A DNA stretch of 55,058 nucleotides from a virus (Duplodnaviria > Caudoviricetes): IMG/VR virus record IMGVR_UViG_3300021520_000004, positions 1 to 55,058 of that record; one strand, 5' to 3'. The position numbers were made by a program, and so were the translations under genes. How positions within the stretch are numbered: position 1 is the first letter of the stretch; each line of letters opens with the position of its first letter. Below the pieces are notes generated by a model. That model was not told the DNA's origin. It ran no database searches and saw only the letters and a list, made by a program, of their open reading frames with translations. This document shows positions 1 to 55,058 of the stretch, in pieces.

Positions 1-30
1 AGCCAATTCTTGAAACGTCACATAGGTCAT
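1..30 (-). CDS. 5' end of a probable Avd / four-helix-bundle protein (DGR accessory), truncated by window edge
   Basis: ATG at 30 reads MTYVTFQELA off the edge; the F-x-E-L start resembles Avd/four-helix-bundle proteins; lies 30 nt downstream of a CLec-type target gene. Only 10 codons visible. Confidence 0.45.
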   Translation of the reverse strand, partial: MTYVTFQELA

Positions 31-60
31 TTCAAAGACCAAAGGTCAAAAATCGAACAC

Positions 61-1629
61 TCACCTGGCCGAGCGAAAACCGATGCCGCCGCCCGCGTGG
101 CCCGCGGAGATGTTCGCGAGAGCTGCTCGCACCCCAGCGAGGGAACTGCCGTCCCAAGCGCCGCCCACAGAGAGGAGAGCTGGAATACCCTCGGTGTATC
201 CACCACTGTCGGGGTTATAGCTCTGGCCCAGGAAGTTGTATGCCTGGTCGCCCTCGTTGTAGCCTGCGCCCGTGCTCCACGAAGTGGCGCCGCCAACCGC
301 GCCGCCCACCCCAGCCCAGCCACCGCGCAGACCCCCGAAGAACTGTCCAACCCATTCCCAGATGTTGCCCACAGCGTCTGATACTCCGGCAGGGGAGTAC
401 CAGGAACGCGCAGTCTTGGTGGCGGTCCATACGGCAGTGCGTGGCCCAGTGCCACACAGAGTCCGCCCTGCTTGTGTCGGGTCGGCCGTCCCCTGTTGCG
501 AGCCCGTGGTATTCCAGCCGGGTTCTACCGTCGCGCTCAGTGTGGCGTCGGCGGTGTTATCCGTGTAGACGACGGTGGTGTTGTCCGCCAGAGCCGCCGT
601 ACCCGCGACGTGCAGATAGTAGGTGCTGCCGCCGACCTTGGTTCGGTAGAGCTTGCGAGCCGTGGTGCCCGCCGCACCAGTGGGGATACCGGAGAGAGCT
701 ATCTGGCCGTTCGTAGTGTAGTCCGCCACCGTGGTCCCGGCGTTGTCCGCGCCGCCGGTGGTTTCGCCGGTGGCGTTGACCAGCGTGACCTTGTACTTGT
801 ACACCCCGTTGCCCAGAACGCCCGCTCCCGCACCAGCGAGCGCGGAGGTCAACGCGGCGGGAGGTGCGAGATAGGTGGTCGTATCGTCATCGCTCGATCC
901 GTAGGCCGTGTTGCCGTTCATCCGAGCCGGCGTGATGCTGCCGGGGTTCCACTCCGCGCAGCCCAGCCATTCCTCCCAGGTAGGCATACGACAGCCCACA
1001 TTTCTGAGTGCGGCCATGGCGTCCCAGCCCTGAACCGTGTGCCAGGGCACGACACCGTAGCGACTGGTGGGGTAGGCGGAGGTTCCCACGGCCGATGCGG
1101 TCGCGTCCTCGTGGCTGGCAAGGTAGATGCCGATGGCGAGTGCGCCGATCTTCACCATGCCCGGAAGCGGTATACCTGGAGCAAGCTCGGGATGGGCGCG
1201 GTAGGGAGCGGCCATGTTCAGCAGGTCGTTGGAAGTGATCGAGTACTGGAAGATGGCCCCGTCGGCGCCGCCACCCACCACGTCCTTGCCGTTGTGGAAG
1301 TAGCCGAGCAGACGGCTATTGGTCAGCGTGTAGCCTGACGGCAGCAGTCCATCTCCAGCATGGGCCGTAGCGATGAGGGTCAGCTTCGGACCGTCCGGCG
1401 TGGCGAACACGGCGTAGTCCTTGCCCTGCGCGCGCGCCCCAGTGTCGAGGATGGAGAACGTGTAGGTGGTAGTCGCAGCCAGGCTCCAATAGGAGCCCCC
1501 AGTGAACTGCACCGCGCCTGGAGCGATGGAGAACGAATCATCGTCCACCCAGCCGAGCCGCAGGCCCTGACGGGCACCCAGAAAGCGACGGAATAGCTCA
1601 CCACGAGAGATGAGGCTCTGTGTTCTCAT
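61..1629 (-). CDS. DGR target-like virion protein, FGE-sulfatase/C-type lectin fold (Mtd-like)
   Basis: Motifs IGIYLAS, RMPTWEEW, DAVGNIWEWV and C-terminal VGGAW..AGV......IGFRSAR; tail-fibre-like N-terminus; internal Ig/FN3-like segment (YKYKVTLVN..GET..RKLYRT..YTDN). Confidence 0.85.
   Translation of the reverse strand: MRTQSLISRGELFRRFLGARQGLRLGWVDDDSFSIAPGAVQFTGGSYWSLAATTTYTFSILDTGARAQGKDYAVFATPDGPKLTLIATAHAGDGLLPSGYTLTNSRLLGYFHNGKDVVGGGADGAIFQYSITSNDLLNMAAPYRAHPELAPGIPLPGMVKIGALAIGIYLASHEDATASAVGTSAYPTSRYGVVPWHTVQGWDAMAALRNVGCRMPTWEEWLGCAEWNPGSITPARMNGNTAYGSSDDDTTTYLAPPAALTSALAGAGAGVLGNGVYKYKVTLVNATGETTGGADNAGTTVADYTTNGQIALSGIPTGAAGTTARKLYRTKVGGSTYYLHVAGTAALADNTTVVYTDNTADATLSATVEPGWNTTGSQQGTADPTQAGRTLCGTGPRTAVWTATKTARSWYSPAGVSDAVGNIWEWVGQFFGGLRGGWAGVGGAVGGATSWSTGAGYNEGDQAYNFLGQSYNPDSGGYTEGIPALLSVGGAWDGSSLAGVRAALANISAGHAGGGIGFRSAR
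64..170 (-). other. Putative DGR variable region (VR)
   Basis: 3' end of CLec gene; positions that are Asn in typical template repeats hold NNC/NNT codons (GCT,GAC,GGC,CTC,CTC,AAC,ATC,CAC,GGC,GGC,GGC), compatible with A-to-N mutagenesis of AAY. No TR or RT seen in the window. Confidence 0.65.
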
Positions 1630-1632
1630 CGC

Positions 1633-2502
1633 CTAGGCCCCCTTGGTCTGCGAGCAATGGATTGTGGCCGAAGTGGCTCCCGTGCGGATGAACTTGGCAG
1701 CGACGGCCAGTGCCTTGCTCCAGGTGCCCCAGTCCCCGGCCTCCAGAATGTGCCCATCGGTGGCCGTAGGCGCGGAGCCGTCGAAGGTCACCCGGACTTG
1801 AGCAGTCTGCACATCGAGTATGACGTGGGTCGTGTCCGCATGGAAGGCGGCGAATTGCACCCCACCTGCCGTGGCGTCCACGGTGAGGGCCTGATCGGCC
1901 TGGGTGGAGTTGGGGACGAGGTTGGTGGGGTTGAGCGGAACGGTGACGGCCCTCATGGCCGGATTCTGTTCCATGTAGCTGATCTCTTTGAGCACCTGCA
2001 TGGCGGTCACGGGCGTGGTGTCGGTAGCCGTGCTCTTCGCATCTGCCTTAGCTCCGAGGGTCACATCGGCCCCATCGGAGATTGCGCCAGGAACAGCCGT
2101 ACCACCGGATATGCCCTCCACGATGACCGAACGCGCGCCGGCGCCCAGCGGCAACTCTTTGTACTGCGGCGTTCCATCGTTCGACTTGCCGCCGACAATG
2201 TTGATCTTGCTGGGGGCGGTGGTGCCTTGCGCGACCAGACAGTCGTCGATGATCTGAACCGCCGTCTTGATGTCGCTGGCACTGGCTTCGGTGACCGTGC
2301 CCGTCGTGGTAACGGCCCCAGTAATAGGTACCGCCGACGCCCGCAACTGCGTGTCGGTCAACGGGTTGGCCGCCATGGCCCCCGCCAGTTGAGCGATGTC
2401 GGCGTCGGAGAGATCCACCGTCACCTTTCCGCCCGCGACGGTATTGGCGATGTCGCTCAGGTACCCCATGATCGTTCGGAGCATGGTCTGTGGCGAAATC
2501 AT
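1633..2502 (-). CDS. Virion structural protein (fibre/decoration-like, Thr/Ala/Gly-rich)
   Basis: 289 aa from ATG overlapping the upstream stop (ATGA); LTDTQLRASAVP and VRVTFDGSAPTATDGHIL segments resemble phage structural proteins. Confidence 0.65.
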   Translation of the reverse strand: MISPQTMLRTIMGYLSDIANTVAGGKVTVDLSDADIAQLAGAMAANPLTDTQLRASAVPITGAVTTTGTVTEASASDIKTAVQIIDDCLVAQGTTAPSKINIVGGKSNDGTPQYKELPLGAGARSVIVEGISGGTAVPGAISDGADVTLGAKADAKSTATDTTPVTAMQVLKEISYMEQNPAMRAVTVPLNPTNLVPNSTQADQALTVDATAGGVQFAAFHADTTHVILDVQTAQVRVTFDGSAPTATDGHILEAGDWGTWSKALAVAAKFIRTGATSATIHCSQTKGA

Positions 2503-3023
2503 GGTTTTACTCCTTCCATTTCGGGCGCGAAGGCCTTGAGGCCCTCGATCGAACCGGTGCGGATCGCTTCTTCGTCGCCGTTGATGAGGGCGTCTTCCTC
2601 GCCGGCGGCCAGCAGTTGCTCCATCTCGTCGCCAGTGACGGCCTGACCGCGCGAGAGGGCACCCACGCCGCCCCAGGCCGCGGCCTGCTCCCCGATGACC
2701 TTGACGGCCCCCACGAGCTCGCGGACGGTGGCAGTGCCGAGCTTCAGGGACAGAAGGCGCAGCCCCTCGAAGACGATGGGGATGGCGGCGTCCACGAGGT
2801 TCTTGCGCTGCTCCTCCTGGATGCGGTCCCACTCCTCACCCGAGAGAAGGTGTCGCCACTTGGTGACAGTGTTCTCAGAACAGCCCACGAGTTGGGCGAT
2901 CTCGGGCCGAGGTCGGCCGGCGGCGCAGAGCAGGGAGATCTGGACGCGCTGTTCTGGGGTGAGGCTATGCCCCGTCTCCTGTTTTGATGGCACTCTTCGT
3001 ACAAACTCCTTCACGGGCATCAT
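2499..3023 (-). CDS. Terminase small subunit-like protein (paralog of the gene upstream of TerL)
   Basis: N-terminal HTH (RPEIAQLVGCSENTVTKWR); C-terminal 48 aa align without gaps to the ORF at 54904-55058. Confidence 0.7.
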   Translation of the reverse strand: MMPVKEFVRRVPSKQETGHSLTPEQRVQISLLCAAGRPRPEIAQLVGCSENTVTKWRHLLSGEEWDRIQEEQRKNLVDAAIPIVFEGLRLLSLKLGTATVRELVGAVKVIGEQAAAWGGVGALSRGQAVTGDEMEQLLAAGEEDALINGDEEAIRTGSIEGLKAFAPEMEGVKP

Positions 3024-3305
3024 TCACCCCCTTCTATCCGCTATCTCAGCCGCTTCCATCAGGGTGCTTCTGACCCGGTCTGGACCCCAGCTGGGGAACT
3101 TGAACAGCAACGCCGAACCCAGCCCATTCACGAAGTCGTGGTCCTCCTGCGACTCCCCCGCGATGAGTGCGGCACGGTCCTCGATCATGTCGGCCAGCAT
3201 CTCCATGAAGTCGTCCTCCCGGCGGGCCGGCTTGGCCGACTTGCGGAACTCGATCTCCTCGACGATGGGTCGCGCCTGTGTCATGAGGTCGTCGAGGCCG
3301 ATCAT
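3024..3305 (-). CDS. Hypothetical protein
   Basis: 93-aa ORF tightly packed between neighbours (ATGA overlap upstream, abutting downstream). Confidence 0.65.
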   Translation of the reverse strand: MIGLDDLMTQARPIVEEIEFRKSAKPARREDDFMEMLADMIEDRAALIAGESQEDHDFVNGLGSALLFKFPSWGPDRVRSTLMEAAEIADRRG

Positions 3306-3565
3306 TTCAGGAACGCTTCCACAACGACCGCCACAATCAGCCCGGCGCCGACGCTCAGCGTCCCGAAGAAGAGCTTGTCGACCTTGCTCTCGATGCGCTC
3401 AAGGCTGCCGTTCTGCCGCTCCTGCCACTTCTCCAGCGAGAGGAATCGCTGATCGCACGCGCCACGGATACACGCCGTCATCTCGCGCTCGGTTTCGCTG
3501 GACTCCGCCCGGCGCTCGGGTCCGATGTAGCCGGGGACTATGACGGTGCGGGAGTAGTCGGTCAT
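3302..3565 (-). CDS. Small coiled-coil + C-terminal TM protein (XhlA/holin-like)
   Basis: GAGGAGG RBS; QNGSLERIESKVDKL coil then hydrophobic FFGTLSVGAGLIVAVVV. Confidence 0.65.
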   Translation of the reverse strand: MTDYSRTVIVPGYIGPERRAESSETEREMTACIRGACDQRFLSLEKWQERQNGSLERIESKVDKLFFGTLSVGAGLIVAVVVEAFLK

Positions 3566-3590
3566 GGACACCTCCTCGGTGTTGGGGCTA

Positions 3591-3617
3591 GGTAGCGGCG
3601 GCAGGACTCGAACCTGC
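3591..3617 (-). other. tRNA 3'-end-like fragment (T-arm + acceptor 3' strand)
   Basis: Minus strand GCAGG-TTCGAGT-CCTGC-CGCCGCT-ACC; no D-arm or anticodon arm upstream (HNH coding sequence instead). Confidence 0.6.
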
Positions 3618-3618
3618 G

Positions 3619-4343
3619 CTAGGACCGCTCGACCCAGTGCATCTTGCGGTGGCAGTTGGCGCAGAGGACGATGCACTTGGCTACCTCGTCCAGGATCCTC
3701 TTCCTGCTCCAGTTACGGGCGATCATGGTGCTTATGTTCGCGTCCTTCTCATTCGGATCGCGGTGGTGAAAATCCAGAGTCGCCGGATGGCTTTCTCCGC
3801 ACTGCTCACAAGTGAGGTGCGACTTGAACGCCCGCCACCACTCCACATGTGCATCTTCTCAGCCTCGGCTTCGGTACGGGTCTGCCGGTTGGACTCGATG
3901 GCCGCCAGCCGTTCGAGGTAGCCGGGATTGAGGCGTTCTTGGCGTTCGCGCTTCATGACGCTCTCACAGGCTTTGCAGCGGTACTGGAAACCGGAGGGAG
4001 ACGACGTGTCTCTATGCCAGAACTCGGTGGTGGCCGACTTTACTTCGCCGCACAGGGGACAACGAATGGCACCCTGTGCTTTGGCCGCTTCACGAGCGTC
4101 GAGTTCGGCTATGCGTTTCGGGGAAAGTTTGCGGCGTCTTGCACCGTCGGTATGGCACGCTTTACACCACCCTGACCAGCCACCACCACGGCGGTTCTTC
4201 TCGCGGTACCAGTACGAGGTGTCTAGAGGGAGTGTGCGCTTGCAGGCGGGACACGTTTTGAGGGGAGGCTCGATTTCTGACCCCCCCCGTGTTTGGCCAT
4301 GACGATGCTTGGGGCGCCGAGCGCCATGGACCTTGACCGGCAT
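3619..4343 (-). pseudogene. Zn-finger + HNH endonuclease split by a frameshift near 3846-3858 (start uncertain)
   Basis: Upstream frame has two CxxC..CKAC units; the -1 frame continues CEQCGESHPATLDFHH...CIVLCANCHRKMH (HNH). May alternatively be two genes. Confidence 0.65.
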
Positions 4344-4590
4344 CCCCAGGCCCCTGCCGAGGCCCGAAACAGACTCGATCGAGGCGAAACACGGGGGGTG
4401 GTGGCTCGATTCGAGGTCAAACCTGCACATGCGTATCGTTTCTACATAGGAAACGCTACAGCTGGGCACATCTGAGTCAGGTACGCTCATTGGTTGCGCT
4501 CTGGCTTACCATTCAAGGTTCGGCGATATTACCAATGAGCCAATAGTGTGGGCCGGGCACAGTCCTAGAACGCTGTTCACGACTGGTGGA

Positions 4591-4631
4591 GCTCAGAGAC
4601 GCTCAGAGACGCACGACGCATGCTCAGAGAC
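4591..4631 (+). repeat. Three copies of GCTCAGAGAC
   Basis: Exact 10-mers at 4591, 4601 and 4622 in an intergenic region. Confidence 0.85.
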
Positions 4632-5046
4632 GCGCGCCGCGCTGGTCCGCTGTTCAAGCCTCAAGGAATCATGATGCGCTGCTTGTATGCGCTGCTGTTC
4701 TGCATGCTCACGCTGCCGTGGTGAGTCGTGGTGTTGGCTCGTGCCGTACTGCCCTTCGCGCTGCCGCGCTCCAGAGTAGATTGAGAATGCCCCTGGGTAT
4801 GCCCAAACGCTCGGCTACGAGCGTTTCCTACCGACCACCCAGGATTATCGCCTGCCGACCACGACTGGCGTACGCACGGCGTGAGGTCGCTATCGCGTTG
4901 CGTGAGCACGCTGCCTCGGGGCGCCGAACGTCGATGCTCCTCTAACGAGCGATGCGCGGATGGTGGGTCCGTCTCCTGGAGTGTACGCCGATTGGCGGAC
5001 GAAATGCAAGCGCCGAGAGATTCTCTATAGTAGTGTCCGATATCGC

Positions 5047-5075
5047 TTGACATGCAGCAGAGCATGATGTAGAGT
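5047..5075 (+). promoter_or_regulatory. Sigma70-type promoter for the plus-strand island
   Basis: TTGACA-17 nt-TAGAGT; CATGC..GCATG inverted repeat overlapping -35 and spacer. Confidence 0.7.
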
Positions 5076-5145
5076 CGGCTTATCAGAGAGCGGCGCCCGT
5101 AGGACGGCAATCCCCGGGCGCCAGGATAGCGAAAGGACCGCTACC

Positions 5146-5361
5146 ATGAAAGATTCTACTGCATCCATCCCCACCACGTACAGCATCGCCATGCTCGCCC
5201 GCCGCAACAAGTACAACGATCCGATCATCCTGCTCGAAACACGCGACGCATACACGGCATGGTCGCAATGGCGGACCCTTTGCCCAGACCTGCCGGACCG
5301 CACTATCCTGAGCGCTTGGGATGGACACAGCCGCCGCACGTTGGCCGTTAAGGTCGCGTGA
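5146..5361 (+). CDS. Hypothetical protein
   Basis: AAAGGA RBS, 71 aa, first ORF after the promoter. Confidence 0.55.
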   Translation: MKDSTASIPTTYSIAMLARRNKYNDPIILLETRDAYTAWSQWRTLCPDLPDRTILSAWDGHSRRTLAVKVA

Positions 5362-5430
5362 TGACCACCACGACCGAATCCCCCCACGGGGGGACGCAGG
5401 AAGCCGAAGAGAAATGAGACAGGAGGAACG

Positions 5431-5652
5431 ATGAAACGCTACACCTGCCCACTAGGGCGCCGGTCCGACTACCCGCACCCGGCACCGGAGCGCACCGCGT
5501 ACCGGGTAAGTGCCTGTCTCGCCGATGACTGCTACCAGGTATGGCCGAACCGGCCGAGCATGGCGCGCAGTGTCAGGATGCAGCAGACCCGTGAGCACCG
5601 CACGGGCGACTGGGTACCCATGGTGAAACTGTCCGACGTGGAGGGGTACTGA
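5431..5652 (+). CDS. Hypothetical protein
   Basis: AGGAGG RBS, 73 aa. Confidence 0.6.
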   Translation: MKRYTCPLGRRSDYPHPAPERTAYRVSACLADDCYQVWPNRPSMARSVRMQQTREHRTGDWVPMVKLSDVEGY

Positions 5653-5727
5653 CATGCAAGGGCGGCCGACCGCACCCGAGCCAATGGGCAATCGTAGGAC
5701 TCCAGACTCCGGAACGAAAGGACGTCA

Positions 5728-6084
5728 ATGAACAAGCGTCTGACCCTCACCCGCGGGCAAGACCCCTTCCCGATCGTCTCGTTTCGCGATATCGCCAGGC
5801 GCAGCGGAACGCTGGAGGACACGGTGAGCAAATGGATACTCCGCGGTCGGGGACCGAAACCCATCGGCGCCTGCGCCGCCGGCGCCCTGTACTGGTGGCC
5901 GGACTGGCTGGAGTGGTTCGCCGCCAAGCGGCCGGCGGTGCTCGCTGCAATGAGCAATGGGGGGACTCCGGAATCGGCTCTGGCGCCCATCAAGCCGCGG
6001 CCGCCCTGCAATAGCGACGCTGTGGACTCCTGTGCCGACTGCGAATGCACCGCGGACGAGTGCGATTTGAGGGAGGAGTCATGA
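5728..6084 (+). CDS. AlpA/excisionase-like HTH protein with Cys-rich tail
   Basis: IVSFRDIARRSGTLEDTVSKWILRGRGPKP..LYWWPDWLEWF; AAAGGA RBS; ATGA overlap with the recombinase. Confidence 0.7.
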   Translation: MNKRLTLTRGQDPFPIVSFRDIARRSGTLEDTVSKWILRGRGPKPIGACAAGALYWWPDWLEWFAAKRPAVLAAMSNGGTPESALAPIKPRPPCNSDAVDSCADCECTADECDLREES

Positions 6085-6677
6085 CCACCGCGACCCGCCA
6101 CCGCGTCACCGTCCCCGAGGGCCTATCCCGCATGGAGTTCGACCGCCTGATGGACCCGCACACGGTGGGCGATCCGCGCGCCTCGACCTATGCCCGGGAC
6201 CGCATGCTGCTCGAGCTGCTCGCCGGGACGGGGCTGCGCATCAATGAGGCGTTGACACTCAATCGGGATCGGGTGGACTTGGTGGAGCGAAGCATCTGGG
6301 TCCCGGCAGCGCTCAGCAAATCGGGCCGCGCTCGAAAAGTGTACGTGGGAGACACGCTGGTGGGCAAGCTCCGCGCGTACCTCGATTCGCTGCCCGCAAC
6401 GCAATGGGCATTGTTCAGTACCCGCACCGGCGCGCGCCTAACGGATTCGCATGTGCGAAGACTCTTCAAGAAGTTCGCCATGCGCGCAGGAATCGACCCG
6501 GAGCGGTGCCACCCTCATGCCATGAGACATTGCTATGCAAGCCGCTTCTTGGGGAATGGCGGGACGCTCGAAGCTCTGAAAACGCAACTGGGTCATAGCA
6601 GTACCCAGGTGACCAGCATCTATTTGCAGGGAAGTTCTTGGCAAAGGGCGGACGAAGCGCAGAAGCTGGACCTGTAG
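6081..6677 (+). CDS. Tyrosine recombinase, catalytic domain only (198 aa)
   Basis: TGLRINE (R), SKSGR (K), HAMRH (HxxR), LGHS, TSIYL (Y); GGAGGAG RBS; no N-terminal binding domains. Confidence 0.92.
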   Translation: MTTATRHRVTVPEGLSRMEFDRLMDPHTVGDPRASTYARDRMLLELLAGTGLRINEALTLNRDRVDLVERSIWVPAALSKSGRARKVYVGDTLVGKLRAYLDSLPATQWALFSTRTGARLTDSHVRRLFKKFAMRAGIDPERCHPHAMRHCYASRFLGNGGTLEALKTQLGHSSTQVTSIYLQGSSWQRADEAQKLDL

Positions 6678-6739
6678 CCGGACCAATGGGGCGGCCGTGG
6701 ACTTGGCAATGCGGTCACCCTGGACTCCGGGAGAAATGC

Positions 6740-6772
6740 GAAGCGCCACAAGGCGGGTACCTGTGGCGCTTC
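6740..6772. terminator. 11-bp hairpin between convergent genes
   Basis: GAAGCGCCACA-11 nt-TGTGGCGCTTC; weak U-tracts. Confidence 0.55.
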
Positions 6773-6850
6773 TCGAAACGGCTGGCGAGCCTTGGGTAGC
6801 TCATGGCTTTTGCTACCTTATCCGATAGTACACTAACGCTCGATGAGAAG

Positions 6851-8887
<2,037 letters not shown>

Positions 8888-8891
<4 letters not shown>

Positions 8892-10534
8892 GCCTGGCCG
8901 CCTTCCAGAACCGACCAGCCCTGTTCTCTCATGCGATCCTCCAATGGGTCTTGAATGGCGAAGGTCAGCGCCTTCCCGTCGAACAGGAAGGGTATCGGCC
9001 GGCCGGCGGCCGCGTGACGGCTCTTGGCGACAATGAAGCGACCCTCACACTCACCGGTCGGGTGCCCGTGCTCGTCGTCCTTGGATTCATCGCGGTATAC
9101 GATCACGATGTGGTCGGCGTCTGCCTCCAGCGCGCCCGAGTTGCGGAGGTCGAACATGGTGGGGATATGCGGTTCCTTGGAGCCCCTGTCCGGCGGCCGC
9201 GTCAGTTGCGAGAGAGCCACGGTCGGCACTTTGTATTCGAGCGAGAGGTCCTTCAACCCCCTCGATATCTTGGTGGTGCCGTCGTACAGGCTGTCTCTGC
9301 CCATATCCATAAGGCCGATATAGTCGATGGCGACGAGGTCCGGCTTCAGCTCTACCACCCGCTCAGCTATCGCCGGGATCGTCTTCTCCTTGCAGTACAG
9401 CACGTTTTCGTAGCCGGGCAGGTTGTACGCCAGGTCGAAGGCCAGGCGGTCGTCGTCGGTCATCCGGTTGCCGTAGAGACGCCCGGTATCCAGGCCCCAA
9501 CGCTGGATCATGCGCAAGCCGAGTTCCTCCTTGCTCATTTCGAGCGAGTTCAGCAGTACCCGCTGCCCACGCTTGCCCGCCGCGAAGCAGATCTCGAGCA
9601 AGGCTGCGGTCTTTCCCGAGCTCGGATACCCGGCCCAGATGATGAACCACCCTGGGCGCATGCCGCGGGTCCGGCGGTTCAGGATCTGCCAGGGATAGTC
9701 CACTCCCGGGGGCATCGGTTCCGTCTTGTACCTGCCGAGTCCCCCGATGATCGCCTTCATGTCGGTCACACCGGGGATGGTGGCCGGACTTTGCACTAGT
9801 CGCTTGAGATCTTCGAGCGTCCCGCCGGCGCGCACCCAATCGGTGACGTCACCCTTCTGGGGCAACCCGGGCAACTGGATGATCCTCACGCTCTTGACCC
9901 TGCCATCCAGTGAGGCATTCACGGTTCGCGCGTGTTCTATCCCGGCTTCGTCGTTGTCCGGGAGGATGACCACGTGAGCGTCCTCGAGGTATTCCGCGAA
10001 CTCCTCCAGCCACTTGCCCGCGCCGCCGGCGTTGGTAGTCGCCACCAGATTCCAGGCCTCGAGAGTGTGAACGTCCTTCTCGCCCTCGACGATGAAGATG
10101 CGTCGGCCGGCCATGGCAGCCGTGATGACCTGTGGCAGCCGGTAGGGCACGCGCCGAACGTCTCCCAGCTTCCACTCCCAGCCACCGCTTGCATCGGGGC
10201 GGCGCTGTCGGAAGCCCTTCGGGTTCATGCGGCAGACCTGGAACAGAAGCGTCCCGTACTCGTCGACGTAGTCGTAGGTAGCCGTGATGGTGGCGTGCTC
10301 CGGTGCCGGTCGTTCCCGGTCCGGCAGGAGGTCGGTCGCCTCAAGCCCCATGGCCGCGATGATGTGCTCGAACGCGCAGCCGGCGTGGCACTTGACCAGC
10401 ACCCTTCCGTCGCCGCCTTGGGTCACTGAGAGGCTCTGACGCCGGTCTCCGTGAGCGGGGCACCTGGCAATGTAGGCGCCGCCGGATTTCTTCACGCCCT
10501 CGAGCTTGGCCAGGAACTGATCGAGGATAATCAC
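8888..10534 (-). CDS. Primase-helicase fusion (Zn finger, TOPRIM, DnaB-like)
   Basis: CPAH..CHAGC; VEGEKD and PDND; GYPSSGKT, IDYIGL, LSQLTR, LRNSGALEADAD, AKSRH. Confidence 0.93.
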
Positions 10535-11514
10535 TCGTCCTCACCCCCCCATTCCGCGTCGATCATTTCCAGAGCCGAGAGTTGCTTCGGTACCTCGTCC
10601 TTCCACCGTTCGTTGTGCAGCCACGTGGCCGCATGTGGAACCCAGTTGGTCTCCTTGGCGGCTATCCTCGCCAGCATCTCCGGCCTCTGCAACTCAAGTC
10701 CGGCAAGGATGGCGGCGGGTGTGTCCTTGCCGACAGCCACGCCCCACTTCTCGCGAGCTTTGGCGACTGCGACCTTTCGGGGGTATCGCTGCCAGAATTC
10801 AGGGAAACGTTTCACGTCCTCGGCGTGCTGCTGTTTCTTCGGAGCATTGCGAGTGATTTTCATGGAGGACGAATCGTCACTTTCATCCTCCGCGAGTGCA
10901 TCTGGCGAGGACGAATCGTCACTTGAGCCTGAGTCGGCTCCGTCCGACGAAGACAAAAGAGGTTTTAATGACTGGACAGGACCGGACAGGACAGGACAGG
11001 ACCGGACAGGGGTTTCGTTAGGGTTGTCGTATGACAACGGTACGGTTTCGGTAGTGTTGTCATACGGTTGTGGTAGTAGGTCTGTGAGTACAACGTAGCT
11101 ATTCGTCGAGTATTGCCTACCTCGTCCAGAATCCTTCCGTTCGACCGTCGTGGTCTGCCACAAGACCCACGGTGGAAGGGGCAAGTCCGGCGGTTGCGGG
11201 TTACGTGGTTTCTCGTGCTGATGGAAGTTCTTGATGTACAGATACGTCTTCCCCTCGGCGGTGTAGGGGATGATCTTGCCGGTCGCGACGAGTTCATCGC
11301 GCCATGTGGCGAGCAATTCGACAGTGATGTCGGCATCCATCGGACTGGGCCACAGAAGAAGTTTCCAGCCGAAGGGGTCATCCTCCAGACAGGCTGAATC
11401 CTCGGCGATTGCCCAGAGCCCCCGGTATGTCTCCCGCTTGTCGCGGGGCCATCGCAACAGTTCAGCATCAGTCCAGAAGTCAGCTTTGACGATGCGATTC
11501 CGTAGGCGGCTCAT
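10531..11514 (-). CDS. Phage replication initiator protein
   Basis: R.RIVKADFWTD N-terminus, FHQHEK, FPEFWQRYPRKV, HAATWLHNERWKD; internal repeats. Confidence 0.85.
   Translation of the reverse strand: MSRLRNRIVKADFWTDAELLRWPRDKRETYRGLWAIAEDSACLEDDPFGWKLLLWPSPMDADITVELLATWRDELVATGKIIPYTAEGKTYLYIKNFHQHEKPRNPQPPDLPLPPWVLWQTTTVERKDSGRGRQYSTNSYVVLTDLLPQPYDNTTETVPLSYDNPNETPVRSCPVLSGPVQSLKPLLSSSDGADSGSSDDSSSPDALAEDESDDSSSMKITRNAPKKQQHAEDVKRFPEFWQRYPRKVAVAKAREKWGVAVGKDTPAAILAGLELQRPEMLARIAAKETNWVPHAATWLHNERWKDEVPKQLSALEMIDAEWGGEDE
10865..11010 (+). repeat. Iteron-like repeats within the initiator gene (probable phage origin)
   Basis: GAGGACGAATCGTCACTT at 10865 and 10907; eight tandem AC(A/C/T)GG pentamers at 10971-11010 next to an AT-rich patch. 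Confidence 0.7.
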
Positions 11515-12325
11515 TTCGGATCCCCCCTCCGTCCGCCATGATGCGAATAGTGGCAGTCCTTACAAAGCCACCGAACTTCCAGGGGTTTGGAGTAATCCTG
11601 GTGGTGAGCTTCCACCCCATCTTCACTGCCACAAACCTCACATGCTGTTATCCGAGTCACGTAGCCGCCCTTCACGGCATTGTTGAGCCGATTCCTGGCG
11701 CGTTGGTGTTCGTATCGAATCTGGTATCCAGGGATGAAGGCTCTCATCCCCTTTTCTCCGCAGTCCGGACAGTCATGGCACGTCCAGTTGTACGATCCGG
11801 GATGAACAAGGTCGAAGGTACAGTTTCCGTCGCTGTGTCCGCAGGCCGGGCATCCCCACCCCATCGCGGACTCTTCGAAGTACCACTTGCCGCACTCGGC
11901 GCATCGGACGAACGCCACCTCATTGTCGAGGTCGGCTTCGATGCTGAAGGACCAGCCCGCCACCGTGGCACACTCCGAAACCTCCCGGCCCATCTGCCAC
12001 ATCTGCGGTGACGGCTGGCACAGTCGATAGCGCCCTGACTCGGCGAGGATGAGCATGATTCCCTGGCTGGCGGCCGGCTGCACGAGCGCCCCGAGCTTCG
12101 CTTCGTCGGTGGCGTCCAGTACGCCTTTGACTTCCACGATGGTCTGATCTCGGGCAGGTAGAAATCCGGCAGGTAGTACACGTTGCCGATGTGGAAACCT
12201 TCGGGCTCGTAGGCCCACTGGACGTGGTGACCGTCGAAGAACTTGGCCCAACTAACTTCGAGCTTCGAGCGGAAGCGGATCCCCTGGTACATCTCGGGGA
12301 TGCTCCATTTGCCGCGAGCATTCAA
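11511..12325 (-). pseudogene. PD-(D/E)xK nuclease + Zn ribbon + HNH-like C-terminus, frameshifted at ~12145
   Basis: FRSKLE..WAYEPEGF..YLPDFYLPEI in one frame, TIVEVKG..EAHHQDYSKPLEVRWLC in the -1 frame; DNA reads ATC AG ACC (one base short); TTG start after GGAGGTG. Confidence 0.75.
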
Positions 12326-12378
12326 AGCGTCACCTCCACAGTGATCCTGACGAACTGCTTCCCATCCACGGCCGGGCA

Positions 12379-13308
12379 TCATTCCCAACCATCCAGCAGA
12401 GGGGCAATCTGTTTTGCGAGAGCGCGATACTGCCCCGCATCAATGACAATGAGAGTCACCTCGGGGTGGTACTTCGCCATGCGCTTGATCGTTGTCTTGC
12501 TTCGGTCATCCATCCAGCCCTTGACCTCGTGATAGGCCACACTGCCGTTCTTCTCAGTGACCCTGAAGTCGGGCAAGTAGCTCATGCACCCGCGTTTGAT
12601 GCCCTCGAACCAGAACGTCTCGGGCTCATGCTCCCATTCGAGGATGGCGCCTCGTTCCTTGAGCCACTGGAGGTATCGAGCATAGTTGGCCTCCCAACGC
12701 GAGCGGAAGTATTTGCGCTTACCTCCGATTTCGCGCCAGCCGGCCTTCCAACTGGCCTTCTCACGATTCTGTACCGTCCGCATCCCCAGCAGCGAGGCTC
12801 GCTTGCTGTAGGCGTCCCGCATTTCATCGTCCATGTCTGCCCATCTCGCTTTCGCCTTCGCAGCGATCTTGGCCTTCGTCTCAGCAGTGTGCTGCATACC
12901 AAGAGCCCCTCGGGGATGCCCGTGCTCAGCTATCCATGCCTTCGTCCTCACCCCCACTGCGATACGGGCCTCTGGCGTCTTCTTGAGTTTGCCCTCGTCG
13001 TGGAGACGTCTTATCACGAGGGCTTGGTCGGGACGTTTCTTGCCGACCTTGGACGCTGCTGCGCGGGACTGGAATTCCTCCCAAAACGGCGAAGAATGGC
13101 TGAGATGAAGACCGAGTTCAGATGCCTTGCCCCGGGTCGCGCCTTCGCCCCTGCCCAACTGTTCCGCACACCACATCTTGCCTCGCTCCGGGTAGTGATC
13201 CCGGAGAAACTGAATCTCCTCTTCCGTCCAGCAGGGGTACTTGTCAGAATGGCGGGGCCTCCCCTTGGGCACGGGTCTTCCCGGGATCTCAAAGGTGATG
13301 GCGCTCAC
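12379..13308 (-). CDS. NUMOD3-containing PD-(D/E)xK endonuclease with a RusA-like first strand
   Basis: ITFEIPGRPVPKGRPR; WTEEEIQFLRDHY; GMQHTAETKAKI; RSRWEANYARYL..YLPDF..EVKGW. Confidence 0.8.
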   Translation of the reverse strand: MSAITFEIPGRPVPKGRPRHSDKYPCWTEEEIQFLRDHYPERGKMWCAEQLGRGEGATRGKASELGLHLSHSSPFWEEFQSRAAASKVGKKRPDQALVIRRLHDEGKLKKTPEARIAVGVRTKAWIAEHGHPRGALGMQHTAETKAKIAAKAKARWADMDDEMRDAYSKRASLLGMRTVQNREKASWKAGWREIGGKRKYFRSRWEANYARYLQWLKERGAILEWEHEPETFWFEGIKRGCMSYLPDFRVTEKNGSVAYHEVKGWMDDRSKTTIKRMAKYHPEVTLIVIDAGQYRALAKQIAPLLDGWE

Positions 13309-13715
13309 GCCTCCATCTCCACCGGTTCCAGCGCCAGCCAAGCCTCCACGGCATCGTCGAACTCCTGAGCTGTGGGATACGGCGTCTCATCAAACATCGG
13401 CCGCAGTTCGGCGTACCCACCAACCACGATCTGCCGGGCGACCTTGGCGTCCGGGTAACGCACGTACACCACGATCGCCCAGGTCGTAGCAGGCGTGGCT
13501 ACAGGCTTCCTCCTGCGTGTCGCCTGGCCCTTGTCGCTGATGACGAAGGCGTTGCTGTACTTGCGCCGGTGCTCCCGCATGTGGGCCGCGTGGCAAGGCT
13601 TGCAGCGGCAGTTGTACTCGGGGGCCCGACGATCTCCGCGGTTCCTCACGTGGAAGAACTCGGGGGTCTTCGGGTACTCCATGCCGCATTCTTTGCAGAC
13701 CTTGGTTTCGTTCAC
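13305..13715 (-). CDS. Zn-finger hypothetical protein
   Basis: KVCKECG...CKPC; GTGA overlaps. Confidence 0.65.
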   Translation of the reverse strand: MNETKVCKECGMEYPKTPEFFHVRNRGDRRAPEYNCRCKPCHAAHMREHRRKYSNAFVISDKGQATRRRKPVATPATTWAIVVYVRYPDAKVARQIVVGGYAELRPMFDETPYPTAQEFDDAVEAWLALEPVEMEA

Positions 13716-13912
13716 CCCGCCTCTTCCTCCCGTATCGATTCTGCGGCTCCTGTGGCCGCCGTGAAGCCCTGCCGCCAACCGCATTGGTAGTCGATGCCTT
13801 CCAGCGGGTCTGGACGCGCCACAGGGCATCTGAGGGCCGCTTCCCACCCATCATCGAACCCGCGGTCCCACGCGCGGATCTCGGACTCGCGCATCGCCCA
13901 GAGCCGAGCCAC
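13712..13912 (-). CDS. Hypothetical protein
   Basis: 66 aa with GF..GW / GW..GF motifs; overlap with the next gene. Confidence 0.5.
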   Translation of the reverse strand: MARLWAMRESEIRAWDRGFDDGWEAALRCPVARPDPLEGIDYQCGWRQGFTAATGAAESIREEEAG

Positions 13913-14304
13913 CCCCCACCTCCAACGTCAACTGGGCCCGGCTGACAGGCCTCTCCCAGAACATGGCGCACTTGCCGGCCCTGGACGCCCTCCATCGGGA
14001 TCAGCATCTCCAGGATGACCTTGCCCGGGTCGTCCTTCTTGTTGCAGAGCTCGTAGTTGTAGAGGAAATGCGCCTCTTCGACGGCGCACATGGGCGAGTC
14101 GTCATCCGCGGGCCAGTGGACGCACCTCTCGCACCAATGCTCGGCGAAGAGATCGTGACTCCCACAGTACACCGCTTTGTCCTCCACACGAAGGTTCTTC
14201 TGCCACTGCGCGATCGGCACCGCGCAGCCGCCTTCCTCCTCGTCGCTGTGAACGCAGTCATCGCAGCCACGCCAGTTGATGCTGCCGATACTGACGTCAG
14301 TCAT
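13851..14304 (-). pseudogene. Cys-rich hypothetical protein with probable +1 frameshift at ~13980
   Basis: CDDC, WCERC; a plausible C-terminus AGKCAMFWE is in the +1 frame after CAG G, while the 0 frame runs on through two downstream genes. Confidence 0.45.
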
Positions 14305-14578
14305 CGTCCTCATCCTCGATCACAGGCACCCAGACCCACGCGCCCATGATCATGACGCGCTCCCAGCCGGTGATGTCGGCTCCGTCCAGGCACCAGTCGG
14401 TGGGTTTGGTCGCCGGCCATGCTTCCTCACCAACGTGTGGAGCGTAGATCTGGCACTCCCCCTGCCGTTCATGGCCCCACGGGTCATCCCCAGTCGAGCA
14501 CCACGCGGCGCAGATGTCGCAGCAGAAGGTAGTAGGTTCTGAACTGTCAGGCTCTGGTTGAGGGTGAGGGTCAGTCAT
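14297..14578 (-). CDS. Cys-rich hypothetical protein
   Basis: 93 aa; GEC..YAP..WP.T...DWC motif; overlapping neighbours. Confidence 0.6.
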   Translation of the reverse strand: MTDPHPQPEPDSSEPTTFCCDICAAWCSTGDDPWGHERQGECQIYAPHVGEEAWPATKPTDWCLDGADITGWERVMIMGAWVWVPVIEDEDDD

Positions 14579-14778
14579 GTGTTCTCCCCTTCGTTGTAGC
14601 CTTCGGTGTACCCGGCCTCATAGCCCTTCTCCTCGGCGCATTGGGTGCAGCGTGGGCAGGGTTCCGCGGTCACCCCGACCTCCAGACCCCCCCGGCGGTT
14701 GACCGAGAGGGTCGCCTGTCCTTCCAGATCCTGGCCGCACGAGCATGCCATCTCGAAGGTCATCGTCATCTCAGGCAT
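14575..14778 (-). CDS. Hypothetical protein
   Basis: CSCG..CPRC, GY.AGY.EGY repeats; TAATG/ATGA overlaps. Confidence 0.65.
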   Translation of the reverse strand: MPEMTMTFEMACSCGQDLEGQATLSVNRRGGLEVGVTAEPCPRCTQCAEEKGYEAGYTEGYNEGENT

Positions 14779-15317
14779 TACTCGATGATCTCGTCTGTCG
14801 GCTCGGGTTCCTCATCGACAGGCACCTCATCCTCCACCTGATCCTTCGGCTCTCCGTCGACGTTCAGCGCCGCCTCTACCTTGGTGCCCTTCACGTGGCC
14901 GGTGACGTCGACCGACCTGATCACGTCCAGGACGATGGTGGTCTTGCCCTCGTGGATGCCCTTGGTGTAGATGGGCGCGTGTTCCTTCACGATGCCGCGG
15001 GCGTGGATCTCGACGATGGCGCCGGGGCTGAGTTCGCCGGTCACGAGCTTGTCCAGCATCGCCTGCAGAAACTCGTCGCCACCGCTCACCGAGAGCCGGG
15101 TGGAGTAGACCTGATAGATCTCCCACTGCGCCCCAATGAGGGACATCTGGGTGACCTCACCCGTGTTGTTGTCGAAGACGCTGAAGCTCGGGGCCGGTTT
15201 GGGCTGCGGGTCAGTCTCACCCTCAACTTCAGGTTCAGACTCGTACTGGGGGCCGGTGTAGTCGGGATCCTCGGGGGCGTCGGCGACTGGTTCATGCCGT
15301 TCGATCACCTTGGTCAT
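14778..15317 (-). CDS. Acidic hypothetical protein
   Basis: AGGAGGT RBS before MTKVIER; 179 aa. Confidence 0.65.
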   Translation of the reverse strand: MTKVIERHEPVADAPEDPDYTGPQYESEPEVEGETDPQPKPAPSFSVFDNNTGEVTQMSLIGAQWEIYQVYSTRLSVSGGDEFLQAMLDKLVTGELSPGAIVEIHARGIVKEHAPIYTKGIHEGKTTIVLDVIRSVDVTGHVKGTKVEAALNVDGEPKDQVEDEVPVDEEPEPTDEIIE

Positions 15318-15451
15318 CTCTACCTCCTGAGTTGTAAACCCTTGGGCTAGGACAGATTGACGGTCCTTCGGTATGGCGATCGGATGACCGCACCGCCGGC
15401 AGGGCCGGTTGTCGATGAAGATACCCTGGTGGTTGGGGCAGGTTGGGCGGT

Positions 15452-15850
15452 TCACAGGGTGACCCCCAGAGTACGGGCGGCCACGCGAATGCGCTCCATG
15501 TCCTCGCCGTACCCCCAGAGGTCGTCGTCGCACCATTCCGGCCAGGGTCCGAAGATGCTGCGCGGCAGGAGTTTCCCGGTCTGGATGAAGTCCCGCAGGG
15601 CGCGAATGAGGTACTCGAGCGTCCCGCCCTCGCAGAAGTACCGCCACCGGCCGGCATAGTGGGTGTAGATCGAATGCCTCGAGTGAGCGTCCCAGTACCA
15701 GATGCGGCCCCGAAGGTCTATCCAGAAGTGGGAAATGGAGTTCTTCTCGCGGTTCAGGAAGAACTGACGACCGCACCCACCGATGTGGACGATCAGGTCG
15801 TTGGCGAGCGCGAGGCGGGTCTGTTTGAGGTCGTCCAAGGCGGCGTTCAT
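15452..15850 (-). CDS. Hypothetical phage protein
   Basis: 132 aa, aromatic-rich (GRQFF, GGTL..LI, LWGYGEDM); ATGA overlap. Confidence 0.65.
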   Translation of the reverse strand: MNAALDDLKQTRLALANDLIVHIGGCGRQFFLNREKNSISHFWIDLRGRIWYWDAHSRHSIYTHYAGRWRYFCEGGTLEYLIRALRDFIQTGKLLPRSIFGPWPEWCDDDLWGYGEDMERIRVAARTLGVTL

Positions 15851-16143
15851 TCCCCATCACACTCTGGGTCGTGCCACCGAACCACGTCCTTCGCATCCAG
15901 CACCCGTTCGTTGGTCAGCCCCACCATCTGCTGATACGGGGCAGTGGCACCACCTCGGGATTCGAGAATGATCATGTTCGGGAACTTCTTGGCCCTTGAG
16001 TAGCCAGTTGAGTAGCCAGACGCGACTGCCACCTTGAAGTCTTCAGGCAGGCAGTGCGAGTCGCAGCATGACTGCGTCTCGTCGATTGTGTCGTAGACCG
16101 ACTTGCACGTGGGACACCTGTAGTGAATGACCGTTTCGATCAC
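15847..16143 (-). CDS. Hypothetical protein
   Basis: GAGGAGG RBS, GTG start, YRCPTC. Confidence 0.55.
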   Translation of the reverse strand: MIETVIHYRCPTCKSVYDTIDETQSCCDSHCLPEDFKVAVASGYSTGYSRAKKFPNMIILESRGGATAPYQQMVGLTNERVLDAKDVVRWHDPECDGE

Positions 16144-16165
16144 CCCTCCTCCTCTCCTGTCATGT

Positions 16166-16402
16166 TCATCGCGCCGGCCACCAGTCGTCGTCCAGCGGCT
16201 CGCATTCGCGCAGGGCCTGCGGGGCCGGGACGACCGGCCGCCGCAGTTCCAGGAGCAGACGTAGCTCATACCCGATGGCGTCCGCCACGCACTCGTGGCA
16301 GTCCCAGTCATCCCCGCCGCGCGGGCACTCCCAGCAGCCGGTGCGGGTGTCAAGGGCGGGGCCGGAACAGGTGGTGCAGACGGCGCTACCAAGGGATGTC
16401 AT
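16166..16402 (-). CDS. Cys-rich hypothetical protein
   Basis: CTTC, CWEC, CHEC; GGGAG RBS. Confidence 0.45.
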   Translation of the reverse strand: MTSLGSAVCTTCSGPALDTRTGCWECPRGGDDWDCHECVADAIGYELRLLLELRRPVVPAPQALRECEPLDDDWWPAR

Positions 16403-16874
16403 CGTCTCCCGCCTCTTCGTTGGTGAAGCTGATGTCGGAGCGATCGTCAACCGGGGGCGCCTGAGCCTTCGGCGTCTCCTGCGGAGTGGCTTCCGTTGCG
16501 CGTCCGAACACCCGAGCGATCTTGTGGGAGTCACGTGTCTGGCCGTCGGAGCCGACGTAGGGGTCGTTGGCCACTTCGATCATGGCCGGACGTCCGACGA
16601 ACTTCTCCGTATCGAAGCGGAGCGGGCTGTCGGCCTTGACGCCGAACGCCTGCAGGACTTCCTTCAGCTTCCAGAGAGCGTTCGCGGAGAGCGAGGTCAT
16701 GATGGTGCTCTTGAGCCCTTCGGTGTCGGGCTCGGCACTGGTGAACGTCCAGAGCAGGTAGGGGGCCTTCTGGCCCTCCTTGCGCTCCAGGCCGGACACA
16801 CGGGCGCGGTAGATGCCGGCGGGCAGGTACCCGCCGGTCTCGACTCCGGTGAAGTCCACGGCTACGTTAGACAT
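16386..16874 (-). CDS. Single-stranded DNA-binding protein (DUF669-like)
   Basis: LPAGIY, ALWKLK, acidic DDDIPW tail; follows the Sak4-like ATPase. Confidence 0.8.
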   Translation of the reverse strand: MSNVAVDFTGVETGGYLPAGIYRARVSGLERKEGQKAPYLLWTFTSAEPDTEGLKSTIMTSLSANALWKLKEVLQAFGVKADSPLRFDTEKFVGRPAMIEVANDPYVGSDGQTRDSHKIARVFGRATEATPQETPKAQAPPVDDRSDISFTNEEAGDDDIPW

Positions 16875-17601
16875 GCTTGGCCTCCTGGTATTTCTCGGGG
16901 AACATGGCGCGGTGAAGGGCATCGAAGGTCAGAGGGATCACGGCCGGGACTCCTTGGCCGGCGGGGACACGGATCTTTGCCCGGCGTCCCTTGGCCGCGA
17001 CGGTCTGCCCGCGATACTGGACCGTGCCGTCTTCTGCCTTGGTCGGGCCGCCGCAGTACACCACGGCGTCGACCCAGCCGCAGAGTTCGTCTGGCAGCGT
17101 CTTGCCGTTCATGGCCGGACGGGTCACGTTGTCTCCGTCCACCTCCACGTCCTGCGAGAGCGTGATGAACACCACGTTCAGCGGCAGGTCGCGGAAGGCG
17201 CGACAGAGTTTCCGTGAGCGGTCAATGATGTAGCCCCAGTCCGACTCACTGGAGAGGTCGATGTAGGCGCGCTTCACGGCCGGGAACTTGCGGACCACGT
17301 AGTCTGCGAGCTTCTTCTGCATCTCGGTGAGCGAGTCGAGCACCACGCTCTGGTACCCGTGACCGCCCTTGCGCAGGAAGTCGAACGCCGCTTCGAGATC
17401 CTCCCAAGTGTTGATCTCCCACACGTCGACGTTGCGGTCGCGGATGGACAGCAGCCCGCCCTCGGCGGAGAGGAACAGCGGTTTCGGCCAGGTAGACGCC
17501 GCGGTGGTCTTGCCACTTCCCGGCGGCCCGTACAGCACCACCTTGGCCGTGTCCATGGCCAGGTCCTTGGTGCTCTTGATGTTCGGATTCGCGGTTGTCA
17601 T
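16867..17601 (-). CDS. Sak4-like AAA ATPase recombinase
   Basis: LYGPPGSGKTT, AEGG, VVLDSLTE. Confidence 0.85.
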   Translation of the reverse strand: MTTANPNIKSTKDLAMDTAKVVLYGPPGSGKTTAASTWPKPLFLSAEGGLLSIRDRNVDVWEINTWEDLEAAFDFLRKGGHGYQSVVLDSLTEMQKKLADYVVRKFPAVKRAYIDLSSESDWGYIIDRSRKLCRAFRDLPLNVVFITLSQDVEVDGDNVTRPAMNGKTLPDELCGWVDAVVYCGGPTKAEDGTVQYRGQTVAAKGRRAKIRVPAGQGVPAVIPLTFDALHRAMFPEKYQEAKHV

Positions 17602-17626
17602 GCCGCCACTCCTTGCTGTTTGCTCA

Positions 17627-18691
17627 TTAAGCCGCCACTTCCTCCGTCTCGTATTCAGCGTGACGCCGCTCGCGCACGTAGTAGCCCTCGTGCTCCAGTT
17701 CGTCGGAGCGCTCGAGGCAGAGCGGCTTGTAGGCGCACTGGGTGCAGGTCCGGTCCACCACGCGGAAGGTGAAACCGTCGGCCAGGAAGCGCGTGGTGGC
17801 GTAGATGCTCTGACCTATCTCTGCCAACTCGTCCGCGTTGCGGTACACCCGCTCGCGCACGTGGAAGGTGTCACCCTTGGCCGCCAGCAGTTCCAACACT
17901 TCGGCGTAGTCCGCCGGGTCCTGGCTGCGCTCCAGGATGGTGGCCAGGTAGACGGCGTGCGTGGTGTCAACCGCTTTGTCCTGGCTTGTTCCGCCCTTCT
18001 TCAGCAGCGCCGGGACGGTGGGAACCTTCTTGCGAATGACGTTGTAGAACACGCCCACGGGCAGCCCGTACTCCGCTACCGCCCGCATGACGGCCGGGTC
18101 CGCGGTCCCGCGCTTGATCTGCTGTGTGAGCGCCCAGAGGTACCAGCCGCATTGTTCATCCATGGCCAGCAGACCGATGGACGCACGGTCGACCGTGGCC
18201 CAGGCCTTGTTCTCCAAGAGCCACAGTTGCCCGTCGATCACCACCAGGCCGTCGGCTTTGTATCGGTAGTCGAAGCGGCTAGAGGCGCGGCCGCTCAGTG
18301 CAAGCACAGGCGTCCGGCCCTCCAGTTGCGTGCAGATCACGTCGTCAAACTGGTCGGCCGTCCGGGCGTAGTCCACGTACAGCGCCGCGATCTGCTCCAG
18401 CGTCTCGGCGCGTTCGCGGATGGCCACCCACTCTTCCTCGAACAGATCCATCTTGGCCGCGATGCGCTCGGACTCTTCGTGCTCGGCTACCCGCATGGCC
18501 ACCAGCATCGTGTCGTAGTTGTACGCCGGCCAATCGTTGTACAGCGCGTTCAGCCCCGCGTCGATCACGGAGCCCTCGCGGAACCCAGCCGACTTGCGGA
18601 TGGGAGATAGACGACGGTCGTAGTTCAGGTGGCCCTTGTATGGGCACCGACGCCGGTCCTTCATTTCTGAGTACGTAACGGCAGTCTTCAT
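17627..18691 (-). CDS. Cas4/RecB-like PD-(D/E)xK exonuclease
   Basis: TYSE....RCP, KADG, ENK, Q...Y, C-terminal CTQCAYKPLC. Confidence 0.85.
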   Translation of the reverse strand: MKTAVTYSEMKDRRRCPYKGHLNYDRRLSPIRKSAGFREGSVIDAGLNALYNDWPAYNYDTMLVAMRVAEHEESERIAAKMDLFEEEWVAIRERAETLEQIAALYVDYARTADQFDDVICTQLEGRTPVLALSGRASSRFDYRYKADGLVVIDGQLWLLENKAWATVDRASIGLLAMDEQCGWYLWALTQQIKRGTADPAVMRAVAEYGLPVGVFYNVIRKKVPTVPALLKKGGTSQDKAVDTTHAVYLATILERSQDPADYAEVLELLAAKGDTFHVRERVYRNADELAEIGQSIYATTRFLADGFTFRVVDRTCTQCAYKPLCLERSDELEHEGYYVRERRHAEYETEEVAA

Positions 18692-19218
18692 ACTGCTTCC
18701 TTCCAGTTCTCACCGCGGACCACGTGGCCCACGTTCTGGAAACTGATGCCATAGATGACCGCTATGTCTTGATAGCGCATGGCACCGGGAGAACTTCCCA
18801 AATCACGAATCTCACGGGCCTGGACGGCGGTGAGTTTTGCTACTGTGCTGCGCCGGATATTGGTGGTTTCCGTCACGGGTTCCAGGTGGTCAGGATTGAC
18901 GCATCCCCGGTTGCAGCAGAGATGATCGAGTTCCATACCAACCGGGATGCAACCCCTCGTCTGCTGGTAGACGTAGCGATGAGCAAAATGCTCACCTTGG
19001 ATGTTCACCCTTCCGTAGCCGTGGGAGTCTTTGAAACCGTTCCAGTTCCAGCATCCCGTTAGGTCGTCAAGGGTGTATCGTTCGTGGAGCGCTGCGGGAG
19101 AGCGCTTGTAATGCCCGGCGACGAACCGGAAGAAATCTCCCTTAACCGCTCCGGTCGCCTTGTGGTTCTTGGTGATTCGATTGGTCGGTTCGCCGCAGCC
19201 ACATTCGCAGAGCTTCAT
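18688..19218 (-). CDS. HNH homing endonuclease
   Basis: CECGCG, CWNWNG, GYG, AHRYVY, LDHLCCNRGCVNPDHL, C-terminal HTH. Confidence 0.9.
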   Translation of the reverse strand: MKLCECGCGEPTNRITKNHKATGAVKGDFFRFVAGHYKRSPAALHERYTLDDLTGCWNWNGFKDSHGYGRVNIQGEHFAHRYVYQQTRGCIPVGMELDHLCCNRGCVNPDHLEPVTETTNIRRSTVAKLTAVQAREIRDLGSSPGAMRYQDIAVIYGISFQNVGHVVRGENWKEAV

Positions 19219-19306
19219 CGCCGCTCACCTCCTCGAAAACACTTGCTCTTTGACAGTCGCAGATTCATGGTGTTACACTCCTCTCAGATTGTTTCTCAGC
19301 CGCCAC

Positions 19307-19582
19307 TCAAGCGGCACTCCGAGCGCCCGCGTCAACGGGCGCTTTCCTTTGCATGGCCACGTTGCGTTCCCTCGCGGCCGTCGCCAGCGTGTTGTTCACG
19401 CGCTCCATGTGCGCCGCCACGGCTATGGCCATATCCAGCTCTGCCAGCACCCGCCGCGCGTCTATGGCCGACTGCCTGAGCACCCGCTGCTGGTACTCGA
19501 TCTGCTGCCTCAGGTCGTCCACGACCGCGTACTCGTTCTCACTCGCAGCCATGATGGTCGTGTCGATGCGTGTTCTGTTCAT
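19307..19582 (-). CDS. Hypothetical coiled-coil protein
   Basis: AGGAGGTG RBS, 91 aa. Confidence 0.6.
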   Translation of the reverse strand: MNRTRIDTTIMAASENEYAVVDDLRQQIEYQQRVLRQSAIDARRVLAELDMAIAVAAHMERVNNTLATAARERNVAMQRKAPVDAGARSAA

Positions 19583-19583
19583 G

Positions 19584-19916
19584 TCACCTCCTCCCAGAGT
19601 GCGTCGAACGATTGATGATCCCGGTCACGGTGCTTCGATTCAGCCCGTATAACTGGGCCAGGTCGCGGTGCGATATCCCGCCCTGCGCGTAGCGTTCGCG
19701 GATGGCGTCCGCCTCGGCGTCTGTCACCTTCTGATTGCGATAACCGCAGTACAGGCGGCTCTCATCAGGCTGCAGGTCGCGGTGCAGATCGCAGTACACT
19801 GCCAAGTCGCCCGCAGGCTTCGTGTATCGGCCCACCTGACTGCCACACACTGCGCAGCGACGTCCCACGCCGAAGTCATGTGGCGGCTTCTCGGATCGAG
19901 GTATCGACGCCGACAC
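19584..19916 (-). CDS. Zn-finger + HTH protein (start uncertain)
   Basis: CAVCG..YCDLH; AIRERYAQGGISHRDLAQLYGLNRSTVTGII. Confidence 0.6.
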   Translation of the reverse strand: MSASIPRSEKPPHDFGVGRRCAVCGSQVGRYTKPAGDLAVYCDLHRDLQPDESRLYCGYRNQKVTDAEADAIRERYAQGGISHRDLAQLYGLNRSTVTGIINRSTHSGRR

Positions 19917-20162
19917 TCTGTGGTCGCGCGCCTGGATCACCGCGGCGGGAACAGCCCGAGGATCCCGAACGCCGCCGCCAGGCCGAGCGGCATCCCGAAC
20001 CATGCGCCGAGGCGCCGCCACGACCAGAGCCAGAGCGGCCGGAGCCTCACGGTTGCCGTCCCTTCTCCCGGTCACACCGGGCGGCGTTGATGGCCAGGCT
20101 GATGACGATGCCGAAGGCGGCGGCGTAGAAGGCGACGATGAGAATTGTGATGAGGATGGACA

Positions 20163-20726
20163 TCAGGAGCACCTGAATATCTTGATGTCGGCACCGTGCA
20201 ACTTCGCCCAGTCCCAGTCCACAAAGATGAAGGATGCGTTTGAGGTCCGCCTGATACCGTAGAGCCCGGCGATGCTGCGGGGGAGATCGACTACTTCTTG
20301 CGCGAGACGTATGAGGCCTGCGGTTCTCATGGCTGCGGCCGACAGAAGAACTCCATCCTGTCTCTTGCTCACATACGCCTGCACCCACAGGTGCGGGTAA
20401 ATCCAGCCACGGTCAGACTCGATCGCGCTGAGACGTTTCTCGTACTCGGTCTTTGCACCGGACGTGCGCGAGTAGCGAATGGTGAAGGTGTCCCAGGCCG
20501 TCTCCCACTGGATCCGACTGGCGATGCCTCGGATACCAAGCTCCTCCTGGTGATGCCAGGCGTCGATACCGGACGCCATGTCCATCAACCTGGCCATGCC
20601 GCTGTCGGTGACAGTCTCCACGGGGATGAGAGCGCCGCCGCCGAACCACGGAGACACAACCGGCCAGACAATCTCCACGAAGTCGCGAGCGCTGTCGGAC
20701 AGGTCTTTCGCGACAACCGCCCTCAT
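20163..20726 (-). CDS. Hypothetical protein coupled to the ParB-methylase (possible nuclease fold)
   Basis: 187 aa, ATGA overlap; MD..SGIDAW, ASRIQ, TFTIR, TEYEKR. Confidence 0.7.
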   Translation of the reverse strand: MRAVVAKDLSDSARDFVEIVWPVVSPWFGGGALIPVETVTDSGMARLMDMASGIDAWHHQEELGIRGIASRIQWETAWDTFTIRYSRTSGAKTEYEKRLSAIESDRGWIYPHLWVQAYVSKRQDGVLLSAAAMRTAGLIRLAQEVVDLPRSIAGLYGIRRTSNASFIFVDWDWAKLHGADIKIFRCS

Positions 20727-21955
20727 GCCGTCACCGTGAGTCCGCGTTGCTCGCAGATAGCGAGCATGGCGGGGTTCGTGTCGCATCCCCACCCTTGGCG
20801 TCCCAACCGCGCAGCCGCCAGAAGGTGCGTGCCGGTACCCGCAAATGGATCAATCACCAGCTGCCCCGGCGTGGTGGCGTGACGGATGTACTGCTCCACC
20901 AGATCGTCCGGCTTCTGCCAGGTGTGGTAGCGCACTTCGTGGCGCGCGTCGGGTGCGTTGACGATCTGGGCCGAGAACTGCTCGGTGAGTAGTTCACAGT
21001 TGAGAGACGGAGCCGCCGATCCGCGCAGGTAGAAACACGCCTGCCAGTTTCGCTTGTAGCCCATGCTGGGCGCCGGGCCGATGGTGTTGCGATAGGCCCA
21101 GACGAGCACATCGTCGAGCATCAGACGTTGCTGAGAGAGCAGCACGTCGAGGTAGGCGTGCATCTCTTGTGGGTAAGAGCCCGTGAAGATGTAGGCGCGG
21201 CCGGTAGGCTTCACCGCGTCGAGCGCCACCGGGAGCCAATGACGGGCGAAGGCAACCACGTCGTCAACGTCGGTCGAGTAGGGCGGGTCGGTGAGCAGCA
21301 GGTCCGCACCGCCGGAGTCGGCCACCATGCGCAGAAAGTCACAGGCGTCCGACTGCATCACCCGCGCGGTCAGAGTCTGAGGTAGGTCGGTTTCGATCCG
21401 GGCCGTCTCGCGCTCGACCTTCTGCAGCGCTTTGTACGCGCCGTCAACCTTGCCCGTCTTGTCCATCTTCTCGACGAGAGGCAAGAGTACGGGATCCGCC
21501 TCGGCGGCCTCGACAACGCGCCGCGCCTTCTCCAGCGTGCGGCCGGACATGCCGACGTAGGTGGCGGCCTTGTCCACCGTGCGACCGCTAGGGATAGCGA
21601 AACTTTCGCTATCCTCCCGATATGCCTTGTTCACACCTACCGGCGTCCGGACCTCATCCTCCACCGCCCGAGCGATATCCACAGCCTCGGACGGCGATAA
21701 GTCGAGTCGCTCGACGTTCTCGTCATGCTCGCCGCGCAGGATGTCCGCGAGGTCGAGGACGGTCACCGGCGTCTCAGTCCAACCGAGCAGACGCACGGCT
21801 GCAAGCCGCCGCTCTCCGGCGATGAGCCGATGGTCGGGAGTGACAACCGGCGGATGGAGTAGGCCGATTGCGGCAATGCTGTCGGCAAGGGACTGGATGT
21901 CCCCGAGGTTCTTGCGCCGCCGGGTACCGACGATGATGGAGTCGGTAGGGATCAT
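20723..21955 (-). CDS. ParB-like N-terminal domain fused to a DNA amino-methyltransferase
   Basis: LADSI..IGLLHP, AGERRLAA, ENVER; TDPPY, HTWQKP, DPFAGTGT. Confidence 0.9.
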   Translation of the reverse strand: MIPTDSIIVGTRRRKNLGDIQSLADSIAAIGLLHPPVVTPDHRLIAGERRLAAVRLLGWTETPVTVLDLADILRGEHDENVERLDLSPSEAVDIARAVEDEVRTPVGVNKAYREDSESFAIPSGRTVDKAATYVGMSGRTLEKARRVVEAAEADPVLLPLVEKMDKTGKVDGAYKALQKVERETARIETDLPQTLTARVMQSDACDFLRMVADSGGADLLLTDPPYSTDVDDVVAFARHWLPVALDAVKPTGRAYIFTGSYPQEMHAYLDVLLSQQRLMLDDVLVWAYRNTIGPAPSMGYKRNWQACFYLRGSAAPSLNCELLTEQFSAQIVNAPDARHEVRYHTWQKPDDLVEQYIRHATTPGQLVIDPFAGTGTHLLAAARLGRQGWGCDTNPAMLAICEQRGLTVTA

Positions 21956-22170
21956 GCCCTTGGCTCCCGTGCGCCGAACGTCTCAAACGTGTAGTCGAGA
22001 TCAGGCGTGTTGAACTGGGCCTGGTGCCTCAACTCATTGGCGTAGTGGCGCAGGCCGTTCGCCTGCTTGATGGCTTTCGCCAAGGCTCGCTCAAGTTCAG
22101 CGATCCGTGCAGGTTGAGAAGAGACGCCAGTCCCCTGCCTTACCGTAGGCGCGGGGGCAGGGAACTTCAT
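21952..22170 (-). CDS. Hypothetical protein
   Basis: 72 aa, ATGA overlaps at both ends. Confidence 0.6.
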   Translation of the reverse strand: MKFPAPAPTVRQGTGVSSQPARIAELERALAKAIKQANGLRHYANELRHQAQFNTPDLDYTFETFGAREPRA

Positions 22171-22352
22171 GCCGCTACCTTCCCACGCTGCAGAAGCCAG
22201 CGCATGATCTCGTCGGGACGGAACACGGGCGTGTCGCCGTAGACGGCCGCCGGGCGGGGGAAGTCCCCGTGTTTAGCTCGCCATGAACGCACGGTCACCG
22301 GGCGGCAACCTGCGAGCTTGGCTATGTCCTTGGTGGTAAGTAAAGTTTCCAT
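22167..22352 (-). CDS. AlpA/excisionase-like HTH protein (first gene of early operon, leaderless)
   Basis: LLTTKDIAKLAGCRPVTVRSWRAKHGDFPRP. Confidence 0.8.
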   Translation of the reverse strand: METLLTTKDIAKLAGCRPVTVRSWRAKHGDFPRPAAVYGDTPVFRPDEIMRWLLQRGKVAA

Positions 22353-22358
22353 GCCGTC

Positions 22359-22387
22359 ACTCTAGCACGAGTGCTACCGGCCGTCAA
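22359..22387 (-). promoter_or_regulatory. Early promoter with overlapping operator palindrome
   Basis: TTGACG-17 nt-TAGAGT, 6 nt before ATG; TAGCAC-N2-GTGCTA at 22363-22376 and a further half-site at 22393-22398. Confidence 0.8.
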
Positions 22388-22401
22388 CAGGCGTGCTATA
22401 G

Positions 22402-22442
22402 AACGACAGAAAGCCCCGCCGCCTGTACTAGCGCGACGGGGC
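22402..22442 (-). terminator. Intrinsic terminator
   Basis: GCCCCGTCGC-10 nt-GCGGCGGGGC then TTTCTGTCGTT. Confidence 0.65.
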
Positions 22443-22587
22443 AGTATGGCTCAGTGAATGGCTTTGAGCCATTGAGTGAGCCATTGCTCACCCTACTGAC
22501 GCCGATAGGGTGATGGGGCGTATGGCACGGAGGGTGACGAGAGGCACGCGTCCAACCATTTCGCCGATCTCGACAGAATGGTCCGCG

Positions 22588-22821
22588 CTACCAGCCGATA
22601 TCCCACAGCGCCGAATGACGGTGTGTGAACCGGGTTGGGCTCACTGACTCTGAATCGTTCCACCGGCCGTCCCGCCACTGGCGCCTCAGACGATGCTCGT
22701 ACTCCTTGCTGGCCCAACGGCGGGCACCGATGCCGGGCTGGATACAGCCCCACAGTAGATGCCTGCGATTGCGGAAGTCCTTGCGCTTCTCAATGCGCGG
22801 GTTCGGGTTGAGACGGGCCAT
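22588..22821 (-). CDS. Basic hypothetical protein
   Basis: GGGAGGT RBS, 77 aa, Arg/Trp-rich. Confidence 0.55.
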   Translation of the reverse strand: MARLNPNPRIEKRKDFRNRRHLLWGCIQPGIGARRWASKEYEHRLRRQWRDGRWNDSESVSPTRFTHRHSALWDIGW

Positions 22822-23020
22822 GTCATACCTCCCCTCGGATACCTACAACATGGCCCCTCCTAATTATCGTTTCAGCCCGATCCCGGAAATGGCGGCGGTG
22901 CGGCCAGACTCTTATTTCAGCGGACAGCAATAGCCGCTCCTCCCGTGTTACTCTGAGTACAGATCCCTTCGTCCGGGCCTTCGCAAGGGCTCGCCGGCCA
23001 ACGCCAGCGGGCCTTTTGCG

Positions 23021-23329
23021 TTACCACTCGCCCCCCGTCCATCCCTTGACCGACCGCGTGTCCATGGCGAGCGCGGCAGCGATAGTCACCTCAAGTTTTG
23101 CGCCCCGCGATTTCGTCCAGCCGAAAAGCATCACCACCCCATCGCAGTCCGTGAGCGCCTTGATATCCCGGCGCATGTGGTGCGCCCACGGGAGCGACGT
23201 ATCGTCGCCAGCCTCGGCCGGGTTGACCACCTCATACCCGGCGGCTCGAAGCTCTGCGGCTGCCGCGTGGAAGGCGGGGTAGTTGAAGTCGGCTTTCCCG
23301 GACATGGGGCCGGCGAGGTAGAGTTTCAT
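23021..23329 (-). CDS. DUF4406 / nucleoside deoxyribosyltransferase-like protein
   Basis: KLYLAGPMSG..FNYPAF..NPAE..CD....GW..SRGA.LE. Confidence 0.85.
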   Translation of the reverse strand: MKLYLAGPMSGKADFNYPAFHAAAAELRAAGYEVVNPAEAGDDTSLPWAHHMRRDIKALTDCDGVVMLFGWTKSRGAKLEVTIAAALAMDTRSVKGWTGGEW

Positions 23330-23532
23330 CGCTCGAACACCAGCCACCAGGCGCCCACCAACAGCCCGGTCACACCCAACTGGATCCACCACCCGGCGTT
23401 GGAGAGGGCCAGGGCGAAGCAGACGGTGACCACGGCGATGCCGATGCGGGCCTTCCACGTCTCGTGGCGCTCGCGGCGGTGTTCCTCGCGTTGTTCGCGC
23501 CAGAACTCGGCGATCTGGTGACGCTCGTTCAT
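23326..23532 (-). CDS. Small membrane protein
   Basis: Two hydrophobic segments; ATGA overlaps. Confidence 0.6.
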   Translation of the reverse strand: MNERHQIAEFWREQREEHRRERHETWKARIGIAVVTVCFALALSNAGWWIQLGVTGLLVGAWWLVFER

Positions 23533-23756
23533 TCTCCACGCTCCAAGGTTGTGTCCTCGAACCAGTCGCTCGGCACCCCGAGATACTTCGTACCGTTGAG
23601 GCCCTCGACATCGCGGTGATCGTCCGGCCACACCTTCAGCACCTTGACCAGGATCGTTTTCCTCGCTTCTGGCAGGTACATGGGTACCACAGGAGGGTGG
23701 AGGTTCTCGTACATGCAAGAATCGAACCGAGAGCCACCTGGGTTGTTCATCCGCAT
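23529..23756 (-). CDS. Hypothetical protein
   Basis: AGGAG RBS before MRMNNPGG. Confidence 0.5.
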   Translation of the reverse strand: MRMNNPGGSRFDSCMYENLHPPVVPMYLPEARKTILVKVLKVWPDDHRDVEGLNGTKYLGVPSDWFEDTTLERGE

Positions 23757-23915
23757 CTCCTGTGTCTGGGACGTTACAGTACACCATACATCGACTGCCC
23801 CTCTCATGCAAGTAGCCCGCCGGGTCGAAACCTGACGGGCTACTTTGCGAGACGGCCCTGGACACGAAAGGTGGTCAGTCCGTCCTGCCGGTGATCAATG
23901 TCGGGCTCTGCCGGC

Positions 23916-24116
23916 CTACCCGTCCTGCTTGGGCGCGGTGTCCCGGTGATGCTCGGACAACCACGTTTTCACGAGATCCCAGTCGTACACCAGGGTGCCC
24001 CCGTACTCGGCGAGATACTCGGGGAAGTCATCGAAGCGGTAGCGCCACTGGCGCACGGTGCCGGGTAGCACCCCGCATTCCCTGGCTATCTCGCGAGTAG
24101 TCACCACGGTGTCCAT
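23916..24116 (-). CDS. AlpA/excisionase-like HTH protein (leaderless), paralog of 22167-22352
   Basis: MDTVVTTREIARECGVLPGTVRQWRYRFDDFP..YGGTLVY aligns with METLLTTKDIAKLAGCRPVTVRSWRAKHGDFP..YGDTPVF. Confidence 0.8.
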   Translation of the reverse strand: MDTVVTTREIARECGVLPGTVRQWRYRFDDFPEYLAEYGGTLVYDWDLVKTWLSEHHRDTAPKQDG

Positions 24117-24122
24117 GCGGCC

Positions 24123-24131
24123 ATTGTACCA
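24123..24131 (-). promoter_or_regulatory. Extended -10 promoter, leaderless
   Basis: TGG-TACAAT 6 nt upstream of the ATG at 24116. Confidence 0.7.
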
Positions 24132-24291
24132 CGGATGTCCTGATGTGTAACGTGTGAGGTACTCACTGTCATCGCTGACCGCTCCCACTCCTTCAAGGAG
24201 GGGGCGGGGGGGGTGGATGGTTTGCTGGTTCTTCCTCGGTGTGTCCTAGGTTTGTTCCTCCCTAGGTAGTAAAGATAAGCAGTCCCATTCC

Positions 24292-24377
24292 TGTGGACAA
24301 CTGCCACTAAGCCAGGACTGAACCCGTTTCATCATGTGTGAAATGTTGTTCACAACCTGTGGATACTGTGTGGATAA
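24292..24377. promoter_or_regulatory. Cluster of four DnaA boxes
   Basis: TGTGGACAA 24292, TTGTTCACA 24346, TGTGGATAC 24358, TGTGGATAA 24369 in an AT-richer intergenic region. Confidence 0.75.
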
Positions 24378-24381
24378 CGAC

Positions 24382-24427
24382 AAAAAGGCCCCCGCCTAGA
24401 CCGTTGGGCGTCGGTCTAGGCGGGGGC
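24382..24427 (-). terminator. Strong intrinsic terminator ending the late operon
   Basis: Perfect 16-bp stem GCCCCCGCCTAGACCG/CGGTCTAGGCGGGGGC followed by CTTTTT on the minus strand. Confidence 0.9.
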
Positions 24428-24451
24428 AGCCGGGGAGGGAGAGAACTTGGG

Positions 24452-25246
24452 TCAGAGTCCGCGAATCATCGGACCCGACCAGTCGATAGCCAGAGCGGAG
24501 ATCTCCTCGCCGCAGAACTTGTGCGCCACGCGCGACGGCCGGGGGCGCTTGCGGTCAACACCCGTGCGCCCCGGTACCAACGATGGGCCGTCGGCATGGT
24601 CGGCAAGACAGGGCCACGTGTACCATGCGCGAATGCCCCACTCCTCCCAGTAGCGCGAGAGCCTGAGATCGTAGTTCAGGATGTCCACCAGGGGGTCGCA
24701 GAACTCGATCATCGGCACCACCGTCTCGGTCGGCACGACGATGAGCGGACCCCAGTGAATCTGTCGCATGGTGATCCACGATGCGCCCTTGCGGTCGGCG
24801 AGCGCGACGAGATCCTTCACCTTGTCGTTCTGGGGCCTCAGACGGCCCACGTAGCCCACGAGGGGAGCTTCGGGAGGGATGTAGGCCAGAGCGCGCTCCA
24901 GGCCCGCCAGGAGGTCGTGAGGGATCAGTACGTCATCCTGGAGGACGAGGTGATGGGTGCAGTCGGGATCGGCCGCCAGCATACTGCGCCGACCGGTGTC
25001 CCATCGGTCCTGCAACTGATCCCAGACCACCGGCACCTCGCGGTCGAGCTTCCCGATGAGATGCTCGACCTGTCCCGCTCTGGCCGGGTGCGCCATGATG
25101 GCGGCCGAGAGCCGGATCTCCCTGTCGGAGGGTATCGTCCGAGGGAGGGGGGCTTCACGCTGTGGTTCCCGCGGCGCTCGCACTGGTTCCGGTCGCTCGC
25201 GCTTCGCCTTCTGCATCTGGGCGTTGGTGAAGATGGGGCCGTTCAC
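24452..25246 (-). CDS. Glycosyltransferase (GT-A-like), paralog 3
   Basis: LSAAIMAHP.R..WDTGRR..THHLVLQDD..WYTWP.LADH. Confidence 0.8.
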   Translation of the reverse strand: MNGPIFTNAQMQKAKRERPEPVRAPREPQREAPLPRTIPSDREIRLSAAIMAHPARAGQVEHLIGKLDREVPVVWDQLQDRWDTGRRSMLAADPDCTHHLVLQDDVLIPHDLLAGLERALAYIPPEAPLVGYVGRLRPQNDKVKDLVALADRKGASWITMRQIHWGPLIVVPTETVVPMIEFCDPLVDILNYDLRLSRYWEEWGIRAWYTWPCLADHADGPSLVPGRTGVDRKRPRPSRVAHKFCGEEISALAIDWSGPMIRGL

Positions 25247-25962
25247 TGCCCACCCCGCCGGTCGATAGTGATCTCGGGGAGTAGGCCGCCGGCCGCATTC
25301 ACCACAGGCCCGTCCCAGTTCACCTTGAGCGCCGACCGGTCCCGGCCCAGAAAGTGTTCGGCCACCCGGCCGCCGGGATGACCCGGTCGTGCCATCGGCC
25401 GGCCGGGTACCACCGAGGGACTCTCACGATGGTCGACCAGCGACGGCCACGTGTACCAGACCCGCACCCCGCGCTCCAGCTCCCAGTAGCGGGAGAGGCG
25501 CCGGTCATAGTTGGGGATGGTCGTGAGCGTGTCGCAGTGAGCCACCATCGCGTCGATGGCCTCGGTGGGCACCACGACAAGCGGTCCCCAGTTCAGCGTG
25601 TGCATGGTCAGGAACGACGCCTTCATGCCGTCCGCCGTCGTCACGGCATCCGCAAGGAAGGGCAGCCGCGGCCGGTAGCGACCCACGTAGCCGCACAGAG
25701 GGGCCTCAGAGGGCACGTAGGCGAGCGCGGCGGCCAGACCGGCCAGGAGGTCGCGACAGGGCACCGCGTCGTCCTGGAGGACCACGTGATGCGTACAGGC
25801 GGGGTCGTAGGCGAGCATGGCACGGCGGCCGGTATCCCAACGGTCAGCCCACCGGTCCCAGATCACCGGGAGCTCGGGGTCGCCCAGTGCGGCGAGCAGA
25901 TCCGGTATGAACGACTGGCGCATCGGGTGGGCCATGATGGCCGCCGACAGGGTGACGGTCAT
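25243..25962 (-). CDS. Glycosyltransferase (GT-A-like), paralog 2
   Basis: LSAAIMAHP.R..WDTGRR..THHVVLQDD..WYTWPSLVDH. Confidence 0.8.
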   Translation of the reverse strand: MTVTLSAAIMAHPMRQSFIPDLLAALGDPELPVIWDRWADRWDTGRRAMLAYDPACTHHVVLQDDAVPCRDLLAGLAAALAYVPSEAPLCGYVGRYRPRLPFLADAVTTADGMKASFLTMHTLNWGPLVVVPTEAIDAMVAHCDTLTTIPNYDRRLSRYWELERGVRVWYTWPSLVDHRESPSVVPGRPMARPGHPGGRVAEHFLGRDRSALKVNWDGPVVNAAGGLLPEITIDRRGGQ

Positions 25963-26531
25963 GCTTCCTCCTTGCGGAAGACCCACATGCCGATCTCCTC
26001 CTCCATCTCGTCCTCCGGTCTGCTCACGATGCCCCAGCCCTTCGGTACGTCATCCAAGAACCTCCGGTGCAGGACATGCGCCCGCCCGCGCTCCACCTTG
26101 TTACTGGACTGGATGCAGACCAGGGGCGCCGACCCGAAGACGAGCTCCAGGTGCCGGCGGTAGAGAGTGTCATCCACCAGATGGAAGATGATGTCCAGGG
26201 AAAGCGCGAGGTCGGCCTCGGGCAGTGGCGGCGGGGTGACTCCATCATAGAGGGCGAAGGCCCAACCGGGGCGGTCACCACAGGCGTCCTTGCACAGTCG
26301 TAGGCCCTCGGGCGAGACGTCCAGACCCAGGTACCGAGCCACCCGCAGCCGCGAGGCCACCCGGCCATCACCGCAGCCCCAGTCGATGACGGACGCCACG
26401 CCCTCGCTCTCGATCAGGGTATTGACGAAATTCCCCTTGGTCCGCGCCGCCCTGCGCCGGGAGCCCAAGCCGGAGCCTTTGCCGCGGCGGTAGCGGTCGT
26501 CCCAGTAGGCCAACGTGTCGAAGTCGCTCAT
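25959..26531 (-). CDS. Class I SAM-dependent methyltransferase
   Basis: YWDDRY..G.GSG.GS, VIDWGCGDG, YLGLDVS, SLDIIFHL. Confidence 0.88.
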   Translation of the reverse strand: MSDFDTLAYWDDRYRRGKGSGLGSRRRAARTKGNFVNTLIESEGVASVIDWGCGDGRVASRLRVARYLGLDVSPEGLRLCKDACGDRPGWAFALYDGVTPPPLPEADLALSLDIIFHLVDDTLYRRHLELVFGSAPLVCIQSSNKVERGRAHVLHRRFLDDVPKGWGIVSRPEDEMEEEIGMWVFRKEEA

Positions 26532-27118
26532 GCTTCATCCAATCTCACGAAATCACCCAGAAGACGCAGCTTCTCAATGAGCCGCGGCAAGGCGAACAAG
26601 GTGGCATCCGGCCATGCATGGAGAACGATCTTCACGGGGTCTGCCTTGGAAGCGATGACGTCTTTCACGCACTCGAGTATCGACGCCGGCGTGGCCTCGG
26701 GATCCCAGTCCCTCGGGTCGACATCCCAGCCCACATGGCGATACCCAAGGTTGTCGAGAAGTTCTGTCATGCCTGGATGGCGTGGGCCCGCTCCGTCCCC
26801 GTAAGGCAGTCGAAACCAGGGCCGGGGGTCAACCCCGCACACGGCTACGATGGCGGCCTCGGCCTTGGTCACACTTTCCTTGGCCCCCGGTTCCCGCAGC
26901 TTGGTCATCGGCGCATGCCAGTGCGAGTGGTTCCCGATGAGGTGACCATCGTCGCGGATCCTCCGCAGCAGATGCGGATGCGAGAGCGCCCAGGCTCCTT
27001 GCACGAAGAAGGTGGCCTTCACCCCTTCGGCCTTGAGTATCTCCACCATGAGTTCGGGGTTCTCGGGGTCGCAGGGTCTATCCGGGTGTTCGGTGTCGAT
27101 CGTGAGCGCGATACGCAT
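26528..27118 (-). CDS. Polysaccharide deacetylase (NodB/CE4)
   Basis: ALTID, ATFFVQG, GNHSHWH, FRLPYG, WDVDPRDW, IVLH. Confidence 0.9.
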   Translation of the reverse strand: MRIALTIDTEHPDRPCDPENPELMVEILKAEGVKATFFVQGAWALSHPHLLRRIRDDGHLIGNHSHWHAPMTKLREPGAKESVTKAEAAIVAVCGVDPRPWFRLPYGDGAGPRHPGMTELLDNLGYRHVGWDVDPRDWDPEATPASILECVKDVIASKADPVKIVLHAWPDATLFALPRLIEKLRLLGDFVRLDEA

Positions 27119-27781
27119 TCAGCATCTCCTCCCGGTCACGGGCCCCAGCCAGTTCCATTCAAGGGCCGAGGCATCTTCGCCAATGAACCGAAACGCTCGC
27201 GTGAACCCGCTGCCCAGAAGCGACGGACCCTCGCGATGGTCCACCAATGACGGCCACGTGTACCAACAGCGCCAGTCCATCACGTCACGGCAATACCGGC
27301 CGATGCGCTGGTCGTCTGCCGGGAAGGCAGCGCCACCTTCCCACGCGAGCATCGGTTCGATGATCCAAGCCGGGAGGACGATCGCGAGTCCCCACCGGAG
27401 CGTCGGCAGCACGAGCCATGAGCAGTCGTCCGCCTCAGCGAGCGCCACCCGCTGCCGCACGCGCGCTACTCCCGTGGCACCCGGGTGAGGCGTCCCCACG
27501 AAGAGGGAGGCGATGGTGTCGAAGGGAGCGCGGGAGGCGAGCGCGGCTTCGAGCCCGGCCCGAAAGTCGCGGCAGACGAGCGCGTCATCTTGGAGAACGA
27601 GGTGGTGAGTCGCGTCCGGGTGGTACATCCTCCAGGCCCGGGAGCATGTGTCCCATAGGCCGAGGCTGCGGTCCCAAGATACGGCGCTGTCCTCGAGGCC
27701 TACCTTCTCCTGGAGATCGTGGACCCATCCTGAGCGCGACGGGTGAGCCATGATGGAGACGGAGAGGCGGGTCTCGCTCAC
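27119..27781 (-). CDS. Glycosyltransferase (GT-A-like), paralog 1
   Basis: LSVSIMAHPSR..WDT..THHLVLQDD..WYTWPSLVDH. Confidence 0.8.
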   Translation of the reverse strand: MSETRLSVSIMAHPSRSGWVHDLQEKVGLEDSAVSWDRSLGLWDTCSRAWRMYHPDATHHLVLQDDALVCRDFRAGLEAALASRAPFDTIASLFVGTPHPGATGVARVRQRVALAEADDCSWLVLPTLRWGLAIVLPAWIIEPMLAWEGGAAFPADDQRIGRYCRDVMDWRCWYTWPSLVDHREGPSLLGSGFTRAFRFIGEDASALEWNWLGPVTGRRC

Positions 27782-28380
27782 TACTTGAAGCCGACGGCCG
27801 GATGCGGCTGTAGATCCCAGCAGCGCCAGCCGCCGCGGCGCACCAGTTCGTTCACCGCTTCAGTGACTCCGCGGTTGCACTTCTTCTCGCTGTCGTAGTC
27901 ATCGAAGCAGACGATGGCCCCCGGCGCGAGATGCGGTTCCCATGCGGTGAAGTCGCCCATCACGCCCTCATAGGTGTGGTGAGAGTCGATGTGGAGAAGG
28001 CCCACGGGGCGGCCGGTCCACTCCTTGCCAGCGTCGGCGCCGAAAGCCCGGAAGGCGGTGATGCGTTCGCCCAGTCCCGTGCTCCCCACCTGAGAGCAGA
28101 ACGCCTTCATGGTGTCCTCCTCTGCGAAACCGAAGCGGCCGGTGATGTTACCGGCGAGGTTCCAGGGGTCGATGCACCACACCTTGGCCCCGTTGCCGCA
28201 CTGGGCGCCCTCGGCGAGGTAGCACCCGCTCTTGCCCTTGTACGACCCGCACTCCACGATCACTTCGTCGGCCGGTACGGTTGCGGCAAGCTCGGCAAGT
28301 CGCAGGCCCATCTCGTCAGAGATCAGCCCCTCAAGCGCGGCCAGCATCTTCAGACGGTCCTCCGGTATGGATACGCTCAC
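27781..28380 (-). CDS. Class I SAM-dependent methyltransferase (Methyltransf_24-like)
   Basis: VECGSYKGKSG, IDPW, LLHIDSHHTYEGV..D, FDDY; GAGGAG RBS before GTG. Confidence 0.88.
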   Translation of the reverse strand: MSVSIPEDRLKMLAALEGLISDEMGLRLAELAATVPADEVIVECGSYKGKSGCYLAEGAQCGNGAKVWCIDPWNLAGNITGRFGFAEEDTMKAFCSQVGSTGLGERITAFRAFGADAGKEWTGRPVGLLHIDSHHTYEGVMGDFTAWEPHLAPGAIVCFDDYDSEKKCNRGVTEAVNELVRRGGWRCWDLQPHPAVGFK

Positions 28381-28393
28381 AGCGGTTTTCTCC

Positions 28394-29089
28394 TCAGTCG
28401 GCGCTGATTGACTCAGTGTGACCACGCGAAATGTCAGAGACGGAAGGCAGGGGGCGCTTCCTGAGCCGATGTTGATTTCCCCACCAGTGAAGACAAGAGG
28501 CGTCAGGGTACTGGTCGTAGTGCCCCAGCCGATCAAGTTGATGACACCGCACCGGGTAGAACCACTCCTCTGGAAACACCTTCACGTCCGGGTGCCTCCG
28601 CAGGACCGAAGTGAGGTAGTGCGGCCCGGTCATCTTCGCCGGTCGAGAGCCAGCCAGCCGACTCACCCGGTCCGGTAGACCGGCTACCAGATCGAACAGC
28701 AGGGGATGGCCAGGGACGCAACCCATGATGGCGTTGTTGGCAACCTCGTCCTGAATCTCCCACGCGCAGAAAGCATCCACGTCCTCAAGCAGGGCGTCGA
28801 TGGGCTTCAGGCACTCGAAGTCCGTGTCGATGTAGACCCCGCCGTAGCGGTGGAGGATCTCGAAGCGCGCGAGGTCGGAACGGAACTGTCCCTCGAAGCC
28901 GGGGCAGATGTCCGAGGCCGCATCGTAGAGTCGTTGGTTCACCAGGGGCGGAAGTTCGGCCTCCGTCCACAGGCACATCTTCCAGTCTGGATGAAGCCGC
29001 TGCCAGCCCTCTCCGAACGTCTCGAAGAGGGTTGGCATGGCGGGGCCCACCCAAATCCTGTGGAACACCCGTGGGATGGTCTGGTCCAC
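28394..29089 (-). CDS. GT32/OCH1-like DxD glycosyltransferase
   Basis: IPRVFHRIWVG, RSDLARFEIL..YGGVYIDTD, TGP. Confidence 0.92.
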   Translation of the reverse strand: MDQTIPRVFHRIWVGPAMPTLFETFGEGWQRLHPDWKMCLWTEAELPPLVNQRLYDAASDICPGFEGQFRSDLARFEILHRYGGVYIDTDFECLKPIDALLEDVDAFCAWEIQDEVANNAIMGCVPGHPLLFDLVAGLPDRVSRLAGSRPAKMTGPHYLTSVLRRHPDVKVFPEEWFYPVRCHQLDRLGHYDQYPDASCLHWWGNQHRLRKRPLPSVSDISRGHTESISAD

Positions 29090-29262
29090 TATCCCTGCGC
29101 TTCCTGGATCAGATGGGCCTCGTGGGCCTCATGAGCCGTGTGAGCGGCTTGGCGGACATCGGTGGCTACGGCGATGCCGTGCGCTCTGTGGGCCGCCTGA
29201 CGAGCGACGGTCGCCACATGGGCGACGTGGTTGACGTGGGCGGTGCGGCGGGCAGATGCCAT
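29089..29262 (-). CDS. His/Ala-rich peptide 2 (57 aa)
   Basis: AAGGAGG RBS; MASARRTAHVNHVAHVATVARQAAHRAHGIAVATDVRQAAHTAHEAHEAHLIQEAQG; stop overlaps the GT32 start (TAGTG). Absent from the ORF track. Confidence 0.8.
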   Translation of the reverse strand: MASARRTAHVNHVAHVATVARQAAHRAHGIAVATDVRQAAHTAHEAHEAHLIQEAQG

Positions 29263-29303
29263 GTGTGGATCCTCCTTCTCCCGGTGCGGGCTTCAGAGCG
29301 TTG

Positions 29304-29390
29304 CTACAGGGTCGCCAGATGTGCCAGATGGGCGACGTGGGCGACGTGGGCCAGATGGGCGAGGTGGGCGGTGCGACGTGCAGATGCCAT
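29304..29390 (-). CDS. His/Ala-rich peptide 1 (28 aa)
   Basis: AAGGAGG RBS; MASARRTAHLAHLAHVAHVAHLAHLATL. Confidence 0.78.
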   Translation of the reverse strand: MASARRTAHLAHLAHVAHVAHLAHLATL

Positions 29391-29407
29391 GTTGCTGCCT
29401 CCTTCCG

Positions 29408-30019
29408 TCAGGAGCAGGGATAGATATGTTGGCCCGTGCCGTCCTCGATCAGCACGAACCGGTCTGGACCGCCCTGATGCACCTCGAGGAAGAGGCGGGC
29501 CGTGGGTGCTGGAACCGCCGCCGGGGGGGTCGGGGTCGCCGGCGGCGGTTCCAGTGGTTGTGACGGCGGCGCGGGGATGGGGTCCGCAGGCACCGTCGGA
29601 GGATCTACAGCGGGGGCAGGAAGCACACGAGCACATGCAGCGGCAACTGCGGCCTGGGCTGTGGCCTTGCTGGCCGGCGCGAGCAGGGCGGGGTACAAGA
29701 CCTTGGAACTCAGCACTGTGAGGAGGATCCCCGATACGATGGCAGAGAGCCACCAGGGTAGCCATGTGGGCCACTCGTTCCCGGCCAGGGACGCGCCGAC
29801 ATCGAGCTTCAGCGCCAGACATGCTCCGATGCAGATCGCCCCGGCCAACCCCATCCAGACCACCTTGTCGGGCAGACTGGCCTTCCACTTGGCGGGGATC
29901 CTCTTCCACCAGTAGAAGGCGCCCTTCACCCCTTGGGTGATGGCGAGGGCGATGAACGGGATCGCCATCGCGATGACGCCGACGGTAGCCGGACTGAGCG
30001 AAACCGGGAAGTCCTCCAT
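29408..30019 (-). CDS. Holin-like membrane protein with Pro-rich C-terminus
   Basis: Three hydrophobic segments, Pro/Ala linker, located in the lysis cassette. Confidence 0.7.
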   Translation of the reverse strand: MEDFPVSLSPATVGVIAMAIPFIALAITQGVKGAFYWWKRIPAKWKASLPDKVVWMGLAGAICIGACLALKLDVGASLAGNEWPTWLPWWLSAIVSGILLTVLSSKVLYPALLAPASKATAQAAVAAACARVLPAPAVDPPTVPADPIPAPPSQPLEPPPATPTPPAAVPAPTARLFLEVHQGGPDRFVLIEDGTGQHIYPCS

Positions 30020-30020
30020 C

Positions 30021-30380
30021 CTACCAGGGCGGTTTGTCGTGGGTCTTGGGATCCACTACCTTCATCTCATCGTCCGGTGTGGGCGCCATGACGGGGTCTT
30101 GGCGCAGTTTGTTCTGGTAGGCGGCCGTCACTCCGAGGATGGCTCCGCAGACGACCAGGGAATTCAGCACGGCTAGCACGTAACCCCACCAGAGTAACCC
30201 CGGCGTTGAGGCTGCGACTGCCGCCACCATCACGGCGGCGCTCAAGCCAAGAGCACAATAGCGATTGATCTGATCGGTGTACTTTTCACCGATAACGCTT
30301 TTGAGCACAGTCAAAAGTAGACTAACCGCAGCAACAGCTCCCGGAATAGTCGCCAGTTGCAATAACGAAAACTCAGTCAT
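30021..30380 (-). CDS. Holin-like membrane protein
   Basis: 119 aa, three TM segments. Confidence 0.7.
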   Translation of the reverse strand: MTEFSLLQLATIPGAVAAVSLLLTVLKSVIGEKYTDQINRYCALGLSAAVMVAAVAASTPGLLWWGYVLAVLNSLVVCGAILGVTAAYQNKLRQDPVMAPTPDDEMKVVDPKTHDKPPW

Positions 30381-30420
30381 GCCTTTGCGCTCCTTCTCAT
30401 TAGAACAGCCGGACGGAAGG

Positions 30421-30920
30421 TCAGAACCCAACGTCAGCCAAGCGCGCCATGTATCTCGCGTCCTTCTCCTCCAGGTCGGCCACGTATTGGTCAAGGCCGG
30501 GTTTGTCACCGTAGTAGATGGTGGCGAACTCGCGGTATCGTTTCTGCCGCAACAGTGGGATGTAGGCCCCGCCGGCCGACTGCTTGAGGAAGCACCCCCA
30601 GGCGCGCATACCAACATCCGGTGACGGGAAGATGAACCACACGCCCTCCCCCACTCCGGTCATCTTGCCGCTTGAGTAGTCGTGCCAGCAGGCGTTCTCC
30701 GGTGTCCGGTCACGGTAGCGGATGTTGCCGTAGTTACAGGCGACGGCAGTGATGGGACCGCCAAGTATGGGGTCCCCCAAGGATGACTCGTTGCCGAGGA
30801 CGCACAGTTGCCCGACCACTGGGACGCCGAACTCCTCCAGGTTTCGGAGAATCATCACTCCAGTGATTGGACTGTGATGCGGCCCGAACCATTGGGCGTC
30901 GAGGAGGTCGGCTAGGGCTT
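30421..30920 (-). CDS. Lysozyme-like (glucosaminidase-type) domain, probably reached by -1 frameshift or non-standard start
   Basis: Frame open upstream of the GTG at 30858 (ALADLLDAQWFGPHHSPITG); NESSLG, NYGNI, FPSPDVG, YY motifs. Confidence 0.65.
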
Positions 30921-31871
30921 TGGGAGAGGCCAGATTTCCCCTTTGGGATCGAGCTTCAACCTCTCGGCGGCCAGGTCGTGGTCAAGGACCGCCTGCAGCC
31001 GAGTGGCCTCTGCGATGTTGCCCGCAGCCTTGGCCTGGTCAATGAGCCGGAGGAACTTCAGCTCCATGCTGTCGCTCCGAGCCTTCGCCAACCAGAAGTG
31101 GTCTTGTTCGGAGAGCATGTCTTCCTCCTGTGCTTGGGTGGCCGTGAGCAGTTGCGCTTGGGTGATGTACGTGCCGGGGCAGGACTTTGGACTCTGCCCG
31201 TTGATGTAGCACTGCCGGTGCATGGTCAGGCCGTCACGGGTCTTGAGCGCCCCGCCATTGCTGCCGAGATTCACCCACTGCAGCGGGATGTTGGCCCACT
31301 CGCAGATGATGCGGGCGGCGCGGCCGGCCATCGCCAGTTGAACCGCCGTGAGCGGCCCCGCGTCGCCGTTGTGGACTTGCTCCATGTGAAGCACGTACCC
31401 GTTCCAATCGGTCGCCCCGACCTGGTTGTACAGGGACGGATGGTGCCCGATCCAGATGCCGTCCCACGAGAGCCAGAACTGCGGCCCGTGACCGTAGGGG
31501 AAGCCCCGAGCGTCCCGGAAGTAGTTGAAGCACCCCTGCACCGAAGACGCTCCATGCCACTGGGCCTCGGTCGGCGACTCAGTGTGGTGGAACACGAAGA
31601 AACGTGGCGCTCCCCCAGGGCGAGGCTGAGAGAGCAGCCACAGCTTCAGGTCGTCCAGGCTCAGGTGCCGGATGACCAGCATATGACTGGACTCGTCTTG
31701 GAACACTCCACCAGTGGCAGGAGCTTCCGCAGCGACCGGCTCGGGGTGAGTCGGCCACCAGTGGACGCGGCAGAGCACGGGTGCCTTAGTGTCCGCGTAC
31801 TCTGCCGCTCTGAGGGCGGTCACCTCTACTAGCTGGCCGCACTCCGCGCAGGGCAGGTAGATGGTGTCCAT
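30912..31871 (-). CDS. N-acetylmuramoyl-L-alanine amidase (Amidase_2) endolysin
   Basis: VFHHTE, MEQV, MHRQ, KSCPG; ATG overlaps the upstream stop (TGATG). Confidence 0.85.
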   Translation of the reverse strand: MDTIYLPCAECGQLVEVTALRAAEYADTKAPVLCRVHWWPTHPEPVAAEAPATGGVFQDESSHMLVIRHLSLDDLKLWLLSQPRPGGAPRFFVFHHTESPTEAQWHGASSVQGCFNYFRDARGFPYGHGPQFWLSWDGIWIGHHPSLYNQVGATDWNGYVLHMEQVHNGDAGPLTAVQLAMAGRAARIICEWANIPLQWVNLGSNGGALKTRDGLTMHRQCYINGQSPKSCPGTYITQAQLLTATQAQEEDMLSEQDHFWLAKARSDSMELKFLRLIDQAKAAGNIAEATRLQAVLDHDLAAERLKLDPKGEIWPLPKP

Positions 31872-32953
31872 CACTTCACCAGCCAACGAGCCAGAAGTAG
31901 ACACAGCTCAAAGCGGGTCAAGAAGTCCAGCCACCGCTCCTCCAGCCAGACCAGACCGGGGAAGGTCGCTTTCACCCAACCCCTCGTCGCCAAGGTCTTC
32001 CAGTTGTCCACGTCCTGTACCCCGCTGATCCCGGCCCGCCGTGCCACGGTGATGACTTGGTGCTGAGTGACGTTGTTCTTGGGCCGGAACATATCGTCGG
32101 GGTAGCCCTGCATCAGCTTGGCCGTCTTGACGAGGTTGCCCTCTGGGAACCAGCCATTCGAGGTCGGCGGGTGGACGGACCCGTTCAAGTCGGTGTAGCC
32201 GTTTGGAAAGTCGCCCCAGGGGCGAGTCGCGAGGTTGGGTGCATCGATGATGGTGTGCGCTTCCATGGTCGAGCGGTCGAGGACGGGCTTGGTGTAGACG
32301 AGATTGCCACGGTCTCCGTACTCGTCACCCCAACTGTTCCAGAGCTTGTACGGGTTGGCGTCTTGGGGGACGTAAGCCACGAACAAGATGCGGTGGTAGC
32401 CACGCCGAACGTCGCCGTATCCTCCTGGCATGGGGACCACTCCACCGACGCGGGCCTTGTCGAACAGCGACTGCCAGACCTCGATGGAGATTGCCACGGG
32501 ACACTTCGAGGCTATCGCCATCTGCACCAGCGAGTCAGGGTCGTGCTTGGTTCCGGCATAGGACTCGATGCGATGAGTCCGGGCATTCTCATCAGCCCGT
32601 GCAGTGCGGTAGAACGGCGTCTCGCAGATTCCACGGTCGCGCTGGATGGTGTAGGCGACTCGTGGGTAAGTGCCGGGTTCGTCGTTCCCATCCTTGAGCT
32701 TGCACAGCTCGTACAGGTCGTCGGGGGAGAGGTCGTTCACCGTCCCCTGCTGCCGCTCGAAATACCACGACTGCTTGGCGTGGGCGTGACCGACACACCG
32801 AGGCTGACTACCTTGATTGCTATGGACGCCCAAGCCGGGGCGGTAGTCGAATGGCTCGACTGCTACGGTGGGGACGTACAGGCTTGCCAGGAAGTCGCGC
32901 TCATCTGGGGGGTTCAGTTGGCAGCCCAGTCCGAACTCATTCTGCATATCCAT
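31871..32953 (-). CDS. Papain-like C1 cysteine peptidase with SLH-like C-terminus
   Basis: DERD, NQGSQPRCVGHA, GYHRI, WNSWGDEYGDRG; LMQGYPDDMFRPKNNVT. Confidence 0.85.
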   Translation of the reverse strand: MDMQNEFGLGCQLNPPDERDFLASLYVPTVAVEPFDYRPGLGVHSNQGSQPRCVGHAHAKQSWYFERQQGTVNDLSPDDLYELCKLKDGNDEPGTYPRVAYTIQRDRGICETPFYRTARADENARTHRIESYAGTKHDPDSLVQMAIASKCPVAISIEVWQSLFDKARVGGVVPMPGGYGDVRRGYHRILFVAYVPQDANPYKLWNSWGDEYGDRGNLVYTKPVLDRSTMEAHTIIDAPNLATRPWGDFPNGYTDLNGSVHPPTSNGWFPEGNLVKTAKLMQGYPDDMFRPKNNVTQHQVITVARRAGISGVQDVDNWKTLATRGWVKATFPGLVWLEERWLDFLTRFELCLLLARWLVK

Positions 32954-32968
32954 CCTCCCGTGTTGTCA

Positions 32969-33433
32969 TCAAGAACCCTCTTCGGCCGGCGCATTCGTCT
33001 CCACCACGGTCCAGTGGCCTTGGGCCAGCGTCTGGACGTGGCCGTTATCCAGCGTCACCACGAGTCGATAATCCCGGACACCGTCCGGCATGTCCGCGGT
33101 GTCATCGGCGCTCAGTTCCAAGTGGATGTGCTTGTTCACTCCCGTCGGCGTGATGATCGTGCATGGGTACTCCACCGGCGCATCGAACATGACACGAACG
33201 ACCGCGACGGCCTCGGTGAGGTCGGACGGCCACCCGGCACCGGTCGCGTTGTTGAAGGGGATCTCGCGGCCCTCGGTAGTGGAATAGTCGTCGCCCTGGA
33301 TGATGGGCCCGATGTCGTCCGTGGTCGTGACCGGGCTGATCACGGTGATGGTCGCCGCGCCCACCTTGGCGTCGATGGCGGCGACGGTGAGAGCCAGTGC
33401 GGCGATCGCGTCCAGGATGTCTTGCTCGGCCAC
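32969..33433 (-). CDS. BppU-N-like tail/baseplate adaptor protein
   Basis: IIQGDDY..DLT.A..LSADDTA..YRL..TLAQG pattern; GGGAGG RBS. Confidence 0.6.
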   Translation of the reverse strand: MAEQDILDAIAALALTVAAIDAKVGAATITVISPVTTTDDIGPIIQGDDYSTTEGREIPFNNATGAGWPSDLTEAVAVVRVMFDAPVEYPCTIITPTGVNKHIHLELSADDTADMPDGVRDYRLVVTLDNGHVQTLAQGHWTVVETNAPAEEGS

Positions 33434-33451
33434 GTTGAACCTCCCGATTTG

Positions 33452-33880
33452 TTAGGTGAGTTCTGTTCCCAGAAATCTTTGGCTGAACACAGTTCCCCGA
33501 ACGCTCCCGGTAGCGCCGTTCGTTATGGTTGTGAAGCTGACTTTGTGCCACCCCTCAGTGATTTTTCCGTTTCCATCCAGCGCCACGAACGGCAAGAGGT
33601 CTGCGTCCGAGACATACGTCAAATCGTTCAAGCTCGGGATGGTCACCCCATCAAGCGCCACGCGCACCGTGGCTGGCATGGCGCTCTCACGGATACCAAA
33701 ATCCAGTTCATGTGTGTGGTCCGGCGTCTCAAACTCGTGTGTATGATCCGGCAAAGAGACATCGTGCGTGTGCGCCATCCCGTGCTCGTGCGCGCCCGTG
33801 GCCGTCAGGATGCCCGAGATGAGGAAGTTGACGTAGGGCGATTCCTCGTCGTAGATCGGGTGGATGTGGGTGTCAGTCAC
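33452..33880 (-). CDS. Tail-tip protein C-terminal module (HxH repeats) as a separate ORF
   Basis: AHTHDVSLPDHTHEFETPDHTHELDFGI..LDG..GKITEGWH; GAGGAGG RBS. Confidence 0.75.
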   Translation of the reverse strand: MTDTHIHPIYDEESPYVNFLISGILTATGAHEHGMAHTHDVSLPDHTHEFETPDHTHELDFGIRESAMPATVRVALDGVTIPSLNDLTYVSDADLLPFVALDGNGKITEGWHKVSFTTITNGATGSVRGTVFSQRFLGTELT

Positions 33881-33889
33881 GAGTCCTCC

Positions 33890-34438
33890 TCATGGCGTCA
33901 CCAAAAGCACAGGGTGCAGCCACCCATAGAAGTATGCGGCATTAGCGAATCCGTCTAAGGGTTCTGCACTCTCGGTTGTTGCCTTCAGTACCAGATAGGT
34001 GAGGTCTTCCAGAACAATCGAGGATAGTTCGATGTCGTAGACCGCGCCCGCTAGGAACGGTCCAGCCAGTTCTCCGATCTTAGTCGAGAAGGCATCCCAA
34101 TCGCCTGGAGCGTCAAAATCTGGTCCCCACGACCCCATGTATACGCCTATCGTCATGCTCGCTCCGCATGTGGGATAGTCCTCTGTCATGGTCATCCTGA
34201 GTTTGGCCTGAGAGGGCGCGACTGTGAACTGTGTCGTGTCGAACGCCAGATAGTACCGCGCGACGGCATACCACTCGTCGCCAGCAGTCCCGAAGAAAGT
34301 CATAGTGGCCGATTCTGCGTCTCCAGTAAGCGGCCACGTGCCGCCGTACTTGGCTAGAGCGCCAGAGGCGGCCGCTAGGGGTAGTGAGATCGCGGCCGCT
34401 TCGCCTTTAACGGCCACTATGTCGAAGAAGAGCTTCAT
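33890..34438 (-). CDS. Beta-rich tail-associated protein (DNRLRE/CBM-like)
   Basis: RYYLAFDTT..QAKLRM..PVLLVT; ATGA overlap; visibly lower GC. Confidence 0.6.
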   Translation of the reverse strand: MKLFFDIVAVKGEAAAISLPLAAASGALAKYGGTWPLTGDAESATMTFFGTAGDEWYAVARYYLAFDTTQFTVAPSQAKLRMTMTEDYPTCGASMTIGVYMGSWGPDFDAPGDWDAFSTKIGELAGPFLAGAVYDIELSSIVLEDLTYLVLKATTESAEPLDGFANAAYFYGWLHPVLLVTP

Positions 34439-34998
34439 GAGAAGACGAAGGGGTTGTGATCCCAGCCTGCGACGGCCGAACCCTCTAAGCCCCAGATGCC
34501 ACCCGAATATGGGGTAAGCAAGAGCCACACAGTCTCGCCAGCGTGTGCCGTCGCGAAGGTAGAGAAGTCGAGTTCGATGATCTCATGCAGCGACCAAGGA
34601 CCGGACGCACTGCCGATGGGATCGCCAGCCACATGGTCCCCTCCCGGCGTGGTCCAGGCGACTCCGTCGGAGCGAGAGTTCCACGTGGTCTGCGAGAGAA
34701 CGGCAACCCCGTCCAGTTCATAGAGGGCTATCACTGGCCCTCCCTCACTAGCGTACCTGTGCGTCACGTCGATTTGTAGAAGGGCCGATGTAGTACCCGC
34801 CGGTATCGCGACGGCGAACACGGTGGACGAGGTGGGATGAGACACCTCGTCGGTTATGTCACTGCTGGCCTCTATGCCCCAGACGCTCCAGTTGGCCCAC
34901 TCGTCCCAGGTGTCGGGCGCCAGAGCGTCTAGCCCCATCGCGCCCTCCATCGGGCCGCCCTTGAACGCTCTGATGTCGAAGGACAACTCAAATGACAT
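34435..34998 (-). CDS. Beta-rich tail-associated protein (DNRLRE-like)
   Basis: TTWNSRSDGVAWTTPGGD motif. Confidence 0.6.
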   Translation of the reverse strand: MSFELSFDIRAFKGGPMEGAMGLDALAPDTWDEWANWSVWGIEASSDITDEVSHPTSSTVFAVAIPAGTTSALLQIDVTHRYASEGGPVIALYELDGVAVLSQTTWNSRSDGVAWTTPGGDHVAGDPIGSASGPWSLHEIIELDFSTFATAHAGETVWLLLTPYSGGIWGLEGSAVAGWDHNPFVFS

Positions 34999-37900
34999 CG
35001 GCGGTGCCTACCAACTTGCATGTGGTGGCCGATGTACGGACCACACGTATGTCCTTGATGCGTATGGCCGTCTCGTCGTAGTCCCAAGCCGACCACGCGA
35101 ACTGGACGATCTCAGCGTCGGTGTCGAACCCGTGGGTCCACTCTTCCGTCTCGAACTCTCCGTCGGCGGTAATCTCGACCGCGAGCGTCACAGAAGCAGT
35201 GTCGCCGCCACCAGTGCCGCCGCCACCTTCTGCCGGACCCGTGACAGCCGGTGTCCCGGTCTGAGCGTCGATAAGCGCGTCGGTGTCCCAAGCCGTTCCT
35301 GTCTGCTCAACCTCGAAACGCACCGAATAGCCCTCGTCCACGGGTACCTCTACACTCGCAGATCCCCCGGCCGCGATCGTCTCAGAGCCGGAACCGATAG
35401 CGCCCTCCGCTTCCCCGGGATACGTTCCATAGAGTGTCCACGGGAAGGTCGCCTCGGCACTGCCCTCGTTCTGGATGAGGCCCGTGAAGACGATATCGGA
35501 GCCGCCAGCCAACGCCGCGCACTCGACGGAACGCGCGGTGTTGGCGACCTGAACCTGCCGGGACGTGCCGATGCGGACGCCACCCGCGGCGCCGCCGGCT
35601 ATCCCCAGGAAGTGGTTGTTGGCGGCGGCCTTGAGTACGCTGATGCCATGGAGCAGAGAGTCGGCATCGGTCACCGTCGCCACCACGGTGTTGCTGGTGT
35701 CACTGATGCGGTGGATGGAGATCTTGGGGATGTGGATGTTGAACTTCTCGATCGCCTCGACGATCAGGGTGATGCCGGATGCGACCGAATCGGCATCGGG
35801 AGAAGAGATGGTCTGGGTGTCTGCCGTGGAGTGGTAGACATCGCTGTGGATGTGGGTGTTGATCTTGTCCTTGATGAGGTTGCAGGCGGTGAAGATGCCT
35901 ACGCTGGCGCGTCCGATGTGCGGGGTGTAGCTGGCGTCCAGGTCCGCGCAGAGCGTGACCAGAGACGGTTCGTCGTTCGCGTCGGCCGCCGTCGGCGCGT
36001 CATCCACGAAGGCGTAGTGCGAGGCAGTCCTGTTCACGTGGGCGATGATGTTGTCCTTGGCCGCGTTCGCGGATCCGCAGAGCGTCAGCAGTGTCGTGTC
36101 ATCCGGCGCCGCCATCGTGTTGTCGGTGTCGGCCGCCAAGTGATAGTCGGTCGAGCCGATGTGATTGTTGAACTTGGTCGCAAGGTTGCCGAGGAAGACG
36201 CGGCAGGACTCTCGGGTCGCCGGCGCGTGGTAGGTGAGGAGATCGGTGGTGTCCACCTTGTCGTGGACGCCAACCTCCCCGACCGCGACGACGATGGTGT
36301 CGGAGATGTCGAGCTCGTAGTGGATGTTGATCGCCTGGGCGGTCGTGGTCGTCTCTGACGAGGCATCGGCGGTCAGGACATCCGCACCGCCGTCCAGTGA
36401 CGTCACGTTCTCCCCGCCGCCAGACGCCGCTCCCTTGGCGTAGGAGCGCATGCCCCCCACCTGATAGCGCAGACGGAGGTCGAGCATGTCGGCGCCGTAG
36501 GGCACGAAGAAGTTAACCTCGGCCGGGTAGTCCGTGCCGCCGGCGGTCCGCTCGAACGCTTCCGAGAAGGAGGTGTTCGAGTCCGTGGGGACGCCCTGGT
36601 AGGACTTCTGGAGCGTCGCCAGGTTGCGCCGGTTCTCCAGCAGGGTGAGTTCCAGGCTCGCGCTTGGGTCGCCCACGACGAGGTTGGCTTCCAGGCTGCC
36701 GGTAGAGCGCTGGATTTCGAGGACCCGCCGGGAGAGATTGAGCGTCTTGTAGAGGAAGTGGATGGTGTCACCGGGAACGATGAGTGCCGCCTCGGTGTCC
36801 GTGATGCCGATGGTGTAGGTGTCCGTGTCCCAACAGGTCTGCTCGACCATGTTCGCCACCTTGGCCTGAGCCGTGGCGAGGTCTTTGATCTCCTTGTCGG
36901 TCGCGGTCCCACGCTGCACCCCATAGCTCTGCTCGCTGGTCTTCCCGTCGCGAAGGCCGGTGGCGCGGGCGTTCACGACCAACTGGTACTGGCCGTCGCC
37001 GTAGCAGAGCATGGTGAGGTCGTTGGCGATCTTCTGCCGGTCGCGCTTGCGGGCGAGCTTGGTCACGTTCCAGCCGCGCCGGAAGGTCACGACGTTGGCA
37101 GCGCGGAGATCCCGGCCGAGTGCGGCCACGTGCGTGATGGTCTTGGCAACGGCGTCGAAGGACAGTTCCCCGCCGACCGCCTTGACCACGGAGGCCACGG
37201 CCTCGAAGAGGCTCTTGTAGTCCCACTGCATGGAGATCAGGTTGTCGGTGGTGACCGTGAATCCGGTGACCTTGACGGTGCCGGCCACGATCTCCACCTC
37301 GACGGTGTGGCTGTTCGAGGGGTCCAGACCGGGGCACGTGAGAGAGACGGCCGTGCTCACGTCGATGGGAGCAGTGCCGGGCACCAACGTGGTGCCGCTG
37401 ACCGTGTACTGTTTCCCGTTGATGCGAACCTTGGCTGAAGCGCTCGCCCCGCCGGCCGCGAACCCGATGGTGACGAAGGGACCGTTGAATATCTGCCCGA
37501 TCCAGTCACCGGGGTAGGCGCCCGAGATGTCCGATGCGCCTAGCGTCCACACGCCGTAGCGCTCGATGGTCCCGGCGTTGAAGGGGATGAGTGCCGGGCG
37601 GGTGTCCATGGAACCGATGTACGTCCACCCGCTGTCGGGACCGATCTCCCAGGCGCGGGCGTCATCGAACCAGACCGCAACGTCACTCGCGTTGGCGAGC
37701 CCCAGACGCATGCGTCGGCCGGTAGCCGTGGCCGCGTCCGTGAGGACGGTGTGCGGGCCGCCATCGGCCGGGATGACCACCGACTCAGCCTCTGCCCAGG
37801 TTCCGTCGATAGCCTGGAACTGGATGGAGAGCGTGGCCGAGCCCGTGCCCGCTGAGAGCGCACAGGCGGTGATGCCCACCTGATACTGCTTGCCTGCCAT

Positions 37901-38446
37901 GCAGGGGAGGTCATCCGAGAGGGAGACGGTTCCACCGGCCGGGGCCTGCCAGACCCGGCGATTGCTCACGAGCGGGGCCGTCCATCCAGTCGGGTGCGTC
38001 CAGTTGGTGGGCTTGTTCGCGTTGTCGAGTATCCCGAAGCCGGGGTTCTTGACCGGGCGGCCCACGCGGCCAGCAAGCACCGCCGCCAGCATGCGGCTGG
38101 GGAGGCAGTTGAGGTACGTAGCCGGGCCCGGAGAGTAGTTCGTGAAGTAGTTCTCAAGCTCGGACTGCTCGGCGCTCGTGGCCGCGATGGTGAGCCCGGT
38201 TTCAAAATCACCGTCGATGGTGTCGATGACGTAGCGCCCGTCGCCGAAGAGGAACTGCCAGCCGGTGTCCAGCATCCACAGGCGGTCCTCACTGGTGCCG
38301 TCGGCCTTCTGAACGGTGGCGCCGATCTGGGCTGAGTCCACGACGCCCGACCCCTGGAGCCGAGCGCGCCAAGAGACGGTTGCGGGCAGGATACCGACCA
38401 AGGTTCCGACCGGGTCCAGGATGCGAATGTAGCCAGACTCGGCCAC
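34988..38446 (-). CDS. Tail-tip / central fibre protein (Tal-like) with CBM-like insertions
   Basis: 1152 aa after Dit; VKNPGF CBM-like segment, GGELSFD..FRRGWNV..YGVQRG..PGDTI hub motifs; His-containing helical repeats. Confidence 0.85.
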   Translation of the reverse strand: MAESGYIRILDPVGTLVGILPATVSWRARLQGSGVVDSAQIGATVQKADGTSEDRLWMLDTGWQFLFGDGRYVIDTIDGDFETGLTIAATSAEQSELENYFTNYSPGPATYLNCLPSRMLAAVLAGRVGRPVKNPGFGILDNANKPTNWTHPTGWTAPLVSNRRVWQAPAGGTVSLSDDLPCMAGKQYQVGITACALSAGTGSATLSIQFQAIDGTWAEAESVVIPADGGPHTVLTDAATATGRRMRLGLANASDVAVWFDDARAWEIGPDSGWTYIGSMDTRPALIPFNAGTIERYGVWTLGASDISGAYPGDWIGQIFNGPFVTIGFAAGGASASAKVRINGKQYTVSGTTLVPGTAPIDVSTAVSLTCPGLDPSNSHTVEVEIVAGTVKVTGFTVTTDNLISMQWDYKSLFEAVASVVKAVGGELSFDAVAKTITHVAALGRDLRAANVVTFRRGWNVTKLARKRDRQKIANDLTMLCYGDGQYQLVVNARATGLRDGKTSEQSYGVQRGTATDKEIKDLATAQAKVANMVEQTCWDTDTYTIGITDTEAALIVPGDTIHFLYKTLNLSRRVLEIQRSTGSLEANLVVGDPSASLELTLLENRRNLATLQKSYQGVPTDSNTSFSEAFERTAGGTDYPAEVNFFVPYGADMLDLRLRYQVGGMRSYAKGAASGGGENVTSLDGGADVLTADASSETTTTAQAINIHYELDISDTIVVAVGEVGVHDKVDTTDLLTYHAPATRESCRVFLGNLATKFNNHIGSTDYHLAADTDNTMAAPDDTTLLTLCGSANAAKDNIIAHVNRTASHYAFVDDAPTAADANDEPSLVTLCADLDASYTPHIGRASVGIFTACNLIKDKINTHIHSDVYHSTADTQTISSPDADSVASGITLIVEAIEKFNIHIPKISIHRISDTSNTVVATVTDADSLLHGISVLKAAANNHFLGIAGGAAGGVRIGTSRQVQVANTARSVECAALAGGSDIVFTGLIQNEGSAEATFPWTLYGTYPGEAEGAIGSGSETIAAGGSASVEVPVDEGYSVRFEVEQTGTAWDTDALIDAQTGTPAVTGPAEGGGGTGGGDTASVTLAVEITADGEFETEEWTHGFDTDAEIVQFAWSAWDYDETAIRIKDIRVVRTSATTCKLVGTADVI

Positions 38447-38448
38447 GG

Positions 38449-39192
38449 TTACGTGTACCTCCGGCGGTAGTCGGCCCGCAGCACGAAGTTGGCCGAGGAT
38501 TTGGTGATGACGTTGGACCCCACGATGAGGGCCGGGAAGTCAGCATCGGTCGCCGTGTTCGCCCAGTCAAGGACGCCGTTCAGCTTGGGCGTCGGGGCCT
38601 GGGGGTCAGCGTCCACGGTGAGGACATCGCTGCTTGTCAGTGCCCCTTCATATTCGAAGGTTTCTCCGTTCACGGTGAAGGACAGGCCGGACGCAAGCGT
38701 TGCGCCGACCGTGCAGGTCCACAGGGGATAGCAGGGCACGTCTCCCCCGACGGCCATGGGGTTCGTCACCGGGTTGGCCGTGACCGGCGTCACGTCCTCC
38801 CAGTAGGGGTAGCGGTCGAAGACGAGATCGAACTGCGCCACGCGCATGTAGTACGGCAGTTGCTCGATGTCGATGTTCCAGCCCCGGCCTCGCGCCATGA
38901 TCTGCTGGGCGGTGCGGTCCACCACCGTGAGTACCTTGTAGCCAAGGTCAGGGTGCACCCAAGCCTTGAGCGATGCCAGCTTGCTCAGAAGGTCGGCATG
39001 GTCAGTCCCGGCCACTACCACGTTGAAGCTCAGAGGGCGGGCCACCAGGCGCCCGACGCTCTCCACGGGGATGTCCTGACCCGGCAGGTACAGTTGCTGA
39101 ATCTCGCGGCCGGGAAGGTCGAGCGGGCCGCGGACGCCGGGGGTGACGAGGTACGTGGAAAGCTCATGTTGGTCAAAGACGACGTTTGACAT
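38449..39192 (-). CDS. Distal tail protein (Dit)
   Basis: Follows the tape measure; PYW, GGDVPCYP, FPALIVGSN, YRRRY. Confidence 0.8.
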   Translation of the reverse strand: MSNVVFDQHELSTYLVTPGVRGPLDLPGREIQQLYLPGQDIPVESVGRLVARPLSFNVVVAGTDHADLLSKLASLKAWVHPDLGYKVLTVVDRTAQQIMARGRGWNIDIEQLPYYMRVAQFDLVFDRYPYWEDVTPVTANPVTNPMAVGGDVPCYPLWTCTVGATLASGLSFTVNGETFEYEGALTSSDVLTVDADPQAPTPKLNGVLDWANTATDADFPALIVGSNVITKSSANFVLRADYRRRYT

Positions 39193-42100
39193 CAGTTCCA
39201 GTCCCCCGATACGACGTGGATGTTCCGGTTGATCTGGTCCGACACGAGCGTGGAGAGCTTGCGAATGTCCACACTGCCGAAGTCATCCACCAGGTGGAGG
39301 AAGATGTGCTGCTCGGCTTTCGCGCCCCCCATGATGTCGTGGAGGCTCGATACCGTGCTTCCCACCACGTCCTGGCCCTTGAAGGGGCTCATGATGGTCG
39401 GGACGAATCCCTCCAGCCACTTGTCCAGGTTGGCGAGGGGACCGGCCTTGGCGGGCGAGTGAAGTTCCAGGTAGCGGGCAAGCGCATCGGCAGCCGCGAT
39501 ACCGGCTTGCTCGATGAGGGGGATGGCGGCCACAACCCCGGCCGCCAGACTGGCGCCCAAGGTGTAGCCGGCGTTGTAATACTTGCCCTGCTCGCCCAGC
39601 AGTCGGCTCTCCTCATCGATGACTGCCTGCATCTGGTCGCTGTAGGACTTGATGAGCGCGTCCAGCGCGGCTTGGTAGGCGATCTGAGCGTCCTCACGGA
39701 GCTTCTGGAAGTGCGCGTCGGCTTCGTCCTTCTCCGCCTGATGGGCGGCCCGCACGTCATCCAGGGCGGCAAGTTCGGCTGCCTGCTGGGCGGCGAGTGA
39801 GGCGTTGGAGGCGTCGATCTGATCCTGGAGGGCCACCTTCTCGGCTTCCTGCTGAGCCGTCAGTTGTTCGAGCGCCGCGGCCTTCTGCTCCTCAAGTTGA
39901 CGCCGGGCGTCCTCACGCGCCCACGCGGAGTCCTCCTGGGCCATCGCATCTCTTTGGTCTTGGATGGCGCCCTCAAGTTCACGCATCCGTGCGATGTCGC
40001 CCTCGGTGTAGTAGCCCTGCCCCTGAAGAATGCGAAGCTCGTCCTGGCTTTTGCCGAGTTCACGGAGCGCCTTGTTGCGTTGCTGCGCTCGCGTAATCGC
40101 CCGGTCATTTGAGTCCATGAGCGAGAGTTGGTCGTCGTAGAACTTGGTGAGCGCCTTGACTTCATCGTTCAGAGAATCGCTGAGGTCCGACACGCGCTTG
40201 TCGTTGGCCGCTTTGAGCGCGGCATAGTGCGCGTTGATGGCCGCTTCTTGTTTCTTGAGTTCGACCTCCATGGCAACGCCACGCTCGGTCCAGGCCGCGT
40301 TCCAGTCCGCTTGGGCGCTGTCGATGGCCTTGTTCGTCTCGGCGAGCGCGTTCTGCAGCGCCGTCTTCGAGGCGTTGAACATGGCCGTGAGCGACGAGAG
40401 CGCGGCTGCCGCATAACCCTGGATAGCCTCGGGGGTGGCGGCGTTCCGCATCTGGCCCATCTGGGCCTCGAACTGCTGGCCCAGTTGCTGCATCAGGACC
40501 GGCAGTAGCGCCAGCTGCTGCGCGGCTGAACCGGATGCGTCGGCCAGGATCTGGATCTGCATGGCGGTCTGCGCGGCGGCTGCGCCCCAGAAGCGGGTCG
40601 CTTCGGCCGCGGCGTCCATGACCGGGTTGAGACTGGCGATCTGGGTGTCGAGGGCGAGGATGTCCACCCTGAGAGAGGACAGTTGCTCGTCGGTCGCTCC
40701 CCCGGCCTTCTTCAGGTCGTACAGCGCCTGATTCGCGGCCTTCTGGGCCTCGAGCGCGGCGAGTTGCTTGTTCAGCGCAGCCTGTTGCTCTGCTGCAGAT
40801 GCGCCACGGGCCTTGAGGTTCTCAAGCTCTGCGGCGTAGACGTTCGCGGCCGCCGAGGCCCGCGCGTATGCAGCCGAGGCCGCGGCGAACCCGGCCTCTT
40901 GCTCGGGGGTGAAGGTGACCGGAGTGGCCCCGCCCGTGAAGTCGTTGAAGCCCCCACCGGCATATCCACGTATCCCGCCCCGAGCGTACACGCCCAGGAT
41001 GCGGCCGGTCTGCGCCCAGATGTTGACTGAACGACTGCGCCGGTCGGGCGCCAGGGGGATGAAGGCCTCACCATGCGTTTCCGGTTCGGCCCACTGCACG
41101 AGGCCGCGGGGGCTGACGGCCGGCTGGATGACCGCCTGGGTGGGCAGCATGATGCCACCCTGCGCCAACGGGACGTTCGGACTCCAGTCTGGACTGTTGA
41201 ATATACGGTTATCGGTGTTGACGATGGGTATCTCCTGGGCGCCGAAGGCCTTGAGGATGGTGTTCAAGGCTCTAGCCAGGGACACCCCGACCCCGTCGAT
41301 GGCCGCGTCGATGGCGGCGGTACCGGCGTTGAACTGGGTCACAAGCGCGTCGGCGATGTGCTGGCCGGCGGTACCCGCGAGGGCGCTCATCTCGGCATCG
41401 TATGTGGCGAGGGCGGTCGCCGTCTCTTCACTGCGCTTCGTCGCCATGTCGCGGAGTATCCCGAAGGCGCGGTCCTGGTCTTCCTGCGACCCCGCTATCA
41501 GTTCCTCGGCCATCGTCTGCTTCTGCTCGGCGGTGAGGCCGGATGCGAGGATGGCAGCCTGGATGTCGGGGGGCAGGTGCGTCATGTTGACAACGTACTT
41601 GCCGGCTGCGGTCGCGGCGTCGGCCCAGGTCTGGGTCATCTCCCCGATGGTGAACGCCGCTTCTTCGGCGGTGACCTTGATCGCCTCGATGGCGTCCTTC
41701 TGCGCGGTCGCACGTTCCTGGATTGCCGCCTTCTCGGCGTCAGCCTGGGCGGTGATCGCGTTCTCCTCGTCCTGGATAGTCTTGATGTGGGCGGCGGCAA
41801 TAGCCCCGCCCAGGTCGAAAGTAGCGATCGCGCCGAAGGTAGCCTTCTTCTGCCACTCCGATTCCTGGGCCTTGAGGTCGGCAAGACGCGCATCCTTGAC
41901 CTTCTCTATGGCGGCGATCTCCGCGTCGGCCTGTTTGTCGACGGCCTTCTTCTGCGCGTCTGCGGCCTTCTGGTTGGCCGCGTTGGTGGCTGCGGCCTCG
42001 TCGTTCAACTGATCCTGCTTGGCCTTGAGGGCCTTGTTGTAGGCCCCACCCATGTCGTACTGAGCCTCGAGTTCCTTGACCCAGGCCTTGGTGCCCTCAT

Positions 42101-44552
42101 CGATAGCGTTCTTGAGGTCTTCTTGAGCCTTGGCCGCCGCGTCGGTGGCTGCGGTACTCTGGTTCTGCCGGCGCGTGATCTCCGCGATGGCATAAGCGAA
42201 GGCGTCTGCCGCCGACCGGCCTTGCCCGAAGGTGGTCGCGTTCTTGGCATCCCCGCCGGCCAGGGCATCACGGTAGACCTCGGCGAACTCGTGCAGTTTC
42301 ACGGAACTCGACCCGAGGGACTGCAGCATGAAGTCGGCCATGTCCTTGAACTTGCCCTTCGCCAAAGTCGTGTCACCGAGCATCTCGGCGAAGGCGCGCG
42401 CTCCAATCTGGAAGTCAGGAGAACTGGCGAGTGCCTCGATAGCTGGGATGTACCCTGCCGTGAACCCCTCGGCGGCGATGATGCCAAGACTTCTGCTCTC
42501 AGCGTCCGCTAGCACCTTCGCCTGGAGGTACTGCTCACGCGCCACCGCATTGCGCGGTTCCTTCTGTCGCGCCTCGAACGCCGCGTCGAACTCGGTCTTG
42601 ATCTTGGCTGCCGTTACCTTGGCCGCTTCCACCACCGCTTCGGTGTCTATGGCGGCACTGCCGATCTTCACCGGCAGGGTGACATTGGCGGCGTCGAACA
42701 GTGCCTGGACAGTCGCCGCGATCTCTTCGGGGGCCATGCCGTGGAGTTGCATCTGGTACGCGATCTCGATGGCTTTGGCGCCGGCCGCGGCGACATCATC
42801 CTTCAGTTTCTTGATCTGCTGGATGAGAGCATCGTTCTTGGTGAGGAACTCAGACGATGCCTGGGTAACCCCGTTGTACTGAGCGATGGCGATCGCGCCC
42901 CAGTTGCCGCCCATGCTCTCCGCGAGCGTCTGGGTGGACTTGACTAGGGCGTTGGTCTGAGCCGTAAGGTCTTCCTGGTGTTTCTTGCCCTGCTGGTAGG
43001 CATAGCCGATCATCGCGATGGCGGCGATCGCAAGGGTGACCGGGTTGATGAGTGCGTAGAAGGACGCACCGAGAACCTTAATACCCGCTCCGAGGCCTGC
43101 CGCATTGGTGCCTGCCCCAGCCATCGCGGCCCCCATAGCCGCCGCACGGCCACCCATAGCCCCCATAGCCGGGTACGTCAAAGCTATGGCTCGGGTGACG
43201 CCACCCGTGGTGATCGCCACACTGTTCATGCTCGCCGTCGTCAGGCTCATCGCGGCCCCGAGCGCCCCGGTAGTCTCGGTCGCCACCAGAGCGGCCCCGG
43301 TGTACGCCGCCCACGCCTGGGTGATGGTCTTGACGACGGTGAGGCCGACGATGCCGTTCTTGAGCGCCACGAGTCCTGACGCGACCTTGGAGATGATCAA
43401 GACCCCCAGACCAAGCTTGGCGAAGAACGGCAGGATGCCCCCAGTCATGGCGAGGCTGAAGCCCTTGCCCACAGCCTCTGCCACGTCGCCCAGAGCGTCC
43501 AGGGACGACTGGATGGTGCGGAGGGCATCGTAGACCCCGGGCGCCTCGTTCTTGAGGGCGTTCATGAAGCCGATGCTCTTGGCCTCGGCGTTGAAGGCCG
43601 ACAGCCAATCGCGGATCCCCTTGAGCTTGTCCTTGAGCGTGTCGAAGATCCCGGCCTCGGCGATGCCGGCCATCTGTTTCAACTGGTCAGCGGTGGTGGT
43701 GGTGAGGCCCGACCATGTGTCGGACATCTTCTCCATCATGCCGCCGAAGCGCGCCTCGATACCCGCGATGAGGGCGGGGATGCCCACGTCGGCCGCGATG
43801 CCACTAGTCTCCGAGATCTTCTGAAGCTCGGCCACGCTCTTGCCCATGGCTTTGGAGAGCACGTCCCAGGCAGGGACACCGGCCATGGCGATCTCACGCA
43901 TCTCACGGGCGGTGATCTTGCCCATGGACACCATCTGCCCGATAGAGAACGACATACGGTTGAAGACCTCACTGGAGCCGCCAACGGCGGCCGTGGCGTC
44001 ACCGATGGCCTTGAGCGTCTTCTCCACGTCCTTGGCCGCGACACCGTAGGCGATGAGCCGCTGTGCGCCGGTCACGAACTCGGGGAACTTGAAGGGGGAC
44101 TTCGCGGCCATCGCGTAGAGGCCACTGAGCATGTCCGAGGCGGCAGAGACGGACCCCAGCATGGAGGTCATGGCGATAGTGGACTGCTCCATCATGGCGT
44201 CGAACTGGATACCGGATACGGTCGCGGCCGTGAATGCCGCGGTCAGCGCACCGATCCCGGCCATACCGGCGTAGATGGTGGTGGACATGGCGAGGTACTT
44301 GAGACGCCACTCGAGCATGCCGAGGGTGGTGTGCATGTCCCGGCCGTGCTTCTCCACCGCGGTCCCGGCCGTCTTCATGCTGTTGGAGATCTGGTTGCCC
44401 GCCTGAGTGGACGAGTTTCCGACGTTGCCCCAGGCCTTCTGCTGGTTCTGACCGTGTGCGGCCATAGTCTGGTCGAACTTCTGCAACGCGGCATAGGCCT
44501 GCTGATCCATGACGCTGATGACGTACTCTAGGCGGCCACCTTGGGTGGGCAA
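39192..44552 (-). CDS. Tape measure protein
   Basis: 1786 aa Ala-rich; AAKSPF..GQM..GK tape-measure domain; AEPETHGEAFIPL; HSP near the C-terminus. Confidence 0.95.
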   Translation of the reverse strand: MPTQGGRLEYVISVMDQQAYAALQKFDQTMAAHGQNQQKAWGNVGNSSTQAGNQISNSMKTAGTAVEKHGRDMHTTLGMLEWRLKYLAMSTTIYAGMAGIGALTAAFTAATVSGIQFDAMMEQSTIAMTSMLGSVSAASDMLSGLYAMAAKSPFKFPEFVTGAQRLIAYGVAAKDVEKTLKAIGDATAAVGGSSEVFNRMSFSIGQMVSMGKITAREMREIAMAGVPAWDVLSKAMGKSVAELQKISETSGIAADVGIPALIAGIEARFGGMMEKMSDTWSGLTTTTADQLKQMAGIAEAGIFDTLKDKLKGIRDWLSAFNAEAKSIGFMNALKNEAPGVYDALRTIQSSLDALGDVAEAVGKGFSLAMTGGILPFFAKLGLGVLIISKVASGLVALKNGIVGLTVVKTITQAWAAYTGAALVATETTGALGAAMSLTTASMNSVAITTGGVTRAIALTYPAMGAMGGRAAAMGAAMAGAGTNAAGLGAGIKVLGASFYALINPVTLAIAAIAMIGYAYQQGKKHQEDLTAQTNALVKSTQTLAESMGGNWGAIAIAQYNGVTQASSEFLTKNDALIQQIKKLKDDVAAAGAKAIEIAYQMQLHGMAPEEIAATVQALFDAANVTLPVKIGSAAIDTEAVVEAAKVTAAKIKTEFDAAFEARQKEPRNAVAREQYLQAKVLADAESRSLGIIAAEGFTAGYIPAIEALASSPDFQIGARAFAEMLGDTTLAKGKFKDMADFMLQSLGSSSVKLHEFAEVYRDALAGGDAKNATTFGQGRSAADAFAYAIAEITRRQNQSTAATDAAAKAQEDLKNAIDEGTKAWVKELEAQYDMGGAYNKALKAKQDQLNDEAAATNAANQKAADAQKKAVDKQADAEIAAIEKVKDARLADLKAQESEWQKKATFGAIATFDLGGAIAAAHIKTIQDEENAITAQADAEKAAIQERATAQKDAIEAIKVTAEEAAFTIGEMTQTWADAATAAGKYVVNMTHLPPDIQAAILASGLTAEQKQTMAEELIAGSQEDQDRAFGILRDMATKRSEETATALATYDAEMSALAGTAGQHIADALVTQFNAGTAAIDAAIDGVGVSLARALNTILKAFGAQEIPIVNTDNRIFNSPDWSPNVPLAQGGIMLPTQAVIQPAVSPRGLVQWAEPETHGEAFIPLAPDRRSRSVNIWAQTGRILGVYARGGIRGYAGGGFNDFTGGATPVTFTPEQEAGFAAASAAYARASAAANVYAAELENLKARGASAAEQQAALNKQLAALEAQKAANQALYDLKKAGGATDEQLSSLRVDILALDTQIASLNPVMDAAAEATRFWGAAAAQTAMQIQILADASGSAAQQLALLPVLMQQLGQQFEAQMGQMRNAATPEAIQGYAAAALSSLTAMFNASKTALQNALAETNKAIDSAQADWNAAWTERGVAMEVELKKQEAAINAHYAALKAANDKRVSDLSDSLNDEVKALTKFYDDQLSLMDSNDRAITRAQQRNKALRELGKSQDELRILQGQGYYTEGDIARMRELEGAIQDQRDAMAQEDSAWAREDARRQLEEQKAAALEQLTAQQEAEKVALQDQIDASNASLAAQQAAELAALDDVRAAHQAEKDEADAHFQKLREDAQIAYQAALDALIKSYSDQMQAVIDEESRLLGEQGKYYNAGYTLGASLAAGVVAAIPLIEQAGIAAADALARYLELHSPAKAGPLANLDKWLEGFVPTIMSPFKGQDVVGSTVSSLHDIMGGAKAEQHIFLHLVDDFGSVDIRKLSTLVSDQINRNIHVVSGDWN

Positions 44553-44556
44553 GGGT

Positions 44557-44958
44557 TCACCTCCTGAACGGGTCGCTATGAAGCTGTTCCTCGGCCATGC
44601 GGAGGATCGCTACCTCTTCCGGTGTGAGGTCTTCTGAGTCCTCTGCTGGTTCTGGCCGGTCTTGCAGGATGCCCACGACCTTGAGGATCTCGATGGCAGA
44701 CCGGGTGATGCGTTGCGCGATCATGTCGGCCAGCATCTCGGCCTCTTCGATCTGGAGCCGCGGCAGATGTCTGCTCATCGTCTGTATGTCGCCGGCCGAC
44801 TCAGAACGCAGGACGCGCCCGAGGGGCATGGCGTAGCCGCGCGCGATGCGGCACAGGCTGCGCTCGATCTCCTCCTCGGTAGGAGGGTCGCGTTCTTCTA
44901 CCGGGCCGCTCTGCGCGCTTCCCGGTTCGCCTTCGCCTTCGCCGGTCCCTCGCGGAAA
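44557..44958 (-). CDS. Tail assembly chaperone, frameshifted C-terminal extension (gpGT-like)
   Basis: -1 frame open from the T TTT TTC slippery site through 44557. Confidence 0.8.
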   Translation of the reverse strand, partial: FPRGTGEGEGEPGSAQSGPVEERDPPTEEEIERSLCRIARGYAMPLGRVLRSESAGDIQTMSRHLPRLQIEEAEMLADMIAQRITRSAIEILKVVGILQDRPEPAEDSEDLTPEEVAILRMAEEQLHSDPFRR

Positions 44959-45380
44959 AAAGCTTCCGCTTCTTCTCCTACCTGCCGAAGGGTGACCCCG
45001 TAGAAGTTCTCGATGAGGTCATCTGCATCAAGTTCAGGTTCGCACACCATCGCGGACACGATTGGCGCCCACTGCTCGGCAGTGGCAAGAGGGTCGATGT
45101 CCTCTATCTCACGCTCGGCGGCCTCGTCTGGCGTGACGACTTTGCCCTCTTCAACAGCTTTCCAGCGCAACTGGTTCGTCGCGATGAGTTTCTGTAGGTA
45201 GTCGGTGTTCTTCAGCCGCGCACGTTCGGCCGCATGTTCCCGGGCCACCGTGAGCGGACGTATCGTCCAAGTCCGTGGAGTTCCATCGGGGTTGTTGTAC
45301 CCCTCGTTCATGTCGGGGATGTCGGTGAAGATCAGGGTTGCCTCTTCGATACTGTTCTTCAAGCTACGCTTGACGATCAT
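44898..45380 (-). CDS. Tail assembly chaperone (gpG-like)
   Basis: Between tail tube and tape measure; ends NREARRA; GGGAGG RBS. Confidence 0.85.
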   Translation of the reverse strand: MIVKRSLKNSIEEATLIFTDIPDMNEGYNNPDGTPRTWTIRPLTVAREHAAERARLKNTDYLQKLIATNQLRWKAVEEGKVVTPDEAAEREIEDIDPLATAEQWAPIVSAMVCEPELDADDLIENFYGVTLRQVGEEAEAFFREGPAKAKANREARRAAR

Positions 45381-45486
45381 GACAGATACCTCCCGTGTTC
45401 TGTGAATCCCCCCGGCCCCCGTGATGACACGGGAGAGGCACCACGAAGGCCGAGGGAAAGGTTGGGACTACAGGGTCGACGCCCTC

Positions 45487-46491
45487 TTAGCTCCCGATGG
45501 CGTAGTTCGCGAGCGCGTTCTTGACGGTCAGGGTGATCTTCGGATCGGAACCCGTGCAGCGCGCCTCGAGAACGAGGTCTTGAGGCTTGCCGTCGGGGTC
45601 GACATTGAGCTTGGGCAGGGCGTTCCGGTACTGGCTCTCCACCACATCGATAGCGACCGAGCACTCGGGGCTGTCCTCCTGGGTGAACTTGGCAGCGAAG
45701 GAACCCATCGAGATGGCCGCCTCGGGTTCCGCATCGTTGGCGGGTGTCGCCGTACCCCACACCAGGAGGTTGTACTGCGCCGCCTCGATGATGGTGATGG
45801 TGGCCTTGTAGTCCAGGTCGAGCGGCCCTTCCTGGATGTCGTAGAAGAAGTAGTCCTCGCCGGGGATCCCGGTGAGGTTGTTGTTGATGTTCAGTTCGTA
45901 GGCCTTGATGTAGCCGACGGTGGCGTCATCAAGCTCCCACGTCCCTTTCGCCATGTCCCAGGAGAAGATCTCGGCCACGGCTTCCTTGGTCGCCGGGATG
46001 GCCGGCGGCGAGGTCTTGTTCTGCACGGCCCCGGCGCCCATCAACACCATCTCACCCGTGAACAGACGCTTGTCGCTGGACGTGGTCAGCTTCAGGGTGT
46101 TGATCATCAGGTTGGGGATGACCATGTTGATGGTGTCGATCTTCAGCCACCCGGTGATCCAGAGCGGTTTCCCTGCTTGGTCAGGCGTGACCGCGTGGGT
46201 GAACGGGTTGGCGACACCAGAGGACTCGAGGGCGCCCAAGGCACCGTACAGGACGGCCGCGAGGTTCTTGGGTTGGGCCACGAAGTTGATGGTCCCGCCG
46301 GAACCCATCTCCCCGATGACGCTGATACCATCGGCGGCGCGCTCGCCCTCGGCGGTACGCACAGTCTGGATGGCTCGGTCGGGGCCGATGCTGGTCCCAG
46401 AGAGGAGTCGGAGCGCGTAGTGCGGTGTCGGCGCCGGCACGTCCTTCTCTTCCTGGAACGCGAACATGAAATAGGCACTGTTGAACTTCAC
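45487..46491 (-). CDS. Major tail tube protein
   Basis: 334 aa; PFTHAVTP, INNNL, ITLTVKN..ANY; position before the chaperones. Confidence 0.85.
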   Translation of the reverse strand: MKFNSAYFMFAFQEEKDVPAPTPHYALRLLSGTSIGPDRAIQTVRTAEGERAADGISVIGEMGSGGTINFVAQPKNLAAVLYGALGALESSGVANPFTHAVTPDQAGKPLWITGWLKIDTINMVIPNLMINTLKLTTSSDKRLFTGEMVLMGAGAVQNKTSPPAIPATKEAVAEIFSWDMAKGTWELDDATVGYIKAYELNINNNLTGIPGEDYFFYDIQEGPLDLDYKATITIIEAAQYNLLVWGTATPANDAEPEAAISMGSFAAKFTQEDSPECSVAIDVVESQYRNALPKLNVDPDGKPQDLVLEARCTGSDPKITLTVKNALANYAIGS

Positions 46492-46733
46492 TGTCCACCT
46501 CCTTCCAGAGGCATATCGTTGCTTGGCTGCATGGGAACGCGCTCGAGGCGGGCCACAACCCGCCGCGCTTGCGCGCCTCTCAACAGCAGGAACGCGATCT
46601 CCTGCTGGTCGTTTGTGGCATAGGGGAACCGGAACGTCTTGCGTCGGCCACCTACCGTGGAGGTCAGTTCGTTGACCTCCATACCCTCGGGATCCTTGAG
46701 GGTGAAGGTACGCAACTCAGGCACGACTGCCAT
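46488..46733 (-). CDS. Hypothetical virion-module protein
   Basis: GAGGAGG RBS, 81 aa. Confidence 0.65.
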   Translation of the reverse strand: MAVVPELRTFTLKDPEGMEVNELTSTVGGRRKTFRFPYATNDQQEIAFLLLRGAQARRVVARLERVPMQPSNDMPLEGGGQ

Positions 46734-46751
46734 TGCAGGATCACCTCCTCG

Positions 46752-47243
46752 TCACGGGTAACTGAGGGGCACCTGGATCCCGAACCGATAGCCCTCCGCG
46801 CGGCCTATGTCGCCGAAGCGTTCATAGAGCATCTGGGGGTCTACCGGCTCCAGGGGCCTGATCTCATCCCAGTAACCGGCTGCGTAGCCATAGGTGGTCA
46901 ACAGGATATCGGTCAGTGCGCCTTGGTAGGCATACAGGCGATTGTGGAGTGCGGGCAGACCGGCGGGCGTCGGCACGTCGAAGGCGCAGATGTCCACCGG
47001 GTATTCCCAGAGGTATGCTTCAGTCATGGCTTCAAGTACGACCGGGCCACCGGAGAAGATCACCACACAGGGCGTGAGGACGATCTTGTTGGCATCCTCT
47101 TCGTTGATGTAGACGGCTTTGATGTCGGGGAGCGTCTCGTCGCGGTGCGCGGCGCGGACGACGGCCAGTTTGGCCGGCATGTCGGCCATCAGCACCTCTG
47201 CCAAGTACTCGAGTATGTGCCTGTGCGTCTCGCCCTTCATCAC
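46752..47243 (-). CDS. Tail terminator-like protein
   Basis: Size and position before the tail tube. Confidence 0.6.
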   Translation of the reverse strand: MMKGETHRHILEYLAEVLMADMPAKLAVVRAAHRDETLPDIKAVYINEEDANKIVLTPCVVIFSGGPVVLEAMTEAYLWEYPVDICAFDVPTPAGLPALHNRLYAYQGALTDILLTTYGYAAGYWDEIRPLEPVDPQMLYERFGDIGRAEGYRFGIQVPLSYP

Positions 47244-47731
47244 AAGCTCGCTATGGCTGCGGCGAACTGCCTGTCGAGAAAGCCGCGCACATGCAGGAGG
47301 GCATAGTAGCCGTAGCTACGGGACTTGACCCCGGGGTGGTGCGCCTCTCTGCGGACGCGCCACTTGCCGGGAGGACCGGCACCGCCGCGCGATGCGGGCC
47401 ATGCGACGAGCGCGGACGTGTTGCGTCTGATCCACCCGTGGCGCCACTTCTTGGCTCTGATGACATGCGCTCGCGCGCCCGTCTCCAGAACCTTGGCCGG
47501 GAGATGGGTCGTCCCGACGGTCGCCTCGAGTTGGGTGGGGAAGTGGGTGGTGATGGACCGGCCAGAGTTGCCGGTCACATGTCCGTCCACCCCGGGCCAG
47601 TCGTGAGGGATGGCATTCCTCCAGTCGGCCTCGACACGATAGGCCCCGTTCCTGAGTACCGGGATCACCGCGGCGCGCAGTTTGATCCGCACTGCCGCAG
47701 GGCTGGTGATGCGGACATACCTCACGCTCAT
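47240..47731 (-). CDS. HK97 gp10-like neck protein
   Basis: TGNSGRSI, ETGARAHVIRAK, HHPGVK. Confidence 0.7.
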   Translation of the reverse strand: MSVRYVRITSPAAVRIKLRAAVIPVLRNGAYRVEADWRNAIPHDWPGVDGHVTGNSGRSITTHFPTQLEATVGTTHLPAKVLETGARAHVIRAKKWRHGWIRRNTSALVAWPASRGGAGPPGKWRVRREAHHPGVKSRSYGYYALLHVRGFLDRQFAAAIASL

Positions 47732-48246
47732 AGCTTCCTCCGGTACGACTCGATGATTTCTCGAGCGTCCTTGGGCCACTTGGTAGGGGCGAACACGTAG
47801 GCGTACTCCCCGCGGGTGGCCTGTTGGAGGAGACTGGTCTGCGCGGCCTGCTCCAGGATGAGCAGACAGGCGAGCTTCATGTCTTCAGGCACGTCATCGC
47901 CGTTGCCGGCGTGGAACTCCACGACGACGTTCTGCCGCCCGGCGGGGAACCCGCTCGCGCAGTAGAGTTCGCCGTGGTCGTAGACGAGCACGTTGTCGAG
48001 GTCCACGTCGTTCCCGTCGACGGTCAGAGATTCGACCGAGATCACCGGACAGTAGGGCAGGCGCAAGGTGGCCTCGCCCGAACCGTCCAGACTCGCGGTG
48101 AAGCTCTCCGTCTCCAAGGGGGCGTCGATGTATCTGCGGACGAACGCGGACAGGCCGGTGATCCAGCGCTGAAGGTGTGTCGGTCGCGTCGTGCCCGCTC
48201 CACCGAGGAAGTCTGTCACCTCGGCCAGCGTCACGATGTCGCTCAC
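47728..48246 (-). CDS. Head-tail connector/adaptor
   Basis: VTLAEV..FL, DGSG..L.LP..PV.SV, AG...VPEDMKLAC, YRR. Confidence 0.85.
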   Translation of the reverse strand: MSDIVTLAEVTDFLGGAGTTRPTHLQRWITGLSAFVRRYIDAPLETESFTASLDGSGEATLRLPYCPVISVESLTVDGNDVDLDNVLVYDHGELYCASGFPAGRQNVVVEFHAGNGDDVPEDMKLACLLILEQAAQTSLLQQATRGEYAYVFAPTKWPKDAREIIESYRRKL

Positions 48247-48512
48247 GGTTTCACCTTCGGTCTGGGGATGGGCCGGGGCTTGAGCACCGGGTCCGCCTTC
48301 GTCTGTTCAGGGAGACGCGGTTTCGTTTCCAGATTCATGGCGGGCTTCGTCTCGATGGGTGGGGACTTCTCCACCCGGCGGACGAAGAAGGGCGGGCCCT
48401 GGAAGTTCTCGATCAGGTACTCGCCAATGGAGTCGGGCACCTCATGCTCACCCGGCTCCAGCACTCTGTTGAGCACGTAGCCCCGATAGGTGTCTCGAAT
48501 CGTGATGAGCAT
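48243..48512 (-). CDS. Small capsid-associated protein
   Basis: GAGGAG RBS; ETKP repeats; directly after the capsid gene. Confidence 0.65.
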   Translation of the reverse strand: MLITIRDTYRGYVLNRVLEPGEHEVPDSIGEYLIENFQGPPFFVRRVEKSPPIETKPAMNLETKPRLPEQTKADPVLKPRPIPRPKVKP

Positions 48513-48533
48513 GAGGTTCTCCTCTCCCGTGCC

Positions 48534-49931
48534 TTACGAGCCGACGGTGATGGTGTTCGGCACGTCGTAGGCGTAGACCACGACGGGTTCCGTGGACGGG
48601 TAGCGGGACTGGAAGTCCTCGCGCATGCTCGCCACGACCTCGTCCGAACCGGCGACGATGTCGCGGAAGGACTCGATCATGGGAGAGCGCTTGCGACCGA
48701 GCACGAAGCCGTTGGTGTTGAGCAGGACGATGCCGGTCTTGGTCTTGGTGGAGTTGTCGTACACGCCGCTCGCGTTCATGTCTTCACGCAGGTAGCCGGT
48801 GGGGATGACGGGAGTACCGTCGAACCGGCCCAATTCCCCGGTGACCACGGTCGCGTTCGGGCCGTATTTCTCCATGGTGATGACCTCGTCGAGGCCCAGC
48901 ATGTGGATCAGTCCGACCGGGGACACGAGATAGGCGAGGCGCCGCACGGAGACGGCGTACTTGCCCATCATGCTGCGCAGGTAGCGCAGACCTTCGGTGG
49001 TCGGGGTACCCATGTCGTAGGTGTCCGACCCGTCCCGGGCGATCTTGCGCAGACCGTCCCAGGCACTGCGGACGTCGGCAGCGGCCGAGGGGCCGGTGAT
49101 GTCCGAGTCCATGTGGGTGCCGTTGTCGTCGCCGTTGATGAGGGCGTCTTCCTCGCCGTCGGCCAGCGCCTGGGCCAGGTCCTGGCGGATGAACGGCAGC
49201 ATGGCGATGATGGCGTCTTCCTCCACCTCGTAGGCCACCGTGCTGTAGGCCGCGATGGTATGGCAGGACAGCGTGATGTCGTCAGTCGTGGACTCCGACT
49301 GAGTCGGGTTGGACAGACGGCCCTTCAGGTACGCGCGGGCCCGAGCGGTCTGCGCCGGGATCTTGAACGGATCGTTGGGCATGGTCACGATGGTGAAGAG
49401 AGCCGCGACCTGGCGCTCAAGCTCGAACTTCATGATGAGGTCCGGGCTGTAGCCGGTGGGAATCCACTCGGAACCGGTGCCGGACCCGCCAACGTAGGAC
49501 GCCTTCACACCTTCGGCCGCCAGTATCTGCTGGATCTCGGCGTAGCTCTTGGTGGCGCGGATGTCGAAGCGAGCGTCCATGCGTTTCACGAACCGCATGA
49601 TCTCGAGGACATCCTGGAGTTCGAACAGACGCTTCAGGTTCTCGTCCTTGGTCACCAGGGACGGCAGTTGGAGCTTGCGCTCGAACGCCATCTTCTTCGT
49701 CTCGACGGAACCTTCCACGTCGAAAGCGCGCTTCAGCATCGGGGCTTCGTCGATGCGACGGACCGCGTCGGATACCTTGGCCACGTCATCGGCGATCCGC
49801 AGTAGCTTCTCCTGCACATCGCCGGGGGCGCCTTCCTTGAACTGGGCCTTGGCTTCCTGGACCGCCGTGGTCAGCGTCGCAACGCCTCCCGCGAGTTCGG
49901 CCATCGCGTCTTTCAGTTCTTCTTGCAACAT
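48534..49931 (-). CDS. Major capsid protein (HK97 fold, with N-terminal delta domain)
   Basis: GSEWIPTGYS, EEDA, EEDALINGD, GRFDGTPV, MREDF; AGGAGGT RBS. Confidence 0.93.
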   Translation of the reverse strand: MLQEELKDAMAELAGGVATLTTAVQEAKAQFKEGAPGDVQEKLLRIADDVAKVSDAVRRIDEAPMLKRAFDVEGSVETKKMAFERKLQLPSLVTKDENLKRLFELQDVLEIMRFVKRMDARFDIRATKSYAEIQQILAAEGVKASYVGGSGTGSEWIPTGYSPDLIMKFELERQVAALFTIVTMPNDPFKIPAQTARARAYLKGRLSNPTQSESTTDDITLSCHTIAAYSTVAYEVEEDAIIAMLPFIRQDLAQALADGEEDALINGDDNGTHMDSDITGPSAAADVRSAWDGLRKIARDGSDTYDMGTPTTEGLRYLRSMMGKYAVSVRRLAYLVSPVGLIHMLGLDEVITMEKYGPNATVVTGELGRFDGTPVIPTGYLREDMNASGVYDNSTKTKTGIVLLNTNGFVLGRKRSPMIESFRDIVAGSDEVVASMREDFQSRYPSTEPVVVYAYDVPNTITVGS

Positions 49932-49955
49932 GAGCTATGTCACCTCCTGGGTAAC

Positions 49956-49979
49956 AAAAAACCCGCTCGTGGCGGGTTT
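49956..49979 (-). terminator. Terminator-like hairpin between protease and capsid genes
   Basis: AAACCCGC-5 nt-GCGGGTTTTTT on the minus strand. Confidence 0.65.
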
Positions 49980-50009
49980 GGTTGGGGAGCTTTCGTCCGG
50001 ATCGTATGT

Positions 50010-51116
50010 CTACGTGGACAGCGCTTGGCTGGCCGCGTGGATGTTCTGCGTGGTCGCGCGGATAAGCGCGAGGATGTCGTTGTCCGCTTCGATCTCGATG
50101 TCGTTCACGGCGCAGATGCCTTTGAGCAAGAGCGCCGCCGAGTCGAGTTCCTGGAGCGCCTGCCGCACCTCATCCTCGCGGCCCTCGGCCTTGAGGCTCT
50201 TGGTCAGTTCGTTGAGGTAGGTGGCCTCGTCCAAGAGGAGCGCGATGGGGTCGGCCTTCTCCACGAAGCCGCGGAGTTCGCGGTAGTCCTTGGAGGGGAT
50301 CAGGGCGTCGGTGAGGTCGGTCTTGCCGGTCGCCTTGCCGGTGACGGGGGTGTAGGTGGTCTGCTCCTCCACCTCGGTGGCATCACCCAGAAGGGTGACG
50401 GACCCGTCGGCATCGGCAGTGTAGCCCTGCTGGTAGAGGGTGCTTTGCTCGGTGTCGTAGTTCTCCACAAGGTAGAGCACGGCAGAGGCCGAGTGGTCCC
50501 GGACCCACACGTAATCGGCACCGGGGTAGACCTCGCGCAGAGCCTCCTGAAGGGCAGTGTCCAACGCGCCGGCGGTGACCGCCCCGTCGATGCGCGTGGT
50601 CTTGGCGAACGCCTCAGCCACCATGAGCCGGCCGCCCTTGACGGTAGTGATGAGTGCCCGGTCGTTCATGGCGAAGCCGGTAGCGCAGATGGAATACTCG
50701 TTCAGGTTGAACTTGGAGATCTCCCTGACCGTGCGGCCCTCCTCCTTCACGAATCGCTTGCCGTCGGCGGGCACCGTGTAGCCGATGGACATGGCGCCGA
50801 TGACACCCTCGCGCATGCCGATGAGCACTTCGGACCCGGCGGGAGTGTCGAACATCTTGCCCTTGGTGAAGAGGCCCTGCGGCCGGTCCTCAAAGTACAA
50901 GGACTTGCCGATGGGGCGTTCGTTCTGCAGCCACCCGTGGCTGAAGTAGATGGGCAGCGTGGGGTTGGCCAGTCCGATATGGGCGCCGGCCCCGGCCAAG
51001 ATGCGGTCGTTGCCCTCGTCGATGTTGCCGTAGGCCGCCGCGTAGCCCTCGAACGTGCCTGCATCCACGTCCACCTTGAACTCCTGTGGCGGCGAGGTCT
51101 TGACCTCGATGAGCAT
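50010..51116 (-). CDS. HK97-type prohead protease with C-terminal extension
   Basis: FEGYAA.YGN.D..ND, H, PIG, MSIGY, LNEYS. Confidence 0.92.
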   Translation of the reverse strand: MLIEVKTSPPQEFKVDVDAGTFEGYAAAYGNIDEGNDRILAGAGAHIGLANPTLPIYFSHGWLQNERPIGKSLYFEDRPQGLFTKGKMFDTPAGSEVLIGMREGVIGAMSIGYTVPADGKRFVKEEGRTVREISKFNLNEYSICATGFAMNDRALITTVKGGRLMVAEAFAKTTRIDGAVTAGALDTALQEALREVYPGADYVWVRDHSASAVLYLVENYDTEQSTLYQQGYTADADGSVTLLGDATEVEEQTTYTPVTGKATGKTDLTDALIPSKDYRELRGFVEKADPIALLLDEATYLNELTKSLKAEGREDEVRQALQELDSAALLLKGICAVNDIEIEADNDILALIRATTQNIHAASQALST

Positions 51117-51140
51117 GATCTGCCTCCTTTGTTCTCGCCG

Positions 51141-51865
51141 TCACTCGGCGGAGTAGGTACACCAGCAGCGGCACGCGACGTGGCAAAGCGGCCGCATGTG
51201 CCCGCTTGGGAAGGGCTGGTCAATAGGGATGCTGCCCACATTGGAGTTGGCACGACAGCGCGCCTCCACCCTGTTATCCATCATGTCGTTCCAAGCCTTG
51301 TGCGTCATGCCCTGCCGCATCGCCAGCGCCTCGCGCACGGCCTCAAAGGCGGTCCCGGACTCGTATTGCGCCGCGATCCCGGCCCGCCACTCCGATTGCC
51401 GTTCGTAGTACGCCAGGACCCGTTCGCGCAGTTGGTAGTGACCTTCGCCGCGGGCGATGCCTTCAGCTATCTGGTCGCGGATGCCGCGCACGCTGGTGGC
51501 GCTCACGTCGGCGGCAAAACGGCTCTCCTGAGCCTGGAGGAGTTCGCGGATGAAGTCGGTGTCGATGGTCACGTCCGCACCGATGCCGTAGTCGCGGGTC
51601 ATGCTCGTGATGGCGCGGCCGGCCGTGGTGTTGAGGAAGGGGCGGATGGTCCGCTGCAGCGCGGCCATCTCCACCTCCATGTTGAAGGCGGCGGCGGCCA
51701 GCGCGTCGGCGTCGATCAGAAGGTCGGCCTCCCAGGTCGCCTCGAGCATGACAAGCGACTGCATGACACTGTATGCCTGCCACATGAGCAGCGAGGCGAG
51801 AAGGACGGCGAGTTGCTCGCGTTCGGCGTCGGCGTCACCGGAGGGATCAGACTTCAGCGACCAAA
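51141..51865 (-). CDS. MuF/SPP1 gp7-like head morphogenesis protein (no clear own start)
   Basis: KAW..D.RV..C..N..I...FPSG..P..H..CRC. Confidence 0.85.
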
Positions 51866-53275
51866 AGGGCGCACCACCGCCGTCTTTTGGCCTTCTGGGG
51901 CCGCGGGCGGCTGCGGGGGTACCTTTCCATTCCCATCGGGTTTCGGGGGCTCTAGCAGGCCCTGAGGGGGCTTCCCGGCGTAGGGAGCGAGTTGCGGTGG
52001 AACTGGACCTGTTGGCGGGGCCACCTCGTTCACCGGGGTGCCACCGGCCGACATATTGACCGGCACCCAGATCTTGTCGCCCTGCTGCTCCGTGGGCAGC
52101 TTGGGCAGATTCTCCCACTGTCTCTTCTCGTCGGGAGTGATCCACCACGCCTTGGACCCGGCCTCGGCGCGGAGCGCGAAGTTCGGCCGCAGCATCTCGT
52201 CCATGAAGAAGGCGGCGAAGTATTTCTTGTTGAAGGTCTGGGCCACGTGCGTCAGTTTGAACTCGATACGACGCGCCAGAGCCCGTACCGGCCCCTTGTA
52301 CCACGCCTGCCACGCCGCCTCGGCCTCGGAGCGGTTACTGCTCCCCTCTATGCCCAGGACGACCGGGGAGATGCGGTATGCCGCACAGACAGAGGCGCGG
52401 GCGTCCTGTTTGCCCTCCAGCCACTGGGCATCCTTCTGGGAGAGCGAGGCGCCGTTGAACTTCAGACCCTTGTCCAGCACGGCCACCCGACCGGCACGGT
52501 TGACCCCACGGTGGACGGCTTCCCACTCGCCCGAGATCTCCCTGCGCTCGCGCTTGAGCAGATCCTGGTCAGTTTCGAGGACGCCGCCGGGGAGCGAGCC
52601 GTTCGCGAGGAAGCTGCGGTTGTAGCGGGCGGCGGCAAGTTCCGTCTCGATCGAGAGGCGGGCCGCCGTGATGGGCGACAAGCCCCGCCATTCATTGGTG
52701 GGGTTGGTCAACTTGTAGAAGAGGATCTCGTCGGGATCGTAGCCGGTGCCGCTGGTACCGACCACGTACTGATAGCCGACGAGGCCGTCGCGCTGGTTGA
52801 CGATGGGTCCGAAGCGGTCGGGCCGCATGAGCAGCATCTGCACGATGCGGGTCTCCAGGATGTTCTTGACCAGTTCGACCGGACCCTCCCCACCGATGAG
52901 GAGGCTATGCACCAGCGCGTCGATGAACTCGAAGCCATCCTGCTGGGGACTGGGCTGGTCGAAGAGGTCGATCACGTCTCCTTCGGTGACCTCTTCACGG
53001 TCCAGCCCATCGCGCTCATAGACCTTGAGGGGCATGGACGCCAGCGCGTCGGAGTAGGCACGCACACACGCATAGGTCACGTAGGAGGCCGTAAAAAGGT
53101 TCTCAGCGGCCTCCTGGAAGGTCGTGGAGGAAGGCATGGCCGCAGAGGGCATCGGTTGGAACGGTTGCCCCGAGTCGAGCCCCGGTTCATAGCGGTTGCG
53201 GTCAGGCCCACGTTCCCCGCGCCCCACGACCGCCACGGGGGTCGTGAGTAGACCTACAAGGTCGAGGAAAGCCAT
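51854..53275 (-). CDS. Portal protein (HK97 family)
   Basis: YACV..LASMPL, GLSPI, NGSLPGGVL, VLDKGL.F, ITPDE.R. Confidence 0.93.
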   Translation of the reverse strand: MAFLDLVGLLTTPVAVVGRGERGPDRNRYEPGLDSGQPFQPMPSAAMPSSTTFQEAAENLFTASYVTYACVRAYSDALASMPLKVYERDGLDREEVTEGDVIDLFDQPSPQQDGFEFIDALVHSLLIGGEGPVELVKNILETRIVQMLLMRPDRFGPIVNQRDGLVGYQYVVGTSGTGYDPDEILFYKLTNPTNEWRGLSPITAARLSIETELAAARYNRSFLANGSLPGGVLETDQDLLKRERREISGEWEAVHRGVNRAGRVAVLDKGLKFNGASLSQKDAQWLEGKQDARASVCAAYRISPVVLGIEGSSNRSEAEAAWQAWYKGPVRALARRIEFKLTHVAQTFNKKYFAAFFMDEMLRPNFALRAEAGSKAWWITPDEKRQWENLPKLPTEQQGDKIWVPVNMSAGGTPVNEVAPPTGPVPPQLAPYAGKPPQGLLEPPKPDGNGKVPPQPPAAPEGQKTAVVRPFGR

Positions 53276-53451
53276 GCTGTCACCCCCAGTAGCGTCAAGC
53301 CCAAGGCGAAGAGCACAGCCGCTCCCAGCACCTTCACGGGCACGTATTCGGGGCCTCGGATGACCTTGCGGACCTCGCCGAAGTAGAGCGGCCCCGCCAA
53401 GAAGCAGAGAGCCAAGCCACAGAGGCCGATGAGGGCGGCGAGCGCGACCAT
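53254..53451 (-). CDS. Small membrane protein
   Basis: AAGGAGG RBS, two TM segments, between TerL and portal. Confidence 0.65.
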   Translation of the reverse strand: MVALAALIGLCGLALCFLAGPLYFGEVRKVIRGPEYVPVKVLGAAVLFALGLTLLGVTAWLSSTL

Positions 53452-53453
53452 GG

Positions 53454-54896
53454 CTACCTCCTTGCGCGTTCGCGCAGACGTTGCATCGCATAGGGTTCGT
53501 CGGAGTCGTAGTCTTCGTCGAGGTCGTCGTCCTTGCCGAGGACGGCTTCCTCGTCGGGTTCTTCTTCCTCATCGTCGATGTCGATGCCGGGGCGGTTGCG
53601 GGCGATTTGAGACAAAACTCCGTAGCGGATCGCGTCTGGGCAATGCGTGTTGTTCTTGGGGTCCGGCTGGTTGTTCACCCATTCGTAGGTGCCGAACTCC
53701 TTGATGGTCATCTTGCAGCGCGGATGCACGAGGATGGCGGGGGCACCCAGAAGTTTCTGCACTTTGAGCAGCCGCTTCACGACCTTGATGCCCACGATGA
53801 CCGGGTTGTCGGACTGAGTGCGGTGATCGAGCGAGGGCGCGGCCTTGGCCTCCCAGCCGAAGATCTTCAAGTCCTTGATACCGTCCGGGGAACGCGGGTC
53901 GCAGTAGAGCACTTCGGGTTTGGCATGGGCCGAGCCGGGACGATCGAACCACTCCTCCAGGCGGGCCGCGTGCTCCGCAGGCGTCATGCGCTGGAAGTAG
54001 TATTCGTCGTGGATAAAGGCTTGGCCCTCCTGAGTCACTTGGACCAAGAGGCAGACAAACGGATCAGAAAAACCGAGGTCCACCCAGCCCGTGAAGGGCA
54101 CGTCCGGGAGCACCTCGAAGCGCTGCACGTGAACGTCGGGGTCGAACTCCTCATAGACCAGCCCGGCGTGCGTAGTGAAGTCCGCGGCGATCTCCTGGGC
54201 GAACTCCACCTTGGGGAGAGATTCCTCCAGCTCCATGATCTCCGGGTCGTTGCGGCCGCCGGGGTAGATCACCGGGTTTGTCCATGAGGGGTTCTGGAAG
54301 GTGGCCCACTGAGACGATTCCTTGGCCTTCTCCACCAGGTCGTAGTACCAGTTGCGGCCTCGAGGCGTGGTGGAGAAGACCGCCACCCCGTGGAAGTCAC
54401 CAAGTGTCGGTCGGATAAGTTCCGTCCAGATGTGGGGCTTGAGGCGCGCGGCTTCCGCCATGATGACGGCGCCCACGCCCTCGCCGACCATCTGGTCTTC
54501 CTTCTCCTGGGAGCGGACCTCGATGGTGGCCCCGTTGCGGACCTTGAGCAGGTAGCGGCCGCCGATGACGTCCAGAACGTCCTTCTCCAGCTTCAGGTGG
54601 CCCTTGCGTTGCTGGATGCGTAGATCGTGCTGGAAGAGGCGAAACTCCTTGACCGCGAGCCCCTGTGTCGGCCCCACCACCCAGATGTAGAGATCGGGGA
54701 TGTAGACCAGGGATCCGATGTCGCGGACCCCACTCACGGTTTTCCCGTACCTTCTTCCACATGTGTTGGTCTTGAACCGCGCCGTGGAGTCGTGGAAGGC
54801 GATCTGGCCCGCATGGGGCGTGTAGCCGATGCGGTCCCAGTATTCGCGCTTGGCTTCGGGCCGCAGGAGTTCCCGGATGGTCGCGCGGATGTTCAC
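53454..54896 (-). CDS. terL: Terminase large subunit
   Basis: PHAGQ, GRRYGKT, TTPRG.NW, VDLGFSDP, H..DAIRY. Confidence 0.95.
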   Translation of the reverse strand: MNIRATIRELLRPEAKREYWDRIGYTPHAGQIAFHDSTARFKTNTCGRRYGKTVSGVRDIGSLVYIPDLYIWVVGPTQGLAVKEFRLFQHDLRIQQRKGHLKLEKDVLDVIGGRYLLKVRNGATIEVRSQEKEDQMVGEGVGAVIMAEAARLKPHIWTELIRPTLGDFHGVAVFSTTPRGRNWYYDLVEKAKESSQWATFQNPSWTNPVIYPGGRNDPEIMELEESLPKVEFAQEIAADFTTHAGLVYEEFDPDVHVQRFEVLPDVPFTGWVDLGFSDPFVCLLVQVTQEGQAFIHDEYYFQRMTPAEHAARLEEWFDRPGSAHAKPEVLYCDPRSPDGIKDLKIFGWEAKAAPSLDHRTQSDNPVIVGIKVVKRLLKVQKLLGAPAILVHPRCKMTIKEFGTYEWVNNQPDPKNNTHCPDAIRYGVLSQIARNRPGIDIDDEEEEPDEEAVLGKDDDLDEDYDSDEPYAMQRLRERARR

Positions 54897-54903
54897 TCCG
54901 GCG

Positions 54904-55058
54904 TCATACCTTCACGAAGGCTTTGAGCCCTTCCATGGAGCCGCTGCGCAGAGCTTCTTCGATGGCCTCCTGACGGCGCCGGGCTTCAGCGGCCGCGAGG
55001 ATGCTCTCAAGCTCACCCTCGCCCCGGCCCGCCCCGGCTGCCATGGCACCCACGCCAC
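54904..55058 (-). CDS. Terminase small subunit, 3' end (truncated by window edge)
   Basis: GVGAMAAGAGRGEGELESILAAAEARRRQEAIEEALRSGSMEGLKAFVKV stop, immediately upstream of terL; homologous to the HTH protein at 2499-3023. Confidence 0.7.
   Translation of the reverse strand, partial: GVGAMAAGAGRGEGELESILAAAEARRRQEAIEEALRSGSMEGLKAFVKV

Follow-up and report, generated by a model that had tools for sequence, protein, structure and literature searches.

An in-frame patch of major capsid gene sequence in a terminase small subunit-family paralog of a freshwater phage

Templated mutagenesis from imperfect direct repeats was reportedly described in phage T4 by Schultz and Drake, in Genetics in 2008, and Martinsohn et al. 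are said to have reported in 2008 homeologous recombination by lambda Red. Sak4 of HK620 annealed oligonucleotides that were up to 20% diverged in vitro, as described in PMC5928155, and PMC8604942 describes template switches as a source of multi-nucleotide mutations in coding genes, at nearby inverted repeats in yeast.

The locus described here is a tract of the major capsid gene found within an unrelated gene of the same 55,058-nt phage record (the window, meaning the whole stretch of DNA analysed). As in the T4 system, a cluster of changes appears to be copied from an ectopic imperfect repeat of the same genome with a short-homology anchor, and a complex multi-nucleotide mutation results. 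It departs from that system in that donor and recipient stand 46.5 kb apart on the linear record, a distance that may shrink to about 11 kb if a circular junction is crossed, that the two are unrelated genes with a tract of about 24-33 nt, and that the variant is a natural polymorphism instead of a change in a reporter gene. Short diverged pairing is also what phage single-strand annealing proteins perform, and a Sak4-like protein and an exonuclease are encoded here; the unpatched form of the site is about 84% identical to the donor, which falls within the 20% divergence tolerated by Sak4 in vitro (PMC5928155). Known annealase cases swap homologous modules between phages, whereas this is a tiny internal patch between non-homologous genes, and no crossover product was seen for the capsid-to-paralog patch. 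The yeast events of PMC8604942 are alike in that several codons are rewritten, and a new peptide can arise, when a polymerase switches between short repeats that are not identical; there the repeats are inverted and nearby, while the phage repeat is direct and distant. DGR mutagenic retrohoming shares with this locus a short targeted overwrite of coding sequence, here near an Mtd-like gene, and differs from it in the absence of a reverse transcriptase or template repeat from the window, the faithful copying and the capsid-gene donor. The patch is an unusually clear natural example of templated conversion and not a new system.

The shared tract and the two genes that carry it

The window is a linear IMG/VR record (63.5% G+C, CheckV completeness 62%) with nearly all genes on the minus strand. 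Reading along this strand, the large terminase gene terL (53454-54896) is followed by genes for the portal, the prohead protease, the HK97-type major capsid protein (48534-49931, minus strand, 465 aa; Phage_capsid, 2.8e-15) and the tail. The replication and recombination block encodes a primase-helicase, a Sak4-like single-stranded DNA annealing protein (16867-17601, minus strand; phrog_124, 4e-42; AAA_24, 5e-30), an adjoining PD-(D/E)XK exonuclease (17627-18691, minus strand), a resolvase-like protein and two methyltransferases. DNA methyltransferase genes are found at 7486-8742 and 20723-21955 (minus strand); in the second, the methyltransferase is fused to a domain resembling ParB-like nucleases. 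An integrase gene on the plus strand (6045-6677) suggests a temperate lifestyle. A diverged direct repeat of 45-78 nt, ending in GGCCACGTGTACCA, occurs in three copies (24567-24644, 25400-25477 and 27221-27265) within neighbouring minus-strand ORFs and probably marks a small paralogous gene family.

At the far end, the minus-strand order is a zinc-ribbon protein, three small ORFs, the 174-aa recipient protein (2499-3023, minus strand), a 289-aa ORF without family match and an Mtd-like receptor-binding protein (61-1629, minus strand; mtd_2nd, 6.5e-8), which is encoded two genes downstream of the recipient. The Mtd-like protein ends 60 nt from the contig start and has a weak FGE-sulfatase/C-type-lectin-like C-terminus. 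Upstream of the recipient gene, a 75-aa ORF (3619-3846, minus strand) contains Cys and His pairs (CEQCG...HH...CANCH) that look HNH-like by eye; it had no Pfam match at 1e-3. HNH genes are often located near terminase genes.

Positions 2572-2613 of the recipient gene and 49126-49167 of the capsid gene (ALADGEEDALINGDD, minus strand) share 41 of 42 nt in the same orientation. The tract consists of an exact 33-nt stretch (2572-2604), a G/T mismatch at 2605 and 8 further matching nt. On the minus strand it encodes residues L138-D150 of the recipient (LAAGEEDALINGD) plus the first two bases of E151, and the reading frame is the same in the capsid gene, where the peptide is LADGEEDALINGD. In a repeat scan of the 55,058 nt, the 33-nt exact stretch was the longest repeat of the record, and BLAST of the recipient gene against the record returned the tract with E = 4.3e-15. 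None of 100 dinucleotide shuffles gave a second match at three or fewer mismatches, and exact repeats in 30 triplet shuffles reached at most 16-22 nt, compared with the 33 nt observed. Alignment, BLAST and shuffles thus confirmed the match that a first, sequence-only reading of the window had reported, with its strand and frame; chance or convergence as the source of the tract is rejected on the two sets of shuffles (0/100 dinucleotide and 0/30 triplet).

The second-longest exact repeat measured 22 nt (3182-3203 and 44718-44739, same strand and frame) and encodes the peptide EMLADMI, both in a 93-aa ORF just upstream of the recipient gene (3024-3305) and in a 90-aa ORF (44557-44829) located between a tail chaperone-like gene and the tape measure gene. 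A 22-nt exact repeat was reached in 1 of 30 shuffles, and a relative of the recipient (P0006, described below) reads LGVLADMI at this site, which would leave only about two new codons. This repeat, about 570 nt from the capsid patch, may be a second micro-patch or a product of chance.

The N-terminus of the 174-aa protein (residues 18-73) matched HTH_23 at 2.1e-9, with HTH_29 and HTH_38 above cut-off. Terminase_5 matched with E = 0.009 and 16.4 bits, below its cut-off of 20.3, and the PHROG families named 'terminase small subunit' only with E of about 1e-3, the best PHROG match being 'DNA binding protein'. A homolog with 46% identity (locus L003) is encoded by an ORF that ends 113 nt before terL, which a portal gene accompanies, and another with 36% identity (L004) is found near terL with an integrase-like ORF between the two. 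The window itself contains a TerS fragment upstream of terL (54904-55056, minus strand), of which only the last 50 residues are visible because the contig end cuts the gene; it carries the unpatched sequence AEARRRQEAIEEA. The tail EEA[IL]R[TS]GS[IM]EGLKAF is common to this fragment and to the 174-aa protein, 24 of their 50 aligned pairs are identical, and the genes are about 77% identical over the last 47 nt. The alignment between the two proteins, earlier described as gap-free, held with a sole gap in the last residues. Since the homologs of L003 and L004 sit by terL and the tail is shared, the family of the 174-aa protein can be read as the TerS of this phage group. The 174-aa gene is not itself adjacent to terL, being followed instead by the 289-aa ORF and the Mtd-like gene, and because the terL-adjacent copy occupies 54904-55056 and beyond, we consider it a paralog. 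By homology it is a second, diverged TerS-family copy. On a circular or permuted genome the two copies would flank the 289-aa/Mtd cassette. An AlphaFold model of the protein had a mean pLDDT of 56 (low confidence), with a helix over residues 131-156 that includes the patch, and a complex prediction for TerL with residues 125-174 of the paralog gave no informative model (score 0.00).

Direction of transfer and natural alleles

The peptide is native to the capsid family. In an alignment of capsid homologs (n = 121, P0009-P0129), the second E of the motif was conserved in 117/121 sequences, the G in 120/121 and the final D in 117/121, and close capsid relatives read LADGEE[DN]A[LI][IL]NGD. The corresponding site has the sequence LAAGEA[KR]RRQxAIEEA, or some variant, in five homologs of the recipient that a word search retrieved and in the TerS fragment of the window. 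When 1.84 billion representatives were searched with a profile of the recipient family, 166 matched at E <= 1e-3. The family alignment comprised 22 rows, in which the recipient (P0001) and the TerS fragment of the window were set beside 20 more proteins of the family. Fourteen of the rows came from the profile search, with a match that reaches the C-terminal tail (P0130-P0136, P0138, P0140, P0141, P0150, P0151, P0174 and P0224); the remaining family rows were P0002-P0007. The capsid-like peptide was absent from 21/21 other rows, which carry an x[KR]R[RL]Q-like sequence there, and a text scan of 155 non-capsid proteins (P0001-P0008 and P0130-P0276) found the motif in P0001 only. The motif being native to the capsid and foreign to the TerS family, the transfer went from the capsid gene to the paralog, as far as the compared proteins show.

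Polarity was judged by protein comparison with the closest relatives, P0002 (75% identical) and P0006. The replaced codons are E143-D150 (EDALINGD; 2574-2597, minus strand), where relatives have A[KR]RRQNAI or ARRLKNAV, and the minimal copied tract is about 23-24 nt. The replacement concerns eight residues and not exactly ten as first proposed, because 'GE' is already present in the closest homologs, and the net charge of the eight residues goes from +3 to -3. These comparisons indicate a real, in-frame, length-neutral and derived transfer from the capsid gene into the TerS-family paralog, and the comparison of relatives that the first reading had suggested came out in its favour, with 0/21 other family rows carrying the motif.

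A search of the viral collection, with the own and very near records excluded, found the 33-mer nowhere else. An exact 30-nt part of the tract also occurs in a related capsid gene (L008, 69% protein identity), so that the donor genome is not fixed: judging from these matches, the resident capsid gene is the most economical reading, and a co-infecting close relative could also have been the donor. Exact searches with the 25-nt flanks gave no match in viral or metagenome contig collections, a search for related loci with the single 174-aa protein found none, and alignment-based locus scans found only distant relatives (L003, L004 and L005).

The exact patched protein occurs on 4 contigs from JGI/IMG and ENA, the longest of 57,644 nt extending 2.6 kb beyond the record, and the exact capsid protein likewise occurs on 4 contigs from both sources. 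Metagenome runs from lakes and fresh water (2018-2020; 11 run rows, 9 studies) contained part of the region 1600-3700, and 7 of the 11 rows contained half or more of its words. One of these runs may be the source sample, and same-year, same-habitat studies may belong to one campaign. Alleles were analysed in k=31 contigs of four runs (X2, X7, X8 and X9), X2 being different from the possible source sample. The k=31 contigs cannot phase across the 33-nt repeat, so the linkage of the patched allele is provided by the JGI/ENA contigs; among the contig pieces listed for X2 and X7-X9, no single record bridges the patched allele.

In X2, a 4,927-nt contig covers positions 1-2574 without difference, extends 2,353 nt beyond the record start and ends at the branch point of the alleles and the repeat. 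In this run the window's letters account for about 31 of 49 depth at 2624-2642, and capsid contigs overlie the patch, as expected for a 33-nt repeat. The patched allele was detected in 1/4 runs, a count limited by low depth and by the loss of rare variants in contigs, and the unpatched allele in 4/4, with depths at 2624 of 17.6/48.9 (X2), 3.44/3.44 (X7), 3.22/3.22 (X8) and 2.5/2.5 (X9). Compared with the window, the unpatched allele lacks one base at 2590 and has a G inserted behind 2596. Within 2614-2642 (minus strand) there are six extra substitutions between the alleles (2624, 2625, 2634, 2636, 2641 and 2642), which give S>A, P>T and L>M when P0006 and P0002 are taken as the reference. Lying 11-38 nt upstream of the tract, they agreed, when compared by hand, with neither the capsid gene nor the resident TerS.

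One 663-nt contig of X7 (2545-3207) carries the unpatched allele whole, with 13 substitutions and 2 gaps. When the listed X7 differences and four substitutions required by the residues of P0006 were applied to the window, the product translated exactly to P0006 (GQSVPGDELEQLLAAGEARRLKNAVEEAIRTGSIEG); at least 10 of the 13 substitutions (listed or inferred) fall within 2575-2642. A deletion allele joins 2689 to 3211, skipping 521 nt, with depths of 12.2 in X2 and 2.5 in X9, and corresponds to P0006, a protein of a 41-kb ENA contig in which the N-terminus of the upstream ORF is fused to the C-terminal third of the paralog, without the HTH. As this deletion allele co-circulates, the HTH part of the paralog appears dispensable in some genomes. 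Three haplotypes thus co-circulate: full-length patched (window and X2), full-length unpatched (X7) and deleted unpatched (X9, P0006 and probably X2).

Junctions, mechanism and alternative readings

The coding strand of the recipient is G CTG GCC GCC GGC GAG G / AA GAC GCC CTC ATC AAC GGC GAC / GA A, with slashes at the junctions, and that of the capsid gene is G CTG GCC GAC GGC GAG G AA GAC ... GAC GA C. The left, coding-upstream anchor (2597-2613, minus strand; GCTGGCCG[C/A]CGGCGAGG) is identical to the capsid gene at 16 of 17 nt, the single mismatch at 2605 (recipient C, donor A on the coding strand) lying inside it. This homology would pre-date the event, since LAAGE is already present in relatives. 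At the right junction only 2-3 nt are shared with the capsid gene. In a hand alignment using the rebuilt sequence, the unpatched allele is identical to the capsid gene at 36 of 43 positions (~84%), with two compensating 1-nt gaps. Its local alignment score of 30 compares with a mean of 22.3 (sd 4.6) for a null of 150 random 121-nt loci, of which 6 scored at least 32, placing the unpatched site in the top ~4%. This similarity may represent chance homeology or the relic of an older event.

We consider it probable that a one-off ectopic templated conversion took place, in which roughly 24 nt of a dispensable TerS-family paralog were replaced by sequence from the capsid gene of this phage or of a very close relative. 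Single-stranded DNA of one locus would have annealed to the other at the homeologous site, and the mismatched stretch would have been resolved to the capsid version; the annealing may have been catalysed by the Sak4-like annealase with the exonuclease, or the copying may have occurred by a polymerase template switch in repair synthesis. The in-register alignment of both flanks accounts for a product that keeps length and frame. A recent event is likely, since the tract shows 33/33 identity and lake populations still carry more than one allele. Between the two routes, annealase-assisted pairing of capsid single strands is tentatively favoured, because the Sak4 of HK620 tolerates divergence and this phage encodes a Sak4-like protein by an exonuclease, and a polymerase template switch during repair synthesis stands as a possible alternative. 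The microhomology-driven gene conversion and the Sak4-type gene that the sequence-only reading had put forward both find support, the former in the 16/17-nt left junction and the derived in-frame transfer, the latter in the annealase gene at 16867-17601.

A simple conversion does not account for the six substitutions at 2624-2642. They could be errors of repair synthesis, or they could reflect lineage divergence carried in an exchanged block. In the latter case the patch would be older and derived from another lineage, and a block of about 70 nt (2575-2642) would have moved by homologous recombination between co-infecting relatives, the six flanking substitutions being the divergence of the donor lineage. 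The clustering of ten of the 13 substitutions in 2575-2642, next to the 2 indels, fits such an exchange, as do the left flank that is common up to 2574 (both X2 alleles use the same 1-2574 contig), the 30 nt of the tract shared by a relative's capsid gene and the mosaic nature of the three haplotypes. We nevertheless hold it to be unlikely, in view of a tract that is still 33/33 identical to the resident capsid gene, a 33-mer that no other record of the viral collection contains (own and very near records excluded) and a motif that no other family member examined carries.

The ectopic conversion most likely left a scar, neutral or mildly damaging and with no new function, in a dispensable paralog, as would follow from the loss of a conserved basic cluster in the C-terminal tail, where an acidic capsid peptide now stands; most TerS-family rows retain the basic cluster at this site. 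Alternatively, the patch could be an adaptive graft, through which the TerS paralog shows a capsid peptide as a defence decoy, makes a procapsid contact or engages TerL differently. In favour of this, no linear motif of the capsid family is more conserved than the copied peptide, the ORF is intact and, in X2, the patched allele makes up about 31 of 49 depth there; the allele is however absent from 3 of the 4 runs examined, the gene is deleted in co-occurring genomes, the patch removes the basic cluster and an eight-residue peptide out of its fold would make a poor mimic, which leaves this reading a slight chance. The decoy or procapsid-contact function first envisaged thus found no support, with the basic cluster destroyed, the allele in 1/4 runs and a deletion allele co-circulating.

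An assembly or consensus artefact, in which the assembler jumped to the capsid gene and back, would be encouraged by a 33-nt exact repeat that breaks k=31 graphs, and the Logan contigs do stop at 2574 with capsid contigs overlying the patch. Such an artefact would, however, require the assembler to switch twice in register over a span of 42 nt, and to do so in several assemblies; the same protein is found on 4 contigs from two sources, and the independent sample X2 carries the patch-linked letters. Short reads are usually longer than 33 nt, which also speaks against it. The patch is accordingly a real natural variant, an assembly chimera being very unlikely, and the caveat raised in this respect by the first reading is largely removed by the contigs from two sources and the X2 allele.

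DGRs mutate adenines. That a DGR reverse transcriptase wrote the tract by cDNA retrohoming, the neighbouring-DGR route evoked earlier, has in our view a negligible probability: an Mtd-like target gene, the only DGR-related feature, lies 0.9 kb downstream and the rest of the cassette may lie beyond the contig start, as may the N-terminus of the terL-adjacent TerS, but the donor is the capsid gene and not a template repeat, none of which was found in the repeat scan of the record, PF00078 gave no reverse transcriptase match in the 55,058-nt record (an incomplete one), 9/9 adenines of the 33-nt tract were copied unchanged by hand count, and the six flanking changes are not adenine-specific. With no reverse transcriptase in the window and all adenines faithfully copied, this origin is unsupported.

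Implications for phage gene evolution

On present evidence the patch reveals no new function or system. It offers a clean natural example of micro-scale ectopic conversion between unrelated phage genes, in which the donor, the recipient, the unpatched allele and the deletion allele all co-occur in lake metagenomes. It is improbable, to our mind, that the transfer of short in-frame peptides from one gene to an unrelated one, at about 15-20 nt of chance homeology, is routine in phages with an annealase; if it were, such grafting would be a hidden source of protein innovation, caught here while polymorphic, and the top conserved peptide of the capsid family, displayed on a DNA-binding terminase paralog, could mimic the capsid. 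The locus indicates that phage mosaicism reaches down to in-frame patches of about 24 nt, seeded by 16-17 nt of chance homology, and it provides a concrete place to measure the frequency of such patches in annealase-encoding phages.

Follow-up and report, generated by a model that had tools for sequence, protein, structure and literature searches.

Two orphan His/Ala-rich peptide genes ahead of a putative virion-glycosylation cassette in an uncultured freshwater phage

Described systems nearest to the locus

The mycobacteriophages Che8, Corndog and Myrna reportedly carry the virion glycosylation systems described by Freeman et al. in 2023. Capsid glycosylation is reported to depend strictly on gp110 in Che8 and on gp38 in Corndog (PMC12363180). 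In the Actinoplanes phage phiAsp2, a translationally coupled cluster placed after the tail genes (pas33-pas35) encodes a glycosyltransferase, an O-methyltransferase and a glycosyltransferase.

We analysed a stretch of 55,058 bases (the window; 63% GC) from an uncultured tailed phage found in lake water. As is reported for Che8, Corndog and Myrna, the window has phage-encoded glycosyltransferases that appear to be expressed with the late genes, and the gp109/110 region of Che8 is related to all three of its phrog_854 enzymes. To what is reported of these phages, the window adds a GT32-type enzyme, two methyltransferases and a CE4 deacetylase. It also differs in belonging to an uncultured freshwater phage, with two orphan His/Ala peptide genes, here called pep1 and pep2, standing ahead of the enzymes. 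Among phages, the phrog_854 enzymes find their best match in the phiAsp2 cluster (38%), and the window's Methyltransf_24 enzyme matches phrog_2675, to which the long methyltransferase of pas34 type belongs. Unlike the window, however, the phiAsp2 locus lacks a His-periodic small ORF as well as GT32 and CE4.

Small peptide genes beside a glycosyltransferase are also seen in glycosylated RiPPs. Sublancin-type glycocins have a dedicated GT2-type S/O-glycosyltransferase, leader cleavage, an exporter, and a precursor that co-occurs with the enzyme, while none of these was found at the window locus.

The late operon and its seven enzymes

All genes of the region read on the minus strand. On scanning this strand across 23800-32200, we observed no terminator-like site before a strong intrinsic terminator at 24427-24388 (a 16-pair stem with 13 G-C pairs and a T tail), which lies 3' of the last enzyme gene and closes the late operon. 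The one promoter-like site in the same interval (24151-24123) lies beyond this terminator. Since no terminator-like site falls within the operon and the single promoter-like site is beyond its end, the structural genes, lysis genes, pep1, pep2, the seven enzymes and the terminator would make up, in this order, one late transcription unit.

The lysis genes include an Amidase_2 endolysin (30912..31904, by domain match) and a holin-like membrane protein with three hydrophobic segments (30021..30380; likely start ATG at 30380, with an SD). The last large gene of the lysis region (29408..30019), directly upstream of pep1, encodes a 203-aa membrane protein with three hydrophobic segments, a Pro-rich linker and a small C-terminal part. 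A 201-aa open frame overlaps this gene, an example of the long accidental frames of high-GC genomes.

The enzyme genes begin with a GT32-type glycosyltransferase (28394..29089; PF04488, Gly_transf_sug, DXD), whose GTG start has no well-spaced SD of its own. The solved relatives nearest to its profile include the protein-glycosylating SetA and the glucosyltransferase domains of large toxins. It is followed by a PF13578 Methyltransf_24/phrog_2675-type methyltransferase (27781..28380; likely start GTG 28380 with an SD, the longest ORF reaching 28536), a phrog_854 glycosyltransferase whose start overlaps the previous stop by TAGTG (27119..27781), a CE4 polysaccharide deacetylase (26528..27118; domain match to PF01522), a class I SAM methyltransferase (25959..26531; profile match to phrog_3382), and two more phrog_854 glycosyltransferases (25243..25986 and 24452..25246, the operon's last gene). 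The phrog_854 matches in the three genes had E values of 9e-32 to 2e-34. The Pfam and PHROG matches and the terminator scan confirmed the series of seven enzymes and a terminator given in a preliminary description of this DNA.

Stop and start codons overlap at pep2/GT32, at Methyltransf_24/glycosyltransferase and at CE4/methyltransferase, and they are adjacent at glycosyltransferase/CE4. The coupling of pep2 to GT32 by TAGTG, which had been noted before, was confirmed, and pep2 is one link in an operon-wide chain of overlapping stop/start codons.

When we examined loci encoding relatives of the GT32 enzyme, the closest were found to carry a GT32-methyltransferase-glycosyltransferase cassette directly behind the major capsid gene. 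In the locus L175 the order was major head protein (phrog_267), GT32, methyltransferase, phrog_854 glycosyltransferase and head-tail adaptor, with a methyltransferase 54% identical to the 25959..26531 product. In L177, membrane proteins of lysis type and a tRNA-Met were followed by GT32, two methyltransferases and a phrog_854 glycosyltransferase, and a methyltransferase here was 61% identical to the 27781..28380 product. In L174 a structural gene was followed, after about 10 nt, by a GT32 gene (62% identical). None of these three loci had the peptides. A comparable His-periodic ORF or N-terminus was seen in 0 of 81 loci encoding GT32 relatives, and a small SD-led ORF lay just upstream of the GT32 relative in 4 of 79, none of them His-rich. 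As judged from these loci, pep1/pep2 is not a conserved companion of the glycosylation cassette. By its gene content (a GT32-type enzyme, methyltransferases, phrog_854 glycosyltransferases and a CE4 deacetylase) the set of seven is a mobile glycosylation cassette, and the comparison shows that a GT32-methyltransferase-glycosyltransferase cassette moves as one unit, standing beside the capsid gene in some loci and after the lysis genes in others.

A tblastn search with the 25243-25986 product matched 293 phage records; the best phage relatives were phiAsp2 pas35 (38%) and the cluster F mycobacteriophages, among them the Che8 gp109/110 region (32%, E 1e-8). Two features that mark the Che8-type system are found in the window: glycosyltransferases of the gp109/110 family (the three phrog_854 genes), and linkage to the late structural genes, with which they share a strand and from which no terminator-like site ahead of 24427 divides them. 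An obvious Ser/Thr-rich C-terminal tail was not seen in the capsid and tail-tube proteins of this phage. By homology and position, the seven enzymes appear to glycosylate virion proteins, and the cassette would build methylated, partly deacetylated O-glycans on these proteins late in infection, as in Che8/Corndog.

The two small reading frames

The preliminary description had reported two tiny minus-strand ORFs, each with an AAGGAGG site, a common stretch of nine N-terminal residues and His at every third residue, and all of this was confirmed. pep1 (29304..29390) encodes 28 residues, MASARRTAHLAHLAHVAHVAHLAHLATL, with six His at three-residue spacing in AHL/AHV units. pep2 (29089..29262) encodes 57 residues, MASARRTAHVNHVAHVATVARQAAHRAHGIAVATDVRQAAHTAHEAHEAHLIQEAQG, of which nine are His; its first nine residues are the same as those of pep1. 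The AAGGAGG site of pep1 (29398..29404) lies 7 nt before the ATG and 17 nt after the stop of the upstream membrane protein, and that of pep2 (29271..29277) lies 8 nt before its ATG. The motif occurs nine times on the minus strand of the window and twice on the plus strand, and in 7 of the 9 minus-strand copies a start codon follows 4-8 nt downstream. The gap between pep1 and pep2 is 41 nt.

Four His at three-residue spacing occurred three times in the six-frame translation of the window; two of the cases were pep1 and pep2, and the third was a frame with stops. The His periodicity is not a chance feature. Tandem Repeats Finder detected a 9-bp array of 4.7 copies at 29329-29370, and the pair may have arisen by tandem duplication of the ribosome site and start region together with expansion of the 9-bp unit. 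The alternation of CAC and CAT codons that had been described was confirmed (in pep1: CAC, CAT, CAC, CAC, CAT, CAT), as were the synonymous differences in the shared N-terminus, which fall at codons 4 and 5 (GCA/GCC and CGT/CGC). The Ser3 and Thr7 of this N-terminus are kept despite the synonymous change.

The claim that the peptides are under protein-level selection was borne out by an omega (NG86) of 0.21, 0.26 and 0.33 between the copies over codons 2-20, 2-23 and 2-28, in a single paralog comparison of about 20-28 codons that lies inside a repeat and whose alignment is partly arbitrary. Synonymous divergence exceeded non-synonymous divergence with a Fisher p of 0.013-0.027. Codon-position GC was 0.83/0.48/0.72 and 0.81/0.50/0.74 in the two ORFs, which resembles the neighbouring genes. 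The two ORFs look like real, co-transcribed genes, and the strong SDs, the gene-like codon statistics and the lack of an intervening terminator-like site agree with this. Given the strong ribosome sites, the gene-like codon-position GC and the dN/dS of 0.21-0.33, pep1 and pep2 are probably translated. pep2 exists letter for letter as a public gene call in the ESM Atlas. A contig from an RNA library spans 29045-29234 without a difference, which is weak evidence, and the environmental copies compared were all at least 99% identical, with no variant inside pep1/pep2.

We observed no relatives of pep1 or pep2 among 5.8 billion proteins, 1.84 billion proteins, 185,579 genomes or IMG/VR. The search for homologs linked to the glycosyltransferase family that had been proposed came back empty on both counts, with no homologs and no comparable peptide in the 81 loci. 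As neither peptide has a homolog, the case for their translation and function is built from the intrinsic signals of one sequence and one paralog comparison, and these suggest a lineage-specific pair of real small genes. The short His/Ala repeat that both peptides carry also turns up in other high-GC phages, where it lies within capsid-protease, cell-wall-binding and tape-measure proteins.

The fold energy of the RNA at the peptide region was no better than that of shuffles (z = +0.66), and Rfam gave no match above chance there. With no terminator-like site on the minus strand between 24427 and 32200 either, an attenuator leader peptide of the his-operon type was rejected.

That the region is a non-coding repeat between the lysis genes and the glycosylation operon, accidentally open, would fit the orphan status of the two ORFs and the tandem repeat, and long accidental frames are common in high-GC genomes, as with the 201-aa frame mentioned above. 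We consider this quite improbable, in view of two AAGGAGG sites at ideal spacing before two ATGs, the gene-like codon-position GC, the excess of synonymous divergence, the missing RNA structure signal and the tight packing of the neighbouring genes. A different possibility is that the ORFs are pure translational couplers or upstream ORFs, where only the act of translating pep2 counts and the products are functionless, the repeats being products of slippage. Translation of pep2 would indeed bring ribosomes to the GTG of GT32 as well, which they reach through the TAGTG overlap; this GTG has no well-spaced SD in the window, whereas the GT32 genes of L177 and L174 have their own at normal spacing. 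The 9-bp array and the lack of relatives also agree with such a role. However, an omega of 0.21-0.33 argues for selection on the residues, pep1 is uncoupled (the gap to pep2 remains, and pep2 has its own strong SD), and coupling does not need two copies, so that we regard pure coupling as unlikely.

Structure and possible roles of the peptides

The peptides would be translated into Ala/His-rich single alpha-helices. The AlphaFold2 single-sequence model of pep2 was one alpha-helix over residues 2-56 with a mean pLDDT of 96.8, a value that may overstate confidence for an Ala-rich sequence. The hydrophobic moment was 0.21 at 100 degrees and 1.74 at 120 degrees for pep1, and 0.10 and 0.70 for pep2; the large moment at 100 degrees per residue expected of an amphipathic alpha-helical membrane-active peptide is absent from both. 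Neither peptide has a signal peptide or a transmembrane segment (best 19-residue Kyte-Doolittle mean 1.13 for pep1 and 0.47 for pep2, against a threshold of 1.6), and on the latter ground a holin or other membrane lysis protein was rejected. The earlier suggestion of amphipathic lysis helpers is weakened by these values.

Accessory lysis factors of actinophages, LysZ and LysY, are described in another report, in which LysZ, a membrane protein, combines a TM helix with a long helical body (PMC13123898). Their genes, like pep1 and pep2, are placed distally in the lysis cassette, downstream of endolysin and holin. pep1 and pep2 differ from LysZ as described there in having no TM segment, while the upstream 203-aa protein, with its hydrophobic segments and Pro-rich linker, loosely resembles that description.

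Designed His/Ala/Leu membrane peptides and the His/Ala repeats of P. falciparum HRP2 are His-rich examples that respond to pH or metal. They share with pep1 and pep2 short repeats dominated by Ala and His, but there is no sequence relationship, and pep1 and pep2 keep a strict three-residue period and are non-amphipathic as alpha-helices. A literature search on His-rich repeat peptides gave only papers on HRP2 diagnostics and nothing on phage. In the cytoplasm the His-rich helices might be close to neutral; once the holin opens the membrane they would turn polycationic or take up metal, and could then act on the cell envelope or on the lysis and deacetylase enzymes that depend on Zn. Such a pH- or metal-responsive role at lysis is a tentative guess, held with low confidence.

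Metal could enter in another way, with the helices binding Zn, Co, Ni or Mn and so supplying or buffering metal for the endolysin (a Zn amidase), for the CE4 deacetylase or for the DXD glycosyltransferases. The i,i+3 His spacing on the predicted helix would suit this, and CE4, GT-A and Amidase_2, to which the neighbouring enzymes belong by domain match, are metal-dependent families; but the cassette relatives manage without such peptides, and we think this role decidedly improbable. The preliminary description had put forward RiPP-like precursors or scaffolds with a shared leader, glycosylated, methylated or deacetylated by the seven enzymes. The peptides do adjoin the enzymes, with pep2 translationally coupled to GT32; the common N-terminus keeps its Ser3 and Thr7, and SetA and the toxin domains near the GT32 profile glycosylate proteins. 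However, in the seven enzymes and their neighbours Pfam and PHROG detected only glycosyltransferase, methyltransferase and CE4 domains, with no RRE or precursor-binding enzyme, leader protease or exporter, and the shared "leader" is only nine residues. The stop/start coupling is operon-wide and thus nothing special to pep2. L175, L177 and L174 have the same cassette but no peptides, and in Che8 the phrog_854 family is reportedly linked to glycosylation of the virion. A RiPP biosynthetic cluster was rejected on the lack of precursor/enzyme co-occurrence across the related loci (0/81 and 4/79). We hold this reading to be very improbable; it is not supported by the gene comparisons, which suggest that pep1 and pep2 are not RiPP precursors. 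The RiPP-like, peptide-substrate headline of that description did not stand, while its glycosylation/methylation/deacetylation operon of the actinophage virion type did. Since the peptides seem to be under purifying selection, would be translated along with the enzymes and lack known relatives, we also give a small probability to the helices being a new kind of phage small protein functionally tied to the operon, either as acceptor or carrier peptides for the methylated, deacetylated glycan, or as a pH-switched polycationic effector freed at lysis and cooperating with the glycan-modifying enzymes on the host envelope.

The best explanation of the whole, which we consider moderately probable, is a virion-glycosylation cassette with lineage-specific peptide genes that are not RiPP precursors. 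If this is true, an uncultured freshwater lineage would join the phages whose own enzymes glycosylate their particles, a trait documented until now in a few mycobacteriophages. pep1 and pep2 would be a clean example of orphan small genes, with signs of selection, that standard gene calling may miss, and the real gain would lie in working out the role of the short His/Ala repeat.

Two Ala/His-rich ORFs and their coding signals

We observed two small Ala/His-rich ORFs on the minus strand, at the positions assigned to them in the preliminary description: pep1 (29304-29390), of 28 aa, reads MASARRTAHLAHLAHVAHVAHLAHLATL, and pep2 (29089-29262), of 57 aa, reads MASARRTAHVNHVAHVATVARQAAHRAHGIAVATDVRQAAHTAHEAHEAHLIQEAQG. 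The AAGGAGG ribosome-binding site (SD) claimed for both was found 7 or 8 nt ahead of each ATG. The window has nine minus-strand and two plus-strand copies of this heptamer. In seven of the nine on the minus strand, a start codon follows at 4-8 nt (including the prohead protease and major tail gene starts), and the ribosome sites of pep1 and pep2 rank among the strongest of the phage. The regions upstream of the two ORFs are unlike except for the SD. The first nine codons encode the same residues in both, with synonymous differences at codons 4 and 5, and the His codons alternate between CAC and CAT, all as described. Four His at 3-residue spacing occurred three times in a six-frame translation of the whole window; two of these are pep1 and pep2, and the third lies in a frame with stops. 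The frame of pep1 is open over 201 codons. A frameshift fusion of pep1 with the upstream membrane protein was rejected by inspection, as no slippery heptamer was seen and pep1 has its own SD and ATG.

We further estimated the coding character of the two ORFs. The G+C content by codon position (0.83/0.48/0.72 for pep1 and 0.81/0.50/0.74 for pep2) is high-low-high and matches the neighbouring genes. Synonymous exceeded non-synonymous divergence between the two copies (Fisher p 0.013 to 0.027), with a Nei-Gojobori omega of 0.21 for codons 2-20, 0.26 for codons 2-23 and 0.33 for codons 2-28. These values are suggestive, though not proof, of the protein-level selection that had been proposed. Since pS is about 0.5, the duplication does not seem to be recent. 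As weaker points, the ESM Atlas contains pep2 letter for letter, possibly from the same sample, so that pep2 has been called by a public gene caller; and one RNA-library contig, in which DNA carry-over is possible, covers 29045-29234 without difference. An RNA element or attenuator was also considered and rejected: the fold energy of 29080-29420 was no better than that of shuffles (z = +0.66), the Rfam match was at chance level only, and there was no terminator near pep1 or pep2.

The region 28300-30100 was present in lake-water and freshwater metagenome runs from eight studies, four runs possibly being the source sample. Contigs from the runs coded X5, X8, X9 and X11 (three DNA runs and one RNA library) were at least 99% identical where aligned, bar one short stray piece. 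The aligned contigs had no variants within pep1 or pep2, and differed at two positions, 28463 and 29485.

The enzyme operon and its phage setting

The window covers the complete IMG/VR virus record, which is linear, with 55,058 bases, 63% G+C and a CheckV estimate of 62% completeness; no tRNA genes were found in it. The minus-strand gene order is terminase, portal, prohead protease, major head protein (48534-49931), major tail protein (45487-46491), a 1786-aa ORF (39192-44552), solely by size and position the putative tape measure, and tail proteins. Next are a peptidase and an Amidase_2 endolysin, a pair of membrane proteins (three hydrophobic segments in each), pep1 and pep2, and finally the seven enzymes (24452-29089). 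The major head and major tail proteins both have Gly-Ser C-termini preceded by hydrophobic residues.

Between the lysis genes and the enzymes, a consensus scan gave no terminator-like site. Its sole promoter-like match (24151-24123) falls past the terminator of the operon, a 16-pair structure at 24427-24388 on the minus strand that closes the unit. This match overlaps the start region of a 90-aa minus-strand ORF just past the terminator (23916-24188), which by eye has a helix-turn-helix DNA-binding look.

In the lysis region, the three hydrophobic segments of the 203-aa membrane protein (29408-30019, minus strand) are accompanied by a long Pro-rich linker and a short C-terminal part. This protein matched no Pfam or PHROG family, and its build is loosely like that of LysZ as described in PMC13123898. 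The endolysin and the holin-like gene are separated by a 145-aa minus-strand ORF without TM segments (30421-30858). This ORF overlaps a long N-terminal extension of the 30021-30617 ORF that is probably spurious, the SD-led ATG at 30380 being the likely true start of this membrane protein.

The operon content described earlier was recovered by Pfam and PHROG matches. It comprises a GT32-type DXD transferase (28394..29089, minus strand; PF04488, E 1.4e-12), a Methyltransf_24 enzyme, here MT24 (PF13578, E 4.8e-21; also phrog_2675), a CE4 deacetylase (PF01522, E 2.4e-24), a second class I methyltransferase and three paralogous glycosyltransferases (phrog_854, E 9e-32 to 2e-34). The phrog_854 enzymes match 293 phage records; pas35 of Actinoplanes phage phiAsp2 (38%) and the cluster F mycobacteriophages, the Che8 gp109/110 region among them, rank highest. 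According to a passage of PMC12363180 that cites Freeman et al. 2023, Che8 gp110 and Corndog gp38 are required for the glycosylation of capsids. Among solved structures, a profile of GT32 relatives matched Legionella SetA, yeast-type alpha-1,6-mannosyltransferase and large-toxin glucosyltransferase domains, which fits a GT-A enzyme that could act on protein.

Relatives of the GT32 cassette and of the peptides

We examined 81 loci with relatives of the window's GT32. The protein collection held 138 relatives at E <= 1e-10, of which 47 were aligned; this alignment gave 80 viral loci, and a metagenome scan added L174 (62% identity). Short contigs with the entries P0005 and P0006 (GT32 72-73% identical) and five contigs of the window's own GT32 cluster, P0004, were left out. 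Each locus was screened in six frames for any of these patterns: four His at 3-residue spacing, three AH-x units, or a MASARR-type N-terminus. None of the 81 carried a peptide comparable to pep1 or pep2, as the three matches obtained all fall in non-gene frames. An SD-led ORF of 18-90 aa ending at most 80 nt from the GT32 start was found in 4 of 79 loci, and none of the four was His-rich.

The closest viral relatives (L175, L176, L178-L181 and L187; 50-55% identity) have the order major head protein, GT32, methyltransferase, phrog_854 glycosyltransferase, head-tail adaptor. In L175, the three-gene cassette (2553-5413) lies between the head protein (phrog_267, E 1.4e-72) and adaptor genes, and its class I methyltransferase is 54% identical to that of the window. 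In L174, a structural gene is followed after about 10 nt by GT32. The layout in L177 is that of the window: membrane proteins, tRNA-Met, GT32, two methyltransferases (the first 61% identical to its counterpart in the window) and phrog_854 glycosyltransferases. The peptides are absent. The L177 tRNA-Met gene (5832-5905), together with a GC-rich inverted repeat seen by eye, lies between lysis-type membrane genes and GT32 and occupies the place that pep1 and pep2 have in the window.

Wider searches found no near relatives of the locus and no relatives of the peptides. Megablast of 24300-31950 against phages gave no match, and single-protein scans found none of GT32, the 203-aa protein and the endolysin in viral contigs, nor GT32 in genome contigs. 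For pep2, no homologs were found by tblastn against 50,697 phage records, by word-indexed search in a set of 5.8 billion proteins (near and longer length classes) or by phmmer at E <= 0.001 against 1.84 billion representatives, and the ESM Atlas held no pep2-like entry beyond the identical sequence. The protein-set searches and structure modelling were made with pep2, pep1 being too short for both. A degenerate pattern of the common N-terminus gave three matches in IMG/VR viral contigs, all chance by translation; combined with His-periodic (AH) codons, it gave none in one genome from each of 185,579 species. A literature search, with supplements outside its scope, found no Ala-His repeat peptides in phages.

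As a DNA pattern, four AH-x units gave at least 120 stretches in IMG/VR, and 65 when the third residue was hydrophobic. Among the matches listed, the stretches were mostly uniform 9-bp microsatellites in unrelated contigs, taken as DNA matches, and none had the pep1/pep2 N-terminus. The His/Ala motif lay within long proteins in 15 high-GC or phage-like loci. In four loci (L096, L143, L166, L148) it precedes an endolysin-type peptidoglycan-binding domain, the same proteins also having a head-maturation protease. L069, L137 and L149 encode small Ala-rich helical proteins with the motif. In L072, L140 and L154 it comes before a Cys-containing domain, and in L058 it adjoins a transglycosylase-like domain that follows a signal peptide. 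Tape-measure-like proteins (L122, L159) have it close to the C-terminus, and L013 and L038 have it within other long proteins. The repeat is therefore present in translated phage proteins, several of them cell-wall-related, and this company is a lead to function, nothing more.

Some of these proteins have a common build. The large proteins of L096 (2463-4049) and L148 (2114-4810), and alike those of L143 and L166, bring together an N-terminal Gly-rich stretch, the 3-residue repeat, the peptidoglycan-binding domain and the protease. It is unusual for a capsid protease protein to have a cell-wall-binding domain, and this may indicate that the protein is ejected. The Ala-rich proteins of L137 (428-955), L149 (8094-8639) and L069 (3068-3895), of 175-275 aa and without a PHROG family, run from a Gly-rich N-terminal stretch through the repeat to a long helical tail. 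An RFN-x-NH-type N-terminal motif is common to L137 and L149, with a similar one in L096.

Possible roles of the peptides and the cassette

The RiPP-like reading, in which the enzymes modify pep1 and pep2 as substrates, was the headline of the preliminary description. The peptides do stand directly ahead of the enzymes; with no comparable peptide in any of the 81 loci with GT32 relatives, we consider it very improbable. That pep1 and pep2 are not genes at all, a reading to which one could count the 9-bp tandem array of 4.7 copies at 29329-29370 (Tandem Repeats Finder), appears improbable given the ribosome sites and the codon signals; drawn from one sequence and about 20-28 aligned codons within a repeat, these suggest, short of proof, that both are real genes. 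We give a similarly low probability to the peptides as metal helpers of the enzymes: they are His-rich, and the comparison of the 81 loci indicates that the cassette, as a module of virion gene clusters, can do without them.

The stop of pep2 overlaps the GTG of GT32 (TAGTG), as claimed. Stops and starts also touch or overlap at MT24/GT (TAGTG), GT/CE4 (TGAATG) and CE4/MT (ATGA), so pep2 is one link in a chain of coupled cistrons; the coupling stands, but pep2 is no special partner of GT32. GT32 has its own SD at normal spacing in L177 and L174, and in the window only AGGGA 2 nt ahead of the GTG; here it seems to depend on pep2 translation for ribosome delivery. That pep2 is purely such a coupler is rather unlikely in our estimate.

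AlphaFold2, run without an alignment, modelled pep2 as a single helix over residues 2-56 (mean pLDDT 96.8, Ala-rich sequences tending to score high in alignment-free models). Neither peptide has a hydrophobic stretch of TM grade (best 19-residue means 1.13 for pep1 and 0.47 for pep2). As an alpha-helix, pep1 has hardly any hydrophobic moment (0.21 at 100 degrees), and the value peaks at 1.74 at 120 degrees, a 3-residue period; the suggested amphipathic helper is therefore a poor fit to a normal helix.

In our reading, pep1 and pep2 are probably two small translated genes, specific to this lineage, that entered between the lysis genes and the cassette, and pep2 translation would feed GT32. For the peptides themselves we tentatively favor, as a possibility, His-rich helices switched by charge or metal. 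Their charge or metal load would shift once the holin collapses the membrane barrier, and their target would then be the envelope, or else the lysis and deacetylase enzymes that depend on Zn. The seven enzymes, from their homology and gene position, would decorate virion proteins late in infection with O-glycans that are in part methylated and deacetylated. Lying next to capsid genes in the L175-type loci and after the lysis genes in the window and L177, the cassette looks like a mobile virion-glycosylation module.
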